NCBI GenBank assembly: GCA_020184695.1
Contig: JAANOX010000245.1
Coordinates: 1 to 64,000, forward strand
DNA from: Histomonas meleagridis 2922-C6/04-290x
Lineage: Eukaryota; Protista; Parabasalia
Length of the DNA: 64,000 nt
Reading direction: 5' to 3'
Position 1 is the stretch's first letter, and the number at the start of each line of letters is the position of its first letter. Made by a program: the position numbers and the translations under genes. The notes beneath the pieces were generated by a model. The model was not told where the DNA came from and did not search any database. It worked only from the letters and a program-made list of their open reading frames with translations. Below are positions 1 to 64,000 of this stretch, in pieces.

Positions 1-1443
1 AATAAATGATGACATAAACACCTCACCTAGATCTCGATTATAATGAGTTAAAACTGTCAAAAATTTATTGTATTTTTATTTTAATTTTGATTTTATTCTT
101 ATTCTTATTCTGCTTATAAATTTTTTTTTTATTTTTTAAATAAATCTTTTAGTCATTTCAATATACACGATACATAGCGGTTAACGATAATCATATGAAC
201 GGTCTACTCCAAAAATTTTTTTTTCTTAAATTATTGTGTCTTTTAAAATAGATCTTTAAATAGTATTCTGATAATATTTGAATAATATATACATGCAAAA
301 TAATTTAAATATATTCATAAATTACATAAATGTATCGAAAAAAACGCATTAAACAAATATGAGTGTCACTTTTTGTACTTTGGGTGTCATGTCACTTTTC
401 ATATGCGTCACTTTTTGTACTTGTACCTGTTTAAACGTTATGACAATAAACGGTCAAAAAGTACAAGTACCGTTTTCTGAAACCCAAGTGCTCATTCGAT
501 ATATTCATAAGACTACATTATTAAATAGCTATACTTATTGGTATCTTCAGAATCTTTCCTAATACGATTTCATAATTTGAATTATGCCTATCTTTGGAAG
601 CACACACTTGCAGTACATAATGTGTGATATCATAAGCTCGACGATTCGATACCACTTTTTGAGTACATCCGAAAAGTGGTATCGGCGGATAATTCGGGGG
701 TTCCCTGTTATATGTATCGTTCGAAAAGTTGGCTGAGTAAGTTTTTTGTATTAGCTCATATAATATATTGTATAAGCACATTCAAAAAGTGGGAAAGGTG
801 AAGTTGTACGGATTTCCTCGTAGCACAATCTTCGATCGTCTTGTCGTAAGTCGAAATGTGGTAGGTATATAATGAGGATAACAGCTGGAGAATAATAAAA
901 CGTGGTCACTGGAATGATTTTTCATGAAAAATTAAAATTTACCTATGTGATTATGGTATGGGGAGCTCTACACACACACAGCATACATTCCACTTCGTTT
1001 CAGTATGCACTCGCTTCGCTCGGTGTGTGGCTTCGCACTATGTGCTCAGCGTCAGTATACATAATCAGCATCAAATAAGTTATTGTATATATATATATAG
1101 ATTAATAGGTATGTGATTGTATACATAATCCATTGAATATGTAATTATGTATATAAATATTAAATATATATTTATATAAACCATTCATTTGTATAGATAA
1201 ATTATATATTATATATATATTATTTATATTATTTTCGTTTATTATTTCATCAAAAAAATAGAACCTGAAAAAAGTTCAAAATAGTACATTTGTATAAAAA
1301 ACCTTACTTCCATCTGACACATGTGTCGTATAATAAATCATTATAAATTCATATATATTCATCGTAATAGTATGTTTTTACAAGAATCACTATAAAAATA
1401 AAGCAAATCACCGTGTTTTCTGTTTAAAGTATTCCCGTTCGCT

Positions 1444-1750
1444 CTATGAGTACAAGTCAAAAAATTGGCGTTCAATAGTACTCATTTTATTTGTATATCC
1501 TCGCAAATAACTTGCTGGTATAGTATATTTATAAGATTTCTTATTAGGGACTTCAAACAATACAGTATATTTATTTTTAGCTTTATTATAATCAAGTATT
1601 TTAATAACTTCACCATTCCATTTATTAGGTATAGTATTCGCAAATTTGGGTTTGTGATGATAATTATCTACAACAATTAATTGATATCTAGGCTTAGTTA
1701 TGACAGTTCCATCTTTAGCGATAAGTGTATACATATTACCTATTCTATCT
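1444..1750 (-). pseudogene. C-terminal fragment of a Maverick/Polinton-type integrase
   Basis: Frame DRIGNMYTLIAKDGTVITKPRYQL...WNGEVIKILDYN...YTIPASYLRG...IERQFF resembles, from recall, the C-terminal region of parabasalid Maverick integrases. It is truncated at ~1750 and has no catalytic core. Confidence 0.5.
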
Positions 1751-2144
1751 AAGCAAAAACAAGAAATGTTAGCAGAAACTAAGCTTCAACAACAATTATA
1801 TTAAGATGAAAAATCAAGTAGAGAATATGTTAAAAAGAACGACGTAAATTAAACAAACAACGTGATATAGAAAATGAAAAATATTCTAATATACTATATG
1901 AACTAAAGAAAACACAACATAATGATATTGATGAATTAAAAGATAAAAATGCTACTATACAAGCACAATTAGCTGAAGAAAAATAATTTTATTACGAGAT
2001 AAACAATTTGAACTCGAAAAAAATGAATATTATCGTAAAAATTGTAGTCTTCAAAAAAAAATCACAAAAAATTAATGAAAAAAACAAGGTATTGCAAAAA
2101 GTATTAACATCAGATGATTCTACAAAAGCTAATGTAATAGCAAA

Positions 2145-2330
2145 AATTCGGGCACTCTCCAAGCAAAAGGGAGAATTTGAATACCTTCCTATCAAAAAGT
2201 GGAAATGCCTTTCAATTATGCGTGATTTTTGTGAATAGCATTGAAAAATTCACATTCAAAATATTTTTGTGAGAAATTATTCCTTACCAAATTTGATCTC
2301 TATGTTTGACATTTTTCGACATGAAAATTT
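2145..2330 (-). repeat. Dispersed repeat family copy (other copies ~19435-19600 on + and ~9162-9225 on +)
   Basis: Reverse complement aligns by eye with 19435-19600 (shared CATTTCCACTTTTTG...AGGTATTCAAATTC and TCTCACAAAAATATT...TTTTTCAATGCTATTCA). The core recurs at 9162-9225. Confidence 0.7.
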
Positions 2331-2438
2331 CTGAAAATTTATAGAAAGTCAATCAACACTGGGTTACATTGATTCTTTATCATTGAGTTTATTTTTAAAA
2401 TTCATCAAAAAAAATAATAAACACTAGTGGAAATTACT

Positions 2439-5400
2439 TTACTCATCAACTTGATTAAAAATAGCTGCATTATTTTCAGTATAGCCTTGATACGTATTCA
2501 TTTGTTGTTTATCTTTTTTCTTTTTATACAAGAAAACGCCAACAATTATTATTAACACGACCCCTACAATCGCTGAAATCATTAAAACAGAATTTTTTAT
2601 CAAATCTGTTTTATTAGAGGAACTGTTATCTGTTGTTTTTGGTAAATGTGGTGCTGATGTTAAATTTACATTGATACATGTCATAACTTTTTTCTTTAAT
2701 GTATTAACTTTATTTGAACAAAATGCTTATAATAGTGAATTTTCTCCATTAAAATCTTCAATGCTTGAATTAAAATAAATTAATTTTAGATAATCATTGC
2801 AATTAGTCAGATTAAAATATGAATTATCTGTACCATAAATTTCACTTGTAGAACCAATAGAATTATTAATATCATTTTTATATTCGGTTGGTATATAATT
2901 CATGATAATTTGTTGAGGTTTAGAAATTAATGTATTCGTTTCTATTATAGGAATTCCTCCTAAATAATAATTATATATAATGTTTTTATGATTAAAAATT
3001 GTATCAGTTATTAACGAAGTATTTGGTTCCATATAAATATTATTTGCATTAATTTTACCTTTAATCGTAATTAAAGCTTTAATAATTATATCACTTGCGT
3101 AAATTTCATTGTTCTTTTTATTTGGATTCTTTGATCTAACTTTAAATTGTGAATCTGACAGAAATACAATGTTATTGGATTGGATTTCACCATTAATATC
3201 AATAATTACATTTCCATTAATTTTTATTGGTTTTTCTATAATAAACTTTCTTTGTCCCATATTTAAGTTAATTTCAATATTACCAATACCTTCAAAGTTA
3301 GAATTTAAATTAGATGCAACATTATTTAGTATTAAATTACCTCTTCGTCTAATTACAATTAGTTGTTCTTGATTTGTTATTTTTTTTCATTCTCCAATAA
3401 AATTAATTATAGTTTTCTTACCTTTAGGTGATACATCTACTTGAAATCCTGGAATTGAAGTTGTTCCTCTTTCTAATATTAAATTGATAGAATTTGATGT
3501 TGTAAATTGTGTTTCTAAAATATCTTTAATATTATCTTTTGAAATTGATGTTTTTTTAACAACAATTCCTTTTGTTGTGACTTTTATATTTGATATTTCT
3601 TGATTAAATTGAACAGTTAAGTAGTTGAATTCAGTATGAATTAAGTCTTTATAAGCTTGAAAATTTAAATAAACCTTTTTTCCTGTAAAATTAATTTTTT
3701 CGTTATTTTTTTGTGAAATTATTGATTGTGAAAGGAAGAATTTTGGCCTATTTACTTCATAATAATTATTTATTTATGAATTTTGAAAATTGATAGAAAG
3801 ATTAGTGTTTGAAATATTGAGTTTAGAAATATGATCTCTAAGAGATAAATCCATATTAATACTGATATTAGATTGAGTTTTTGATGAAATTGTAACTTCA
3901 GATTTTTGTGTACGTAAACATGTTAATGGAATTGATGTTTTACTATTATCTACATTTATTTGCAAGTTAATTAATTTTGATCCAGGATGAATACTTTTAT
4001 ATATATTTTCCATAGTTTCTTTATGAATTACTAAAAATCCTTTATCACATTCTTCTCCAATACAATATTTTTCATGCACGAATGGTGGAAGAGCTTTAAA
4101 AACTAATTGAACACAACTTAAACTATCATTTTTTCCATATGTTAATTCTGCAAACTTATAAGAAATTTTACCATATTTAGATAATTTGCTATTGATAAAA
4201 TTAAGTTTCCATGAATCCTTTGCTATTGATTTTCTGGAACAAACTAAATTTATGAGAATATTTAATATAGTTTTAAGAGACTCAAAATCAAAAAAAGTTT
4301 CACTTACATCATATCTGACGTTCAAATTAAATTTAGATCCTTCTATAGGTATTATTGGAGATTCTGTTATAATATATCCATGTGAAAATTGTACATCTTC
4401 TTCAACTGTTATATCAAATGTTAAATGTCCATTAGAAACAAGATTAAATTCTTGAAGATATTTTGAATCATTTTTCGTAATTTCCATATTTTTGAAAACA
4501 GTAAATATATTATTTGAAATATAATCACCTTGAGGTTCATATGCTAGCACTAAAGTAAGCGTTGATTTCGAATTAATTTTTGAATTATTTAATCCATATA
4601 TCCTTTTTGCATATAATGTTACAGGATTTTGAAGATTCGTTTGTATAGAATCGAATTCATTGTTAATCTTAATGAATCCATTAATTCCAACTTTTATTAA
4701 GATAATAATAATATTTAGTTCTTCATCACAATCATTAATTATATTCGCTGGAATATTTTGTGCGCCAATTTCGATTTTTGCTTTATGTTTTTGGATAATT
4801 TCAAAAAATTGTTCATCATTATTTTCACAAAGTGAAAGTGGCCAAGAAGTATTAGGAAAGTTGATAGTCCCTTCTATTAGTATAAAGTCAAAATGAAACA
4901 TTTCATGTGAATTTAACCAACCTTCATAGTTAACAATTAGTTTGTTCTTAATTTTTTCAAAATTAACTTTTGGAAAAACAAAAGTCGATTTTATGGTTAG
5001 TTTATAAGAACATTCGAAAGGAATTAAATCAAATTGAAGATGTGAAATTAATAAGTTAAGATTTGTTCTAATATCTTTGGAAATTTTGACTGAATTTGAA
5101 TACGATTCAAAGAATTTAAGATTGATAATGATATTCGATGGAATTGAACTATCAATATTTAATAACTCAAATTCAAGTACTTCAATTAACGAAGCAGAAC
5201 AAAGTGAATTAGTATCAGAGATTAATTTATAGCATGAAATACTAAGATTTTCGTCTGAATAAAGAAAAGAATTCTTAAGTGTAAGAACATTTTTGATAAT
5301 AACATCATTAATAATATTCGCACTGATATTTTCGAGCAAAAGTTCTTTGTCTTTATAATTTGATTTTGAAAATTCAAGACTTACAAATGAATTGGTTGAT

Positions 5401-5633
5401 AAACAAATGATTTCGAAATCTTCTTCTCGGTAAGAAGCATCTATGGTTACTGAACTTGCATTTCCATTAACATAAAGTTTGGTATATCCTGAAATTAAAC
5501 TTTGATCAAATTTAGGAATTGGGATGAATTTTGCATTTAAACCTTCGCACAAATTTGAAGTTTGTGCGATGCAAATACTTTTACTTGAACAAAATTGTGT
5601 TAGCAATGATAAAAAATACAGAGAAAATTCCAT
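2439..5633 (-). pseudogene. Large single-pass membrane/surface protein gene with three in-frame stops
   Basis: Signal-peptide-like start MEFSLYFLSLL at 5633. ORFs 3774-5762, 2727-3260 and 2439-2684 plus the gaps between them lie in one frame, broken only by TAA 3774-3776, TGA 3387-3389 and TAA 2727-2729. C-terminal TM segment (SAIVGVVLIIIVGVFLY) is followed by KKKK. Confidence 0.75.
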
Positions 5634-6962
5634 AATTCGTTTTGTACATTTGAAGGAGATTGAATGCATCGTTTCTAACGATTTTTTGTATACTTTCTGA
5701 TCGGATGACAAGATTTTGAGCGGAAATTGACGAGTGATTTGAATGATATTGTTAATTAACATTTATTATTCAATGAATGCCAATTTAATTAAATTATTTC
5801 AGATTTATTCTAAAACATATTCATTTTTTATTTAAATGATAATAATCAAATATTACTTAAACTCATCGATATATCAAGTTGCGTAAAAAATTTTGTACCT
5901 GAAAAAGGAACACTGCCCTCTGGCATGACTGAATGTATTTTTATCAGAGGTCTTTGTAAATTACTCAACTAAATAATAGTTACATATTATATTATTGATA
6001 TATATTATTTTATATATTCTGGATATTCGATGATAGATCTGATCTTCACTTTTTATGAATCTTCTCGACATTCTTTGTATATACTGTGTTTTCTATTCGT
6101 ATATTCTTCATATATGTTTTTATATTATTTAAAAATGATTAGAAAAAATATTTTATTACAAACTTTATTCCAAATACATTCATGTGTTTTTAAGTGATAG
6201 GGGGGATATGAAATTTTGGAAATATTTTTTTTTCCGATATCCGATTAATCAACAATTTAAATAAATTATATATATATATAATATAATATGTTTACTATAC
6301 AAAATTTTGGGCCTATTTATTCTCTAAAAAAAACGTAAATTCTTTTTTTCTTGAATGATTCTTCTATCTTATAAGTCTTCAAAAATAGTACATGTATATA
6401 ATAAACCGAAGTTGTAATGTTCTACCAATAGGTAGTGAGTTTAAATTTAATATTATGAATAGAATTCAGGAATTACTTAATGTATAACTTTTTTATTTAC
6501 AAAACATTTATATGAGAAATATAATTATCCTAAAATATATTCATACTAATTTTACTCGATAACTATGAATCAAAAAAAAAAAAAAAATATCAGAAAAGGC
6601 AGATTACCGATATATTATATGAGGGCAAATAAAGATTGATTTCCACATCACAATATATAGTGAATAAAATATATTTTTAATAATATTATTTTATTATATA
6701 AGATGTGTATACTAATTACATATGATTAAAGTAAACTAACTTTATTTGGTGAAGGAAAAAATAGATTGAAATTTTGATGCCTAAAATTTCATCGAAAAAG
6801 TTTAAAAAAATATTGGTTGTAATCGTGTAAAACTTTGTAAATAAATTTCTATTTTACATTAAATAATGAATTCAAAACCGCATATATAGGAATAAAGAAT
6901 CCTATTAGAGAAAATAATATATGCATTTATAAACTTTAAATATGATATGTAAAATTTTGAAA

Positions 6963-8049
6963 AGTTGGCGACCGTTATGAGCAATTTTTTTTGGTGACGA
7001 TTGACGATCAAAATGAATTGAATTTAATAAATAAAGTATTCAATTCAGGCTATCAGGCGACCGTTATGAGCTATTTCTTGTAATTTCTGCTAGGTAATAT
7101 AATCTTGCTCAGGTACCATTAACGTCCTCCGCAAGATGAAGGCCTAGCAAAAATTATTTTTATTTTTAAACGTCCTCAAATAACGGTCTTTTGAAAAATA
7201 AAATTAAACCTAACCCCCACCCCTAGTACACTTTATACTGATCACCTGTCTACGCCCTTTTATAAAAAAAGTGCTCCGCGGAGTCGGGCTTCGGCAGGTT
7301 TGTGATAAATGCACTCATTCGCCATTAGGGCTCTCTTTGGGGAAGGGGGTACCTTGGTTTAAAGAAAAAGAAAAAAAGAAAAAAGTTCTCAATTGCCCAT
7401 AGAGTGAACAAACTTTGTTATTATCACTTATGTGCTGAGTCGAAAAGAAAAAAAATTTTACCAGAAAAATCGAAAAAAAAAGAAAAAACCTTAATATCAA
7501 TTGAATGGTTTACATATTACAATTAAAAATTAAAATAATAATTAGAATTAGGAACAATTAAAACACTTGGGGCAGATACTTCAAAATTAGTTTCACGAAT
7601 ATAAAATACAAGAGAATTATTAAATGTAAAAAAACCAACTATACGATCATTAACTGATGGAAAAGTAGTACCAAAATCATATAAATAATAATAAAAAGTA
7701 CCTGAACTAGAAAGTGAAGATTGATGAATAAAATTAACATATATCTCTGTATATTCAGAATTGGGTTGATTGAGTTCAAATTGAATAATTACATAATAAT
7801 GTGTGGAATCAATTGATTGATCTAAATTCGATGTATAAGTAAATTGTGTTAATGGAATAAAACCAGAAACATCAGATATAGAAATAAAAGATATTGGTAT
7901 ATTAACTCTAATAGTAGAGCCAATTTCATAAGCAACACGTTTAGTACTAGTACCACCAGGATAATTAACAATGTTTTCTTGAATAGTATAATCTGGAATT
8001 TTACCATTGTTCTTAGAAGGACGTTAATGGTACCTGAGCAAGATTATAT
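6963..8049. mobile_element. ~1.1-kb repeat (paralog at 35002-36009) with a perfect 32-bp inverted repeat enclosing a start-less beta-rich ORF
   Basis: 6963-7972 aligns with 35002-36009. ATATAATCTTGCTCAGGTACCATTAACGTCCT at 7097-7128 is exactly inverted at 8018-8049. The minus-strand frame ...ENIVNYPGGTSTKRVAYEIG...SNYYFNF is open. Confidence 0.8.
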
Positions 8050-9789
8050 ATTAATTTGTAAAAATTTTTTTGTTACAAATTTTGTAATTTCAAAAATTCG
8101 ATTTTTTAAAAATCTGTATTTATTATTCTTATTTGATAATTTATCTTGTTATATTGTTTATATTTTGTTTAGTTTGAATTTTTTATAGTAAATTTCGAAA
8201 TTTTGAAAATTTGATTTTAAAAAAATATCGGCATTAATCAATCCTATATTGTCATAAACCTCAATGGTTTAAGCACACTCTAGTTCCATTAGATTTTTAC
8301 ATAAATTTGATGTCAAAAAAACATATTAATTATAAAAAATTAATATATCTCATTAATAAACTAAACATATGTCAAAAACTTTGATAGAATATTATTATAA
8401 TATATTTTAACGATTGAATTTTTCCGAAATAATGCGATTTAAAAAATTCCTCAATTTCGGAACAACCACATTACTTATGTTTAGTAATGTATGCATATTT
8501 ATTAACCAGAATTTTGTCCAACCAAATATATTGTAATCTTGAAAAAAAAATTAAATAATTTTTTAAAGAATGATGTTTATTCAATTATTGAATAATGATT
8601 CAATATTTATACGTATAATTCTGCGTCAAAAGCTGTTAATTACAAACTCATTTATTCAAAAAGTGAACATTTCTTCGAAGAATTACTAAATACACAAGTT
8701 CATTTTTGAGCGATTATATTATTACTTTGTAAATTTTTCATTTTTGTATGCAAAAAATAGTGAAATAATATATTTCATTGTGAAAAAATGTTAGAATATT
8801 TTTTGAAATTTAAATCTTATGAAATATATAATATTTAATGACAAAAAATTGAAATAATTCTTCATTGATAATAATCTATTTTCAAATTTTACCAAAAACA
8901 CGGGAATTCAACATATTCATAGTCCCATATGTACATGAATGAATATTTAAGAATATTCTTAAAAATTAATAAGAAAACTTGTGTATAAAGTTATTATCAT
9001 TATGTTAATTGATTTAGTGATAGATTGATGAAAAATATGGATTTTTGATCATTTTTTAATATGATTACAATTAGTTGATCTTTTAAATCATAGTTATGAT
9101 TAATATTTATGAATAAACTTATTATTAATTACAAAAAAATAGTTCAACATAAATACATTTTCATTTCCACTTTTTGAGAGGAAGATATTCAAATTCTCCC
9201 ATTAGGTCGAAGAGTACTGACCTAGATAAACAAAAATTAATTGCATCAACTCATTCATCACAAGAGGAATATGATAATATATTTCGTGAACATATCTATT
9301 ATGCAAGGTTATTTTGCGAATGATTCGAATGAATCATCTGATCAGAATATGATTACATATACTAATAACACAAGAAATCTAATAAATTCATAAGTCAAAA
9401 ATGATATCAGTTAATTTTTTAATTTAATAAAAATTCATACTAATAAAACATAATTAATATGTAGAACATGACAATTCATAAAAATTTATATGCGAAACAA
9501 TTGATATTATTGATCATTTTATATAATATTAATTAAGTCAAAAATTAATTTTAATGTAACATTGATATAAAATTTGTGTTGTAATACATAGACGATTAGA
9601 TATTTTACAATATCATAATTCTTGATCGTAATTTAGTTTAATATATAATAATCGTTTCTTTTGATTCATTTTAATTAGTGCAATGTATAATGTATGCAAT
9701 GTCGATAACTTGCTATTTAATAATATTTGTTTCAGCATTTTTGCCAAATTTTATTTTTGATCAAAAAACATGGCGAAAATTGTAAATTA

Positions 9790-11056
9790 TAGGGGGTGGA
9801 AAAAGTGCGTTCGTCAGCCTTTTTTTTAATGAATAAAAAAGTAAAAGAAATTTTGTTTATTTATTATGATATGTATTCACCTTGAGTTACGATTGAAACT
9901 AAAAGTCTGTTCATCCATTCATTATATACGGCTCTGAAGGTGTCTTTAGGAATATTATTCAGTAATGTTTCAACCTTTCGAAAAAGTTGATCTTCATTTT
10001 CAAACTCCTCACCTTCGAGCATTTTTTTTAGATATCCGAACAGAAAAAAGTCAGGAGGTGCGAGGTCTGGCGAAAACGTGGGTTGCGGAAGTCTTTTAAT
10101 CCCCAATTCATTCAATTTTTCATGAACCAAATGAGGCCGGGCGTTATCCATATGCAAAAAATATCCCTTCGTTGAAATTCTTTCTGCCAAATCTCCAAGT
10201 ACAACTTCAGATTCGATTAAATTTTTGGCCTATCGGGAGCATTGTTATTGATTTGATACCAGTTATAGACCATATAACAGATATCATTGCTTTTTTGGAG
10301 GCAATAGTTTGTTTGGGTTTGTATGGTTTTTGCACTCCAGATTCAATCCACATCGAGTTTCTCCCGTTAACAAAATAAATCCAGGTTTCATCTTGCGTCA
10401 ATAGGTGTCTTAGTCTGTAGTCATTTGAACTAGAAAGGAATTCAAATAATTCAGAAGCAATGGCAGCTCTTTTGGCTTTAATTTCTGGAGTCAACTTATG
10501 TGGGATCCATTTGAAGTTAACTTTTTTTATCCCTAAAATATTAATCATTATATTTTTCACTGTTTTTGGATCTGCGCCTACATTCTTCGCAATTTTCTTC
10601 GTCGATGCATATGGATAACTTAATATAAAACTGGTTATTCTTTGATCTAAATCTGATCTTCTTGGTCCCTGTTTTTTTCTGTTCGAAAATTGAGAAGGTA
10701 TGTTCATTCATCTTTTTTGTCCATTTCTGAACTGTTCGAAGTGTAATAATATTATCACCATATACAGCACATAATCGCCTATATATGTCTTGATTTTCAT
10801 TTGATTCTAACCAAAGGAAATGGACGACAGAACGTAATTCCTCAATTGGAACTGACATTAATATGATTAAACGTTCTCTTTCAGAGGTATCCTGAAAAAA
10901 AGTAGTTTTACTTCATGCATCATATTTATTTGGAAAAAAGTATTATAATAATAATGATAATATATTTATTATAAATTTTATTTATATAATTTGATTTCAT
11001 TAATATCTAATATAAATCAAAAAAAAAGCTGACGAACGGACTTTTTCCACCCCCTA
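9790..11056 (-). mobile_element. Mariner (Tc1/mariner) DNA transposon, full length, defective
   Basis: TIRs TAGGGGGTGGAAAAAGT(G/C)CGTTCGTCAGC at both ends. TA target duplication is confirmed by the empty paralogous site near 19957. Transposase lies inside. Confidence 0.92.
9864..10858 (-). pseudogene. Mariner transposase with two frameshifts
   Basis: Three overlapping ORFs give the N-terminal HTH (LRSVVHFLWL...TLRTVQKW), then WIPHKL and TQDETW, then HMDNARPH and FSPDLAPPDFFLFG. Confidence 0.9.
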
Positions 11057-11292
11057 TATTTAAAATGACATTTAATTAAAATATTTTTTCAGAAAACGAA
11101 TTGAGAGTCATTTTTTGAATGCGAATTACGCCTTATTCCAATTTTACATAATGATTGAATGGCCCCCACTTTTTGAATACTACTCATTCAAATTTCCCAT
11201 GATTGTAGGACAAATTAAAGCAAATACAAGGAATCCTCCAATACATCCAGTAAACAACCCTTTAAATTAGGGTACCCTAAATTCATTTGACA

Positions 11293-11517
11293 ATGGAACG
11301 TGAGTACCCAGTCCGATGCATCCTCGACCACTACTTCCGCATGGAAGGCAACAACGAAGTCCTCTACTTCGTGTTGCAGTGGGAGGAGGGTTCGATCACG
11401 GCAGAACCATCAAATTGTCTCACAAATTGCCGTGATCTTTTACGAGATTACCTAATGAAGCGACTCGGGGAGGAAAAATTAGACCAAATACAAGGAATTC
11501 TCCAATACATCCAGTAA
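11293..11517 (+). CDS. Small chromodomain-like protein (74 aa)
   Basis: YPVRCILDHY...YFVLQW...TAEPSNCLTNCRDLLRDYL matches the chromodomain pattern YxVExILDH...YLVKW...TWEPxxNLxNCxxLL. Inr-like TCATT lies just upstream. Confidence 0.55.
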   Translation: MEREYPVRCILDHYFRMEGNNEVLYFVLQWEEGSITAEPSNCLTNCRDLLRDYLMKRLGEEKLDQIQGILQYIQ

Positions 11518-12606
11518 ACAACCCCAAACAACATTTTTTTTTATCCTTTTAATTCATTGTTGTATCTAAAATATGAGATTAATTTTTGCATCTTTATTCT
11601 CAACCGGAAGATACTGATCAATAAACTATTCAAACAAGGGGTACCTATTAGTAAACTATTCAATTTTACACCCCATTCGTACTCTATCCAACATTCAAAT
11701 AGTGAAGTGATGTAAACCATTCAATTGATTTCAATGGTTTATGAAAAAGTAATATTTGAATAGTACGATAGATGAACGTTAAAGGAAAAAAATGCCAAAA
11801 TGACTGTAAGATTCGAAGTTTCGATCATAGTTTTTGTCATAATATACGATCATAAAATTGAATAGCGATAATGTTGATTTCTGAGAGATTTGATCACAAT
11901 GATTTTTTGAACTGAGTAAAGACTGTACTATCAAATATTTTTTGTTTAAATAGTTTACTGATCGTTTCCCATGATCTCGAAAATTAATTTATATCTTGAG
12001 TTAGTACATAACTGTAAAAATTGAATCTATCGTTAATTCAAAAGTGGGAAAATACGATAAAAATCAATTCATTTTTTTAACACTGATCCCCTGTCCATAA
12101 AAAATCACATAAAAATCATTATACATTTATTCATTCAAATGCGTCACCTTTCGAACGTTGAAAAATATTAATGACATTAAGTTTTTATTCATAAAACATT
12201 TTGAGATTGTTCATTTTGATTTTGAGGCATTATTGAGTTAGCATAATTTTGTGAAACATTTAATTTATTTACATAAACATTATATTTATTAAAATCATCA
12301 TTAAATATTTGATTTAATAATTCCATTATAGATATTTGATAAGCTTTATCTAATTGTTCAGGTGTTATATTTTGTAATAGATTTTTAATAGTAGGATGAT
12401 ATTTTTCATCTATAAATTTATAAATTTGTTTTTCTTAATAAATTATGATATTTATTATACACAGTTACAGTTAATGTTATTACATTTTTTTATTTTTACA
12501 ATAGAAAACGAAGGTTTAATATTTATAGCACTAAAATCACAATCTTTTAAATTTAAAGAGCTTCCATTAATAATAATGAAATGATTTTATAAAATTATTT
12601 TATTTT

Positions 12607-13407
12607 ATGGAAAACGATATTAATATTGATGCCTTAGATAATATGATTGATTATTGTTTATATAAAAATAAACCTAAATTAAATGAAGAATTAATAAGTG
12701 AAATTCATCCAGAAGTGAATGTGCTTTATAATTCTTTAAATATAGCAGTAGGTAGACAAAGAAGTGGGAAAACTCAATGTATAATTAGAGAAATTATTAA
12801 AATTAGTAATATTAGTCCTAGAACTCATTTATTAATTTATATTAATAAAAATGGATTAGAAAATGATCCTACATTTGAATCATTAAAACCTTTAATAAAG
12901 ATTACAATTTTATATGTAGCTGAAAATCAAGCTGAAGATATAGTTAAAGATATATTAAAATGGAAACAATTTTATAATGAAATTAAAAATAATCATTGGG
13001 AAAATAAAATAGTAGATAAACAAATATCTGAATTATTTCAAAAATTGTATATTAATAATTTTAATAATTTAACTTTACATACTATAATATTTTTTGAAGA
13101 TTGTGCTAATAGTCCTTTATTTAAAAAACCTACTAATTATTTTAATCAATTATTTACTAAATTAGCTCATATTCAATGTTCTGTATTTTTCGCTGTACAA
13201 TTTTGGAAATCTTTACCTGCTGAAGTTAAAGCTAATGTAAGTACTATATTTATATTTCCTAATTTCTCTAAACAACAATTATTTTATATGTTAGCTCAAA
13301 TACCATTACCTTATACTAAAGATCAAATTTATTCAGTTTATCAAAAATTAACTGGTCATCAAAGAATAATTATTGACGTTAATAATCAAAAAATAAAAAT
13401 TGGATAA
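12607..13407 (+). CDS. A32-like (FtsK/HerA superfamily) virion packaging ATPase of a Maverick/Polinton
   Basis: Walker A GRQRSGKT, Walker B IIFFED, and AVQFWKSLPAEVKANVSTIFIF matching the A32-family motif. Confidence 0.85.
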   Translation: MENDINIDALDNMIDYCLYKNKPKLNEELISEIHPEVNVLYNSLNIAVGRQRSGKTQCIIREIIKISNISPRTHLLIYINKNGLENDPTFESLKPLIKITILYVAENQAEDIVKDILKWKQFYNEIKNNHWENKIVDKQISELFQKLYINNFNNLTLHTIIFFEDCANSPLFKKPTNYFNQLFTKLAHIQCSVFFAVQFWKSLPAEVKANVSTIFIFPNFSKQQLFYMLAQIPLPYTKDQIYSVYQKLTGHQRIIIDVNNQKIKIG

Positions 13408-13750
13408 AAAAATGAAAAATTAAAATTCATTTTTTTTTAATGTTAAAAGGCCAACAGGGTATAGATAATGAAATAGCTACTTATCTCAATGTTCTTGGTA
13501 TTGATAAGAAAACTAAAGAAACATATACTAAACATAGTATATTGATAAATATGAAATTTTATAATCAAAATCTAAAATTATTAAATGCTGTTAACATTAA
13601 ATTTATTAATGAAATATATAATATTAAATCAAATAAGAAATTTGATATGTAAATCTGATACGTAAAAATGATTATAATATTTATATAAATCTATTAATTT
13701 TTATCTAGGATCTTCACTGTTAATACATATATTTTTATACTTATCATAAA

Positions 13751-14581
13751 CATGACATATATTTAGGGATATGTGTAGATAAAGTGGACGCAGAAAGGTT
13801 TCCCAACGATAGAGTCGAATGAAGGGAAAATAATCGAATTCATATTTAAAACCTTCCTACCGTTGGGAAACCTTTATGCAAAAGTGACTATAATTTGTTT
13901 CTTTATAATTTGAGTGGTCACCATCGTTCTTAACTACTTCTTTCAGGTGTTCGGGCATAGAATCTATCAGAGAACTTATTCGAAACTTGTTCATTGGACA
14001 TTCTTCTGTTTTTCTTCTTCTTCTTTATTTTGATGACACTATCGATATATTCCACTCGGTCAGACGTCTTTTTTGTTGGGGATCCAATTTTGCCTTCGAG
14101 CGAAAATAATTTTTCATAATTCCATAAATTTCGATATTTCTTAATTGTTTTATGGTCAACATTTGTTAGACGCTGTATTTCCATATCGCTTAATCCCTGC
14201 ATCACGAATAGAATAACCTTTGTTTTTTTCCATTAGATGTGATGAAAGGTAACATGTCATTTTAAACTTTAAACGTTCACCTCTCTCGTTAAGAAACCTT
14301 TCTGCGACCACTTTAAAAATGAAAAATATTACAAAGCATCAATAGGTGATATAATATAAAGAGAAGTAGAAATTTTACAAGATACTATTGATTTTGCTTC
14401 ACATGGAGATTTTTATTTTAGAGTAAATAATACTGCAGATTATGAAATTGGTGATGTAGTATTATTTGATAATAATAAATTATCAGATGATTTAGTAATA
14501 ACGACTAAAATATTAAATTCAATAGTTGGTAAAGTAACATATAAAATAGATGAACATTTATTAAGTATATTTAAAAAATGA
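13751..14581 (+). pseudogene. Maverick-associated ORF remnant interrupted by the Tc1-like insertion
   Basis: Removing 13782-14313 and one TA restores HDIYLGICVDKNEKYY...*REVEILQDTIDFASHGDFYFRVNNTADYEIGD...VGKVTYKIDEHLLSIFKK. From recall, the FAxHGDFxFRV motif occurs in trichomonad Maverick proteins. Confidence 0.6.
13782..14313 (-). mobile_element. Internally deleted Tc1/IS630-like element (532 bp)
   Basis: 33-bp TIRs AAGTGG(A/T)CGCAGAAAGGTTTC..AACGA.AGAG with 4 mismatches and TA on both sides. ORF 13930-14205 encodes an HTH-like transposase N-terminus and no DDE core. Confidence 0.85.
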
Positions 14582-14614
14582 AAAAAATATTTTATTTCAT
14601 TTTTATTTTTAAAA

Positions 14615-16381
14615 ATGAAAGAACGCGAATCAAAAGATTCTAACATCAATAAATCATCAATAGATGAAGTACGTCGATTAGCTCTATATAATGATGAAGG
14701 ACCTGCTAAAGAGCCTTCTTTTTACGAATTTTTAATGCAAAATTTAATAGTGATTTTTCGTATTCTGAAATTTAATTCATCATTAAATAATTCGTTAAAA
14801 CTAATGGATGACGCAACAAAATCTGTTAGAAATGGGGTTTCAATATCACCAACATATATAATTCAACATAAATCAATGTTAGAATATTATCAAATCATCA
14901 TAAATAGATTTATCATCAATTTTTTAATAAAAACTCAAATTAATACAAAATTAGATTTTGATGAATTTAAGAAATTAATTAATGATATTATTAAAAAATA
15001 TAATATAGATTATATTGATGGTCATATAGGTTCATATACATTAAATGAATATTATAACTATTATAAATCTATTATTTTAAAATATACACCTTTAAGAATA
15101 TTACTTCATAAAATATTTGCAAAAGAAGTAGAAAATGATTTTAAAAATGGGAAACCTAAAACTATACAAGAATTTAATAATTTCTTAATTACAAAATTAA
15201 CTAACTCAAATATAACAGAAAATATTCCATTAGATTATGCTTATTCATTATATCTTTCATATTATTTTTATCATTTTAGATATGTAACTCCAAATGAATT
15301 TTACAATATTTATGAAGATAAACAAAATATTAATACAGGTTTTAAAACTTTAAATAAAAATAAATATTTATTTAAAAAATTAAATATACCTTATAGTATT
15401 GATTATACAAATATAGGTAAAATAAAACCGAATATAAATTATTTTCCTTTCAAATTAAATAAAAAATATCAATTAAAATATATTGGTGGTAATGGTGAAT
15501 ATCAAATGGATTTATTTTTTTCACATAGTGACGAATTTGATTATGATTATTGTTATTTATTAGCTGTAGAAGTACAAACTAGATATTTATTTGGTACTTT
15601 TACTAATATTAAAATGAACGATAAACATTATAAAAAATCAATCGAAAGTGTAGCTAAAGCTTTATTTGAACTTTATGGTACAGGTTTATTTAATCCTAAA
15701 ATTATTCATTGTGATTCAGAAACAACATTTTTATCAAAACCTTTACAATATATTTCAAATTATTTAATTGGTACTAAAATAATTCTTTTTAAAAAAATAA
15801 TAATTAAAAATGAATCTTATCCTATACATTCATCTTTAGCTATAATTAATAGAATTTGTAGAACTATTAGAGATATGGCTGATAATATGGGTTTAGAGTG
15901 TATTGAACCTCATGATATGAATAAAATTATACATAATTATAATTATACTTATCATAAAACATTATCTAAATTAAATCATAAAAAAATATCACCATATGAA
16001 GCTAAAATAAAACAAAAATCTTTTGGTTTATCTTTACATAAATTAAATTATAATATTATGAAACAAAAAGGATTTTATTTACCTCCTGGTACAACAGTAA
16101 CAGTTTATAACACAGATCAATTGAAAAAAAGATCAAAAATATTACCAGATATTTATATTGTAGATAATTTTGAAGAAGGTAAATTTAATATTCATAATGA
16201 TACAGGAATAAAAATGTCAGTACCGGAATATTTATCGAATCCAGTCCCAAATACAATTATTATACCTTCAAGAGATAGAAAAATAAATGATGTTTTATTA
16301 TCTTTATTTGATGACATATTTTGTTATATTGTTTGGGTTCTGTTTTGTTCAGATTTTTTGTTGTTAATTTCGAAATTTTAA
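14615..16381 (+). CDS. Maverick/Polinton retroviral-type integrase; C-terminal tail probably read-through into unrelated DNA
   Basis: YQMDL...YLLAVEVQTRYLF (first D), IHCDSE (second D), HSSLAIINRICRTIRD helix, HNYNYTYHKTL...ISPYE motif. Confidence 0.8.
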   Translation: MKERESKDSNINKSSIDEVRRLALYNDEGPAKEPSFYEFLMQNLIVIFRILKFNSSLNNSLKLMDDATKSVRNGVSISPTYIIQHKSMLEYYQIIINRFIINFLIKTQINTKLDFDEFKKLINDIIKKYNIDYIDGHIGSYTLNEYYNYYKSIILKYTPLRILLHKIFAKEVENDFKNGKPKTIQEFNNFLITKLTNSNITENIPLDYAYSLYLSYYFYHFRYVTPNEFYNIYEDKQNINTGFKTLNKNKYLFKKLNIPYSIDYTNIGKIKPNINYFPFKLNKKYQLKYIGGNGEYQMDLFFSHSDEFDYDYCYLLAVEVQTRYLFGTFTNIKMNDKHYKKSIESVAKALFELYGTGLFNPKIIHCDSETTFLSKPLQYISNYLIGTKIILFKKIIIKNESYPIHSSLAIINRICRTIRDMADNMGLECIEPHDMNKIIHNYNYTYHKTLSKLNHKKISPYEAKIKQKSFGLSLHKLNYNIMKQKGFYLPPGTTVTVYNTDQLKKRSKILPDIYIVDNFEEGKFNIHNDTGIKMSVPEYLSNPVPNTIIIPSRDRKINDVLLSLFDDIFCYIVWVLFCSDFLLLISKF

Positions 16382-17103
16382 AAATTTATTTGTTTATTTG
16401 TTTAAATATTTTATAGTTTTCCCTTCATAATAATCTACGCTCTTATATCTCTTATTTCAGATTCATTAAGTACAATTACTTTTATTATATTTCGAGTTAC
16501 TATTATTTCTTATGCATAATATAAAGGATTTTTTTTTAAATTAGGTATCATACTAATTTATATAATTATATAAAATTTATACATTTTGTTTATTGATAGA
16601 TCAAGATAACTTAGAATATTTGAAAAAATTTCATTATTCAAATTATAATGAAGAGAGACTAAATTAAGGTAGAAGTCATAATTTATTATAATAAACAAAT
16701 TAATATAATATTCATATTTAAAAATCATATTTACTCACATTTATTAATTTAATTCATGCTATGTTATATTTGTTAATGAGCATGTATATTAAGTGTTTTA
16801 AATGTTATCCTATGTTAACTTTTTTTCCGGTTCTTTATGTTATCTCAACTTTATTCATTTTTATTCTATATTTGATGATGCTATTTCATGCTTATCAAAA
16901 AATTAATATATTCCATTCTTTTTTTATCTTGTTAAATTAAGTTTATTTATGCTTATTCATTTTAAATATGTGTTTTCTCCTTGCATGTGGTATGAGTGTT
17001 AAATGTGTTTATGTGCCGGATGATATATTAAAGAGAATAGCTAGGAGATTTGCATAATACTTATTATATGATATTTATATTTAAATAATCTCGAAATAAT
17101 ATA

Positions 17104-18401
17104 TAGGGTGTCCAACCCTAAGTGTAGCATCTCCATATGTGAGCATATTTAATTATTAATAAATATATATAAATAATATATGAATATAACATTTTATTTT
17201 TTATAAATATGAAGTTTCATAAAAAATTAGATATAATGAGATATTTGAACTTTTTTGATAGAAAATTGGAAAAAATATACGTTTAAAATTATCAAAAAGT
17301 TCAAAATGGAACTCGATCAGAAATCAATTGCGATTTTCTAACACTTACAAGGGAAAAATAAAAAATCAATATATACAGAAATGAAATTGACTCTTCAAGA
17401 TCAATGTATTTCATATTCAACAATTACAAAATATATTAGAAATTGCAAAACATCAAAAACCGTTAACAAGGAAATCCCAAATGCAAATTTCGATGAACAC
17501 AAAATCATTAATGAAAAAATTTTGTATGTACTTGATGAAGAGCCATTTGCATCTGTTCGTTATATAGCTAACACTACGGGGATTCCAAAAAGTACGGTAT
17601 ATTATCATTTAACAAATATGCTTTTTTATGTAAGCATGCATCCAAAGTGGGTTCCCCACAGTCTCTCAGAAAAACAAAAAATTCAAAGCGTAACAATCTC
17701 AAAAAACCTTATTAAGATTCTGAATTCAGCCAAACATAACAATTATATATATTTCGTTACAGGAGACGAATCTTGGTTTGAATATTCATATTATCCTTCT
17801 CAACAATGGATACCCATCGGAAGTCAGCCTCAAACACGTCCAAATAAGGTTTTAAACAGATATTATGCTGACAACTTTTTTTGGAATCCAAGCGGAATAA
17901 AGGTTATTAACTTTCTTCCAAAAGGCGAAACATTTAATTCGAAGTATTATGCAAATAATATTATTAAGGAACTTTCAAAATTAAATGGGGGATATTTAGA
18001 TAATGAAGGAAGAAGATTAACCGTCCATGCCGATAATGCACGTTCTCACATATCGAAGCACACAACTAATATAATGAATATTAAATATCTTAAAAGAGCA
18101 CCTCATCCTCCTTATTCACCAGATATAGCACCACCAGACTTCTTCCTATTTGGCTATATCAAAAATAAAATGGAAGGTCAATCATACGAATCAAGAAAGG
18201 AGGTAAAAAAATGTATAACTGATATTTTACAACAAATACCAACCGATATGTTAAAACGGGTTTTTGAAGAATGGGAAAGGAGATTGGAACAAGTAATACA
18301 TACCAAAGGAGAGTATATCAAGTAAACATTCTAATCATTATTTTAGTTCATTTAAATTTTATTTGTATAATGAGATGCTACACTTGGGGTTGGACACCCT
18401 A
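17104..18401 (+). mobile_element. Mariner DNA transposon, full length
   Basis: 30-bp TIR TAGGGTGTCCAACCC(T/C)AAGTGTAGCATCTC with 1 mismatch, flanked by TA on both sides. Confidence 0.92.
17306..18325 (+). pseudogene. DD34D mariner transposase with one premature stop
   Basis: ATG at 17306, in-frame TAA at 17339-17341, then the 314-aa ORF with WVPHSL, TGDESW, HADNARSH and YSPDIAPPDF (34 residues between the last two Asp). Confidence 0.9.
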
Positions 18402-19818
18402 TATTATTTCTAAAATAAAATTTTAGTATTACCAAAATTGTTTGTAAAAACTAATCTTTTGCGTTTATGGAATTGTAAATTAAGTATCATAGATATTCGT
18501 TAACATGTTAACATTATTATATATGATTAAAGGAATAAAATAAGCTATTAAAATTATTCATTAATAAATCTTGTTTTTATGAACACAGCCATAATTGGCT
18601 ATTATAAATGTTGAAATACCTAATTCTCTTTATTACAATAGAATAACTTATTTAATAGAATATTATCACATGAAATTATAATCCCAAAATCAGCGATTTC
18701 AATTTCTCCAAAATATTTTATCTCATATTGTATCATGTTCATATATGTTAAAACCATGCGATTTTTCGTGTTGTATTACATTCGAATAATAGTAAGGAAT
18801 TCTAAATATTCTTTTTATTCACAATAAAATAAGAAGAACACTTAGTATTGAATAAACTTTATACAGTCTTGAATCGACAACTATTTTAAATGGATTCAAA
18901 TAATAATGTTTTTTCATTTGTTTTATAATATCTTGTAGTTAATTCACTCATGATTCTTCATGTTCACTTATGTTAATCCAAATTCATTTGTGTTTGTATA
19001 GACCTACTCATGTTCTTTAATGAATTTTATAGTTAATTCATGTTTATTTATTATAATTTATGTTGTTTATTATATTCCAAAATCAATTTACAAAATTTTA
19101 TGATTTTAAAATGAATAGAACTCGATATTAACTGAATATAAATCAAAATTAATGATAAATTTAAATATATCATATAATTTTTGAAAATGTGAACAAGATA
19201 TTTTCCAACTATTTAATTTAGAGTGAAATTGATTATCTATCATAAAAAAATTAAAATATTTTAATATTTAACAAAAAGAATTAATTATTATACATATTTT
19301 TTGGTTTACAAATTAAAATTATGAATGTGTACTGATTTATCAACAAAGCAATATTTTTTTGGTGGCGACCGTTTGGAGTAAATATCTATTCGGTGACATT
19401 TTATGAATTTTTAGAAATTTTTATGTCAAAAAATGTAAAACATGGAAATCAAATTTGAGAAGGAATATTTTCTCACAAAAATATTTGAATGGTAATTTTT
19501 CAATGCTATTCAATCATTATGCGCATAATTGAGAGACATTTCCACTTTTTGTATACAAGGTATTCAAATTCTTTTTTATGCTTAGAGAGTACCTCGTCAT
19601 TTTTCGAAGATAATTATATAATCATGAAGTGTGTACAAATTATAATTTTTTATATCTAGAATTTGATTAAAAATATTTATTACATAGTGCAAAAAACGCG
19701 AATTTTTAGTGTCATAAAATCCCCCATTCAATTGCATTCAATATTACTGTATTTTGTACGTTAAACCCTCAGAAATCATCACCTCTCAAAAAAATTACGG
19801 ATTTGGGCGAGACAAGGG

Positions 19819-20118
19819 TATAATAATTGTTTCTTTTAATTCATTTGGATTAATTCAATGTATAATTTATGCAATGTCGATAACTTGCTATTTAATAATA
19901 TCTGTTTCAGCATCTTTGCCAAATTTTATTATTGATCAAAAAACATAGCGAAAATTGTGAATTATTCAAAATGAAATTGAATTAAAATATTTCTTCAGAA
20001 AACGAATTGAGAGCCAATTTCTAAATGCAAATTACGCCTCATTCAAATTCTCCATAATTATTGAATGGCCCCCACTTTTTGAATACTACCCATTCAAATT
20101 TCCCACGGTTGTGGGACA
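19819..20118 (+). repeat. Uninterrupted copy of the dispersed repeat at 9644-11212
   Basis: Colinear alignment by eye, ending at GTTGTGGGACA versus GATTGTAGGACA. Confidence 0.85.
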
Positions 20119-20401
20119 TTACTCAGATAGTTTTCGTGCATGGACTAGATTTGAGGATTATATAATATTGGGGATGCAAAAGAGTGTGGGGAATCGTTGG
20201 ACATTGATTGGTCAACAAATCGGGAGAAACAAGAATCAAGTCAAGAATCGATATCATACACTTATAATGAGGTAAAATAATGAAACACTGCGGTCAATCA
20301 CCCCACTTACTAGCATTGAAAGCTTGCCATTCTGTGCTAACACACCATCTGCATTTGAAATTGACAACTTGATTTTCACAGACTACTCAGTGATAAATTG
20401 A
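20111..20401 (+). pseudogene. Myb/SANT-domain gene fragment (not in the ORF track)
   Basis: From 20141: WTRFEDYIILGMQKSVGNRWTLIGQQIGRNKNQVKNRYHTLIMR, a Myb repeat. TAA at 20273-20275, then the frame continues to TGA 20399-20401. No start codon. Confidence 0.8.
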
Positions 20402-20665
20402 ATAGTTTACGGTTTTTTTAATTACGGTAAAAACGATAATGTTTATAAAAGCTCAAAAACTGTCGTTTTGAATTCAATTCGCTTCTGAGTTTTGATTTCC
20501 AGTTTATTTTACAGATTCATTTGAATGTATCAATACAACAATTGTTGTTAACTTTTTTAGTAATAAAATTTGATTTTATCACTCTATCAATTTAACAGTT
20601 TTCATTTTCATTTTAATTTCAACACAATTTAGATATTTATTCGTATAAAAACTTTTACTAATAAT

Positions 20666-23569
20666 TTATCTAATTTGATTAATTTCAGCTTCCAAACAAA
20701 TTAATTGCTGAGCCAAACACACTATATCAGGGCCCATACTATTAATTATTGGTGTTGGTACGTAATAATTTTCTTCTCTATTCAACAACTCATTATTTAA
20801 CATTTGCAAATTATCATTGCCAATTCTATTCAACAAAACATTTCTAATTGCTTCAGCTCTTTTATATAGGGAATCATTATCTGAAGCAATTGGCAAGTTT
20901 ATTTCCATATCATTCATTTTGAATGTTTGGAAATCCTTTTTTTCATTATTTTCTTCTTTCACATTTTCCATTGGATCAATGTCGAGTGCTTCTTTTATAG
21001 AAATCGCAAGTTTTCGAAGGTTATCGGAATTTTTATCTTCGTTTAAATCGAAGAAATCTTCCGAATCGACAATTTCCATTTCATTAACTTTATCATTTGG
21101 GTTTTGTTTTGCCCATTTTGGCTTTTTAGTATTTAATTGTTCGAAATTTATTTGTTTTTTCGTTTCTTCAGTATAATTTTCTTTGTTTCTTTCCTTTATA
21201 TTGAACCCTTTCTTCTTAGGCGGCGGTAACTCGTACATGTTTTGGAGCTCAGGACTTGGCTCATAAAACAATCGGCCGCGTTTTTGATATTGTTTATATA
21301 AGTTTCGTTGGTTTTTATATATTTTATTACGTTCTTCTTCGGATATTTCATTCCGTGTGATTCGATCATCTTTAATTTCATATTCATATTCGGGATCAGA
21401 TATTGCGCGTTGGAATTCACTTTGTTGATTAAGATATTGTCCACGATTTCGATTCTCTTTCATCGCATTTCGTTGTTCCCGATAAATTCTATTACGTTCT
21501 TCTTCAGTGATTTCATTTATTTCTTTATTATTTTTGTTTTTGTTATTTTTATTTTTATTATTATTATTGCAATATTGTTCATATCGTAATTTGTTCATTT
21601 TCGCTGCTTCTTTTTGTTCCAAATATATTTTTCGTCGTTCTTCGTTCGATATTTCGACATTTCTTCGTGGACTATTTTTAGGTTTAACTTCAAAGCGTCC
21701 ACTTGATTGCGCTTGCATATTGTTATTATTATTGTTATTATGATTAATATTCTTCTTAAGGTTTAAATTGGGAATTCCATTGTAATTATTGTCGACAAAG
21801 TCGGGATGACTTTTACGTTCATTATAAAGTTTCTCTTGTTTGCGATGCGCTGCAACTGCATTTTGTGGCTTCGGTTGCTCTTGCTTAACGCCGAAGATTC
21901 CTTGTGGATGTTGAAGCTCTGCTAATTCTCGTCGACGTTTTTCTTCTTTTTGCTTGTGTTGTTCTTCGCGCTGTTTTTGTTGGCGGCGTAAGTTCTCGCG
22001 ACGTTTCGTCTTCTCCTCTTCAATTTGGCGATAGCGCTCTGCGGCCATTTCTTCCTTCTCGCGATTACGCGCATTAAGATCATTACGAAGGTCCTCTTCT
22101 TGCTGCTTCTTGATTTGTTGTGCTTTGTGTTCTTCTTCTTTACGCTTTTGCTGTTTTAATTCTTCTTCTTTAAGTTGCTTTTGCCTTAATTCTTCTTCTT
22201 GTTGCTTCTTAAGTTGTTTCTGTTTTAACTCTTCTTCTTTACGCTTTTGTTGCTTTAACTCTTCTTCTTTAAGTTGCTTTTGTCTTAGTTCTTCTTCTTT
22301 GCGTTTTTGCTGTTTTAATTCTTCTTCTTTAAGTTGCTTTTGTTTTAATTCTTCCTCTTGCTGCTTCTTATGTTGCTCTTCTTCACGTTTTCGTTTTATG
22401 TTTTCACGTTCGATTACATAACGCTTAAGTTCTTCGATTTCTTTTTTTCTTTTGCTTTCTTTTTCTTTACATTTCTGTTCTTCACTGTCAAGTTTTTTTC
22501 GATTAATTTCTTGTTGGTTTTTGTTGACTTCGACTTTTTTCTTTTGTTCTACTTGGATTTTTTGTTTTTGTGGATCTTCTCGATTTCTCGGATATCTTGG
22601 ATCAACATTTTTTGGTTGGTTTCTAGGCGATTCGCTTTTTTTACTACTTGGAGCAATCTTTGTTTCCTTGTTATTTTTCTCTGGCTTCGAAAGAACAATT
22701 GTTGGCTCGCTTAACGGTTTCCTGCCATGTAGAATTGTGTGATTCATTTCGTACTCAAGAAGCGTTTTATCAAGTAATGTATGAAGTCTTGGCTTTATGA
22801 AAGGCAAGGAAAGAATTTGGTTGATCGTAGGTCGCTTGGATGGATTCTTAGTAAGCATTTTTGATACAAGATCACGTAAATCCTGGCTATACTTGGTAGA
22901 AATAGGGGTATATTTACCACAAATAATGTTCATAAGGAGGCCTTTGAGGCTACTACCTTCAAAAGCATGTTGAAGAGTACATAGCTCATATAGAATACAT
23001 CCAAGAGACCAAATGTCTGTCTTGGAATTGTACTCTTTCCCTTCGCAAATCTCAGGTGATAAATAATATGGAGTTCCTATTTGTGTTTTACAAAATTGAA
23101 ATGTATTTTCAAGAACTTTAGCAATTCCAAAATCACCAAGTTTAATGTTTCCTTCTTTTGTTAAAAAAATGTTTTGCGTTTTTAGATCACGATGTAGAAT
23201 TTTCCTGTCATGAATATATTTGATTGCTAATGATATTTGAATAAAATCATGAAGAATCTCTTCTTCTGGAATTAAGGTTTTCCTTTGTCGTTGAATCTTT
23301 TGAGATAAATCACCTCCATCTGCATACTCCATAACAATATAAAAACATCCTTTTTCTTGAAAGCTTGCCTTATATTCCACTATATTAGGGTGCTTCAGGG
23401 AACTTAAAACTTTGGCCTCTTTTAAGGCTTCTTCTCGATCTTTTTGAGATAATGAAGAAAATTGGATTTCTTTAATTACACACTTTTCTTTGGTTAAAAT
23501 ATTTTGAGCAAGAATTGCTTTACCATATCCTCCTTCCCCAAGCACCTTAATTTGGTTGTAATGCTTCAT
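20666..23569 (-). CDS. NIMA-related kinase (NEK1-like) with coiled-coil tail and tandem KQKQLKEEEL repeats
   Basis: GEGGYG, VIKEI, HRDLKTQNIFL, DFG, GTPYYLSPE; typical NEK1/3/5 N-terminal kinase. Confidence 0.93.
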   Translation of the reverse strand: MKHYNQIKVLGEGGYGKAILAQNILTKEKCVIKEIQFSSLSQKDREEALKEAKVLSSLKHPNIVEYKASFQEKGCFYIVMEYADGGDLSQKIQRQRKTLIPEEEILHDFIQISLAIKYIHDRKILHRDLKTQNIFLTKEGNIKLGDFGIAKVLENTFQFCKTQIGTPYYLSPEICEGKEYNSKTDIWSLGCILYELCTLQHAFEGSSLKGLLMNIICGKYTPISTKYSQDLRDLVSKMLTKNPSKRPTINQILSLPFIKPRLHTLLDKTLLEYEMNHTILHGRKPLSEPTIVLSKPEKNNKETKIAPSSKKSESPRNQPKNVDPRYPRNREDPQKQKIQVEQKKKVEVNKNQQEINRKKLDSEEQKCKEKESKRKKEIEELKRYVIERENIKRKREEEQHKKQQEEELKQKQLKEEELKQQKRKEEELRQKQLKEEELKQQKRKEEELKQKQLKKQQEEELRQKQLKEEELKQQKRKEEEHKAQQIKKQQEEDLRNDLNARNREKEEMAAERYRQIEEEKTKRRENLRRQQKQREEQHKQKEEKRRRELAELQHPQGIFGVKQEQPKPQNAVAAHRKQEKLYNERKSHPDFVDNNYNGIPNLNLKKNINHNNNNNNNMQAQSSGRFEVKPKNSPRRNVEISNEERRKIYLEQKEAAKMNKLRYEQYCNNNNKNKNNKNKNNKEINEITEEERNRIYREQRNAMKENRNRGQYLNQQSEFQRAISDPEYEYEIKDDRITRNEISEEERNKIYKNQRNLYKQYQKRGRLFYEPSPELQNMYELPPPKKKGFNIKERNKENYTEETKKQINFEQLNTKKPKWAKQNPNDKVNEMEIVDSEDFFDLNEDKNSDNLRKLAISIKEALDIDPMENVKEENNEKKDFQTFKMNDMEINLPIASDNDSLYKRAEAIRNVLLNRIGNDNLQMLNNELLNREENYYVPTPIINSMGPDIVCLAQQLICLEAEINQIR

Positions 23570-23650
23570 TTTGAGGCCCTCCGAAAAAATACGTTAAATT
23601 TTCATCAATAACGATCAAAATATATTCAAAAATAAGTTGGAATAAAGTAT

Positions 23651-23890
23651 ATGTGCGATCATAACTATGCTCTTTGGAGATGGAATCCTTTGGTTGCAAC
23701 AGTTGAAAATAAATGGCTGAAAGAAGTTCTCGGATCTGTGGAAATTAAGGATCCAACAATGCCTGATGCGGATTTCGCAAGAGAAAATTCACTTAATACC
23801 CCTGATATATTAAAAGAAATGGAAGCTATTGCCTCAGGGGAAATTATGGCTCAAGACTGGATAGAGCCTGTTCCAATTGATATTCCATAA
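23651..23890 (+). CDS. Hypothetical 79-aa protein
   Basis: Clean, comparatively GC-rich ORF divergent from the NEK gene across ~80 bp. Confidence 0.55.
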   Translation: MCDHNYALWRWNPLVATVENKWLKEVLGSVEIKDPTMPDADFARENSLNTPDILKEMEAIASGEIMAQDWIEPVPIDIP

Positions 23891-24156
23891 ATGTTTTTTT
23901 ATGTTTTATTAATTTATCAAAAAAAATTCACATTCTCAATATAAACTTATTGTTTTCAAGTGTATATAAGTTGGAGTACATTTGGGATTTTAAGAAAACT
24001 AGTAAATTTTAAAATTTCATATGAAATCGAATTTTGATCCTTATCAGTTCTTCATATTAAGGTTTGGCACGCAGAAATAAATTGGAGATCATAGTCTATT
24101 TATAAATTATTATTCGATTGGTTCATAATAATGGGATTTGGGGATATTGCACTTTT

Positions 24157-25443
24157 ATGAATAAACATTTCAAATAAAAGTCAGCTAATTTTGGGAAAGA
24201 AGAAAAATTGAAACCAAAAGAAGAAAACAAAAAATTCAACAAAAGCACAAAATTTTCCTCTGATCTAGATCAGCAAAAAATTCAACTTTCACGCAAAGCA
24301 AGTGATCTTAAAAAACATGTTTCTGAATTAAGCACTTCAATATCACAATTTACGTCTGTAAATCAATCACTTAATAATTTTCTTGATTCGAATATATCCC
24401 AACTCCAGAGCCTCCTCTTAAAACTTGATAAACGAGACTCATTATTGATGGACAGTACAAATAGGCTTGCTGAAGAAGCTCAACGTCTACAATTTGAACA
24501 AACAGGTTTATTGCAATCAATTGATCAAATCAAAAATTTTTCGTCTCAACATCAAGATGAAATGTACAATATTACAAAATCCATAAAAGCGATCAAAGAC
24601 GAGATTAAAACGTATCGATCGAGCATCGAAGAAATGGAAATACAATCACTTCAAAATCGAATTTCTCTTCTTAGCTTAAAAGATCGTCAATCTGATCTTC
24701 ACCATCAAATCTCTTCTCTTCAAAAGCCTACTAAAAGTAATATAAATCGCTCTGATGTAATAAAATTAAATCGGCAAAACAGTGAAACTATTTTAATTTC
24801 AAATCTTAATTCAACCATTCGATCAAACATCGAGCAAGAAAAGGAAAAATTGCAAAAGTTACGTAAAAAATATTTAAAACTTGAAAACAAACTTCACGAA
24901 ATAAAACAACAAAAAGAAACAATTTCAAAATTCGTAAATAACAATTCATTAAACTATCAAACAAATTATTCAGAAACATTAAAAAATGATAAATTACTTC
25001 TCGAAATACTTCAACAACGAATCAATGAAGAGACCGAAACGAAATTTGATTTATATAATAAAAATAATAAAAGTTTTAATGAAAATGTTTTTCGGTATAA
25101 TAATATTTGCGAAAAGAAAAAAGAAAATATTAAACGAATAAAAACAAAAATAATTTCGATTTGTAACGAAATTAATAATAAAAAAGAAATTATTAAGACA
25201 AAGAAAAAAGAAATTTTATTTAATGTAATTCGTCATAAGTCAAATGTTTCGGCTTTAAAAAATTATAGGGAAAAATGTATGGAAAGAACAAAAGATGAAA
25301 TTGAAGAAATGACAAAAATAATAAATTATAAAAAGAAGAACATAGAAGAACAAAAGAAAAAATTGCATAAAAAGTTTTGCGAACTAAAACAGAAAGAATT
25401 TGAAGCTCAAAAAATTTTTTTAGCTCACATTAATTGTTTTTAA
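24157..25443 (+). CDS. Coiled-coil protein; 5' end uncertain
   Basis: 411-aa heptad-rich ORF from TTG 24208. The nearest in-frame ATG (24157) is cut off by TAA 24175-24177, so either a downstream ATG is used or it is a pseudogene. Confidence 0.6.
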
Positions 25444-25558
25444 TTTTTAAATAAATTTTATCTTTCTAATCTTTTAATATTTAGTTAATTTGATAATTAT
25501 ACCAATGAATTTTTGAGCTTTGGAAGAGTTTATTTATCTTTTTCATTTAGTGATTCTG

Positions 25559-26638
25559 TTAAACTTTAGTTTCAGAAATGCTCTCTTTTTCTTGCAATAT
25601 TAATACATTGCTTTTTTCATCTGTATTTTCTTTACTTTCTAAACCATTACCAAAATCTGTTTCAAATGATATGAACCTCCTTTGACATGGATGTAGACAT
25701 CTTACAAGAGAGATTATTGAGATAACTACAATTGGAATACAACAAGATATTCCAATTAAAGCTTTATAATTATTTTTCGTTTTAACAACCTCATTTTTAT
25801 CTAATAGTAAATAAACTTCTATAGATGAATTATTTTCTATATTTTCATGAGGTTTTAAATCATTATATTTTTTAAGAATTGATGAATCTGTTGGTTGTAT
25901 TGAAGAAGAGGGAGAAATTATTCTTTTCTTCATCATTTCTAAAGGAATATAATTAAAGCATTCTTTAAGCACTAAACCTTGAGTTGCAGTAAGTTTCCAA
26001 AACATTTCATTTTGGTATGAATTGGTTGTCATTACTGCATTTGCTTCCACACCTATAAAAGATGTGTCATGTATTTTTGGCTCAAATTTTCCATTAAATA
26101 AGATACATATTAAACTTTTACAATTATAAAAAGCGTTTTTATCAATTGTTACAACTTGCTTCCCTATATATACAAATTTCAAAGAAATACAATTCATAAA
26201 TGTGGACTCATGTATTGCTTTAGCTTGATTTGAGAAAGAAAATTCTTTAATACCAAAACAATTATAAAATGCTGATTTTAAAACAATATGAGGTCTTTTT
26301 CGTATATTTAAGGAAGTTAATTTGATACAATTAAAGAATGCAGATTCTCCTATATAAGTAATTAATTTACCTATATTTACAGTATGAAGATTACTACAAT
26401 TAGCAAATGCAAAATCTCTAATTTTAGTTACTGAAATTAAATTTGCTTGTTCAAGTAATGTCCAATTTGCGAATGCTTCTGTTCCTATAACTACTTCGTT
26501 ATATGAAAAATTTATACATTTTCTTGAGTTACGAGTAAATGAATCTTTGTGAATAATAGGCTCTTTTGAAATTTTGCTATAGCATTTTGAATATCTATGA
26601 ACAGCATAAAAGGAAACCAAATGGAGTTGAATAATCAT
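25559..26638 (-). CDS. BspA-like (TpLRR) leucine-rich-repeat membrane protein
   Basis: Repeats such as IRDFAFANCSNLHTVNIG and IGESAFFNCIKLTSL; C-terminal TM (ALIGISCCIPIVVISIISLV). Confidence 0.85.
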   Translation of the reverse strand: MIIQLHLVSFYAVHRYSKCYSKISKEPIIHKDSFTRNSRKCINFSYNEVVIGTEAFANWTLLEQANLISVTKIRDFAFANCSNLHTVNIGKLITYIGESAFFNCIKLTSLNIRKRPHIVLKSAFYNCFGIKEFSFSNQAKAIHESTFMNCISLKFVYIGKQVVTIDKNAFYNCKSLICILFNGKFEPKIHDTSFIGVEANAVMTTNSYQNEMFWKLTATQGLVLKECFNYIPLEMMKKRIISPSSSIQPTDSSILKKYNDLKPHENIENNSSIEVYLLLDKNEVVKTKNNYKALIGISCCIPIVVISIISLVRCLHPCQRRFISFETDFGNGLESKENTDEKSNVLILQEKESISETKV

Positions 26639-27013
26639 ATTAATCTATTTTACTAAATATTGTTTTATTACCTTGAATGAATATTCAAATTGACAATATA
26701 ATAATGTATCTTTATAGTTTAATAAAAAATGCATAAATTTACTATGCTTAAGTACTCTTTTCAAGCAAACTTAAACTTTATTAAACTTAAATTCTAGTAG
26801 AATTCTAATTTAAATGAACCTTGGCAAAATATTAAGTTATGATTCAAGAACAAATCCGAACAACTTTCAATAAATCGTATTAAAATTATACAAATTATCA
26901 TCCGAAAACAAAACAACAAATTAACAAAAAGTTTATTTTAACATAAAAACATGTAAATTTTTTATTTTACGCTCTATATATTACCACAATTTCACTTCTT
27001 TCTCTGATGAAAT

Positions 27014-29257
27014 TTATGTTTTCTTTTTCTTTTCTTTGCTTTTGTTACTCTGTTCATCGCTTTCTTTTTCGTTAACATTTTCTTTCTCATCTTTATCTTC
27101 ACTTTCTTTTTCTTTATCATTTTCATTTGACTTTTTCTTGTTTTTTTCTTTTTTCTTTTCGTTTTGACTTTCATTGTAATCATTGTCTTTGGTTTCATCA
27201 TTCTCTTTTACATCTTGTTTACTTTTGTCTTTTTTATCTTTTTTCTTCTCTTTTTCGTTTTCACTTTCATTGTCATCATTGTCTTTGGTTTCATCATTCT
27301 CTTTTACATTTTGTTTACTTTTGTCTTTTTTGTTTTTATTTTCATTTTCATTTTCGCTATCTTTTCTCTTTTGTTTCTCTTTTTTCTTTTCGTTTTCACT
27401 TTCATTGTCATCATTGTCTTTGGTTTTATCATTCTCTTTTACATTTTGTTTAGTTTTGTCTTTTTTATCTTTTTTCTTCTCTTTTTCGTTTTCGCTTTCT
27501 TCTTCATTTTCATTCTCTTTTACATTTTGTTTACTTTTGTCTTTTTTATCTTTTTTCTTCTCTTTTTCGTTTTCGCTTTCTTCTTCATCTTTATTTTGCT
27601 TGCGTTCATTTTCTTTATTTTTCTCTTTTCGTGTTTTCATTTTTGGTGTTTTCTTTGCTTTAACTTCTGGAAATACAATTTTCGGCTCATTTTCGTCATA
27701 CGTCAATTTCATATTTACTGGAATCGTTAAATTGTTCACTTCCAGTTTCACTGATACCTTTTGCGGCGGCTTGTGCTCATATTCCTCTTCCTCGCCTTCG
27801 CTTCCACTTTCACTTTCTTCTTCATCAGAAACTTCGGCATCTTTTCCATCGATTTTATTAAGTCTTTCTTCTGCATCTTTTAACTTTTCTTTTAATATTT
27901 TTAACTTATCATTTAACTCATTTAATTCATTTTCGTTTTCATTTTCATTTTCTTCATTTTCTTTTTCATTTTCTAATTCATTTAATCGATCAATGCACCA
28001 TTTAATTCTTTTTTCGGACGAAACAATTCTTTTCATGAAACTAATTTCCCCATTAATTTCATTATTAATGTCTTCAATTTTATTTGTTATAATATTTTGT
28101 ATCTTTAAATTATTGCCATTAAATAACTTCCAATCATTTTCAAGCATTGAAATCATCGCATTAGAAAAGTTTCGAAGTGATTCAATATCATCATTAAATC
28201 CTTTCGTTACCCATTCAGAATCATCTTTTTCATCATCATCAATACAACTTAAGTTTCCTTTGATTTCATCATATAAACCGTTAATTTTCGATTCAATTTT
28301 GTTAAGTTTTACGTTAATTTCGGTTTTTCTTAGGTTTATTTTATCTTCAATTGCTTTGAATGATTTCTCCAACGATTTAACTTGCTCATCAATTGTTTGT
28401 TGTTGTTCTTTTATGTTGCTAACAGTACTTTGGGAATTGGAAAGCTTCATTGTGACAAAACTAAAAAATTGTTCAATATTACTTGAAAATAATGAAATGC
28501 TCATCGAAGCTTCTTCACGAATATTCGATATGTCTTGCGGAAGATCATTTTTGAAGTAAGCATCAAACTCATGACGAAGATTTTGTAAATTAGTTTGAAT
28601 GGCATTTTGTGAAATAGAATTTTCGATTGACGAATTTGAAGATTTTTCAATAGAGGACAACTTGGTTTCAATCTCATCAAGCCTTAACTGAAGTGGATCA
28701 AGTTTGCTTTTGGTAGAAGAGAGAAATTCGCTTCTGTCTTGAAATGACTCATTTGAAAGTTCAGATATTCGATCAATTTGTTCATGAAAATTTGCTATTT
28801 CCTTATTAATTGAATCGGATTCATGGTCAAGACGAGAACGTTCTTTTTTAAGTTCTTCAATAAAGATATCTAATTTGGAATTTGCATCAGTTTGAATAAT
28901 TTGATCAAACTTTGCTTGAACTTCATTGCTTTTTGCTTGTAATTTTGTCGCAAACAATGTGTCTATTTGACTTATTTTTTGATTTAAATCATCAATTTGT
29001 TTTTGAATGAAATTGTTTTGACGCTCAATGTTTTGAATCTTTGGCTCACTTTCACGAGTTAATAATGTTATGCGTGAATCAAGCTTTTGAATTTCTCGAT
29101 CTTGCTCACTTTGAATTGCTTGAATTTGACCAATGATTGTAGTTTTCATTCTTTGTGTTTCTAATGCTGGGTTCCTTGTTGGAGACATGTTTAATTGATA
29201 TGGATTTGCATTTGGTTTTAATGGTGGCAATTCTGATGCAATTTTCATTAAAAACAC
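27014..29257 (-). CDS. Long coiled-coil protein with tandem K/E/N/D-rich C-terminal repeats
   Basis: 747-aa ORF; repeated ESENEKEKKKDKKDKSKQNVKEND units at about 27050-27620. Confidence 0.8.
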   Translation of the reverse strand: MFLMKIASELPPLKPNANPYQLNMSPTRNPALETQRMKTTIIGQIQAIQSEQDREIQKLDSRITLLTRESEPKIQNIERQNNFIQKQIDDLNQKISQIDTLFATKLQAKSNEVQAKFDQIIQTDANSKLDIFIEELKKERSRLDHESDSINKEIANFHEQIDRISELSNESFQDRSEFLSSTKSKLDPLQLRLDEIETKLSSIEKSSNSSIENSISQNAIQTNLQNLRHEFDAYFKNDLPQDISNIREEASMSISLFSSNIEQFFSFVTMKLSNSQSTVSNIKEQQQTIDEQVKSLEKSFKAIEDKINLRKTEINVKLNKIESKINGLYDEIKGNLSCIDDDEKDDSEWVTKGFNDDIESLRNFSNAMISMLENDWKLFNGNNLKIQNIITNKIEDINNEINGEISFMKRIVSSEKRIKWCIDRLNELENEKENEENENENENELNELNDKLKILKEKLKDAEERLNKIDGKDAEVSDEEESESGSEGEEEEYEHKPPQKVSVKLEVNNLTIPVNMKLTYDENEPKIVFPEVKAKKTPKMKTRKEKNKENERKQNKDEEESENEKEKKKDKKDKSKQNVKENENEEESENEKEKKKDKKDKTKQNVKENDKTKDNDDNESENEKKKEKQKRKDSENENENKNKKDKSKQNVKENDETKDNDDNESENEKEKKKDKKDKSKQDVKENDETKDNDYNESQNEKKKEKNKKKSNENDKEKESEDKDEKENVNEKESDEQSNKSKEKKKKT

Positions 29258-29493
29258 GTTATTATTGGAGAACGTTTAACAATAATATGGAAATAAAAAT
29301 CAATATAAAACCAGTTTTCCCTAAAAAATAGTGAACATATAGATATATTAAATTGTAGTAAAATGGAATTTAACATTTCTCCTCAAAAATTATAAATTTT
29401 AAAATTTATGAGTATTAAATTCCACTTGTACTTAAGTTTATTAAATTCCATAAGCACGTCTTAAAATAAAAACAGATATTTTGAATGCAAAGT

Positions 29494-30150
29494 TTATTTT
29501 GATTTCCTTCTACATAAGAAGCTTATAGTCAATAGAATTGCGTTGGATACGATCAAAAATCCCAATATAAGTAATTCGACTTCATCACTCATTTTGATAA
29601 TAATTCTATCCTCATACACCGAAATGTCACTGGTGAATCGGATTGAAAGTGCCAAAAGTTCCATATCTGTAATTTGTGGTTCTAAGCTTTCTCCAAGTTC
29701 TTGAAGTGTTTGCATCTGCTTTGACCTTACAACTCTTCTAATGCTTTGTGAAAGGTTGTATGCCTTTTCTTCATATGAATTTGGAGCAATGCAAATTCCT
29801 TTTTTGCGTACTTCACCTACTTTACACCTCGGAACTACAATATAATTTGTAATAACCTTTGCAGAGAAAAGTGTGAATGAAAGAAAAGTAAAAATTAAAA
29901 TAGGATAAAAAACAAAAGAACTTGAAAATATCTTAGAACAAAATCCGAGAGTAGCTCGATATCTTTGAACGAGTTTTCCTGGCTTTTTTGCGGAGTGTAA
30001 TGGTGTTGCTTTTGGACTTGTGTATGGTTTCTTTGGATTTCTAGCTGAAGCTGGTGTTTGTGGTGATATCTTTCTTGGAGAAGCCACTGCGCTTACTTCT
30101 GAAGAGGTATCATCGAATAATTTTGAAAGATGAGCTGGAGTTCTTTGCAT
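29494..30150 (-). CDS. Two-TM hypothetical membrane protein
   Basis: S/P/K-rich N-terminus, two hydrophobic segments flanking a Cys-containing loop. The topology is reminiscent of inner nuclear membrane proteins (inference). Confidence 0.7.
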   Translation of the reverse strand: MQRTPAHLSKLFDDTSSEVSAVASPRKISPQTPASARNPKKPYTSPKATPLHSAKKPGKLVQRYRATLGFCSKIFSSSFVFYPILIFTFLSFTLFSAKVITNYIVVPRCKVGEVRKKGICIAPNSYEEKAYNLSQSIRRVVRSKQMQTLQELGESLEPQITDMELLALSIRFTSDISVYEDRIIIKMSDEVELLILGFLIVSNAILLTISFLCRRKSK

Positions 30151-30229
30151 TTAAACTTTTTTGGATCGCGCGGTTTTTACGACCGTTAATTTTCAATGCG
30201 ATAATTGGCCGATACCAAAGTAACATAAG

Positions 30230-30892
30230 ATGCTTTCCCTGCATAACCCTCACCAATCTTTCCTAAGGGCATTTGCCAACCAGTGCAAAGAAGTGTGCTG
30301 TTGGAATTGCCATTTGCAACAACCACATAAGGATTGCGAGTTCTTTTGTAAAAATTGTCATAAATTATTGCCTGCAAAATTCGAAAATTATTTCTCATTG
30401 TTTAATCAACCAAAAACTTACGATATTGACCTGGCTAAGCTAGAAAAGGCATACAAAGCTTATCAACGTCAAGTTCATCCTGACCGATTTTTCCAATCTT
30501 CGGAATTTGAAATGAAAAATGCTGACAATGTTTCGTGTTGTGTGAATGATGGATACAAAACATTAAAAGATCCAATTAAAAGAGCAGAATACATCCTTGA
30601 ATTATTTAAGAAAAAAACTGTTGTAGATGTCCCACCCGATTTCTTAATGGAAGTTTTAGATATACATGAACAGATTTCGGCAACAAGTAAATCTCCTGTT
30701 CTAAAGCAATTACTTGATCAAGTGGATCAGATTTTCAATGATGAAAGCGGAAAATTATCAAAGTCACTCAAAATCATTGACGACAAGCAAGTTTCGAACC
30801 CAGAAGGTGCAGCAAAGAGCATTGCAAAGTTGAAATATTTGAATCGTATTCGGAACATGATTCATGAAAAGCTTCCTCTTGCAAGTGAATAG
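30230..30892 (+). CDS. HSCB: Hydrogenosomal Fe-S cluster co-chaperone HscB/Jac1
   Basis: ML-start presequence ending RAFA, CWNC...CKNC Zn site, J-domain HPD (QVHPDRF), NDGYKTLKDPIKRAEYIL, FLMEVLDIHE. Confidence 0.92.
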   Translation: MLSLHNPHQSFLRAFANQCKEVCCWNCHLQQPHKDCEFFCKNCHKLLPAKFENYFSLFNQPKTYDIDLAKLEKAYKAYQRQVHPDRFFQSSEFEMKNADNVSCCVNDGYKTLKDPIKRAEYILELFKKKTVVDVPPDFLMEVLDIHEQISATSKSPVLKQLLDQVDQIFNDESGKLSKSLKIIDDKQVSNPEGAAKSIAKLKYLNRIRNMIHEKLPLASE

Positions 30893-31447
30893 AATAAAGT
30901 GACTAAGTTTTATTTTCATATATGTACATAAAATCAATGAAATGTGTAAAAAAATTTTTTTGTCGCTGGTTAACGTTATTTAATGTAAAATCTTCATTCA
31001 AATACTGAAACGTATTTTTATTTAAAAATTTGTTAGAAACGATGTTGGCTTTGATTGGTTTACATATCAATTGAACGTTTTTTTGCTCATCAAACAGTCA
31101 ATTTTATGATCGGTGAAAAAATATTCTTCATTGACATATTGGTTTTTTGGACATTGCCACGATAATTTAAAGCATTTTTCATGTCAAAAGAAAATCTTGC
31201 TTAATTATTTATTTGTTCGGTAATATGGTATATTAATTACTAATTTTTTTATATAAAATAATGAACCTATATTATAGAATTTTCAAAGGGATATATAAAA
31301 ACACATTAAATATATTATGTAAACATTTCATTCTTTTGCGTAAAATAATTCTTGGCGAAAATCTTCATTGTTGATTAAAATTTTCAATTGATATTTGGCC
31401 GAAATAACCGTTTTATTCAAATCTGTGTGAAAAAGCTCAGGCAACCA

Positions 31448-32497
31448 ATGAGCAACGAGCAAAACCCTTTTGATTTTTCCTACCAAGGACTACCGAACAC
31501 AGCTAACAACTCCGATGACTTCACAAATGCTTTTTTTGGTGCAGATGATTCTGGTTTTAATCAAGATGATTTCCAATTTTCTTTCGATAACGAACCAATA
31601 TCAGACAATTTTTTCGATTTTGATGGCGGACATACAGAAACAGTAACCAGTGATTCACATGTTGAAGTTAATCCTTTTTCATTTAATCTTCAACAAAACA
31701 AGTATCTTGAAGACTTCACACCAATTCAACAAACACAAGATTTTGGTTTTTGGGGTAACACAAGTCAACCAACAGCTCCAGGTCATAAACGTACCTCTTC
31801 TCGAACAGATTCATTTAGTCCAGATACTACTTTTGAACAACCCAAACAACAACCACGAAACCACCGAACGAAGACAGCACCTATACCAGGTTTTAAACAG
31901 AGTTCACATCGCAAAGATTTTTTCGAAGTTGGACAAAATGCGCATGCAATATCTTTACCGAACAAGACGGAAGAAGACAGAAAATTTGCTGAGCTCTGCC
32001 ATGATGAGACAGTACAGATTAATCCATTTCAAATTGGGTTTATTCCACATAATTATTTTCGAAATCAATTTTACACATTTGGGAACATAGTTGGTGATTA
32101 CTTCCAAAAGAAGAACAATCCCAACTGTCGATTTCTTCACAAGCTTTATAACGCCATTAAGCTTGGGGAAGCATATCCTGAATATTTGATATATGTTGGT
32201 ATTTCATGGATATCTAATGAAGTTATCCAAGTCTCCAAGTACAGATTCGCACGTCTTTTAGGGATAAAGACGATTGACGGGTCATTGTTTCATCGCCAAG
32301 GAAACTTTCCTTCGTTCGGATTCACGGAGCTTTCCGGCGAGGAAATCATCCGTGAATTTGGCAGTCAAAAATTGAATAGCATGGATTGTGACGTGGATAA
32401 ACTATTGAAACACGAGGAAGGAATATTCGTTCGAAACGGAAACATACAACAAATACTCGAAATGTGTAAATGGAAAAGTAGTAAAGTTCGTGACTAA
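31448..32497 (+). CDS. Initiator-binding-domain (IBP39-like) family protein
   Basis: C-terminal HKLYNAIKL...VGISWISNEVIQVSKYRFARLLGIKTIDGSLFHRQGNFPSFGFTEL resembles, from recall, the trichomonad IBD family. First ATG is at 31448. Confidence 0.7.
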   Translation: MSNEQNPFDFSYQGLPNTANNSDDFTNAFFGADDSGFNQDDFQFSFDNEPISDNFFDFDGGHTETVTSDSHVEVNPFSFNLQQNKYLEDFTPIQQTQDFGFWGNTSQPTAPGHKRTSSRTDSFSPDTTFEQPKQQPRNHRTKTAPIPGFKQSSHRKDFFEVGQNAHAISLPNKTEEDRKFAELCHDETVQINPFQIGFIPHNYFRNQFYTFGNIVGDYFQKKNNPNCRFLHKLYNAIKLGEAYPEYLIYVGISWISNEVIQVSKYRFARLLGIKTIDGSLFHRQGNFPSFGFTELSGEEIIREFGSQKLNSMDCDVDKLLKHEEGIFVRNGNIQQILEMCKWKSSKVRD

Positions 32498-32641
32498 AAA
32501 AAAATATCGAAGAAAGTTGAATTTAATAAAATATGGTTAATGATTTGTTGATTTTGTTTTTGCAAAATAATATTGAAATCATTTAGTACAGATCTTGTTT
32601 TGTCATCTGGAAGTGGATGACTTCGTTGTTGGAAAAACAGT

Positions 32642-32926
32642 TTATGTGGAATCACATTTGTAACATAAGTAATGATCTTCTGGTTGATAATACTTATTAC
32701 AACATAAACTACAAAAAGTACCTCCACAGTTTCTACAAATACATGTGCAATTCGAACAAACATTCTTATGACATATGGGACAGGTATACGTGGGAACATA
32801 TTTTCGACACTTATAGCAGATATTAGGATTTTCTTTGTTATTTCGACTGCCGATAAACAATGTAAGGAGAGTTCGTTCACCTTCACATTCTTTATCAGTG
32901 GCTCTGACTTCACGAAAGGGGTCCAT
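32642..32926 (-). CDS. Small Cys-rich zinc-finger protein (Siva-like)
   Basis: CYKC, CPIC, CSNC, CRNC, CSLCC and CYKC pairs in 94 aa. Confidence 0.65.
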   Translation of the reverse strand: MDPFREVRATDKECEGERTLLTLFIGSRNNKENPNICYKCRKYVPTYTCPICHKNVCSNCTCICRNCGGTFCSLCCNKYYQPEDHYLCYKCDST

Positions 32927-33200
32927 CTATAGAAACCGTTAGTTGTGATTTTGGGGTGGTTCAAAGCCCTTGAAAAATGTAAATTAATGAATAAAAACAT
33001 TCAAAATGGAATTTTACTTTTAAAAAAGATTTTTTTTTCGCTTTCATTACAGAAAAATGGAATGTTTTGATATTTTAGATAATTTTTATCAATGTGTTGA
33101 ATAAAAAATTAATTTAATGATGTTCCTCAAGTAATTTAAGGATTTCTTTATTTCCCTTATTACATGCTAACACAGATGCTTCATTAAATAGTTTAAATAA

Positions 33201-33386
33201 TTTACGCATACCTTGAGTAGCAACAGCAGTAATTAGGGTGGTATTTACTTGATCACCTACGGAACCTTCACCGGAACCTGTATTAAATGTAATGTTTCCG
33301 GAACAATTATAAGTCTCATTAGAATACTTTACAGTCTTCAATGGACGTCCACGTGAATAACTACGTCTACGTAACCTACGAGGCAT
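33201..33386 (-). pseudogene. cap: CRESS virus capsid protein, N-terminal 62 codons, truncated at the insertion junction
   Basis: Arg-rich MPRRLRRRSYSRGR then PLKTVKYSNET...ITAVATQGMRK, as recalled for capsids of protist-infecting cressdnaviruses. The rest of ORF 33114-33386 is host ankyrin sequence. Confidence 0.75.
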
Positions 33387-33399
33387 AACAATAAAAAAT

Positions 33400-33744
33400 T
33401 TAATGTTGTGGGAGATTTATTAATTGAGGATGAATTAAATAGAAGGGTACATCCTTACGGCGACGATCATATCGGATGGCACCTATCGAAACGATTGGAA
33501 GTACAATAACCCAATTCTCAACCAACTGAGGATTCTCCTTAATAAAACCTTTAAGGAGTCCAACATTACTGAAATAAATGGACTTAACTTGTCCTTCGGA
33601 ATCTGGCATAAGACATGGAGCAGGTGGAGGTATTGAAAACGATTTTTCTTCATCATCTGATTGAATAACATCAGGACAAACATTATTAAAATCAAAATTG
33701 TCGTCGCTAAAGTCAAAATTATCAAAGGATTCTTCATATTCCAT
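33400..33744 (-). CDS. Viral accessory ORF of unknown function (114 aa, acidic N-terminus)
   Basis: Intact ORF between the intergenic region and cap, co-oriented with cap and ending 13 bp before the cap ATG. Confidence 0.6.
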   Translation of the reverse strand: MEYEESFDNFDFSDDNFDFNNVCPDVIQSDDEEKSFSIPPPAPCLMPDSEGQVKSIYFSNVGLLKGFIKENPQLVENWVIVLPIVSIGAIRYDRRRKDVPFYLIHPQLINLPQH

Positions 33745-33943
33745 GGATCTAAAAATATGTTTATTCCCACATAGTGTCGAGTTAGGAACTTGCTGTTGAC
33801 ATATGATATGAAATATCTTCGATATTTAATTATGTCAATTGAATACTTTATTTGAAAAAGTGGTGGTATAAATAAATTTAAAAAAAAATGACAAAAATTT
33901 GAAAATAAATGCCACAATTTGGCAGGACCATTTATTCAATTCA

Positions 33944-34939
33944 ATGGCGAGAAGAAGTGTTGAAGCACAAGAATCAGCCAGGAGAAGAGATATTGGTGAG
34001 TTACAAATTAATCAGGTTAACCCAGAAGCTCAAAGATGGATTGCAACTATTAACAATTATTCTGATGATCAGTATAACAGTGTCAAAATATTTATAACAA
34101 TGTGGTGCAGATATGGAATAGCAGGAAATAAAATTGCACCGACTACTCAAACTCCACACCTTCAATGTTATTTCCATTCAAAAAAGAGAATGAGAAAACA
34201 ATCAATATACGCTAAATTAGGTTTTAATAATTTATATCTTGAAGTTGCAAAAGGTACAGAGGATTCTAATATTCGTTATTGTAGAAAGGATAATAATTAT
34301 TTCGAGGATGGTAAATTACCTGCAACAGTTGAAAAAAAATTAGGAGAAGATGATTTTTATGGGCAAATGATGAAAGACATAAAGGAATTGTCAATTGAAG
34401 AATTAGATGCTAAATATCCTAAACAGATGATTCTTCATCGAAATCAAATTCTATCAGTTAGAAGAGATTCAATGTTAAGAAATGTTGCAATCAGAGGAAC
34501 TTATAATGGAGATTTACAAATAAAGAATTTATGGATTTTTGGTAAAGCAGGTATTGGAAAATCTAAATGGGTCCACCAAGTCTCACCACTGGAGATATAC
34601 CCAAAGGTATTTAATAAGTGGTGGGACGGGTATATATTGAATGATCATAAAATTGTCTGTATAGATGACTTCCCTTGGAAAGGGGATGCATTAACTCAAC
34701 ATATTAAAATTTGGGCAGACAGATATCCATTTTTAGGTGAAATAAAAGGAGGATCTATGGTAATTTATTCAGGTACATTTAGACTTATAATAACAAGTAA
34801 TCATAGTATTGATGAATGCTTTCAAAATGCTTCGGATGAAGATATTCAAGCTCTAAAACGTAGATTTAAAGAAGTGCAAATATTGGCTACTGACGATTTA
34901 TTCCTACAGTCAGTGGTAACTTTTGAAATGATTCAGTAA
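33944..34939 (+). CDS. rep: CRESS-DNA virus replication initiator Rep (HUH endonuclease + SF3 helicase), intact, 331 aa
   Basis: Motif I WIATINN, motif II PHLQ, motif III YCRK, Walker A GKAGIGKS, KWWDGY, Walker B IDDF, motif C ITSN, Arg finger ALKRRF. ATG 33944 is preceded by Inr-like TCAAT/TTCA. Confidence 0.95.
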   Translation: MARRSVEAQESARRRDIGELQINQVNPEAQRWIATINNYSDDQYNSVKIFITMWCRYGIAGNKIAPTTQTPHLQCYFHSKKRMRKQSIYAKLGFNNLYLEVAKGTEDSNIRYCRKDNNYFEDGKLPATVEKKLGEDDFYGQMMKDIKELSIEELDAKYPKQMILHRNQILSVRRDSMLRNVAIRGTYNGDLQIKNLWIFGKAGIGKSKWVHQVSPLEIYPKVFNKWWDGYILNDHKIVCIDDFPWKGDALTQHIKIWADRYPFLGEIKGGSMVIYSGTFRLIITSNHSIDECFQNASDEDIQALKRRFKEVQILATDDLFLQSVVTFEMIQ

Positions 34940-35562
34940 TCAATTCATTTGACTCAATAAGAGCCTTATAAAATTAATTTTTATATACCAGTCACTTTAT
35001 GAGTTGGCGACCGTTATGAGCAATTTTTTTGGTGACAGTTGACGATCAAAATGAATTGAATATATAAAATAAAGTATTCAATTCAGGCTATCGGGGGACC
35101 GTTATGAGCGATTTCTTGTAATTTTTGCTAGGTAATATAATCTTGCTCAGGTACCATTAACGTCCTCCGCAAGATGAAGGCCTAGCAAAAATTATTATTA
35201 TTTTTAATCGTTTTCGAATAACGGCCTTCTATCAAAAATAAAATTAAACCTGACCCCCACCTTTAGTACATTTTATACTGATCACCTGTCTACGCCCTTT
35301 TATAAAAAAAGTGCTCCGCGGAGTCGGGCTTCGGCAGGTTTGTGATAAATGCACTCATTCGCCATTAGGGCTCTCTTTGGGGGAGGGGGTACCTTGGTTT
35401 ATAGAAAAAGAAAAAAAGAAAAAAGTTCTCAATTGCCCATAGAGTGAACAAACTTTGTTATTATCACTTATGTGCTGAGTCGAAAAGAAAAAAAATTTTA
35501 CCAGAAAAATCGAAAAAAGAAGAAAAAACCTTAATATCAATTGAATGGTTTACATATTACAA

Positions 35563-36009
35563 TTAAAAATTAAATGAATAATTAGAATTAGGAACAATTA
35601 AAACACTTGGGGCAGATACTTCAAAATTAGTTTCACGAATATAAAATACAAGAGATTTATTAAATGTAAAAAAACCAACTATACGATCATTAACTGATGG
35701 AAAAGAAGTACCAAAATCATATAAATAATAATAAAAAGTACCTGAATTAGAAAGTGAAGATTGATGAATAAAATTAACATATATCTCTGTATATTCAGAA
35801 TTGGGTTGATTGGGTTCAATTTGAATTACATAATAATGAGTACCATCTATTGTCTGATTTAAACCAGTAGAATAAGTAAATTGAGTTAAGGGAATAAATC
35901 CAGGAACATTAGATATAGAAATAGGAGATATTGGTATATTAACTCTAATAGTAGAGCCAATTTCATAAGCAACTCTTTTAGTACTAGTACCACCAGGATA
36001 ATTAACAAT
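35563..36009 (-). pseudogene. 5'-truncated beta-strand-rich ORF of unknown function (paralog within 7523-8017)
   Basis: Open for ~148 codons from IVNYPGG. The track's start at 36015 lies in host spacer DNA, and the paralog extends the frame upstream (SKNNGKIPDYTIQEN). Confidence 0.65.
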
Positions 36010-37204
36010 TTCCAAATATTATTTTGAATTATTATATTATCAGAATAAATTTTAATAAAATTAAATAAATGTCCTTAGCATTGATATCAATTCCATTTTG
36101 TGCAAGAAGTAATTTAACTATTTCTATGTGATCTCTTTCAGATGCTTTCATAAGTGCTGTCCTAAATATTACATATAACTTCCAAATATTATTTTTAATT
36201 GTTAAATGATTAAAATAAATATTTAATAAAACAAATAGATATCTTTTGCATTAATCAATTCCTTTATGTTCTAGAAGCAGTTGAACAACATCATAGTTAC
36301 CAACACCAGATGCAACCATTAGTGGTGTTTCAAAATATTTTTATAATTTTTGAAAATATATATGAATTATCAAATTGTTAAAATAGATATTAAATAAAAC
36401 AATTAAATATTTTTTATATCTATATTAATGTCTTTTTGTTCAAGAAGTAATTTCACTGTTTCTATATTAAAATTTTCAGATGCAATAAGAAGCGCTGTAT
36501 TAAATATTTATAATAATTTCCAAATATTATTTTAAAATTTCAAATTCTTTATATAAATATAAAATAAAATAAATATATACTTTGAGCATTCACCTCAATT
36601 CCTTTTTGTTTCAGAAGCAATTTAACGATTTCTATGTTATCTTTAACAGAACCATAAATAAATGATGTAAAATATAATTTTATTTTATTCCAAATTTTAT
36701 TTTGAATCAAAAAATTATTCGAACAAGCACCAAATAAAACAAATTTATATTTTTATGATTGAAATCAATTCCTCTTTTAGCTAGAAGTAATTTAACTATT
36801 TCAGGATTTCCTGCTGCTGAAGCATATATAAGTGCTATCATAAAAAATATAAATAATTTTCGAATATTATTTCGAAATATTAAATTAATTAAATAAATAT
36901 CGAATAACACAGAGAAATATCTTCAGCATTAATATTAATTCCTTTTTGTTCAAGAAGTAATTCAACGATTTATATATGATATTTTAAAGATGCAATCATA
37001 AGTGCTGTTTTAAATATTTTTAATTAACTCCATATTTTATAATGAAATATCGAATTCTGAAAATAAATTTTTTTCATAACAAATAAACATTTTTATCATT
37101 AACATCAATAACTCTTTGTTCAAGAAGGAATTGAACGATTTCTGTATATCCTTTTTCTGATGCATAAATGAGTGGTGTCTTGAATAATTTTAATAATTTC
37201 CAAT

Positions 37205-38367
37205 TCTCATCAAGCCACTTTTTGAAATGAAAAAATTAAAAAAAATAATTTCGTTCACAATTTTCAATTCAATTAAAAATTGCATAATTTTATTGTTTAT
37301 ATAGAAAGTGCCTCTGAAATTTCCATACCAGCTCTGCTCATGTCTACTGAAACATATCGAGTATATGCAGAACTTTTCCACCTTCCATGGGCTTTTATGA
37401 TACAATCATTAACATCTTTTAGTGAGGCATAATATGCTGCTCCTCTACGAAAACTATGAAATTTATAATTTTGATATTCTTCAACTCCAATCATCCTAAG
37501 TACATAAATAAGATGGACTCTGAGTGTGGATTGAGTTCGAGATTCTATGTGATCATTACTAGAAATTAAGTTTAAATAATTTATAAATCGGAATGGGCTA
37601 TAATCTGTCTTATTATCATAAATATATGTAAACGTACCATTCCCGGACTGATCTGTTTTAGCAGTCTGTATGTTTAGTTTTATTAAGTTTTCGCCTTCAA
37701 TTACAATATCGCTTTTTTTAAGGTTTAGCGCTTCACTTATTCTGAGAAATGCTGCAAACATTAACAATATCAAGAATATAAACTTTAAATTATCAATATT
37801 TGTTGGTGGAAATTTTTCAATTATTTTCGAAAACCATTTTGGATCAAACGGTAACTTTGCATTCGGACAAAAACCTGAATATAGTGACCTCCTTATTCCA
37901 CTCTTAAATATTTTGAATTTTATTGAATGTGTTAATATTTCCAAGTCATTTTGTTGAAAATAATGTGTAAAACTATTAATGTAAGCTTGTAACGTACAAC
38001 ATTTCATATTCTGATTCTGTTTAAATATAATGAATGCAACCATTTTGTCATGAGTAATAGGAAATGGTTCTTCGTGTATTAGATTTATCATCACTTTGGC
38101 ATAAGCATGAATCAGCCTATCATATGTACTTTTCGTTCCTGCTGAAACATTTGCGGCTGATATTGTATCAGCTTCAGCAAGTAATTGCTCCATCAATGAC
38201 ATTTTAAATATGATTCATAAAAAAAACTTAAAAACAATATTGAAAATTGTGAGCGAAATTACTTTTTTTAATTTTTTCATTTCAAAAAGTGTCGATGAGA
38301 ATTACACATAATAAAGACAACTTTTTAAGACGATGACCAAAGTTCATCGTCTTAAAAAGTTGCCTTT
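37205..38367 (-). mobile_element. Tyrosine-recombinase-only element with split inverted repeats, no TSD
   Basis: 37202-37268 is inverted at 38239-38303 (two substitutions plus a small indel region). 38308-38372 is a palindrome. Joining the flanks restores the spacer motif AAATAAT|ATTGGAAATT. Confidence 0.8.
37297..38202 (-). CDS. DIRS/Crypton-type tyrosine recombinase, intact, 301 aa
   Basis: Catalytic set FLRISE (R), AKTDQ (K), HSFRRG (HxxR), HGRWKS (W), AYTRY (Y); N-terminal SAM-like region (GTKSTY...TLQAYINS). Confidence 0.92.
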   Translation of the reverse strand: MSLMEQLLAEADTISAANVSAGTKSTYDRLIHAYAKVMINLIHEEPFPITHDKMVAFIIFKQNQNMKCCTLQAYINSFTHYFQQNDLEILTHSIKFKIFKSGIRRSLYSGFCPNAKLPFDPKWFSKIIEKFPPTNIDNLKFIFLILLMFAAFLRISEALNLKKSDIVIEGENLIKLNIQTAKTDQSGNGTFTYIYDNKTDYSPFRFINYLNLISSNDHIESRTQSTLRVHLIYVLRMIGVEEYQNYKFHSFRRGAAYYASLKDVNDCIIKAHGRWKSSAYTRYVSVDMSRAGMEISEALSI

Positions 38368-40184
38368 ATTATTTGTGAAATAACATATATAAATATCGAA
38401 TCATTAGGAGAAATTGTAAAAAAAAAAATAAATAAACTCCTTTAGCATTTAAATTAATACTTTTTTGTTCAAGAAGAAATTTACAAATATCTGTATAACC
38501 TTTTTCAGATGCATTTAAGAGAGTTAAAAATATTTTGGATAAATTCCAAATGTTACATTGAAATGTTATATCATATGAATAAAATTTGAAACAAATTAAC
38601 AAACAATATTTTCTTTAAAATTATAAAAACATTTATTTTCAAGAAGGTAATAAAAAAGTTCTTTATTCCATGAAATAGTTTCAATTTTCGAAAAATCGAT
38701 AAGAGGCTGTTGCTTTTCATAAAAATATTGTGTAATAAATAGATTACCAGCTTCAATAGATGCACCTATAAGAGAATAATTAATTTTTAATCCATTTGTT
38801 TCAAAAAATGATAAAAGTTCATAGTTATTGTATAAAATAGATAGCTTTCCTAAGTATGATATTTCAACATAACTTTCAATTTTGTTTTCATAAAGATAAT
38901 GGAAGACATCATTCCGATGAAATTCAATTGCTGTTTTATATCCATCTTTAAATGATGAATGATTTTGTTCACATAAATGAATAATTTCAAGATTTCCACC
39001 TGCCACAGCATATTTTCCTGCATTTTCTACATTTGCACCATTCATAAGTAAATATTTAAAACATTCAATTGATCCAAAAAATGCTGCATAATCAATTAAT
39101 GTTACATTTGGATATTTTTGATTAATAAAATCACATTTTTCATAAAGTGATGGTTCAATTATTTGATTAAAATCAAAATCACTTTGAGATGATATTTGTT
39201 GAAGTTTTTTTATATCATCATTTCGAATTATTTTTGAAATCTCATTTGGATTAACACCTTCTTTAATTAATTTCTTATGTAGTTCCCAATTATTTGCTTT
39301 AAGTTTATGAATGTTTTCACAAAAATATTTATAAAATTGATTTTCCTTGAAGATAATATATTCATCTTCAGACATATAATGTGCAAAATATGGCGTCTTT
39401 TTACACTTTTTTTGATCGACAAATCCATTTTCAATCAATCCTTCAAGGAGATAATTTGATTCTTGACTTTCATTTGAGAAGAGAATTTGCACAAAAATAT
39501 CAAATACAATATTTTCACTTTCCTTTTTTGTTCCAATTTTTTGTAAATACTTTAGACATAATTTGCTTTGACCTTTTAAAATAAAATATAAATAAATCAT
39601 TCTACAAACAATGTGGAAGTATGAAAATGCAAATTTTGAAGAAAAGTATAACAATGAAGAATCAACAGCTTCTTCAATATTATTTTCATTTAAATCAAAA
39701 ATGACCTTTTCAAGGTTATGCAGATTTTGAAGATTTTCACTAAATTTGGCTGCTGTATTGCTTTGATTTCCACCCATTAACTCTTGAAAAACAATAAGAA
39801 AGTATAACGTGCAATAATTCAAAATTAAACTAAAATGGTCGGTTATTTAGTTTTTGAAGCTCAGAAAAAAATGCCAAGAACCAAAGAAAAAATCAAATTT
39901 TGTGCGCAATTTGATCGACATTTGATTTGAACACACCGATTCATGTTAACTGACAGTTTTCGACCAAACAAACAAATTCAACTTTTTCAGATGGAAGCAG
40001 CTGGGGTTTGCTGTGACTTATTGAAAATTTCTTTTCTAGGAATTTTCTGTTTTTTTGGAACATAACATGTGCTCGTTCACTTGAGTTTTCTTATTTTTAA
40101 AGAAGTAGTTTCTCATTTGATATATATTCAAAAAAGTGATGATAATTTTATTTTTTTGGTTTAAATAATCTTATTTAAAAATAC

Positions 40185-40637
40185 TTAGTTTGCATTTTCG
40201 TCAGGATCATGTAAAACAACATAATCAAGAAATGGTGAAATTGCGGCAAAATTTTCATCGAACCACTTTATAAGCACCGTCTTCCTTCGTTTTGCATCTC
40301 GGTCCAGTTTAATGTTTGCGTGGTTTGCTAAAACTGTTGCAATGCTAACTAGTTCAGGTTGTTTAATATTGACGCCAAATCTCCTGGTAATTTCTTTCCA
40401 TACAGGGCTTCCTTTGGGGTCAAATCCAGAAAGCCTTCCATTTATTCTTTTTTTCTCGGCGTTACTTTGGGAATTTGGATTCATGTAAGCATCAAAAGTA
40501 GGATTTACAATCTCAGGATGCTGAGACAATATCTCATTTATTTGGTATAATGTTTGATTTGTTTCTGGAGTCTCAGTTAATCCTTCTTGTTTGGGGATGG
40601 TTTCTTCATTCATGTTTCGATAATAAAAGCCCGCCAA
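40185..40637 (-). CDS. Conserved hypothetical parabasalid-type protein (LDRDAKRRKTVLIKWFDEN motif)
   Basis: Clean 150-aa ORF with a basic helical C-terminal motif; family recognised only from recall. Confidence 0.7.
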   Translation of the reverse strand: MAGFYYRNMNEETIPKQEGLTETPETNQTLYQINEILSQHPEIVNPTFDAYMNPNSQSNAEKKRINGRLSGFDPKGSPVWKEITRRFGVNIKQPELVSIATVLANHANIKLDRDAKRRKTVLIKWFDENFAAISPFLDYVVLHDPDENAN

Positions 40638-40719
40638 GTTTTTCTGAAAAGTTCTGTTTTTTAACGGTTATGGGTGATTACAGAGGCGGAAAAAGACGTT
40701 TAATTTATAGGAAGGAAAA

Positions 40720-41643
40720 ATGAAACAAAAAAATTTGGAAAATCAAATAAAACAAAAAACAAAATTGTTAATTGAAGCAAAAACTAGATACAATAGATTA
40801 GTTCGAGACGTTGAAAAAGAATTAAAAGATAAAATTGATAATTTAAAAAATCCATATGTCCATGTTTCATTAGATCTTGCCAGTAAAGTATTAAACGCAT
40901 TGAACAACGATCTATCAATGCTTCCAGATTCCATTCAAGATCTTCAAAGAATTTTAGCACTTACAAAAGAAGAAGCAATCGAAAATAATTCAGACACATT
41001 GCAACCCTTAAAATCACCAATTGGTAGTGACTCAGATTTCCATATTTCAAATGATTCAATTGATAAAAACGTTTTACCAATTCAAAGCAAGCAAATCGAT
41101 AATACAAGCTCAGATGCAGATTATATGGACATCACTCAAAATGAAAGTGAAGATGATGTTTTACAAAGTAGTATTTCTTTAAGTGAGTCTCCAATAATTA
41201 AATCTAAAGAACAAAAAAGTTCTTCTAAAAGTCGCTTTTCTACAACCAGCAACAACAAGCTTTCTAATGTTTCAATCGATAAACAAAATCAAAGCATTAA
41301 ATCTGATTTAGAAGAAAAAAGTGAAAACATTTTACAATTATCAAGTGATTTACAAAGTAACAAAGTATCAAGCGAAGGAAGCGATGCTATAATTGATGAA
41401 TATGTTTTTGATCAAAGTGATAATTTTTCAGAACTTAACTTCGAATCTGATGAAAACAAACTTCAAACAGAAAATGAAGATTTAGAGATCTTAAATGAAG
41501 AAGAAGACTTTTCAGATATTGACTTTTCTGTTTCAAGTGGAGAAACACCCGACTTGAAAGGCATATCCCTTGATGTAGATCAATATCTAAATCAATTTGA
41601 ACCGAAGGAAACAATTGACATTGATGAGTTTGTTTCAAATTAA
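40720..41643 (+). CDS. Hypothetical protein, N-terminal coiled coil and acidic low-complexity tail
   Basis: 307-aa ORF, divergent from the previous gene across 82 bp. Confidence 0.7.
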   Translation: MKQKNLENQIKQKTKLLIEAKTRYNRLVRDVEKELKDKIDNLKNPYVHVSLDLASKVLNALNNDLSMLPDSIQDLQRILALTKEEAIENNSDTLQPLKSPIGSDSDFHISNDSIDKNVLPIQSKQIDNTSSDADYMDITQNESEDDVLQSSISLSESPIIKSKEQKSSSKSRFSTTSNNKLSNVSIDKQNQSIKSDLEEKSENILQLSSDLQSNKVSSEGSDAIIDEYVFDQSDNFSELNFESDENKLQTENEDLEILNEEEDFSDIDFSVSSGETPDLKGISLDVDQYLNQFEPKETIDIDEFVSN

Positions 41644-41887
41644 AAATATATTGTTTTTTTTAAAAATTTTGTAAAAAATCTTTATGATTGAAAAACAACT
41701 TTAGTTCATAAACAAATGTATTTTTTAATTTTGCTTGTGACAAAATATAAAAACGAAGGTAAAACCGAAACAAAAAATAATGGCGATCATCTATCATTAA
41801 CCGTTTATTTCACAATATTGATAGAACGATAAAACATAACCGCCATTTTTGAGATAGCCCTTACAAAAATTTTTGCTTCACCTAGCC

Positions 41888-44848
41888 ATGCAACCACAGA
41901 ACGAATCAAATTCAAACCCAATAAAGGTGTCGATTTGTGCCCCAGGTATAGAGCCTGTGAAATTTACTATGTCTTCGCCAGATATTTCTGTAATTCTTTC
42001 AGTTATTAATAATAGTTCTGAATTATGTTACTTTACTAATTTTGAACTTGCAACAAAATCTGGTATAGCACCTGAAGGAGGGTTTGACCTTTCTAAAGAT
42101 ATTGTTAACAACGAACTAGTAATTCATATCAGAGTTCTTCCATACAATGAATTGAGTGTTGTCCAACATGTCCAACAACTTTGTCGCATAATTTTTACAT
42201 TAACATCAAGGAATTCATATACAGATTGTAGTCAATCAATTGTTGGTTGGCTCATACGAAAGTTCCAAAACAAGTATCCAACAGTCGAAGAAATTGATGG
42301 CTTTTATCCCGAAGGGTTATCCAAGACATACATTTCACGTCTTATTAAATTCATTGATTATGATACGACAAGTTTAACTACAGTTGAAAGATTGAGTGGT
42401 CTAATTTTAAAACTAAAAGTCACAACAACAGAAAAGAAAGATTTTATTATTTACGCAGACAAAGATGGTTTCTTTACCCAAGATTCAAAACATTATATTG
42501 CACTTCATCAACTTTTATGTCAAATATCTAAGAGCTACAATAGTAATAGTGAGCTCATTTTTGAAAAATGGTGTTCGCTTATGACAATGGAGAAGCTTCC
42601 ATTTTCGCCGATAGAAAAACCGCAAATATTTTCACCGGTTTACATCAAAGGTGACAAACCAAAAATTTTTCCACAACTTGAAATCTTTAAAGTTTCACAA
42701 AGCCAAGACTTTTTATGTTCACTAGATGATGCAGTTGATGGTGCTGAAGAAGAAAGTCTGAATTATTCCTATATTAAATCCATCGAAAATAGCTATATTA
42801 AACGAAAGATATTTGAAGGTATTTCACTTATAAAACGAGGCTACATCAATCCAATTACTGATTCTAATAATTATCTTTATTATGATTTATTTATAACGAG
42901 ACTTTCCGACCTATCGAATTTCTATGAAAACAAAGGCGGAATTGAATCGGCCGATAGAACGATACAGAACGAAGTCCGAATTTATTCAGATTTAACAAAC
43001 ATTGAAAATTCACAAATTAGAGTTACTAGAACGTTTATAGTTGATTACTTTACAGAACGTTGGAATGTCCAATGTTTAATTCCAGGGCTAATTAATCATA
43101 GCGCAACTATTACATATGGGTTTAAGCCAGAAAACAAAGAAGAGTTTGTAACTGATGAACGATTTGTTGAATTTTTTGATAAACATTCGAAAGAATTAAA
43201 TATATCCGAAAGTTATGTTAAATATTATGATAAACCAATAAAAAGTTCGAGTGAAGTTAATGGAGTTATAGGTAGTGATGGAAAGTTATATTTAATTGAT
43301 ATGCATCGAACAACACCACGCGATGCGAACTTTCCAGATCCTGTTAAGCATCATGGATATTTAATACGCCGAGAAGCCATTCGATTATTTGAGATATATA
43401 AAGCGCTTGAACAAAACTCGAAAGTGTTAATTGAACTTGGCGGCTCTAAAGAGTTACAATATCATCATAAAGATCCGAATGCCAGTAAAGAAGAAAAGGA
43501 AAAACTCGAACAAAAAATCCAAGAAATCATTGATAATCGGGAAACAATATTATATGACATTAATGCATTAACAATTGATTCAAAAACGACTGAAATACCA
43601 AAGAACATATTGGAAATATCGGAGTTTATTATTAATGTATCAATTCCACGTTTTGTTAATGAGTTTCTTACAAGTAAAGTGTTTATAATGGATGGGCAAC
43701 ATATCGTTGATGAAATGCATAATCATGGAATTAATGCACGTTATTTAGGCAAAGTGAATGAATATTTGAACAAATCAAATTCTCCAATTAAAGATATAAT
43801 TAATGTAATCATTGAAAGCGAAATGATTTCAAGATCATTTAAAGTATATGTACGAAGAAAGCAATCTTCACTTGATGAATTTTTAATATTATTAAATGAT
43901 TTACTTGGATTTAATGAAACATCCGATGAAACTTTTAATATAATTCGAAGGAAATCCGAAGAAAAGTTTAATTGGAAACCTTCCAAACCAAATGCATCAC
44001 AACGTACACTTATAATCCGAAGTATACTTAAAGCATTTGGTATTACAATTATTTCACGTAATTTTGATACGAAACCAATCGAAAAATCCGATATAATTGC
44101 AATCACTCCATGCGTTAAATATACGTCTAAAAATGATCAACAAATACAAAATTATATTAACTTCGCTATAACATTTTATAACAATGGTAACATTGAACAA
44201 TCTTATCAACTTTTTAATGTCGCTGCACAACTTGGCGAACAATCACTTCATACATTTGATCCATTATTATCGATAATATATTTCTATCTTTCAATGATTG
44301 AGTTGACTCAAAAGAATTATGAATTAGCACAAAGAGAATGTGTTAAATCGTTGTTAATATTAGAGCGTTATTATGATCAAACGCATCCTGAAATTATTAT
44401 AAGATATTCACTTATGGCTGATATCATGAAGGCTATGGGTAATTCTCATTTAGCATTTGCATTTGCTGCAAGAGCTGCTTTACTTTCATATTTGTTATGC
44501 CCGTTTTATCAATGGGCACCTTCTGCATTATTATTGGCAATAGAAAATATCATCGCAACAGAGCCAAAAATCGCAATAATTTATCTGCAAAAGGCTTTGG
44601 AAATGTCTGAGACAACTAAAGTAACAAATGAGTTTAAGGCGCAAATATTACATTTGATGGCAATCGCTTCGTTTAATGATAAAAATGAATTGAAGAAAAC
44701 TGCAGTGTATTTGGAAAGGGCACTTGAAATGGATCCGGAAAACGAAGAAATTAAAAAGTCATTGACGTATGTGAAGGAAGAATTAAAGAGACCAATCGCT
44801 AAGAATGTGAGTAATAATAAAAATAAAAACAAAGGAAGAAAAAAATAA
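41888..44848 (+). CDS. CLU1: Clustered mitochondria protein (CLU/TIF31 family) with C-terminal TPRs
   Basis: FIVDYFTERWNVQCLIPGLI, VNGVIGSDGKLYLIDMHRTTPRDANF, MHNHGINARYLGKV, ESEMISRSFK. First ATG is at 41888. Confidence 0.85.
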   Translation: MQPQNESNSNPIKVSICAPGIEPVKFTMSSPDISVILSVINNSSELCYFTNFELATKSGIAPEGGFDLSKDIVNNELVIHIRVLPYNELSVVQHVQQLCRIIFTLTSRNSYTDCSQSIVGWLIRKFQNKYPTVEEIDGFYPEGLSKTYISRLIKFIDYDTTSLTTVERLSGLILKLKVTTTEKKDFIIYADKDGFFTQDSKHYIALHQLLCQISKSYNSNSELIFEKWCSLMTMEKLPFSPIEKPQIFSPVYIKGDKPKIFPQLEIFKVSQSQDFLCSLDDAVDGAEEESLNYSYIKSIENSYIKRKIFEGISLIKRGYINPITDSNNYLYYDLFITRLSDLSNFYENKGGIESADRTIQNEVRIYSDLTNIENSQIRVTRTFIVDYFTERWNVQCLIPGLINHSATITYGFKPENKEEFVTDERFVEFFDKHSKELNISESYVKYYDKPIKSSSEVNGVIGSDGKLYLIDMHRTTPRDANFPDPVKHHGYLIRREAIRLFEIYKALEQNSKVLIELGGSKELQYHHKDPNASKEEKEKLEQKIQEIIDNRETILYDINALTIDSKTTEIPKNILEISEFIINVSIPRFVNEFLTSKVFIMDGQHIVDEMHNHGINARYLGKVNEYLNKSNSPIKDIINVIIESEMISRSFKVYVRRKQSSLDEFLILLNDLLGFNETSDETFNIIRRKSEEKFNWKPSKPNASQRTLIIRSILKAFGITIISRNFDTKPIEKSDIIAITPCVKYTSKNDQQIQNYINFAITFYNNGNIEQSYQLFNVAAQLGEQSLHTFDPLLSIIYFYLSMIELTQKNYELAQRECVKSLLILERYYDQTHPEIIIRYSLMADIMKAMGNSHLAFAFAARAALLSYLLCPFYQWAPSALLLAIENIIATEPKIAIIYLQKALEMSETTKVTNEFKAQILHLMAIASFNDKNELKKTAVYLERALEMDPENEEIKKSLTYVKEELKRPIAKNVSNNKNKNKGRKK

Positions 44849-45236
44849 AATGTTAATATGCAATAGAGACCAAAACTAAATAATAAAATTCATACTAAAT
44901 GAAAAAACTTTTTGACTTTCTTAAATTTGTTGAATTTTAGCATAAATTCTCAATTTCTTTGTAATGAGGTGCAATGTGCGTAACGAAAATATCAAATTAA
45001 TCAAATGTATTCTCTAAAATTGGATTATTATCATTTAGGAAGTGATTTCAGTTCAATCATAATGAATAATTACAAATAAAAGAAAAACATTTGTTTTATA
45101 TTGCACAATAATATGACATAACTATTTTCACAATTATATAATTCAAACTGTAAAACAAACAAAAGGAAGAAAACCAAAAACGCGCAAATGTACAACAAAC
45201 AAAATCAAATGAATAAGGATTCGGTTTATAAAAAAC

Positions 45237-45818
45237 TTAGCTCAACATGCAATTGATGTTAGCCATTTTGAGGCCTGCGGATTCAACAGATGCAGCATCA
45301 TCAGTGAGAGTCTTTCCAAGTGAAACTAAAGTGATTGTTTTCTCAGCTGAACTTGGAACATTTTCTATGATGTAAGATTTGATGTCTCTGATTGTTGCTG
45401 ACATGTTAACAGAAAGAATAAGATTTTGATTATTTCCAAATGAAAGCCTAATTCTAGTCTTAGGCTCTCCAGGTGTGGAATAATCGGTTTTAACTGGCTT
45501 TATTTGCGCTTGCGCTTGTGTTTGCGTTGTTTGGCTTCCAAGTGTATGTGCAGTTCCAGTAAATGATGGTGCTGGTTTTTGAACTGGTTGAACTTTCATT
45601 GGAGGTTCTTCAGCTCCCTCAGCTCCTGGCGCGATAACAGCAACGCCTGATTTTGAACCACCGGCATAGTAAGTATTGTATTTTTTAGATTTTTCATTGT
45701 GGTAAGCTATTGCAGCCTTTTCAAGATCGTCGCCATTTTGGATAAGGTATATTTGTTGAGTTCCTTTTGGTTCTTGAAGGAATTCTGCAATCCAAATTTG
45801 CTTATCGGTATCGGACAT
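45237..45818 (-). CDS. p47/UBXN2-like p97 cofactor (partial SEP, SHP box, UBX/ubiquitin-like domain)
   Basis: YYAGGSKSGVAV, FTGTAHTLG (SHP box), TRIRLSF...ATIRDIKSYI. Confidence 0.7.
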   Translation of the reverse strand: MSDTDKQIWIAEFLQEPKGTQQIYLIQNGDDLEKAAIAYHNEKSKKYNTYYAGGSKSGVAVIAPGAEGAEEPPMKVQPVQKPAPSFTGTAHTLGSQTTQTQAQAQIKPVKTDYSTPGEPKTRIRLSFGNNQNLILSVNMSATIRDIKSYIIENVPSSAEKTITLVSLGKTLTDDAASVESAGLKMANINCMLS

Positions 45819-46129
45819 TTATAAAAATGACGACCGTTTATTAACAAAACTTTGAAGATGCGATCTTTAAAATATTAAGATGAACCAACTTTTATCAATC
45901 ATAACATCTATGTATATAGATTATTACTTTTTAATAGAGTGTTTATGGTAAAATTTAAGTAAACAATTATTTTAATGTCAATTTCAATTTCTCCTTTTTT
46001 TGATATTTTTTTCGATTTTATGTTTTTTTTAAAAAAAATGTGTTTTTGGTTTTAAAATAATTCTCATCCTTAGAATATTTTTTTTTGCCCAGAAAAATAA
46101 AACGCTTAGATGAAAGCGTACGTTAATTA

Positions 46130-47500
46130 ATGAATGCGAGTGGAAAAATTGCTTTTCAGACTGTAAAAATTTCAATGAAACATCAAAAAATTTCCATTAC
46201 ACAAGATTACTCAACAGCTATATTACTATGGTATGATTATCTCAGAGAATATGATTATTTCACACATATGAAACCATGGCAAATTGTAAATAGAATTCCA
46301 AGAATCAATTTACTATGTAGAAAGGCTCCCTTTATTATACTAATTCGGAGAATGAAAACAATTTTTCCAACGCTATACAATTTTATTCCACAATCTTTCA
46401 TAGTACCAATTGAAGAAGAAAAATTTGAAAAGGCGTTCAAGCAATCTCATAAGAAATATATCATAAAACCTGATTGTGGCTCACTTGGTGCAGGAATTCA
46501 AATTCTTAAACCTACAGATAAATTTATTTTCAAGCATTGTCTATCCATTGCACAAGAATATATTCCATCATGTCTTATTAACAAAACCAAATTTGATCTT
46601 CGTATATATGTTCTTGTATCATCCATCAAACCTCTTGCTATATATGTATTTCGTGATGGAATTGCACGTTTTTGTTCACAGAAGATCGGATCCGACACAA
46701 TTTTTTCTCAAATTACCAACACAGCACTTAACCATTCTATTGATTCATCTGTCACACATACTATTAGTGCGGTTTTTGGTTTTTTAAAAAGTAAAGGGGT
46801 AAATACAGATCTCATATGGCAAAAAATAGATAACATTGCTGTTCTTACAATAGTTTCTGCTTATCCATTTCTTATAAAAGGTGTTGAAGAACAATGTAAG
46901 CCAAATTTCTATAATCGATGCTTTCAAATTCTTGGGTTTGATATTCTTTTAGATGGAAATCTTAATCCTTATCTTCTTGAAGTCAATTACAGACCTTCAT
47001 TAAACGTATATTCAAAAAAAGAACTTTACGTAAAAGTGAAAATGTTATCGGCTGCAATGAAAATTGCTTTTCCATATGGAAATGAAGTACAAAATTATAT
47101 TAATAATGATATTAAGAATTTCAGCGAAGAACAATGGATTGATTATTTCAATTTAAAGGTCCCTCAAAATATTAAAAATAAAATTAAAATGTGTAAATTT
47201 GGCGTAGAAAAATTTGGAGGATTTGTTCGAGTATTTCCAGGGCAGTCAAAAGAAAATAATAAAATATACAGAAAAGTTTTGATGTACTCTTCAATAATGC
47301 CAACTTCTTTAAGACATTTTTCATTACCTACATTAATAAAACCATTAAAACATTGTCCACAAATAGATGAAATTGTTTTTGATAAACAAAAGAGCTTAAA
47401 AACAAATGTTAAAGCACAAGATCATCATGAACATTTTTCAAGTAGAAAAAGTTCCAATGTTTTACGAATAAGAAAAGAATTGCGGAGTCAAATACAATAG
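46130..47500 (+). CDS. Tubulin-tyrosine ligase-like (TTLL) enzyme
   Basis: YIIKPDCGSLGAGI, IAQEYI, KFDLRIYVLV, FQILGFDILLD, LLEVNYRPS. Confidence 0.9.
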   Translation: MNASGKIAFQTVKISMKHQKISITQDYSTAILLWYDYLREYDYFTHMKPWQIVNRIPRINLLCRKAPFIILIRRMKTIFPTLYNFIPQSFIVPIEEEKFEKAFKQSHKKYIIKPDCGSLGAGIQILKPTDKFIFKHCLSIAQEYIPSCLINKTKFDLRIYVLVSSIKPLAIYVFRDGIARFCSQKIGSDTIFSQITNTALNHSIDSSVTHTISAVFGFLKSKGVNTDLIWQKIDNIAVLTIVSAYPFLIKGVEEQCKPNFYNRCFQILGFDILLDGNLNPYLLEVNYRPSLNVYSKKELYVKVKMLSAAMKIAFPYGNEVQNYINNDIKNFSEEQWIDYFNLKVPQNIKNKIKMCKFGVEKFGGFVRVFPGQSKENNKIYRKVLMYSSIMPTSLRHFSLPTLIKPLKHCPQIDEIVFDKQKSLKTNVKAQDHHEHFSSRKSSNVLRIRKELRSQIQ

Positions 47501-47613
47501 ACAGCTGCCTTGTGATTACACTTTTAATATGTTTTGCATGATAATTTGTTTCTAATGTAATTTGATGTAAATAAAAGTGCTTTTGTAAACGTTTTTCGTC
47601 TGTTATAAAACGT

Positions 47614-48471
47614 ATGAAAAACAAAGATAACGATTATCAATCATCACTAACTAAAGTTTCGAAAACTCCTTCTTCGGGATCTATTGAAAATATGTTTAAC
47701 ATGGCTCAGGTTCTTCTAAAAAAGAAAATATATGATCAAGCTATTGAAAAATTTATCAATGTTTGTCAGTCAACAGAAGACATAATATCTCTTAATCCTG
47801 GCTCAAGGATAGAAATCAGTTGGACTGTATTATCATTAGGCTATATTAGTGATATATATTTTGATCTCAAAGATTATAACAAATCCCTACTATTTCGCAA
47901 TGCACAAAACTCGTTTCTTGAATATATTCAAAAGCTTCAAAACAGTGGGAAGAATTTAGATGCAGAAGAAGAAGATAATGATGATGAAAAAGATTTAATT
48001 GAAGTTGCTTCAATTTCTTACACGTACAAAAAACTTTTCGAAGAGGTTCACAAAGCAATTGACGCTCCATGTAAGCCACCTCCTGAAGATCCAGAAGAAC
48101 TCAGGAAGAAGATAATGGATGCACAAAAAAAAGCCGAAGAAGAAAAAATCGAGAACGCAATTAAATTATTAAATGATGCTTCTAAAGCTCGTGAGGATAG
48201 ACTTAAGAATTCCTTTTGGAGAAGGAATCTTCAACGGATGATTGATCATCCATTCATTATTGTTCTGGTAATCATTGCTATTTCTGTTGTACTCGTTATA
48301 TATTCGCAACGACCTTTGAAAGATACATTTAAAAAACCAATTGATGGGAAAACATCCTTAGAAAAATTGGAAAAAATGATTAGGGAATTAGAGAAAAGGA
48401 AAACTAAAGAGGCTAATGAGAATCCTAAAAAGTTTAGGTCGAATTTCAAAAAGAAAAAAATTGAACTATAA
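47614..48471 (+). CDS. Hypothetical protein with TPR-like N-terminus and C-terminal TM
   Basis: 285-aa ORF; hydrophobic PFIIVLVIIAISVVLVIY. Confidence 0.7.
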   Translation: MKNKDNDYQSSLTKVSKTPSSGSIENMFNMAQVLLKKKIYDQAIEKFINVCQSTEDIISLNPGSRIEISWTVLSLGYISDIYFDLKDYNKSLLFRNAQNSFLEYIQKLQNSGKNLDAEEEDNDDEKDLIEVASISYTYKKLFEEVHKAIDAPCKPPPEDPEELRKKIMDAQKKAEEEKIENAIKLLNDASKAREDRLKNSFWRRNLQRMIDHPFIIVLVIIAISVVLVIYSQRPLKDTFKKPIDGKTSLEKLEKMIRELEKRKTKEANENPKKFRSNFKKKKIEL

Positions 48472-49213
48472 AAAAAATGTTTTCAACTACACTTCACTAT
48501 TTTACAAAAAGTGCTAATTTGAGTAAACTATTTAAATACCAATTTTGAAAAAAGTGACAAAGCCCCCCGAACAAATATTTTGAGATTTTAAATAAAGAAA
48601 TGAAACAGACGGATTTTGTTTTTTTAGCTATAATTAGGGTTTTCCGTAATGTTTATTTATTTTTCTTTTTAGTTGTTAATACACTGCTATGAAAAACCTG
48701 AAGTATTACAATTTGGAATAATTTACTCGATACTATTGCATTATTCAAAAAGTACATATTTAATAGTATATATTTGATAAATTTTATTTAGATTTAAATT
48801 GGTATTTTTCGCATGCTAATGATAATTATCGATTTTCTTTTCATATTTTAATTGATAAATTTTTTTGGGGGGACGAAACATATGTTAAAATTTCTATTTG
48901 CTAACAAACTATATAAAAAGTTATGATTTATTCTCATTTTTGATTGTATGTCTACATGTTCAATGTATTTATTTATATATAAAAAAATATCTTACTTTAT
49001 TTTAATCTTTACTACATGAGTTCGATTTTTATTAATAAGCATAAAAAGAACAATTTCCATTGATTTATGTAGATTAAATTTTTTATAAGCGAACTTGATT
49101 ATATTACATGAAACATATAATTTTGAAATGATATAACCAAAAAAATGTTCTGTGTTCATTTATTTTTATAAAATTTGTTGTTTACATTAAAAATAATTAC
49201 GATCTAAATAAAT

Positions 49214-50979
49214 TCATTTTGATAGCAATAATTTTAGTTTTGTTTTTCTTGAAATGTTATTTGTTTGCGTGGATACATCAATTTTTATTTTATCTGAATT
49301 TTTGTTCTCGTTTACATCGCAAACATGAAATTTAAATTCGTTTTGGGGTTGCTCGTATGAGATTGGTGTAAAATTTGGTAAAAAGGTTGTGTAGTCTTTA
49401 ATGTCATTTTCTGATCCATATAACCAGTTAATTGTTACAGAACCTTTTTCACGAAGTAAATTTACTATTTCTGTATAACCTTTTGAATATGCATAATCAT
49501 ATGCTGATTTAAATATGTTGAATAATTCCCAAATAGTATATTTTAACAAAAAATTATCAAAATCAATGCTAAATTAAAAAATCAAATTGCATAATATTAA
49601 AACAAATGCTAAATAAAAGCAATAAACATTTTTAACATCAATATCAATTCCTACTTGTGCAAGAAGTACTTTAACGATTTGTATGTTACCAGATTTACAT
49701 GCCAATATAAGTGCTGTATCAAATCATTCAAATAATTTTCAAATATTATTTATAAAATTATCAATAAAAGAAACTCCAAATACTTTACTTAAATATACCT
49801 AGCGTTGATATCAATTTCTTTATTCTTTAAAATATATTTAATAAGTTCCAAATTTTCTGATTTCGTAGAGCTAATCAAGAGATTTTTTGGTATTCGATTT
49901 GTTTGAAGAAAATATTTAACAAGATATATATTTCCGTTTTTTGCTGGTTCATTTATAATGTTATCATTTATTTTCATACCCACACCTTCTAAAAATAAAA
50001 GAATTTCATAATTATTACATCTTACACACTTCTCTCCTAATTCTTCTAAATTATTAATTTTTCCAATTTTATTTTCATAAAGATATTTAAAGATATCATT
50101 TCGATGAAACATAATTGCTGCTTCATATGCATTTTCAAATGATGAATGATTTTGTTCACATAAATGAATAATTTCTTCATTTCCACCTGCAACTGCATAT
50201 TTACCTGTGTTATTTACATTCGCATTATTCATAAGTAAATATCTAAAACATTTAACTGAAGAAAAAAATGCTGCATAATCAATTAATGTAACATTTTCTT
50301 GATTAACAAATGAACATCTTTCATAAAGTGATTTTTCAATTGTTTGATTAAAATCAAAATTTGTTTGTGATGATATTTCTTGAAGTTTTTCTATTTCATC
50401 GTTTCGAATTATTTTTGCTATTTCATTTGGATTATGTCCTTCTTTAATATATTTCTTATGAAGTTCAAAATCATTTTTCGAAAGTTCTTCATAAGTTTTA
50501 TTAGTATGCCTTAAATTCCAACGATTAATTATATTGTAATGCATAAAGTAATCTGATTCCATATTTTTTATGATATTTTTATTAATTACATTTCGATTTA
50601 TCATTTTTTCTAATAAATAATGTGACTCTCCACCGCCGGTGCGCATTCGAATGTATTTACTGAAAACTTCAATAATTTTTGGATTGTTTTCATTTATTTC
50701 TAAACCTTTTGTTTGTATTGCTTCTAAATAATCAATGTACATGTCACCTGAATTCCATTGTGCACAAAATGAAGAATAAACTAACTGACTAATAATTACA
50801 ATAAATGAGTACGGAAAATTAAAATCATATAATTTTATTGTTTGGTCAATTGCATGATTAAAGTTTTCTTTTGATAAATTAATTATGATTTGTTTAAGAT
50901 TAATGAGAAGTTTAATATTGGTATCGTGAGGTTCATTTCCTTCCCCATTTTTTTTAGGATTTATTTCGCCGTTTGACAT
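49214..50979 (-). CDS. Second DUF3447-ankyrin gene with spacer-separated ankyrin modules
   Basis: ORF 49789-50979 is a paralog of 38596-39822 (YAVAGGNEEIIHLCEQ). It continues through spacers 49718-49794 and 49508-49627 with modules TALILACKSGNIQIVKVLLAQVGIDIDVKN and SAYDYAYSKGYTEIVNLL. Confidence 0.7.
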
Positions 50980-51070
50980 TGTGCATAACCTTCAACAAAC
51001 GGCTACTTCTATACACTTTTGTTTACATTTGCAAATCACATGTCTTCAAGTACGTTATCAATTCACAAAA

Positions 51071-53728
51071 ATGAGCAATAGCGATCCAAATATCGAAGAA
51101 GAAGATTTTAATGATGAATTTGATGGCGAAGAAGAAGAATTTGAGGATGACAATGAAGTTAGTACTCTTCCTCCAGATCATCCCTTATTGAAAAAAATCC
51201 AAGCTGATCTCAAGAAACAATTAGATACCATGTATGATACCATTGAAGTTGCTCTTCGTGAAAAAAATGCTGAACGTGAAAAATATTCCACTGAACGTGA
51301 GCAAGTTGGTGTTGAGTTATATTCAATCCAACAAACTCTAGCCAAACTTCAAAATACATTATCAGCGCAAAACGAAAAGAAGATGCAAACAGAAACGGAA
51401 CGACATGAACAAGAATCCAAGCTTCAAGAAGCACGTCAAACTCTTGAAACCAGCAAACAAGAATTAACACAACGTACCAAAGAATATGAACAAAATCGCC
51501 GCGAACTTGAGAAACTTAATGAAGTTATAATTGCACTTGAACAGCATAATCAAGAAATAAAGAATCAAGTTGCAGTCACACGACGTGAAACATATAAAGC
51601 AGAACAAAGCGCATCAGAAACAGAAGTATCTAAACAAGAACAAGATCTATACATAGACAAACTTACACATCAAATCCATGACATTACGGCTGATTTAGGA
51701 ACCATTGAAGCGCAAATCATCGCGCAACGAAATGAAACCAAAACTGCGCGTGATGCATTACTTCAAGCATCATTAGAAATGGAAAAGATAAATTTCGAAC
51801 GAAATCATTTAATACAAGATTGGAATTCCTCATTAATAAGTGTCAAGAAACGCATCGAAACACTGAACGAGATTGAAGAAGCTGCGAAAAAACAAGAAGA
51901 AGAAATTCGATCACTTGATAATGAAAACGAAGGACTTAAAATCCAAATCCAAAATCAACATGATATCTCTGAGAAAAACCAAATTTTAATGAATAAGATA
52001 ACTTCTCGTTTAGGTTTTATTAAGAATAAAATCGAAGAAGTTAATAATGAACGTGAAAAACTTCAAGAACAACTTAATCAACTTTATACACTTACACAAG
52101 AAAAAGAAAATTTAATCTCGAAGTTACTCATTGATCGAAACAATGCGAATTATTTATTTAAACAATCATTAAAAGGCACTAATGAAATTAGTAATAAAAT
52201 TCATCAAATTGAAGATAAAATTATTGAACATGTAACAAACCAAACGAATTTAAAGAAAGAAGCTGTTTCAGCACAAAACGCGGTCGAAAAAGTCCGTGAA
52301 GAAATACATTCCAAAGAAAAGGAATTAATAAAACTTCAAAACGAAGTCGTTCGCTTAAGAATCGATAAATTAAATATCAAAAGTCAAAGTGAAAAACTTC
52401 AAAATGGATTAAAAGAAATTATTGATGAACTTAAAGAGAAAGACAATTTAATCAATCAATATGAGTTACAAATACATCGTAATAACTTTGATATTGAGAA
52501 ACGTCAAAGTGAAGTTGATAAATTAAATCGTAAATATGAAGCGCTTAAAGCACAACAAAATGGTGAAGAATATTCACCATTAGAACGAAAGATTCGTGTT
52601 TTGCAAGGGAAAATAGAACAAACAGATATCGATTCACAAGAGAATCAAGCGATATGGCTCAAGAAACAAGCTGAACTTGTCTCATTAGAACATCAATGTG
52701 AGAATTTACAAGAGAAGAACAATATAACAACTGCACATATCGCAGTATTAACACGTAAAAGAGATCGAACATTAAATCAATTAAAGAATACCGAAAAAGA
52801 AATTAATAAATTACAAGTTCAAACACATCAACTTCAACGTGAAATTTCACGATTAGGACAAAAGTTATCACAAAACAGTGATAGTGGAAATGTATTACTT
52901 GAAGGTAATATACATTATGAAGCCGAAATATTAGAAAACCTTAAAATTAAAGAAGAAGAAGCAGCACAAATCACAATGAAGATCGAAGAAATTGTTAATA
53001 ATCGAGAACAACTTGCTGATGATTTAATGGAAACAGAAAAACAAATAATGTTAATCGAAAAGAAACTTGTTTTAGCTAAAGAAATGAAAGAAGCACTTGA
53101 CCCTAATTATGGGTCAAATGAAATTAAGTCAATGAAGAAAGAAATCTCTCGAATGGAAGTTCGATTAAAGCAAATTAAAAAGCAACAACAAGTTATAGTA
53201 CAAGAAATGGAATACGCGTTAAAAAGAAGAGAAACTATAGCTACAAGAGGAGCAATTAAGAAGCGAATGATAACTAATAATAAGTCGAAAGATGATAATT
53301 ATTCATTAGGTATCAATGAACTAAAGAAAGAAATCAAAAAAATTAATAACGAAACTTTGAAATTCGATAATATGATCAAAGAAAATATATCAAATAAAAA
53401 TGAATTAAATAATGAATTACAACAAATTACAAATATTTATAACGAAATTAAACTGAAAAAAGATCAATACGAATTAACGCTAAATAACGAAGAAAGAAAA
53501 AAGAAAATCGATAAGTTTAAGTTGGAAACATTGCAAGAAAAAACGAGACTCATACAGAATAATACAATAAAAGGAAGAATTAAAACAAAAGAAGGATTCG
53601 AAAGGAAAATGGATGAGTTAAATAGCCAAGAAAAGAAATTGGAGGACTTAATACAGGTAATACAAAACGATTTCCCTTATTTGGAATCAACGTTCCAAAG
53701 CGTAAAGGATAAATTTGAAATTGTTTAA
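51071..53728 (+). CDS. CCDC40: Coiled-coil domain-containing protein 40 (axonemal ruler)
   Basis: Acidic N-terminus, LPPDHPLLKKIQADLKKQL, REQVGVELYSIQQTLAKLQ, long coiled coil. First ATG is at 51071. Confidence 0.8.
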   Translation: MSNSDPNIEEEDFNDEFDGEEEEFEDDNEVSTLPPDHPLLKKIQADLKKQLDTMYDTIEVALREKNAEREKYSTEREQVGVELYSIQQTLAKLQNTLSAQNEKKMQTETERHEQESKLQEARQTLETSKQELTQRTKEYEQNRRELEKLNEVIIALEQHNQEIKNQVAVTRRETYKAEQSASETEVSKQEQDLYIDKLTHQIHDITADLGTIEAQIIAQRNETKTARDALLQASLEMEKINFERNHLIQDWNSSLISVKKRIETLNEIEEAAKKQEEEIRSLDNENEGLKIQIQNQHDISEKNQILMNKITSRLGFIKNKIEEVNNEREKLQEQLNQLYTLTQEKENLISKLLIDRNNANYLFKQSLKGTNEISNKIHQIEDKIIEHVTNQTNLKKEAVSAQNAVEKVREEIHSKEKELIKLQNEVVRLRIDKLNIKSQSEKLQNGLKEIIDELKEKDNLINQYELQIHRNNFDIEKRQSEVDKLNRKYEALKAQQNGEEYSPLERKIRVLQGKIEQTDIDSQENQAIWLKKQAELVSLEHQCENLQEKNNITTAHIAVLTRKRDRTLNQLKNTEKEINKLQVQTHQLQREISRLGQKLSQNSDSGNVLLEGNIHYEAEILENLKIKEEEAAQITMKIEEIVNNREQLADDLMETEKQIMLIEKKLVLAKEMKEALDPNYGSNEIKSMKKEISRMEVRLKQIKKQQQVIVQEMEYALKRRETIATRGAIKKRMITNNKSKDDNYSLGINELKKEIKKINNETLKFDNMIKENISNKNELNNELQQITNIYNEIKLKKDQYELTLNNEERKKKIDKFKLETLQEKTRLIQNNTIKGRIKTKEGFERKMDELNSQEKKLEDLIQVIQNDFPYLESTFQSVKDKFEIV

Positions 53729-54085
53729 TAAATATAAATTCGTTTTTGTGAAATTAATTTTAGATAATTTAGATATAACTCTTAAAAAATACATTTTTCC
53801 AATTGAAAACATTAATATCAGAACATAATTAATAAAGTTTATCACCCTTATAAAACTGCAATATTTAATCTTTCTTAACTTGCTGTAATTACAGCTCTGA
53901 TCTTATCAAACATTTATCGTGAATTGTTTATTGAAAAATTCAAATGTTTTCATTCAAAAAAATGCCACAAAAGGAGATTTACGATAGAGCTTTTTGAGCA
54001 CAAATTCAGAGGAGGGTGGTCTTTTCCAAGCGGCGGTTTTCGTCTTTGATGACGTGCCGAAAAAACTGTCGGGGTTAAATCTTAG

Positions 54086-54790
54086 GTGATGAAAGTCCAC
54101 CTGAGGATTGAATACACAGAAAACATCAGAATCAGAGACATCCCCGGGTGTAATGCCATGCTCGTTAAGTTTCACCTAGGAAGCCCTGAACCTTTCAAGG
54201 TGACAAAAAAATGCAAAAATGATCCAGTCAATTTTCCAAAAGATATTCTTTCACTTTCACTTAAAGGTATTGACTATGAGAAAGAAATTATTGTTATAGA
54301 ATTAGTAGCCATATTTGATGAGAAAAAAGAAGAAGAAATTGCTTTTATGATTTTTCCACTGAAGATATGCGAATATGATAAAGAGGTGTCCGGGAAATTT
54401 AAGTTGTCTCCAATAGGAGATGTTGACTTTAGAGGATTTCCTAAAATGAAAATTTCTATTCACATTGGAAAGAAAGCATTTTCAAAGTGCACCCCAATGC
54501 CAGTTCCATTACAAACATTAAGTGCCTTTGGGGCAGAGTTAAATGTACATAAATTACAATTACCTTATTTAAATAAGCTAAATAGCACTTCATCTTCAGA
54601 GCATTCTACTAGGAACAGAAGAGTCACAATAAGCAGCGTAGAAAGAAATCCAGCTCTGATTCAAACAAAGATTGAGGAGGCAATGGTAAAAGCTCCGAGA
54701 GAATTGCTGAAATGCTTCGAAGACCCGGAATTTATTCACAGATGTCTTTACTACTATGGTGTTAAAGGGGACACGCATGTGCGTGCTTAA
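54086..54790 (+). CDS. C2-like domain protein, paralog of 58292-59080
   Basis: Beta-rich N-terminus (IAFMIFPLKIC...VSGKFKL) and C-terminal EDPEFIHRCL shared with the paralog. Confidence 0.65.
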   Translation: MMKVHLRIEYTENIRIRDIPGCNAMLVKFHLGSPEPFKVTKKCKNDPVNFPKDILSLSLKGIDYEKEIIVIELVAIFDEKKEEEIAFMIFPLKICEYDKEVSGKFKLSPIGDVDFRGFPKMKISIHIGKKAFSKCTPMPVPLQTLSAFGAELNVHKLQLPYLNKLNSTSSSEHSTRNRRVTISSVERNPALIQTKIEEAMVKAPRELLKCFEDPEFIHRCLYYYGVKGDTHVRA

Positions 54791-54933
54791 TAATCAAATA
54801 TATTTGAAATTTTAAAAATGATAATTTGCTGTTTTTTGTTATTTTACTTTTTAGCAAATTCTTTTAAACTCATCTGAATATTTGATAGATACTTATAAAA
54901 AAAATTAAATATAAAATAAAAAATTAAAAAAAT

Positions 54934-55005
54934 TGGGTGAACCGTGAATCGAACACGGATCTATTGAGCCACAATCAACAATACTAACCACTATACCATT
55001 CACCC
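54934..55005 (-). tRNA. tRNA-His (GUG)
   Basis: GGGTGAA/TTCACCC acceptor stem, AGTGGTTA D loop, GTTGA-TTGTGGC-TCAAT anticodon arm, GTTCGATTC T loop, discriminator A. Confidence 0.93.
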
Positions 55006-55259
55006 CTTCGATTATTAGAAAAATAAATACTATTATAGCATATATTAAACATATCGAAAGCTTAATTTTAATATACTTCAGTAATTTTGTAATATGTTTT
55101 ATTTAAATAAATGTCTTACTTAAAATATGCTTTCTTTGAAAAGAGTTTAAAAATTTACAAAGAATGTTGTTTGTTTATTTTCACTGTAGAACTTGAGATC
55201 AAGATCTTAAAAAAAAAGATATTAACGTATTTTTAAAAATACGTAACAAAAAAACTTGA

Positions 55260-56693
55260 ATGGTTGATCCTCTCTATAGATCTTTAAATTTTTTGCGTCT
55301 AAGGAATTACACTAAATGCGCTGAAGCATGTAAATCTATTTCATCAAAAAAGCAAAAAGAAAAATGGTATATTATTTGCAAAGCTAGAATAGAAGAAAGC
55401 TGGACAGATTTTACCGAACCAGACGAACTACCTGCGTCTGACTATATTTTCGATGAAAATCTTATTTCAGAATTACCACGTCCAGGAACATCACTTCAAT
55501 CAACACGATCAACACGAGGAAATCTACCCATATCTTCAAATGGCAAACCCATTACAGGATATTCTCATTCACGTAATATTAACACATCACTAGGCTTAAC
55601 ACCTACCACATCCTCTACTTCACATTTTTCGCGATTAGCTACTGCCTCACTTTCATTTAATGGCGATGAACCAGATGTTACCTCCATCAATGTTATACAA
55701 ATTTCCAAGCATCCTTTTCTTTCCCGAATTCTCATGGATTATTTATTATATCGTTTACGCGATCCAATTCGTTCCATTAGCATTGCTTCTGAATGTACCA
55801 AAGCCAATTTATATGAAGACTGGTGGTGGAAGCAACGTCTTGGCCGATGTTATTATTTAGTAAATTTATATACTGAATCCGAATCCCAATTTTTATCATC
55901 ACTCCGCATCACTCCGAACATTAATACTCGTCTTGAGCTTTGCAAACTTTATTATCGCCTTAACCAACCTCTTAAATCACTGAACGAAATTGATGAAGGG
56001 ATCGAACAATTTCCTCAAGAAATCAAATTCTTGTTATGGAAAGCGCGCCTACTGAATGATTTAAACAACACCAGTGATTCACGAGACATATGGAAAAAAG
56101 TTTTATCGATTGATCCTACAAATGTCGAAGCGATTTCATCACTCGGATACTTAACGTTCTACGAAGATCAGCCCGAAACATCTTTTGTCTTTTATAATTA
56201 TCTACGAAAAATCGGAATAAGTAATTACATTTTATTTAACAACATTGCGATGTCTGCACTTTCATCGGGAAACTATGACATCGTTGGCCCGGCGATCGTT
56301 AACGCGTTGGTACTTACGGAAAGCCAAGAACAAAAGGCTGATGTATGGTATAATATTTCGCACGTGGCAATGAATAGTGGCGACTTGAATTTGATGCAAC
56401 AGGCACTAGAAATTGCTACTGCATTATCACCAAATACTTCGGCTGAGGCTTTTAATAACTTGGGGCTACTGGAAATTAAAAGAAGAAATGTACAAAGAAG
56501 TTTGGCTGCGTTTAGGGCTGCAATTGAAGCAAACCCAAATATGCATGAAGCATGGTTTAATATTGCTTTGGTTTATCAAAGAATAGGGCAAATGCAAGAG
56601 GCATATTACGCAGCTAAAATGGCAGTGAAATTATGTCCACAATTACTTGATGCTGTAGAATTGGAAAATTCAATTAAGGATAAATTGAGATAA
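55260..56693 (+). CDS. TTC8: BBSome subunit BBS8/TTC8 (TPR protein)
   Basis: N-terminal DPLYRSL...C, LPRPGTSL, GKPITGY, RLATAS, DWWWKQRLGRCYY, ADVWYNISHVA, AEAFNNLGLLE. Confidence 0.9.
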   Translation: MVDPLYRSLNFLRLRNYTKCAEACKSISSKKQKEKWYIICKARIEESWTDFTEPDELPASDYIFDENLISELPRPGTSLQSTRSTRGNLPISSNGKPITGYSHSRNINTSLGLTPTTSSTSHFSRLATASLSFNGDEPDVTSINVIQISKHPFLSRILMDYLLYRLRDPIRSISIASECTKANLYEDWWWKQRLGRCYYLVNLYTESESQFLSSLRITPNINTRLELCKLYYRLNQPLKSLNEIDEGIEQFPQEIKFLLWKARLLNDLNNTSDSRDIWKKVLSIDPTNVEAISSLGYLTFYEDQPETSFVFYNYLRKIGISNYILFNNIAMSALSSGNYDIVGPAIVNALVLTESQEQKADVWYNISHVAMNSGDLNLMQQALEIATALSPNTSAEAFNNLGLLEIKRRNVQRSLAAFRAAIEANPNMHEAWFNIALVYQRIGQMQEAYYAAKMAVKLCPQLLDAVELENSIKDKLR

Positions 56694-57109
56694 GCTTGTT
56701 TGTTGTTATGTAAAAATAAAGCGATGTTTTCGTGTTGTTTGGAAATTGAACTAATTAAAAGTTTTAAAGATTATTAAATTTGTGAAAAAAATTGTTTTGT
56801 AAGCGAGATTTATTTGTAGCTAGGATTGAAAGGTTTTGTACGCTGCTATGCATTAAGCTACAACATGTGTATGCGAGTTCCTCCAAGAGGTTAAAGATGC
56901 TTCAGTAAATCTCTAACCGTTTACGATTGTCAGTTTGACTGAATTCTGCTTTTAAATCATACAATTAACTCACAAAAACTTAAAACAAATAACAAATAAA
57001 TATTTTCTAGCATATACATAATATTTTAGGATAACTCCAAATGAACATTATAGGAAAATATTTATTTTATATATGTTATTATTTATTTCAGAAAATAACT
57101 CTTTAATAC

Positions 57110-57760
57110 ATGGATTACACATACAATGTCCTGCTTTTCGGCCATTCGCCGATTAAACTAGCATTCAATTATAACATACACAAAAACATCAGTTCATTTT
57201 CGATGGCCAAAACGATTAAAATACACCTACATGATTTGGATTCAACCTGCTATGATGTAATAGTCAACCGATTTGATCCAATAATTTTTTTACAAGATTA
57301 TTTAAATGAAATGAATAATCTTCATCTTATTTTTAATGGAACAATCTTAATGACGGCATTTAGCTTTGCTTACTATAACATTATTGATGGAAGCCATTTG
57401 TATGCTGTACTTGCAAAAAAACCACAAAAATGTCCGTCAGCAAAATCATACTTTGACCATAACCTTAAAAAGCTTTCTAGATATAAGCGCAATCTAACCA
57501 ATAGCCCAGCAACAAATTTCCATGAAAATAAGTTCGAAATGTTCATTGAAAAATTTTCAAACAGATCTGTTATACTTGAAGCTTCTCGTCTATCAGACCT
57601 GAGTTACATGAGAGAGAAGTTGTACGAGAAAGTCGAAAATCCATTTGACTCAACAGAAAACTCAGTTGATATAAAAATTAATGAGTTTAATCAAACACAA
57701 ACTCAAAACACAGAAAATGTCAATGCTCCATCATCAGATGTGCTTCCAGTATTTTGGTGA
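57110..57760 (+). CDS. Ubiquitin-like domain protein
   Basis: LIFNGTILMTAFSFAYYNIIDGSHLYAV matches the Ubl C-terminal pattern LIFxGxxL...Y.I.dGs.l..V. Confidence 0.6.
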   Translation: MDYTYNVLLFGHSPIKLAFNYNIHKNISSFSMAKTIKIHLHDLDSTCYDVIVNRFDPIIFLQDYLNEMNNLHLIFNGTILMTAFSFAYYNIIDGSHLYAVLAKKPQKCPSAKSYFDHNLKKLSRYKRNLTNSPATNFHENKFEMFIEKFSNRSVILEASRLSDLSYMREKLYEKVENPFDSTENSVDIKINEFNQTQTQNTENVNAPSSDVLPVFW

Positions 57761-58291
57761 TACACTTTTCAAATAATGTTATTTTGTAAATATTTTTATC
57801 ATTTTTATTTACACTCTATTTTTGTGCAGCTTTTCGCCTTGCGAAGAAACAAATTACTTATTATTTATGAATCAGAAATGATTTTCCAATGCTTTTAGTT
57901 TTTTGCGCTAGACCAAAAAAGCCGCAAAGAAAATTCTGAATCTATCGTAAAATTTTATGACAGCGATTTGTGGTTGTGTTCAATTTTATAAAATTCAAAT
58001 AGTCACTAACTTATAAGGGGGGCCGAAATCCACTTCACTTTAGTATGGAAAATTTCCTTAGTTTATTTAAGTAAATTAGTGAATATTTGAATAATTGCAA
58101 TAATAAGAAATATTCCTTGTCTAATAATAAACATTATTTATTATTTATTAAAAAAATTAAATAAAATTATATTAAATATTAATCTCTAGTTGAGCAATGA
58201 TGTAAAAGATAAGTATTTAAATTTTTATTAGAACTGTTTAGCCGAAGCCCAAGCAAGAAAAATATTTAATCCACTTTTTGAGATTTGAATT

Positions 58292-59080
58292 ATGTTTAAA
58301 TGGTTTACAACCAAGCCGATAAAAATAATCATCAGAAAAACATCAATAACAAAATTTGCAATGCAGCAGGCAAACTTGAAAATATCATCAATTGAAAATA
58401 TCTCCATTAAGCAAATTCCAAAGTGCAAGTGGTTGCAACTAAAAATTCAATTAAATGAATCAAAATACCAATACGCATCAAAAAAATTTAAAAAAGATCC
58501 TTTATCCTTCTCTAAAGAAATCATATCAATACCATTCCAGAAAGATTTATATGAAGTTGAGACAATGCTTTTTACAATTAATGTCAAAATCAAAAGACAA
58601 AAGGATGAAATACCAATATGTTCTCTAATGCTTCCGCTAAAAATTTGCCGACCAAATAGGAGAGTTGCAGGGAGATTTACTTTCACCGCATCCACAGGAT
58701 TTGAATTTTCAGACGTTCCGAAAATTGGTTTTCAAATGCATATTGGAAAGAAACCATTTGAAAATTACAGAGACATGAAGGTTTCGGTTGATTTGATTAC
58801 CGAATTTATTAATCAGCAAACTCCAAGACCTCCTCGATCTCCAATTAGAAGGAGGAATACAACAAGAGCTCCCGTAAATAGCACTAGAAGAAATTGCGAC
58901 CCAATTCCACGGCCTAGTTCTCCTAATAACGAGCAAGAAAGACATTTCAAATCAATATCAGAATCTTTTGCTAGTGCTTCAGCAGGGCAATTTTTATGGG
59001 AAAAGATTGAAAGCGATCCAGAATTTATCCACAGATGTCTCAAACGATTCGGTATACAAAATGATACACATAAGAAATAA
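58292..59080 (+). CDS. C2-like domain protein, paralog of 54086-54790
   Basis: ICSLMLPLKIC...VAGRFTF and C-terminal SDPEFIHRCL. Confidence 0.65.
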   Translation: MFKWFTTKPIKIIIRKTSITKFAMQQANLKISSIENISIKQIPKCKWLQLKIQLNESKYQYASKKFKKDPLSFSKEIISIPFQKDLYEVETMLFTINVKIKRQKDEIPICSLMLPLKICRPNRRVAGRFTFTASTGFEFSDVPKIGFQMHIGKKPFENYRDMKVSVDLITEFINQQTPRPPRSPIRRRNTTRAPVNSTRRNCDPIPRPSSPNNEQERHFKSISESFASASAGQFLWEKIESDPEFIHRCLKRFGIQNDTHKK

Positions 59081-59241
59081 ACATTATATTTATTTTATGA
59101 ATTTACTTATTTGCATCGGCCCAAATTGCTAAATGTTAATAATTGTTTCTTTTAAAGAGACAAAATATCAATGGAAAACATCGAAACAAAATGAATGTCA
59201 CTTTTCTTCGGATATAGTTTTTTAGATCACATTTCTGAACG

Positions 59242-59664
59242 ATGGACAATGAAGTTTTCAGTGTTCATCCTATTGGATTCATCGAAACAGAGTTTAATGA
59301 AATAGAAAACACCCCAAGGAATGGGAGAGAAATTCAAGCACCTGCAGTGATATCAATTCTTCCTGAATATAAAGATTGTCTTGTTGGGCTTGATGCTTAT
59401 CAATATATTTATGTTTTATCTTGGATGCATAAATCACCTCGTGATGTACAACTTGTAACTCCATTTCGTTTCAAAGATAAACCACCTCGAGGAGTTTTTG
59501 CAACCAGATCTCCTGCAAGACCAAATCCAATTGGGTTGACTTTATTTGAAATCACAAAAATAGTTGATTTAAAAATATATGTAAAAGGTGCAGACCTTCT
59601 GAATGGAACGCCAATTATCGATATTAAGATATTTGATTCATGCTTAGATTGTTTAGTAAAATAA
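59242..59664 (+). CDS. trmO: TrmO/TsaA (YaeB, UPF0066) tRNA m6t6A methyltransferase-like protein
   Basis: HPIGFI, RGVFATRSPARPNPIGLT, GADLLNGTPIIDIK. Confidence 0.9.
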   Translation: MDNEVFSVHPIGFIETEFNEIENTPRNGREIQAPAVISILPEYKDCLVGLDAYQYIYVLSWMHKSPRDVQLVTPFRFKDKPPRGVFATRSPARPNPIGLTLFEITKIVDLKIYVKGADLLNGTPIIDIKIFDSCLDCLVK

Positions 59665-60030
59665 TTTGTTAACTATTATTTTCTTGAAATTTAAACTCAG
59701 TTTGAAGAAAATAAAAAGTTTTAGTTTTGAATACAATTGTAAATTAAAATTTTTTATTTTAATGTGGATAATTTTCTACTGGACTTGCAAAATGTAATAT
59801 ATTTTAAATATAAAATCTTCCTTATTGTTGTTAACAATTTGCGAAATATTTATCATGCATTTTTCTTATAAAATTTTTAATAATTCGGATTTTATCATTT
59901 GATTATATGAATCTCATTTTAGGAATAAAATATTGTGTTTAAGGATTAATTAGTTCCATTTCAAGATCATGATGAAAGACTTTTGTGTATTTAACCCCCC
60001 CCTAATTTTGTTATAAAAGTGACAAATTAT

Positions 60031-60050
60031 GACGGTTTTGGTCGACCTTT
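60031..60050 (+). promoter_or_regulatory. Trichomonad M3 (GACGGTTT) and M5 (CCTTT) core-promoter motifs of RPS13
   Basis: GACGGTTT at 60031-60038 and CCTTT at 60046-60050, 6 nt before the ATG; this arrangement is described for T. vaginalis ribosomal protein genes. Confidence 0.65.
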
Positions 60051-60056
60051 CTTAAA

Positions 60057-60512
60057 ATGGGTCGTCTCCATTCCCCAGGAAAAGGTATTTCCGGATCTAC
60101 AATTCCATATCGCAGAACAGCTCCACATTGGCTTCAACTTTCAGGCGAAAATGTTGTCCAACTTATTTGCGACTATGCTAAGAAAGGAATCAGACCATCA
60201 CAAATTGGTGAAAAACTTCGTGATAGCCATGGTGTTGGTCAAGTTCGTGCAGTTACAGGCAATAAAGTCCTCCGTATCCTTAAAGCTAATGGATTGGCTC
60301 CAGCTCTTCCTGAAGAATTATACTATTTAATCAAGAAGGCAGTCAATGTTCGTAAGCACCTTGAAAGGTCTAGCCACGATATTGATGGTAAGTATCGTCT
60401 TATCCTTATCGAATCTCGTATCCATCGTCTTGCTCGTTATTACAAGGCAAGGCGTATAATCGCACCAAACTGGAAGTACAACGCTCAAACGGCATCAGCT
60501 CTTACAGCATAA
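60057..60512 (+). CDS. RPS13: 40S ribosomal protein S13 (uS15)
   Basis: [18 protein letters not shown]...[10 protein letters not shown]...[17 protein letters not shown]. Confidence 0.98.
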
Positions 60513-60831
60513 ACACAAAGTTTTCAAGAAATCATTTTTTTTAGTGAAAGAATTCTTCTTCAAAAATAAATTATTTTGTTAGCTTCTTTCTAAAAATAGA
60601 ACTTAAGTTTTGTTGACACCATTTTTAAATCAACAATTCGAAGCCGAAGAAAAACAAAACATATTTTACGATCATTTTATATTCAATTGTTTGTGATTCA
60701 ATATAACGGTTAGTCCAGATAACGTTTTTTTCACTGGTTTTCTGGTTCAATGTGACCGTTATTTAGGAGGAAAATTCAATTCATTTTGACGAAATGACAA
60801 ATTTTATCACTTTTTCTTTCGACGATAGGCA

Positions 60832-61569
60832 ATGTCTGAAAAAGGGGCATGCCCTTGGGAATCACAACTTGTTGAAGTCAAATCTAGACATGGTTGGTCA
60901 ACAAAGGTGTATGCTCCATTGCTATGTCACCGCTGGAAGCTGTTTGCGAGAAAACCTAAAGTAGCGCTTAGGGCGTTATATCAACTTCCTCCAAACACAA
61001 TTCGAGCCATCCTTGAACATCTTTATGCAAACACACCTGTTTCTCGAATGAATTTACCAGCATTCAAAGCATGCAAAATCATCAATAAAATTCCTTTTGA
61101 GTCAACATATCATCAGGATATTCTTGATTTATTACACAACAAAGCAACCACAGATTTTCGTATAATTCCGTCTGACTCAAAAGAGCCATTATGTGTTCAT
61201 CGATTTATTCTCTATGCACGTAGTAATTTTTTCAGAAAGCTATTCACAACCCAAAAAGATGTTGATTCCTTCCAAGAGGAAAAAATGGGAAAAGATGCAC
61301 TTGACATTTTTTCTGAATACTTATACACAGGACAACTCGAATTTAAAAATCCAGTTGCAGCCATAGAACTCATTGGAAGCGGGAAATATTACGAATTTCG
61401 AGATCCAAATGAGATCGATTTTCTTGTCATGAATTCATTACAATCTTCTCTTAACGAAGAAAATGCACCACATGTAAAAGCTAAAGCGATTCAACTCGGG
61501 CTAGAAAATGTTACGGCTCTTGTTGAAAATACAAAATTTTCTTCTTCGCGAGTAAAAAGTATTAATTGA
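60832..61569 (+). CDS. BTB/POZ domain protein
   Basis: TDFRII...VHRFILYARSNFFRKLF...FSEYLYTGQL. Confidence 0.75.
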   Translation: MSEKGACPWESQLVEVKSRHGWSTKVYAPLLCHRWKLFARKPKVALRALYQLPPNTIRAILEHLYANTPVSRMNLPAFKACKIINKIPFESTYHQDILDLLHNKATTDFRIIPSDSKEPLCVHRFILYARSNFFRKLFTTQKDVDSFQEEKMGKDALDIFSEYLYTGQLEFKNPVAAIELIGSGKYYEFRDPNEIDFLVMNSLQSSLNEENAPHVKAKAIQLGLENVTALVENTKFSSSRVKSIN

Positions 61570-61922
61570 ATTTCAAAAATATTTTTTTTTTGAATTTAGT
61601 TTTATAATTTTTCTGTTTTGCTAAGATTTACAGTCCAAACTTTTTTAATCTTCCTGTTCTAAATGAATTTTATAAATTTTTGAATCTGAAATGTAATTCC
61701 ACAAAATGAATAAATTTGAATGATTTTTCAAATCTTGTTAATCATTTTTGGTATAATTTTTTTAATAATTTGAAATTACTATTCGTTTTAATATAAAAAG
61801 ATGAATTCCTAAATTTAGGACAACAAAATTTTATCACAGCATTTTAAAAGAATTATCTTTATTACATAAATAAAAACCATTCCAAATATTAAGGAATTAA
61901 GAAAAAAAAATGAGCTTGTTGT

Positions 61923-62576
61923 TTATATATCTAGTTGTGAGTGTGCTTTTTCTTTTAAATGCATTTTATAAAGATATGTTAATATCATTATTATTGTGAT
62001 TCCAATCAGTCCACTCAAAAAGAATATAACCCAAAACAACACATCCCACTTTGAATATTCATTAGTCTTTTGATTGGGTTCTTTGATTTCATTCTTATGT
62101 TTCCCTTTGCTTGTATGATTTATATTAACTCGTTTAGTTCTAAAACTATTTTTCTCTTCTCTTCGTTTGAAAACACTTGCACAGTTTTGATCTTTTCCTG
62201 GATTAATTTTATTTAAATTTCTTTTGTTGTTTCTAATCAATTTTTTATGAACATATTCTTTGTTTGTTGAAATATTTATTTGCTCTCCATTTTTTGTTGT
62301 GTTTTTTATATTAATTTGTTCATTTTCCATACTTGAAGTATCAATTTTTGAGGAGGCTTTATCTACTCTTTTGTCTTTTGATTTAAAAACATCCTCTTTT
62401 GTATTTTCTTTGTTTCTTTCTTCATCAAAAGTTTGAATAAGTTTATTCTGGCCTTCTTCTCTTGTCATTTCATTTGTTCTATAATCATCAGGTATATCAC
62501 CCGCTATCGGATATTGGAATAATGGGTGGTATAATGGTTGGCTTTTAGTAAAGCAAATTAATAAAGCACTAATCAT
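61923..62576 (-). CDS. Hypothetical type-I membrane protein
   Basis: Short hydrophobic N-terminus, charged ectodomain, TM VLFWVIFFLSGLIGITIIMILTYLY. Confidence 0.7.
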   Translation of the reverse strand: MISALLICFTKSQPLYHPLFQYPIAGDIPDDYRTNEMTREEGQNKLIQTFDEERNKENTKEDVFKSKDKRVDKASSKIDTSSMENEQINIKNTTKNGEQINISTNKEYVHKKLIRNNKRNLNKINPGKDQNCASVFKRREEKNSFRTKRVNINHTSKGKHKNEIKEPNQKTNEYSKWDVLFWVIFFLSGLIGITIIMILTYLYKMHLKEKAHSQLDI

Positions 62577-62779
62577 AATAACAACTCTATTAAATTTTTT
62601 TGAAATTATTTTTAAACTTTAAATAAATACATTGCAAGAAATAAAAATACAAAATTTTAATAAAATAATAAACAATAAACATTACATGTTGCCAACAAAT
62701 AAAATTTTTCATTCAAACAGAGTTAATTCAATTCTTTTTTATCGTCACTTTCATTTTCAGCGGTTAATGCGACCACAAA

Positions 62780-64000
62780 ATGCTTCATTCTCTAGCTAAG
62801 CATTCATTCAGTCGATTTTTTGCTAGCACTGCGAAAGAAATGCCAATTATTGGCATTGATCTCGGAACGACTAACTCATGTGTTGCAATTGTTGAAGGTG
62901 GTTCACCAAAAGTTCTTCAAAATGCAGAAGGTGCACGTACTACACCTTCAATTGTTGCTTTCACTAAAGATGGACAACGTCTTATTGGTGAGCATGCCAA
63001 ACGTCAAATGGTAACTAATACTAAATCAACATTTTTTGCAACTAAAAGACTTATTGGTCGACGCATAGATGATGAAATGGTTGAACGTTCTCGTAAAATG
63101 GTTCCATACGAAATTGTTAAAGCACAAAATGGGGAAGCTTGGGTTCGTGATGAAAAATCAAATATTTATTCACCAGCACAAATCGGTGCCTTTGTTTTAG
63201 AAAAGATGAAAGAAACAGCTGAAGCTTATATTGGTAGCACAGTTAAAAAAGCAGTCATCACAGTTCCTGCATATTTCAATGATTCTCAAAGACAAGCAAC
63301 CAAAGATGCAGGTAAGATAGCGGGTCTCGATGTTCAACGTATTGTCAACGAGCCAACAGCTGCAGCTCTTGCTTATGGAGTTGAGCGAAAACAAGGCCAA
63401 ACGGTCGCCGTCTTTGATCTTGGTGGCGGAACATTTGATATTTCCATTCTTGAGATCAGCAAAGATGGAGTATTCGAAGTCAAAGCCACAAATGGTGACA
63501 CATTTCTTGGTGGTGAAGATTTTGATTCAGTATTAATTAATTACATAATTGCCGAATTTAAGAAGTCAGAAAACATTGACTTAACAAATGACTCTATGGC
63601 AATGCAACGTGTTAAGGAAGCCGCTGAGAAGGCCAAATGTGAATTATCGACAATGCTCAAAACCGAAATTAATCTTCCATATATCACAGTCACAGCCGCT
63701 GGCCCCAAGCACTTACAAATGTCCATAACACGACAAAAGTTTGAAGAATTATCGGCTGATTTAATCAAGCGTACAATTGCACCATGCACGGCATGTCTTA
63801 AAGACGCAGGTCTTACTACAAAGAACATTGACGAAGTCATAATGGTTGGAGGAATGACACGAATGCCCAAAGTCATCAGCAGTGTCCAAGAATTCTTTGG
63901 TAAAGATCCATTCCGCGGAGTCAATCCGGACGAAGTTGTTGCCATTGGCGCCGCAATTCAAGGCTCAATCATCCGCGGCGACATGAAAGACATTGTATTA
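62780..64000 (+). CDS. Hydrogenosomal (mitochondrial-type) Hsp70, runs off the window end (missing from the ORF track)
   Basis: [15 protein letters not shown] presequence, [85 protein letters not shown]. Confidence 0.96.

Follow-up and report, generated by a model that had tools for sequence, protein, structure and literature searches.

Introduction

Does an open reading frame for a viral replication protein (Rep) in the poultry parasite Histomonas meleagridis mark a virus fixed in the genome of its host, and if so, of which family, in what state and by which route of entry? Kirkoviruses have been found in human stool and in diseased horses, cattle and pigs, and for a long time it was obscure which hosts they truly infect. 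The stretch of DNA analysed here, called the window, comprises 64,000 nucleotides (JAANOX010000245.1:1-64000). An initial annotation, made from the letters alone, had proposed an endogenous CRESS-DNA virus with an intact Rep in a parabasalid genome and had pointed to a link between Kirkoviridae and parabasalids. The host is indeed a parabasalid: exact protein look-up of a kinase gene and an IBD gene assigned the window to this contig, H. meleagridis is the name given for both assemblies concerned, GCA_020184695.1 and GCA_020186115.1 (PMC8529796), and the link is on record.

The kind of element is already known, as cressdnavirus inserts from these assemblies were published in 2022 (PMC9615429), a report that the initial annotation had overlooked. 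Kinsella et al. found 145 endogenous viral elements (EVEs) in the two assemblies, assigned 102 of the 104 Rep-like ones to Kirkoviridae, concluded integration from scaffold homology between both assemblies, and took the EVEs as proof of kirkovirus infection of parabasalids (PMC9615429). Their EVEs resemble the present insert in coming from the same assemblies, in being Rep-like and Cap-like insertions and in belonging nearly all to Kirkoviridae, and we infer that the window locus would have passed their tBLASTn screen. The main text of that study differs from the present analysis in describing no individual loci, intact frames, ori-like stem-loop, accessory ORFs, insertion sites or Rep-module exchange.

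A viral fragment within a host repeat array

Two paralogous inserts of the same genome, together with a gene order matching that of exogenous relatives, allowed us to delimit the viral fragment by DNA identity. One paralogue lies in JAANOX010000117.1 (L008) and consists of two head-to-tail units; the other lies in JAANOX010000230.1 and WSYJ01000086.1 (L009/L010). The results showed that the window insert is 82-88% identical to L008 and L009 over 33198-33860 and from 35042 or 35130 to 36009, and that the whole fragment extends from ~33201 to ~36009 (2809 bp), each junction being positioned to within 3 bases. The initial annotation had placed the element at 33204-34990; its start was right to within 3 bases, but its end fell about 1 kb short of 36009, so that the ori-like stem-loop and a third ORF were overlooked, as was a second viral fragment elsewhere within the 64-kb window (copy 2). 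We also considered 35002-36009, which recurs at 6963-7972, as a host repeat and rejected this, because the paralogous inserts show that it holds a viral ori region and the third ORF.

The unit genome of this lineage measures ~3.35 kb, of which the insert covers ~84%; the head-to-tail pair in L008 implies a unit of ~3.38 kb. The missing ~536 bp correspond to the remainder of the Cap gene and a spacer; one end of the insert lies within Cap and the other just upstream of the third ORF. The fragment reads as a circularly permuted viral genome, with the Cap N-terminus (minus strand), ORF114 (minus strand), an intergenic region, Rep (plus strand), two hairpins and the third ORF (minus strand) in this order.

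On both sides the viral DNA is joined to host sequence. The left flank (33121-33203) is an ankyrin-like repeat unit of ~170 bp, matched by blastn to array units in L009 and at 36010-37203 of the window, and the right flank (36010-37203) is a tandem array of the same ankyrin-like type with a period of ~170 bp, recognised by self-similarity and by its match to L009 13194-13804. The two flanks together make up one array unit, the array resumes in register beyond the insert, and all host bases of the interrupted unit are retained. At the left and right junctions alike, virus and host share 3 bp of microhomology. The contig carrying the insert is 378 kb long with ordinary host genes on either side, and a gene near the insert encodes a trichomonad IBD domain. 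The protein of ORF114 is recorded in identical form on two contigs, one per assembly, the longer being the 380,899-bp contig of the sister assembly, and for ORF114 as well as for the neighbouring IBD gene one additional place is reported, where most of the gene neighbours are the same. These protein records and gene neighbourhoods indicate that the locus occurs in both H. meleagridis assemblies.

An episomal or contaminating viral genome from the culture, joined to host DNA by the assembler, would produce a similar picture. The cultures were xenic, cressdnaviruses are common in gut material, and the GC content of the insert is of viral type (0.32 vs 0.28 for the window). Such a joining would not account for a sub-genomic piece that ends within genes, for flanks that fit in register into one host repeat unit and show microhomology at either junction, or for an ORF114 protein present on contigs of both assemblies with a second place of mostly the same neighbours. 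Elsewhere in the genome lie decayed relatives of the insert, of which one is identical between the two assemblies, and the earlier study likewise concluded integration from scaffold homology (PMC9615429). We therefore regard an assembly artefact as very improbable. The array in register across the insert and the presence of the locus in both assemblies support integration in the host chromosome, as the initial annotation had supposed.

An uninterrupted Rep of viral type

The Rep gene (33944-34939, plus strand) was recognised by domain, alignment and structure matches. Its reading frame runs for 331 codons from an ATG (346 if counted from a TTG further upstream), uninterrupted by stops or frame changes; when the whole window was shuffled 30 times, stop-free runs reached at most 181 codons. 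The Pfam RNA_helicase domain (PF00910) scored 26.3 bits, above the cut-off, and Viral_Rep scored 23.9 bits, slightly below its cut-off of 26. The solved full-length Rep 7lar matched residues 29-310 (E 2.6e-21), and the best protein matches (E 1e-68 to 1e-50) were all encoded on contigs of 1-7 kb.

All 30 invariant columns of a 16-sequence Rep alignment are present in the window Rep, which retains the Thr of motif I, the His of motif II, the Tyr and Lys of motif III, a Walker A of the form G-x-x-G-x-GKS and the TSN of motif C. HUH motifs I-III are thus found fused to an SF3 helicase, as is distinctive of Cressdnaviricota. Among 66 relatives, 41 columns are at least 90% conserved, and the window Rep agrees at 38; three departures place it within the upper 18% of the relatives and could reflect some relaxation of constraint. 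Taken together, these features indicate an intact HUH-SF3 protein of virus type, and the uninterrupted 331-aa frame with its RCR and SF3 motifs, first noticed by eye, is confirmed. By exact protein look-up, no called gene was found for Rep or for a neighbouring tyrosine-recombinase ORF. The annotation is in error here, since the intact Rep was left unannotated, yet viral ORFs were called as host hypothetical proteins.

Genes on the minus strand

The accessory ORF114 (33400-33744, minus strand) is intact with 114 codons and has a homologue at the same position in L004, L005 and L006, three exogenous relatives described below, with a match of E 5e-13. It encodes a small, lineage-specific protein, acidic at its N-terminus and conserved over its C-terminal half, for which we found only 8 representatives among 1.84 billion proteins searched. 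Between the window and its H. meleagridis paralogues the protein is 79-83% identical, with a dN/dS of 0.13-0.21.

The Cap-like gene is represented by an Arg-rich N-terminal portion of ~62 codons (33201-33386, minus strand), cut by the left host junction. In the listed Arg-rich ORF at 33114-33386 (minus strand), only these first ~62 codons are viral, and the tail is host ankyrin-like sequence. By blastp, the viral portion is 44% identical to the N-terminal part of the Cap-like proteins of L005 and L006, which have 162 aa (E 3e-12), and it is 92-95% identical in amino acids to the paralogous copies (dN/dS 0.08-0.15). The initial annotation had placed an accessory ORF divergent from Rep and an Arg-rich Cap start at these positions; both proved homologous to genes of the relatives, and the ambisense arrangement that it described is the layout of kirkovirus-like genomes.

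The third ORF, orf150 (35563-36015, minus strand), converges on Rep, and its TTG start as listed lies 6 bases beyond the right junction. It follows the Cap-like gene in both L008 units, and it is 84-90% identical in amino acids to the other copies (dN/dS 0.30-0.48). We detected no sequence similarity between orf150 and the third ORFs of L004-L007; one exogenous contig carries a cassette of 126, 165 and 214 aa in matching order. Synteny among the inserts and the dN/dS values suggest that orf150 is viral. ORF114, orf150, the Cap-like protein and the third ORFs of the relatives had no match in Pfam or PHROGs.

A putative origin downstream of Rep

The divergent intergenic region between ORF114 and Rep (33745-33943) was bounded by blastn and a sliding identity profile; up to ~33855 it is common to the paralogues, and the remainder is specific to the Rep module of the window. 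This region was considered as the place of the origin and rejected, as the only hairpins there are weak and AT-rich, and it is downstream of Rep that the conserved stem-loops are located.

The first conserved hairpin after Rep (35050-35085, plus strand) is kept together with its 3' motif in copy 2, L008 and L009. Reading the sequence, we found it flanked by 13-nt direct repeats at 35010-35022 and 35098-35110, which could be iterons. An ori-like stem-loop follows at 35119-35194 (plus strand), defined by fold energy, positional conservation and covariation. It starts ~180 nt past the Rep stop and has an outer stem of 14-15 bp, a conserved GGTAATA-type motif opens its loop, and its DNA fold has an energy of -17.6 kcal/mol (z = -7.5). 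L004-L007, L009 and copy 2 each have an equivalent stem-loop 70-200 nt beyond the Rep stop; the stem sequences vary between them, and the motif opening the loop is the same. Counted on a hand-specified structure across an alignment of five sequences, 93% of cells pair, and compensatory changes occur at 3 pairs. RNAalifold gave no consensus for seven ori regions, whose loop lengths differ, and Rfam had no match within 32500-37500. We infer that the stem-loop at 35119-35194 is the origin of replication; a stem-loop with a conserved loop motif is a further feature shared with Cressdnaviricota.

Relatives and family placement

No close exogenous relative of the window lineage was present in the collections searched, the Rep being at most 44% identical to anything found. 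A scan of IMG/VR with the Rep alone gave no match, and with the Rep alignment it returned relatives of at most 37% identity. The best named match is the Rep (ASH99030.1) of Human fecal virus Tarto (MF118166; L006), at 41-43% identity. Like the window insert, Tarto and its relatives L004, L005 and L007 encode a small acidic protein, an Arg-rich Cap-like protein of ~160 aa and a third ORF, all opposite Rep, and carry the ori-like stem-loop downstream of Rep. Unlike it, they are complete contigs of 3.6-4.2 kb from faecal or metagenome samples, and Tarto has an extra plus-strand ORF of 116 aa, whereas the window insert is integrated, lacks ~536 bp and has its Rep on a long separate branch.

The Reps of Po-Circo-like virus (P0176), Donkey kirkovirus Hetian-7 (P0188) and Mute swan circo-like virus (P0053) are 34-38% identical to that of the window, the range for named kirkoviruses being 34-36%. 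We built a neighbour-joining tree of 67 Reps (303 columns, 100 bootstraps), with no labelled Nenyaviridae, CRESSV2.3 or other outgroup families among them, in which the window Rep fell inside a clade of these viruses and Tarto with bootstrap values of 47% and 51%, a slightly wider clade reaching 80%. The named kirkoviruses and Mute swan circo-like virus share this broad clade with the window Rep and form a sister subclade to the Tarto group, the joining node having a bootstrap of 47%. The tree thus weakly suggests that the window Rep belongs to the kirkovirus clade. The earlier proposal of a kirkovirus-like or new lineage was a fair one: the grouping with kirkoviruses and Tarto stands at 47-51% bootstrap, on a long branch.

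Kirkovirus genomes of 3.7-3.9 kb with Rep, Cap and further ORFs have been described (PMC12892396, PMC10654594, PMC10927646). The layout of the family, ~3.4-3.9 kb with Rep, Cap and several more ORFs (PMC12892396, PMC10654594), is also that of the window lineage, of L004-L007 and of the L008 unit, and the parabasalid host agrees with Kirkoviridae as well.

HUH endonucleases are known also from transposons and plasmids, and the Viral_Rep score lay slightly below its cut-off, so that a Helitron-type transposon or a plasmid-derived Rep has to be weighed. Helitron-type elements combine HUH with an SF1 (Pif1-like) helicase, plasmid HUH elements sit in a plasmid backbone, and both lack a capsid gene. 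In the window, the helicase is SF3 (PF00910), the cressdnavirus type, and an Arg-rich Cap-like gene and an ori-like stem-loop accompany Rep within a virus-type cassette. In addition, the three-gene cassette recurs in all close relatives, which lie on contigs of 3-4.5 kb and include a deposited virus genome. A non-viral source of this Rep is hardly credible on this evidence.

Different Rep modules beside one Cap-side module

Like the window insert, the paralogues L008 and L009/L010 contain ORF114, the Cap N-terminus, orf150 and the ori region in matching order; L008 differs in that its Cap-like gene is full-length. A segment of the window insert at 33861-35041 (plus strand), comprising Rep with ~84 nt upstream and ~100 nt downstream, lacks DNA similarity to the paralogues and is a putative recombinant cassette. 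Using blastn, we found no match between this Rep module and the corresponding stretches of L008; that of L009 gave only two matches, both short and weak (122 nt in total, best 73%). The paralogous Reps are 31-35% identical in amino acids to the window Rep and 43-46% among themselves. Because the inserts share the Cap-side DNA while their Reps are very different, the comparison indicates that the Rep module was exchanged beside a shared Cap-side module. The dN/dS between insert copies ranged from 0.08 to 0.48, which argues that the copies are separate integrations.

State and age of the insert

We conclude, with a probability of roughly 0.9, that the insert is an EVE: a copy of part of the genome of a kirkovirus-like cressdnavirus, linearised and now fixed in the H. 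meleagridis nuclear genome. The donor virus would have been a recombinant, combining a Cap-side module like that of other H. meleagridis inserts with a very different Rep module, and a linear or broken replication product may have been captured by end joining. Since it has one ori-like site and a truncated Cap, the copy amounts to a genomic fossil rather than a complete virus. If expressed, its Rep would be expected, by analogy with other cressdnavirus Reps, to nick at the stem-loop with its HUH domain and to unwind DNA with its SF3 helicase.

The state of the Rep can be read in more than one way. Of three paralogous Reps examined, the first is truncated, the second carries a single frame change and the third combines one frame change with one stop, whereas the window Rep is unbroken; a Rep without constraint would be expected to acquire a stop with 95% probability by ~4.8% divergence. 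An old insert whose Rep, and perhaps ORF114, stayed open through use by the host, as has been suggested for certain genes derived from Rep in other eukaryotes, would explain this, and it would also fit the retention of the intergenic region upstream of Rep and an ORF114 that is open in all four copies. However, divergence as free viruses would equally produce the low dN/dS between copies, the genome annotators called no gene for Rep, and Rep deviates at three conserved columns. The non-coding ori-like stem-loop is preserved as well as the genes, a state more in keeping with a young insert than with selection to keep a single gene, and we consider host use of the Rep unlikely. For the unbroken Rep, the simplest explanation is a young insertion that has undergone less than ~5% neutral divergence since it integrated, and recent integration of the EVE is plausible.

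Implications

Inserts in parabasalid genomes are direct evidence for protist hosts of kirkoviruses, which has already been published for H. meleagridis. To this the locus adds a near-complete, well-preserved copy that displays the gene order, the place and shape of the likely origin, and a conserved small accessory protein. It also points to a route of DNA entry, by microhomology end joining into a repeat array, and to the combination of very different Rep genes with one capsid-side module.

A further reading, which we put forward tentatively and hold to be rather unlikely, takes the intact Rep, ORF114, third ORF and ori-like stem-loop to mean either a very recent insert of a lineage still circulating in Histomonas or a Rep kept open and expressed by the parasite. 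If this were true, the culturable H. meleagridis would be a natural system for describing the interaction between a protist and its virus, and the combination of three highly divergent Rep modules with a single Cap-side module would attest to frequent exchange of modules in the family.

Intact Rep gene and ambisense layout

The Rep gene, encoding an HUH endonuclease and SF3 helicase protein, lies on the plus strand at 33944-34939 as an uninterrupted ORF, with a length of 331 codons if it starts at the first ATG and 346 if it starts at a TTG upstream of that. Shuffling all 64 kb 30 times gave a longest stop-free run of 181 codons, so chance in AT-rich sequence (window GC = 0.28) does not account for the ORF. 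Pfam placed RNA_helicase (SF3) over the cut-off and Viral_Rep, at 23.9 bits, slightly below its cut-off of 26, and the solved full-length circovirus Rep (7lar) aligned to residues 29-310 (E 2.6e-21). The window Rep keeps all 30 invariant columns of a 16-sequence alignment, among them the catalytic positions of HUH motifs I-III and those of Walker A and motif C. These results bear out the uninterrupted 331-aa Rep with HUH and SF3 motifs that had been read from the sequence in the initial annotation. Of 41 columns that are at least 90% conserved in 66 relatives, the window Rep matched 38. Two of the three mismatches lie in the endonuclease half and the other in the helicase half; 18% of these relatives carry at least three.

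The public annotators called the neighboring 114-codon accessory ORF (ORF114) as a gene and did not call Rep. This viral ORF (33400-33744) and its paralogues are annotated as host hypothetical proteins (proteins P0168, P0169 and P0170; GPJ56_004893, GPJ56_008164), and the intact Rep beside it is missing.

A search of 5.8 billion protein clusters with Rep gave 708 matches (top E 1e-68), the best of which were 38-44% identical, and the best 120 of the 708 were all encoded on contigs of about 1-7 kb. No relative closer than 44% identity was found in this collection, and none closer than 37% in IMG/VR. We read the four contigs encoding the best Rep matches, L004 (3590 bp), L005 (3984 bp), L006 (3903 bp; deposited as Human fecal virus Tarto, MF118166) and L007 (4239 bp), and found that they share one plan, with Rep on one strand and three ORFs on the opposite strand. 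Outward from Rep, these encode a 109-151-aa protein, a 157-185-aa Arg-rich protein and a third product of 221-329 aa; a protein of the Arg-rich protein's size is annotated as capsid in mute swan virus (PMC10927646). In the window, ORF114 (33400-33744, minus strand) is homologous to the first opposite-strand protein (E 5e-13), and the Cap-like ORF (33114-33386, minus strand), which begins with an Arg-rich stretch, shows homology over its residues 4-62 to the N-terminal part of the second (E 3e-12). The ambisense layout, first proposed from its appearance, is therefore backed by homology. The ORF114 family is very small, with 8 representatives among 1.84 billion proteins, one of which is part of a cassette of 126, 165 and 214 aa carried by a metagenome contig.

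Family placement

[quoted passage not shown] The window Rep is 41% identical to that of Tarto, 38% to Mute swan circo-like virus, 36% to Po-Circo-like virus and 34% to Donkey kirkovirus. In a neighbor-joining tree of 67 Reps (303 columns, Kimura distances, 100 bootstraps), built without labelled neighboring families, its long branch joined the Tarto subclade basally (51%), and this subclade was nested in a clade with all named kirkoviruses (47%, and 80% for a slightly wider clade). The grouping fits the proposed "kirkovirus-like" lineage, whereas the 47-51% support falls short of proving membership of Kirkoviridae. In a published survey, 102 of 104 H. meleagridis Rep inserts were assigned to this family (PMC9615429).

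Extent of the element and related inserts

ORF114 has two close H. meleagridis paralogues (79-83% identity), whose loci, L008 (JAANOX010000117.1) and L009/L010 (JAANOX010000230.1/WSYJ01000086.1), hold further inserts of the same lineage. L008 carries two head-to-tail units whose ORF114 starts are 3381 bp apart, and in each the Cap-like gene precedes a homologue of orf150 (35563-36015), the third viral ORF of the window. By blastn, the window and the paralogous inserts are 82-88% identical at DNA level over 33198-33860 and from 35042 or 35130 to 36009, and the second stretch lies directly 3' of Rep in L009. We also considered 35002-36009 as a host repeat, since it recurs at 6963-7972 (94%), and rejected this because the paralogous inserts show it to be the viral region from Rep to the third ORF. 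The element therefore spans about 33201-36009 (2809 bp). The initial annotation was thus right that a viral insert is present, but ended it too early, at 34990. Compared with the L008 unit, about 536 bp are absent, namely the remainder of the Cap-like gene and the spacer ahead of the third ORF, so the element is roughly 84% of a unit of about 3.35 kb. As its Cap-like gene is truncated, the window copy is not a complete viral genome.

The L008 units lie at about 7150-13200 of JAANOX010000117.1:380373-396735; the N-terminal parts of their Reps are 99% identical, and the second unit retains a full-length Cap-like gene. Integration of a concatemeric replication product would be expected to leave such a head-to-tail pair.

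A separate viral fragment (copy 2) lies at 6963-8015 of the window. It comprises the origin region and an orf150 homologue on the minus strand, is 94% identical to 35002-36009, extends 43 bases beyond the end of the first copy, and has neither Rep nor Cap adjoining. Immediately after it, at 8018-8066, the 5' half of the putative origin stem-loop recurs in inverted orientation, suggesting that the molecule was rearranged or defective. The stretch at 6616-6954, about 73% identical to two places beside the L008 inserts (13924-14227 and 15441-15784), is another repeat accompanying these elements.

Junctions with host DNA

Both flanks, 33121-33203 on the left and from about 36007-36010 on the right, align to one ankyrin-like repeat family of about 170 bp, whose array was the target of the viral insertion. 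Compared with an uninterrupted repeat unit, the host sequence breaks off on the left of the insert and picks up again on the right where it had stopped, with no host bases lost and 2-5 bases repeated. Virus and host share 3 bases at each junction, so each can be placed only to within 3 bases. This structure is the signature of linear DNA end-joined into a break.

The assemblies JAANOX and WSYJ represent attenuated and virulent derivatives of one H. meleagridis clone (PMC8529796). Exact matches of a neighboring kinase gene and of the IBD-domain gene locate the window at JAANOX010000245.1:1-64000 (GCA_020184695.1), with identical coordinates. The kinase gene was also found on WSYJ01000134.1 (380,899 bp) of the sister assembly (GCA_020186115.1) with an offset of 80 bases, and the identical ORF114 protein is present on two contigs, the longer being of 380,899 bp. 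ORF114 and the IBD-domain gene are each reported from one further place with mostly the same neighboring genes. A chimeric assembly, which would have joined virus to host artificially, is strongly disfavored by the junction structure, with its in-register flanks and 3-base sharing, together with the occurrence of ORF114 on contigs of both assemblies; the proposed integration is upheld.

The ankyrin-like tandem array continues at 36010-37203 with a period of about 170 bp, which is not a multiple of three, and its frames are broken. The repeat is dispersed in the genome, occurring also at 38365-38666 and 49445-49821 of the window and at 13194-13804 of L009. A 301-codon ORF on the minus strand (37297-38202) weakly matches tyrosine recombinases (Phage_integrase) and lies between inverted repeats of 67 bp (37202-37268 and 38239-38303, 92.5%), followed by a palindrome (38304-38376). 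The interval 37202-38376 resembles a small mobile element that encodes a recombinase and abuts the array.

Putative origin of replication

Only weak AT-rich hairpins were found between Rep and ORF114, and two conserved structures lie 3' of Rep. The first hairpin (35050-35085) has a 3'-side motif that is invariant in copy 2, L008 and L009 and resembles the nonamer reported for mute swan virus (PMC10927646). Identical, iteron-like 13-nt direct repeats (35010-35022 and 35098-35110) bracket this hairpin; in L009 and L008 they are conserved only in part.

The second stem-loop (35119-35194; -17.6 kcal/mol, z = -7.5) was matched in stability by none of 200 shuffles, and a GGTAATA-type motif opens its loop. 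A stem-loop with this type of motif lies 70-200 nt past the Rep stop in L004, L005, L006, L007, L009 and copy 2, with stem sequences that vary between lineages. In the 14-bp outer stem, 93% of cells pair across five alignable sequences, compared with 36-51% in register-shifted controls, and three pairs are changed on both sides. The second stem-loop is the probable origin of replication.

Divergence, probable Rep exchange and age of the inserts

Between copies, dN/dS was 0.13-0.21 for ORF114, 0.08-0.15 for the Cap N-terminus and 0.30-0.48 for orf150, indicating that the copies diverged under purifying selection and supporting all three as real genes. Synonymous divergence was 0.1-0.8, and near-identity was limited to the two tandem L008 units (dS 0-0.03). 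The simplest reading is that the copies diverged as replicating viruses and integrated separately, rather than arising by duplication after integration.

By blastn, the stretch 33861-35041 had no match in the Rep stretches of L008, and only two short weak ones in that of L009 (122 nt in total, best 73%). At protein level, the L008 and L009 Reps share 31-35% identity with that of the window; the unbroken N-terminal part of the L008 Rep has 34% identity to the window Rep and 43-46% to the L009 Rep. Judged from these comparisons, one Cap-side module is joined to three Rep modules that differ strongly from one another. Such an arrangement would be produced by recombination of co-infecting lineages, and Rep/Cap recombination is documented in these groups (PMC9615429).

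Among the four Reps examined, only that of the window is complete; one paralogous Rep is truncated, one has a frame change, and one has a frame change and an in-frame stop. Stops are created by 6.2% of single-base changes in Rep, and without constraint one would be expected with 50% probability by 1.1% divergence and 95% by 4.8% (substitutions only). Rep may have been kept intact through host use; the unbroken Rep, ORF114 and orf150, together with the well-kept non-coding stem-loop, fit best with a young insertion.

Relation to known inserts

Kinsella et al. 2022 (PMC9615429) screened exactly these two assemblies. The 145 cressdnavirus inserts that they reported, of which 104 were Rep-like and 41 Cap-like, lay on 25 and 29 scaffolds and served to confirm parabasalids as kirkovirus hosts. 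The class and the host were therefore already known, and this locus very probably as well. Apparently absent from the main text of that study are the architecture of a near-complete element, its intact Rep and origin-like stem-loop, the mechanism of insertion and the Rep-module mosaic. The finding of this insert is real and well supported.

What the first reader, a model, noticed from the sequence alone, without database searches (positions are those of the whole stretch)
37205..38367. Recombinase-only mobile element with a split inverted-repeat layout (A...A' B' B)
Seen: the left end A (37205-37268) reappears inverted at 38239-38300. The right end B (38344-38367) appears inverted at 38313-38336. 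A' and B' are adjacent, separated by ATTACACATAAT. This internal block is the reverse complement of a right-end/left-end circle junction. The only gene is an intact YR, and there is no TSD. Established: DIRS use ITRs plus an internal complementary region, Ngaro/PAT use split direct repeats, and Cryptons are YR-only but lack long inverted repeats. Inference: a distinct YR element that fits none of these layouts, perhaps using a fold-back or circular intermediate, or a DIRS derivative mobilised in trans.
Basis: partly seen in the sequence, partly recalled or inferred. Interest (0 to 1): 0.85.

Follow-up and report, generated by a model that had tools for sequence, protein, structure and literature searches.

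The report
Minimal recombinase transposon with hairpin end
A 1.2-kb mobile element in a parabasalid protist carries only a Cre-like tyrosine recombinase gene plus a conserved set of inverted repeats, including an internal mirror copy of its own joined ends, and belongs to a family of eukaryotic DNA transposons I could not find described.

Summary
It sits precisely, without target duplication, in one unit of a 170-nt ankyrin-like array. Its only gene encodes a 301-aa Cre-like tyrosine recombinase with an intact R-K-H-R-W-Y set, under strong purifying selection.

The layout [B-loop-B'][A'-gene-A] recurs in relatives down to 36% protein identity, in metagenomes and partly in Tritrichomonas foetus. 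The inner hairpin arms differ completely between families yet stay complementary. A C-GAA-G mini-hairpin loop recurs, and small asymmetries between the joined ends and the internal copy are conserved.

The recombinase groups apart from a DIRS-order recombinase, and no reverse transcriptase is nearby. It is therefore an autonomous recombinase-only element, not a DIRS deletion product.

My best reading is a Crypton-class element in the broad sense that integrates through a circle joined A-to-B. The junction and its internal mirror copy then form a ~200-bp palindrome that I suspect is the real, folded substrate. That mechanism is inferred; no circle junction was seen.

First-stage notes of this scan report similar elements elsewhere in the same genome.

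The parts
37202..38376 (-). Whole element (1175 bp); the gene reads on the minus strand
   Evidence: Boundaries come from the ends of the inverted repeats and from restoration of the 170-nt host unit after removal.
37202..37268 (+). Outer arm A, the terminus downstream of the gene. It starts AATTCTCATC, then has a 14-nt stretch, then the CACTTTTTG motif.
   Evidence: The same arm type is found in all related families.
37297..38202 (-). Tyrosine recombinase gene, 301 aa, Cre-like, with likely catalytic R154, K182, H249, R252, W275 and Y283
   Evidence: invariant columns; Cre at E 2e-17; pLDDT 90.7, best fold Cre; dN/dS 0.07-0.24.
38239..38303 (-). Inner arm A', the inverted copy of A. It has 12 nt rather than 14 nt between AATT and CAC.
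38304..38336 (+). Inner hairpin arm B', abutting A'
38337..38343 (.). Hairpin loop or spacer CCAAAGT. Relatives have C-GAA-G or GCGAAGC here.
38344..38376 (+). Outer hairpin arm B, the terminus upstream of the gene
36738..37201 (-). Host 170-nt ankyrin-like array, left flank. The target reads ...TTTCC|GAAAT...
38377..38596 (-). Host 170-nt array, right flank, continuing into the 408-aa ankyrin/DUF3447 ORF

Best explanation
This is an autonomous DNA transposon that encodes only a tyrosine recombinase. It belongs to a deep family found mainly in parabasalids.

Shown: the element is a discrete 1175-bp insertion without target duplication. Its Cre-like recombinase is intact and under purifying selection. 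The layout host|B-loop-B'|A'-gene-A|host is conserved, with a conserved arm (AATTCTC, 12 or 14 nt, CACTTTTTG) and a family-specific but always self-complementary hairpin.

Inferred: the recombinase excises the element as a circle by joining the A end to the B end. In that circle the new junction X (A|B) lies 3-11 nt from its inverted copy X' (B'|A'). Together they make a ~200-bp near-perfect palindrome nucleated by a stable GAA mini-hairpin.

I propose that this palindrome, extruded as a cruciform or folded in a single strand, is the real substrate. The conserved imperfections of the stem are a 2-nt asymmetric internal loop about 10 bp from the cut on the A side and, in three families, an A-G mismatch at position 4 on the B side. 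These would mark the A|B strand as the one that is cut and exchanged with an AT-rich target. The B'|A' strand would stay intact. That explains why every integrated copy keeps an uncut mirror copy of the junction next to one end, always on the 5' side of the gene.

I hold the general claim (autonomous recombinase-only transposon, circle joined at A|B) at about 0.75 and the folded-substrate step at about 0.35.
For: - Discrete insertion.
- Repeats far beyond chance.
- Recombinase: the family profile matches Cre over its full length at E 2e-17. The AF2 model has pLDDT 90.7 with Cre as the best fold. R, K, R, W and Y are invariant and H is nearly invariant. dN/dS is 0.07-0.24 with saturated synonymous sites.
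- Mobility: the 73%-identical family lies in at least 5 different flanks with identical ORFs across many samples. Word depth inside the element is about 2,800-25,000 against about 500-1,400 in nearby unique sequence in the DNA run.
- Layout conservation: the layout recurs at 73%, 64%, 43% and 36% protein identity.
- Covariation: the inner hairpin arms differ entirely between families but remain complementary.
- Conserved asymmetry: there are 14 nt in outer A against 12 nt in inner A' in 5 families. The same A-versus-C difference at position 4 of B occurs in 3 families.
- Loop: C-GAA-G or GCGAAGC occurs in 4 families. This is the known ultrastable DNA mini-hairpin (PMC13037366).
- Folding: junction constructs fold at -78 to -100 kcal/mol against -14 to -24 for shuffles, with the internal loop at the same place in every family.
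- Crossovers at the loop centre: a chimeric hairpin in L020 against L022, a solo half-hairpin in L003, and flipped loops in L004 and L005.
- No RT near any copy, and separation from a DIRS-linked recombinase in the tree.
Against: - No circle or tandem A|B junction was seen in any fetched contig. The single read-laying run was swamped by the ankyrin repeats and gave no usable joints.
- RNA contigs barely cover the gene, at depth 0-5, so activity in this strain is not shown.
- Any pair of abutting inverted repeats folds well, so the folding energies do not separate a folded from a duplex substrate.
- The loop occurs in both orientations, so the GAA mini-hairpin is not tied to one strand.
- One family (L015) shows B' but no clear outer B. 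The two T. foetus copies keep the A arms but no clear hairpin.
- The 2-nt difference between A and A' could equally act on duplex DNA, making X active and X' inactive.
Confidence: 0.6

Rival explanations
1. This is an ordinary duplex-DNA, Crypton-like cut-and-paste element that moves through a double-stranded circle. The recombinase acts on the duplex A|B junction and an AT-rich target with a short shared core. The internal B'A' block and the hairpin are accessory: extra binding sites that build the synapse, a decoy, or promoter and regulatory DNA. They are not a folded substrate.
For: - The enzyme is Cre-like, and Cre works on duplex sites.
- The start of B resembles the host sequence after the A end: 7 of 9 in the 73% family and 6 of 9 in the window. 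This parallels the short terminal direct repeats of Cryptons (PMC3212892).
- Four copies of the C(A)ACTTTTT motif in alternating orientation would suit a tetramer.
- The 14-versus-12-nt difference could simply make X' inactive.
Against: - It does not explain why the inner hairpin arms are free to change in sequence but must stay complementary.
- It does not explain why a GAA mini-hairpin loop recurs.
- It does not explain why crossovers map to the loop centre.
Confidence: 0.25
2. The free form is a small linear or rolling-hairpin replicon whose ends are closed hairpins. The recombinase would act like a telomere resolvase or terminal-resolution nickase at the base of the hairpin. The integrated copy is then one unit plus the unfolded hairpin.
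For: - The loop occurs in flip and flop orientations.
- There is a chimeric palindrome joined exactly at the loop.
- L023 has a palindromic junction of two A ends.
- The nick position at the base of the hairpin, next to a conserved binding arm, recalls parvovirus terminal resolution (my own knowledge).
Against: - The protein is a 301-aa Cre-like recombinase. No protelomerase appears among the 50 best structural matches.
- The palindrome centre is not itself symmetric.
- The right end carries no hairpin.
- No polymerase or Rep is encoded.
- The L023 junction is followed by a gene in the wrong orientation for a head-to-head dimer.
Confidence: 0.08
3. This is a DIRS-type element that lost its RT. 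The internal block is a true internal complementary region, and copies are made from RNA by a reverse transcriptase supplied in trans.
For: - The topology (ends complementary to an internal block) is that of the DIRS internal complementary region (PMC13465315).
- The nearest labelled outgroup recombinase belongs to an RT-RNaseH-Dam element.
Against: - No RT or RNase H lies next to any of about 20 loci.
- The family forms a separate branch from the DIRS-linked group.
- A non-autonomous element would not keep its ORF at dN/dS 0.07-0.24 across saturated divergence.
- There are no long inverted terminal repeats.
- The A arm sequence, rather than the transcript ends, is what is conserved.
Confidence: 0.05
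4. This is a domesticated host recombinase with an invertible or regulatory cassette, not a transposon.
For: Inverted repeats flank the whole gene, as in invertible switches.
Against: - Copies lie in different flanks.
- Depth indicates multiple copies.
- The element interrupts one unit of a regular array.
- The same layout occurs in many diverged families.
Confidence: 0.02

Closest known systems
Crypton DNA transposons (recombinase-only; Goodwin 2003; Kojima and Jurka 2011, PMC3212892)
   Same: Both encode a tyrosine recombinase as the only protein and leave no target duplication. Both show a short imperfect direct match between one end and the flank of the other end. Both are presumed to move through a circular intermediate.
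   Different: Cryptons are described as lacking terminal inverted repeats and long repeats. This family has 26-65-nt inverted arms around the gene plus a 33-35-nt-arm hairpin at one end. It is much smaller (1.2 kb). It has no DUF3504 or GCR1_C domain hit.
DIRS1-like retrotransposons (inverted terminal repeats plus an internal complementary region)
   Same: Both have an internal block complementary to the two joined termini. The recombinases are related.
   Different: This family has no RT, RNase H or methyltransferase and no long inverted terminal repeats. The internal block lies 3-11 nt from one terminus and forms a hairpin with it. The recombinase falls on a separate branch.
Cre/loxP of phage P1
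   Same: Cre is the best sequence and structure match over both domains, including Trp at the second-His position. The B-loop-B' palindrome with a 7-nt asymmetric centre looks like a lox site.
   Different: The arms next to the spacer are not conserved, even between copies encoding the identical protein (L020 against L022). The integration point is 33 nt away from the palindrome centre.
Folded single-strand substrates of bacterial tyrosine recombinases (integron attC with IntI; CTX phage attP with XerCD; strand-biased circularising elements, PMC9345347)
   Same: In both cases an imperfect hairpin is made from two inverted half-sites. Conserved bulges or mismatches could choose the strand, and only one strand would be exchanged.
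   Different: These are resemblances of anatomy only. No single-stranded form has been shown here, the host is a eukaryote, and the recombinases are not specifically related.
2-micron-type plasmids (Flp/FRT) and Euplotes Tec elements
   Same: Both combine a tyrosine recombinase with inverted repeats.
   Different: Flp is a poor structural match (rank 49). Those elements are many kilobases long with several genes and long repeats.

Membership tests
Crypton | Tyrosine recombinase is the only transposition protein; no RT | tested here: met
   There is a single ORF with a domain hit. No RT was found in any related locus.
Crypton | No terminal inverted repeats and no long repeats | tested here: not met
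   There is a 53-65-nt inverted repeat around the gene and a hairpin with 33-nt arms at one end. Both are conserved in relatives.
Crypton | Short (4-6 bp) direct repeats at both termini as recombination substrate | tested here: inconclusive
   The start of B matches the flank after A at 6 of 9 in the window and 7 of 9 in the 73% family. The match is imperfect and lies in AT-rich DNA.
Crypton | Recombinase groups with the CryptonF/S/A/I clades or carries DUF3504 or GCR1_C | tested here: inconclusive
   There is no DUF3504 or GCR1_C hit. No labelled Crypton sequences were available for a tree.
DIRS1-like | RT, RNase H and methyltransferase genes | tested here: not met
   These genes are absent from the window element and from all fetched loci. 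They are present next to the Clytia outgroup recombinase.
DIRS1-like | Long inverted terminal repeats | tested here: not met
   The two termini share only a roughly 12-nt motif.
DIRS1-like | Internal region complementary to the joined ends | tested here: met
   See the alignment, for four families.
Ngaro / PAT / VIPER | Split direct repeats (A1 ... B1 A2 B2) | tested here: not met
   The direct repeats in the region are host array units only.
Integron attC / CTX-type folded substrate | Recombination of a folded single strand with exchange of one strand | not testable with these tools
   Only the hairpin anatomy and its conserved imperfections are seen.
Telomere resolvase systems | Protelomerase-type enzyme acting at the centre of a perfect palindrome | tested here: not met
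   The best folds are Cre and Xer, with no protelomerase in the top 50. The palindrome centre is asymmetric.

The most novel reading that the evidence does not exclude
These would be the first eukaryotic tyrosine-recombinase elements whose substrate is a folded or extruded hairpin built from the circle junction and its internal mirror copy, with only one strand cut and exchanged, as in integron attC or CTX phage. As a corollary, the internal complementary region of DIRS retrotransposons would be a legacy of such RT-less DNA elements, not an invention for reverse transcription.
Probability: 0.3. Interest if true: 0.9.

Novelty: new variant of a known kind. Interest (0 to 1): 0.7.

Why it matters
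How eukaryotic recombinase-only transposons move is essentially unknown. Cryptons have no recognisable ends, and the role of the DIRS internal complementary region has been a model on paper since 1985.

This family offers a very small (1.2 kb), high-copy, apparently recent system. It has sharply defined ends, a defined target and a Cre-like enzyme that could be made and assayed.

If the palindrome is the substrate, folded-DNA recombination by tyrosine recombinases would be extended from bacteria to eukaryotes. It would also give a concrete ancestor-type architecture for DIRS elements.

The element's apparent preference for spacers of ankyrin gene arrays matters for annotating parabasalid genomes. 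A compact site-specific recombinase with a long target may also interest tool builders.

Tried and rejected
No informative joint, circle junction or empty site could be read. Only depth and a few pieces were usable.
- Exact look-up of the window protein: not on record.
- P0004 contig: no DNA available.
- IMG/VR scans by protein pattern and by the conserved arm: nothing found, so no link to catalogued viral contigs.
- JGI metagenome scan: one short uninformative locus.
- Search for an A|B junction in the 25 fetched loci: none.
- L011 (scaffold with N gaps) and T. foetus L012 and L019: the A arms are present but there is no clear hairpin. These copies are degenerate or are a simpler variant.
- Literature searches: no description of this layout or of recombinase-only elements in parabasalids. 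Repbase could not be consulted.
- Rejected: chance repeats; a DIRS deletion product; the idea that motif-to-motif spacing across the hairpin is fixed at 27 nt. That spacing holds in three families but is 21 nt in L020 and 11 nt in L018.

Full report
**1. What is in the sequence**

The region holds one long ORF, 37297-38202 on the minus strand, 301 aa. Two inverted repeats are present.

- Repeat A/A' pairs 37216-37268 with 38239-38291: 53 nt, 96% complementary.
- Repeat B'/B pairs 38304-38336 with 38344-38376: 33 nt, 94% complementary, with a 7-nt loop.
- Neither occurs in shuffled sequence.

With the conserved start AATTCTCATC the A arm begins at 37202, and its inverted copy ends at 38303. A' and B' therefore abut.

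The reverse complement of the internal block matches the sequence obtained by joining the two termini. The only differences are a 2-nt indel plus one substitution in A and two substitutions in B.

The host context is a 170-nt tandem array with start-to-start spacing of 170, 170, 1349 and 170 nt. Deleting 37202-38376 gives a 174-nt unit that aligns with its neighbours, with a 1-nt gap at the junction and no duplicated bases. The element is thus 1175 bp, precisely inserted, without target duplication.

**2. The host**

- The neighbouring ORF has ankyrin and DUF3447 domains.
- An upstream ORF has the parabasalid initiator-binding domain.
- G+C is 21-35%.
- The only named homologues are from Tritrichomonas foetus.

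The genome is therefore a parabasalid. I did not determine the species. The pattern of public runs would fit Histomonas meleagridis: two DNA samples from 2021, RNA from 2023 and RNA from 2013. That is a guess.

**3. The protein**

- Pfam gives only a weak Phage_integrase hit for the window protein. However, 23 of 25 family members hit it, and several also hit the N-terminal SAM-like domain.
- A profile of 25 members matches Cre recombinase over both domains at E 2e-17.
- The AlphaFold model has pLDDT 90.7. Its best solved-structure matches are all Cre, followed by Xer proteins.
- R154, K182, R252, W275 and Y283 are invariant and H249 is nearly invariant. This is the Cre-type catalytic set with Trp.
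- Between the window gene and its relatives, synonymous sites are saturated (pS about 0.7) while dN/dS is 0.07-0.24. The gene is a working gene, not a relic.

**4. The family and its mobility**

Word-indexed and exhaustive searches find a large family. There are 170 clusters at 50% identity with E<=1e-10, and the listed top hits are mostly about 300 aa.

The carrying contigs are typically 1.0-1.9 kb. That is what collapsed repeats look like in assemblies.

The closest family (73% identity, protein P0001) was recovered with an identical ORF from 13 contigs of many samples. It has at least five different left flanks and three different right flanks.

In a DNA run that holds the window sequence, summed word depth inside the element is about 2,800-25,000. 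In nearby unique sequence it is about 500-1,400. This is a rough sign of many related copies.

RNA contigs hardly cover the gene.

First-stage notes of this scan list several more such mini-elements in the same genome. I did not check them.

**5. The layout is conserved**

In gene orientation the order is host | B - loop - B' | A' - gene - A | host. I found it in:

- the window;
- the 73% family (L001-L010; 35-nt arms, 3-nt loop, 56-nt A repeat);
- the 64% family (L013);
- a 43% family with a G+C-rich gene (L018);
- a 36% family (L020 and L022).

A 46% family keeps short A arms and B', but I could not see the outer B (L015 and L016). Two T. foetus copies keep the A arms only.

Four features stand out.

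- **(i) The A arm is conserved across the whole family.** It reads AATTCTC, then a short stretch, then CACTTTTTG(A).
- **(ii) The hairpin arms near the loop share no sequence between families, yet each pair is complementary.** Five different inner stems were seen.
- **(iii) The loop is C-GAA-G or GCGAAGC in four families**. This is the extraordinarily stable DNA mini-hairpin (PMC13037366). An earlier first-stage note pointed me to this.
- **(iv) The terminal junction and the internal copy differ in the same way everywhere.** Outer A has 14 nt and inner A' 12 nt between AATT and CAC in five families. The fourth base of B is A in the outer copy and C in the complement of the inner copy in three families.

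Distances from the motif to the A|B boundary are fixed at 14 nt on the B and B' side. The distance across the hairpin is not fixed: 27, 27, 27, 21 and 11 nt.

**6. Targets**

In the window the element lies between ...TTTCC and GAAAT... in the part of the 170-nt unit that lies between the ankyrin-coding stretches.

All independent copies of the 73% family share a TATTTC left flank and a CAAAATAATATTTG right flank. Most of them lie in similar arrays, in either orientation.

The host bases after the A end resemble the first nine bases of B: 7 of 9 in that family and 6 of 9 in the window. This is as expected if a short core is shared by the element junction and the target.

**7. Signs of recombination at the hairpin centre**

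- L020 and L022 encode the identical protein. L020 combines the B arm of one subtype with the B' arm of another, joined at GC-GAA-GC.
- L003 has a lone outer arm plus loop, followed at once by host array in inverted orientation. The same flank and the same B variant carry a complete element in another sample, L006.
- L004 and L005 carry the loop in the flipped orientation.
- L023 shows two A-type ends joined as a palindrome without any hairpin.

I cannot fully explain these. They are recorded in the notebook.

**8. Relation to known elements**

- The held literature describes Cryptons as lacking inverted repeats and bearing 4-6-bp terminal direct repeats.
- It describes DIRS as having inverted terminal repeats plus an internal complementary region.
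- It describes Ngaro, PAT and VIPER as having split direct repeats (PMC3212892, PMC13465315).
- None of the searches found this layout, or any recombinase-only element, in parabasalids.
- Structure searches place the protein among eukaryotic recombinases, some of which are fused to or next to RT.
- One labelled outgroup cluster (Clytia hemisphaerica) lies downstream of an RT-RNaseH-Dam ORF with split direct repeats. It is a DIRS-order element.
- In a maximum-likelihood tree of 47 sequences, the about-300-aa family is one side of a branch (94/92). The DIRS-linked cluster sits in the other, starred group (97/83). All loci with a verified layout fall in one starred clade of 13.
- The label 'recombinase-only' was verified only for the fetched loci. 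The tree has no labelled Crypton references and no root.

**9. How it most likely works**

The general picture is a recombinase-only transposon that leaves as a circle joined A to B and enters an AT-rich site with a short shared core, leaving no duplication. This is inference from the anatomy and from what tyrosine recombinases do.

The internal mirror copy is what needs explaining. In the circle, the junction and the mirror copy form a palindrome of about 200 bp around a mini-hairpin loop. Single strands of that construct fold at -78 to -100 kcal/mol, with an asymmetric internal loop at the same position in each family.

I propose that this folded or extruded stem is the substrate and that its conserved imperfections mark the strand to be cut. 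After a one-strand exchange and replication, the product would be exactly what is seen. One arm of the stem is split between the two ends. The other arm is intact beside end B, always upstream of the gene. This mirrors integron attC and CTX phage integration in bacteria.

The weaknesses are plain:

- No junction molecule was seen.
- The folding energies follow from the repeats themselves.
- The loop flips.
- The 2-nt difference could work on duplex DNA.

The duplex Crypton-like reading, the hairpin-replicon reading and the DIRS-in-trans reading are listed as rivals with their tests.

**10. Verdict**

The claim of a distinct layout is supported and extended to a whole family. The DIRS-derivative idea is not supported. 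The mechanism remains open. I rate it a new variant of a known kind (recombinase-only DNA transposons), with a real chance of a new mechanism.

Noticed in passing
window 38454-38972 (skip 38528-38604): RNA contigs of two runs join 38454-38527 to 38605-38972, leaving out 77 nt of the 170-nt ankyrin-like unit. The array spacers seem to be removed from RNA although they lack obvious GT-AG ends. The recombinase element sits in the equivalent spacer of the next unit.
   Followed up: partly
window 33899-34939 (+): A 346-aa ORF has Viral_Rep and RNA_helicase (superfamily 3) domains. It is a CRESS-type Rep lying 2.3 kb from the element. No A-type arm flanks it.
   Followed up: partly
window 31388-32497 (+): An ORF carries the initiator-binding domain IBD (E 1e-16), a marker of parabasalids.
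   Followed up: no
L003:1-270: A solo outer hairpin arm plus loop (114-152) sits between two ankyrin arrays in opposite orientation. The same flank carries a full element in L006. This is either a rearrangement at the hairpin centre or an assembly chimera of an unusual kind.
   Followed up: partly
L020:458-524 versus L022:1-32: The two contigs encode the identical recombinase but differ in the inner arm of B'. The L020 hairpin is a chimera of two subtypes joined at GC-GAA-GC.
   Followed up: partly
L023:300-400: The 3' end of a diverged recombinase gene and its A end are joined through AC to an inverted outer-type A arm, followed by a complete second gene. This forms a palindromic junction of two A ends without a hairpin.
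   Followed up: no
protein P0072 (Tegillarca granosa, 1111 aa): This mollusc gene model combines a plasmid or viral Rep origin-binding domain (31 bits, above cut-off) with pieces of this recombinase family. It hints at a link between these recombinases and rolling-circle replicons.
   Followed up: no
L026-L029: The Clytia hemisphaerica recombinase cluster (P0121/P0188) lies downstream of an RT-RNaseH-Dam ORF and is followed by split direct repeats. It is a DIRS-order retrotransposon recovered from marine metagenomes.
   Followed up: partly
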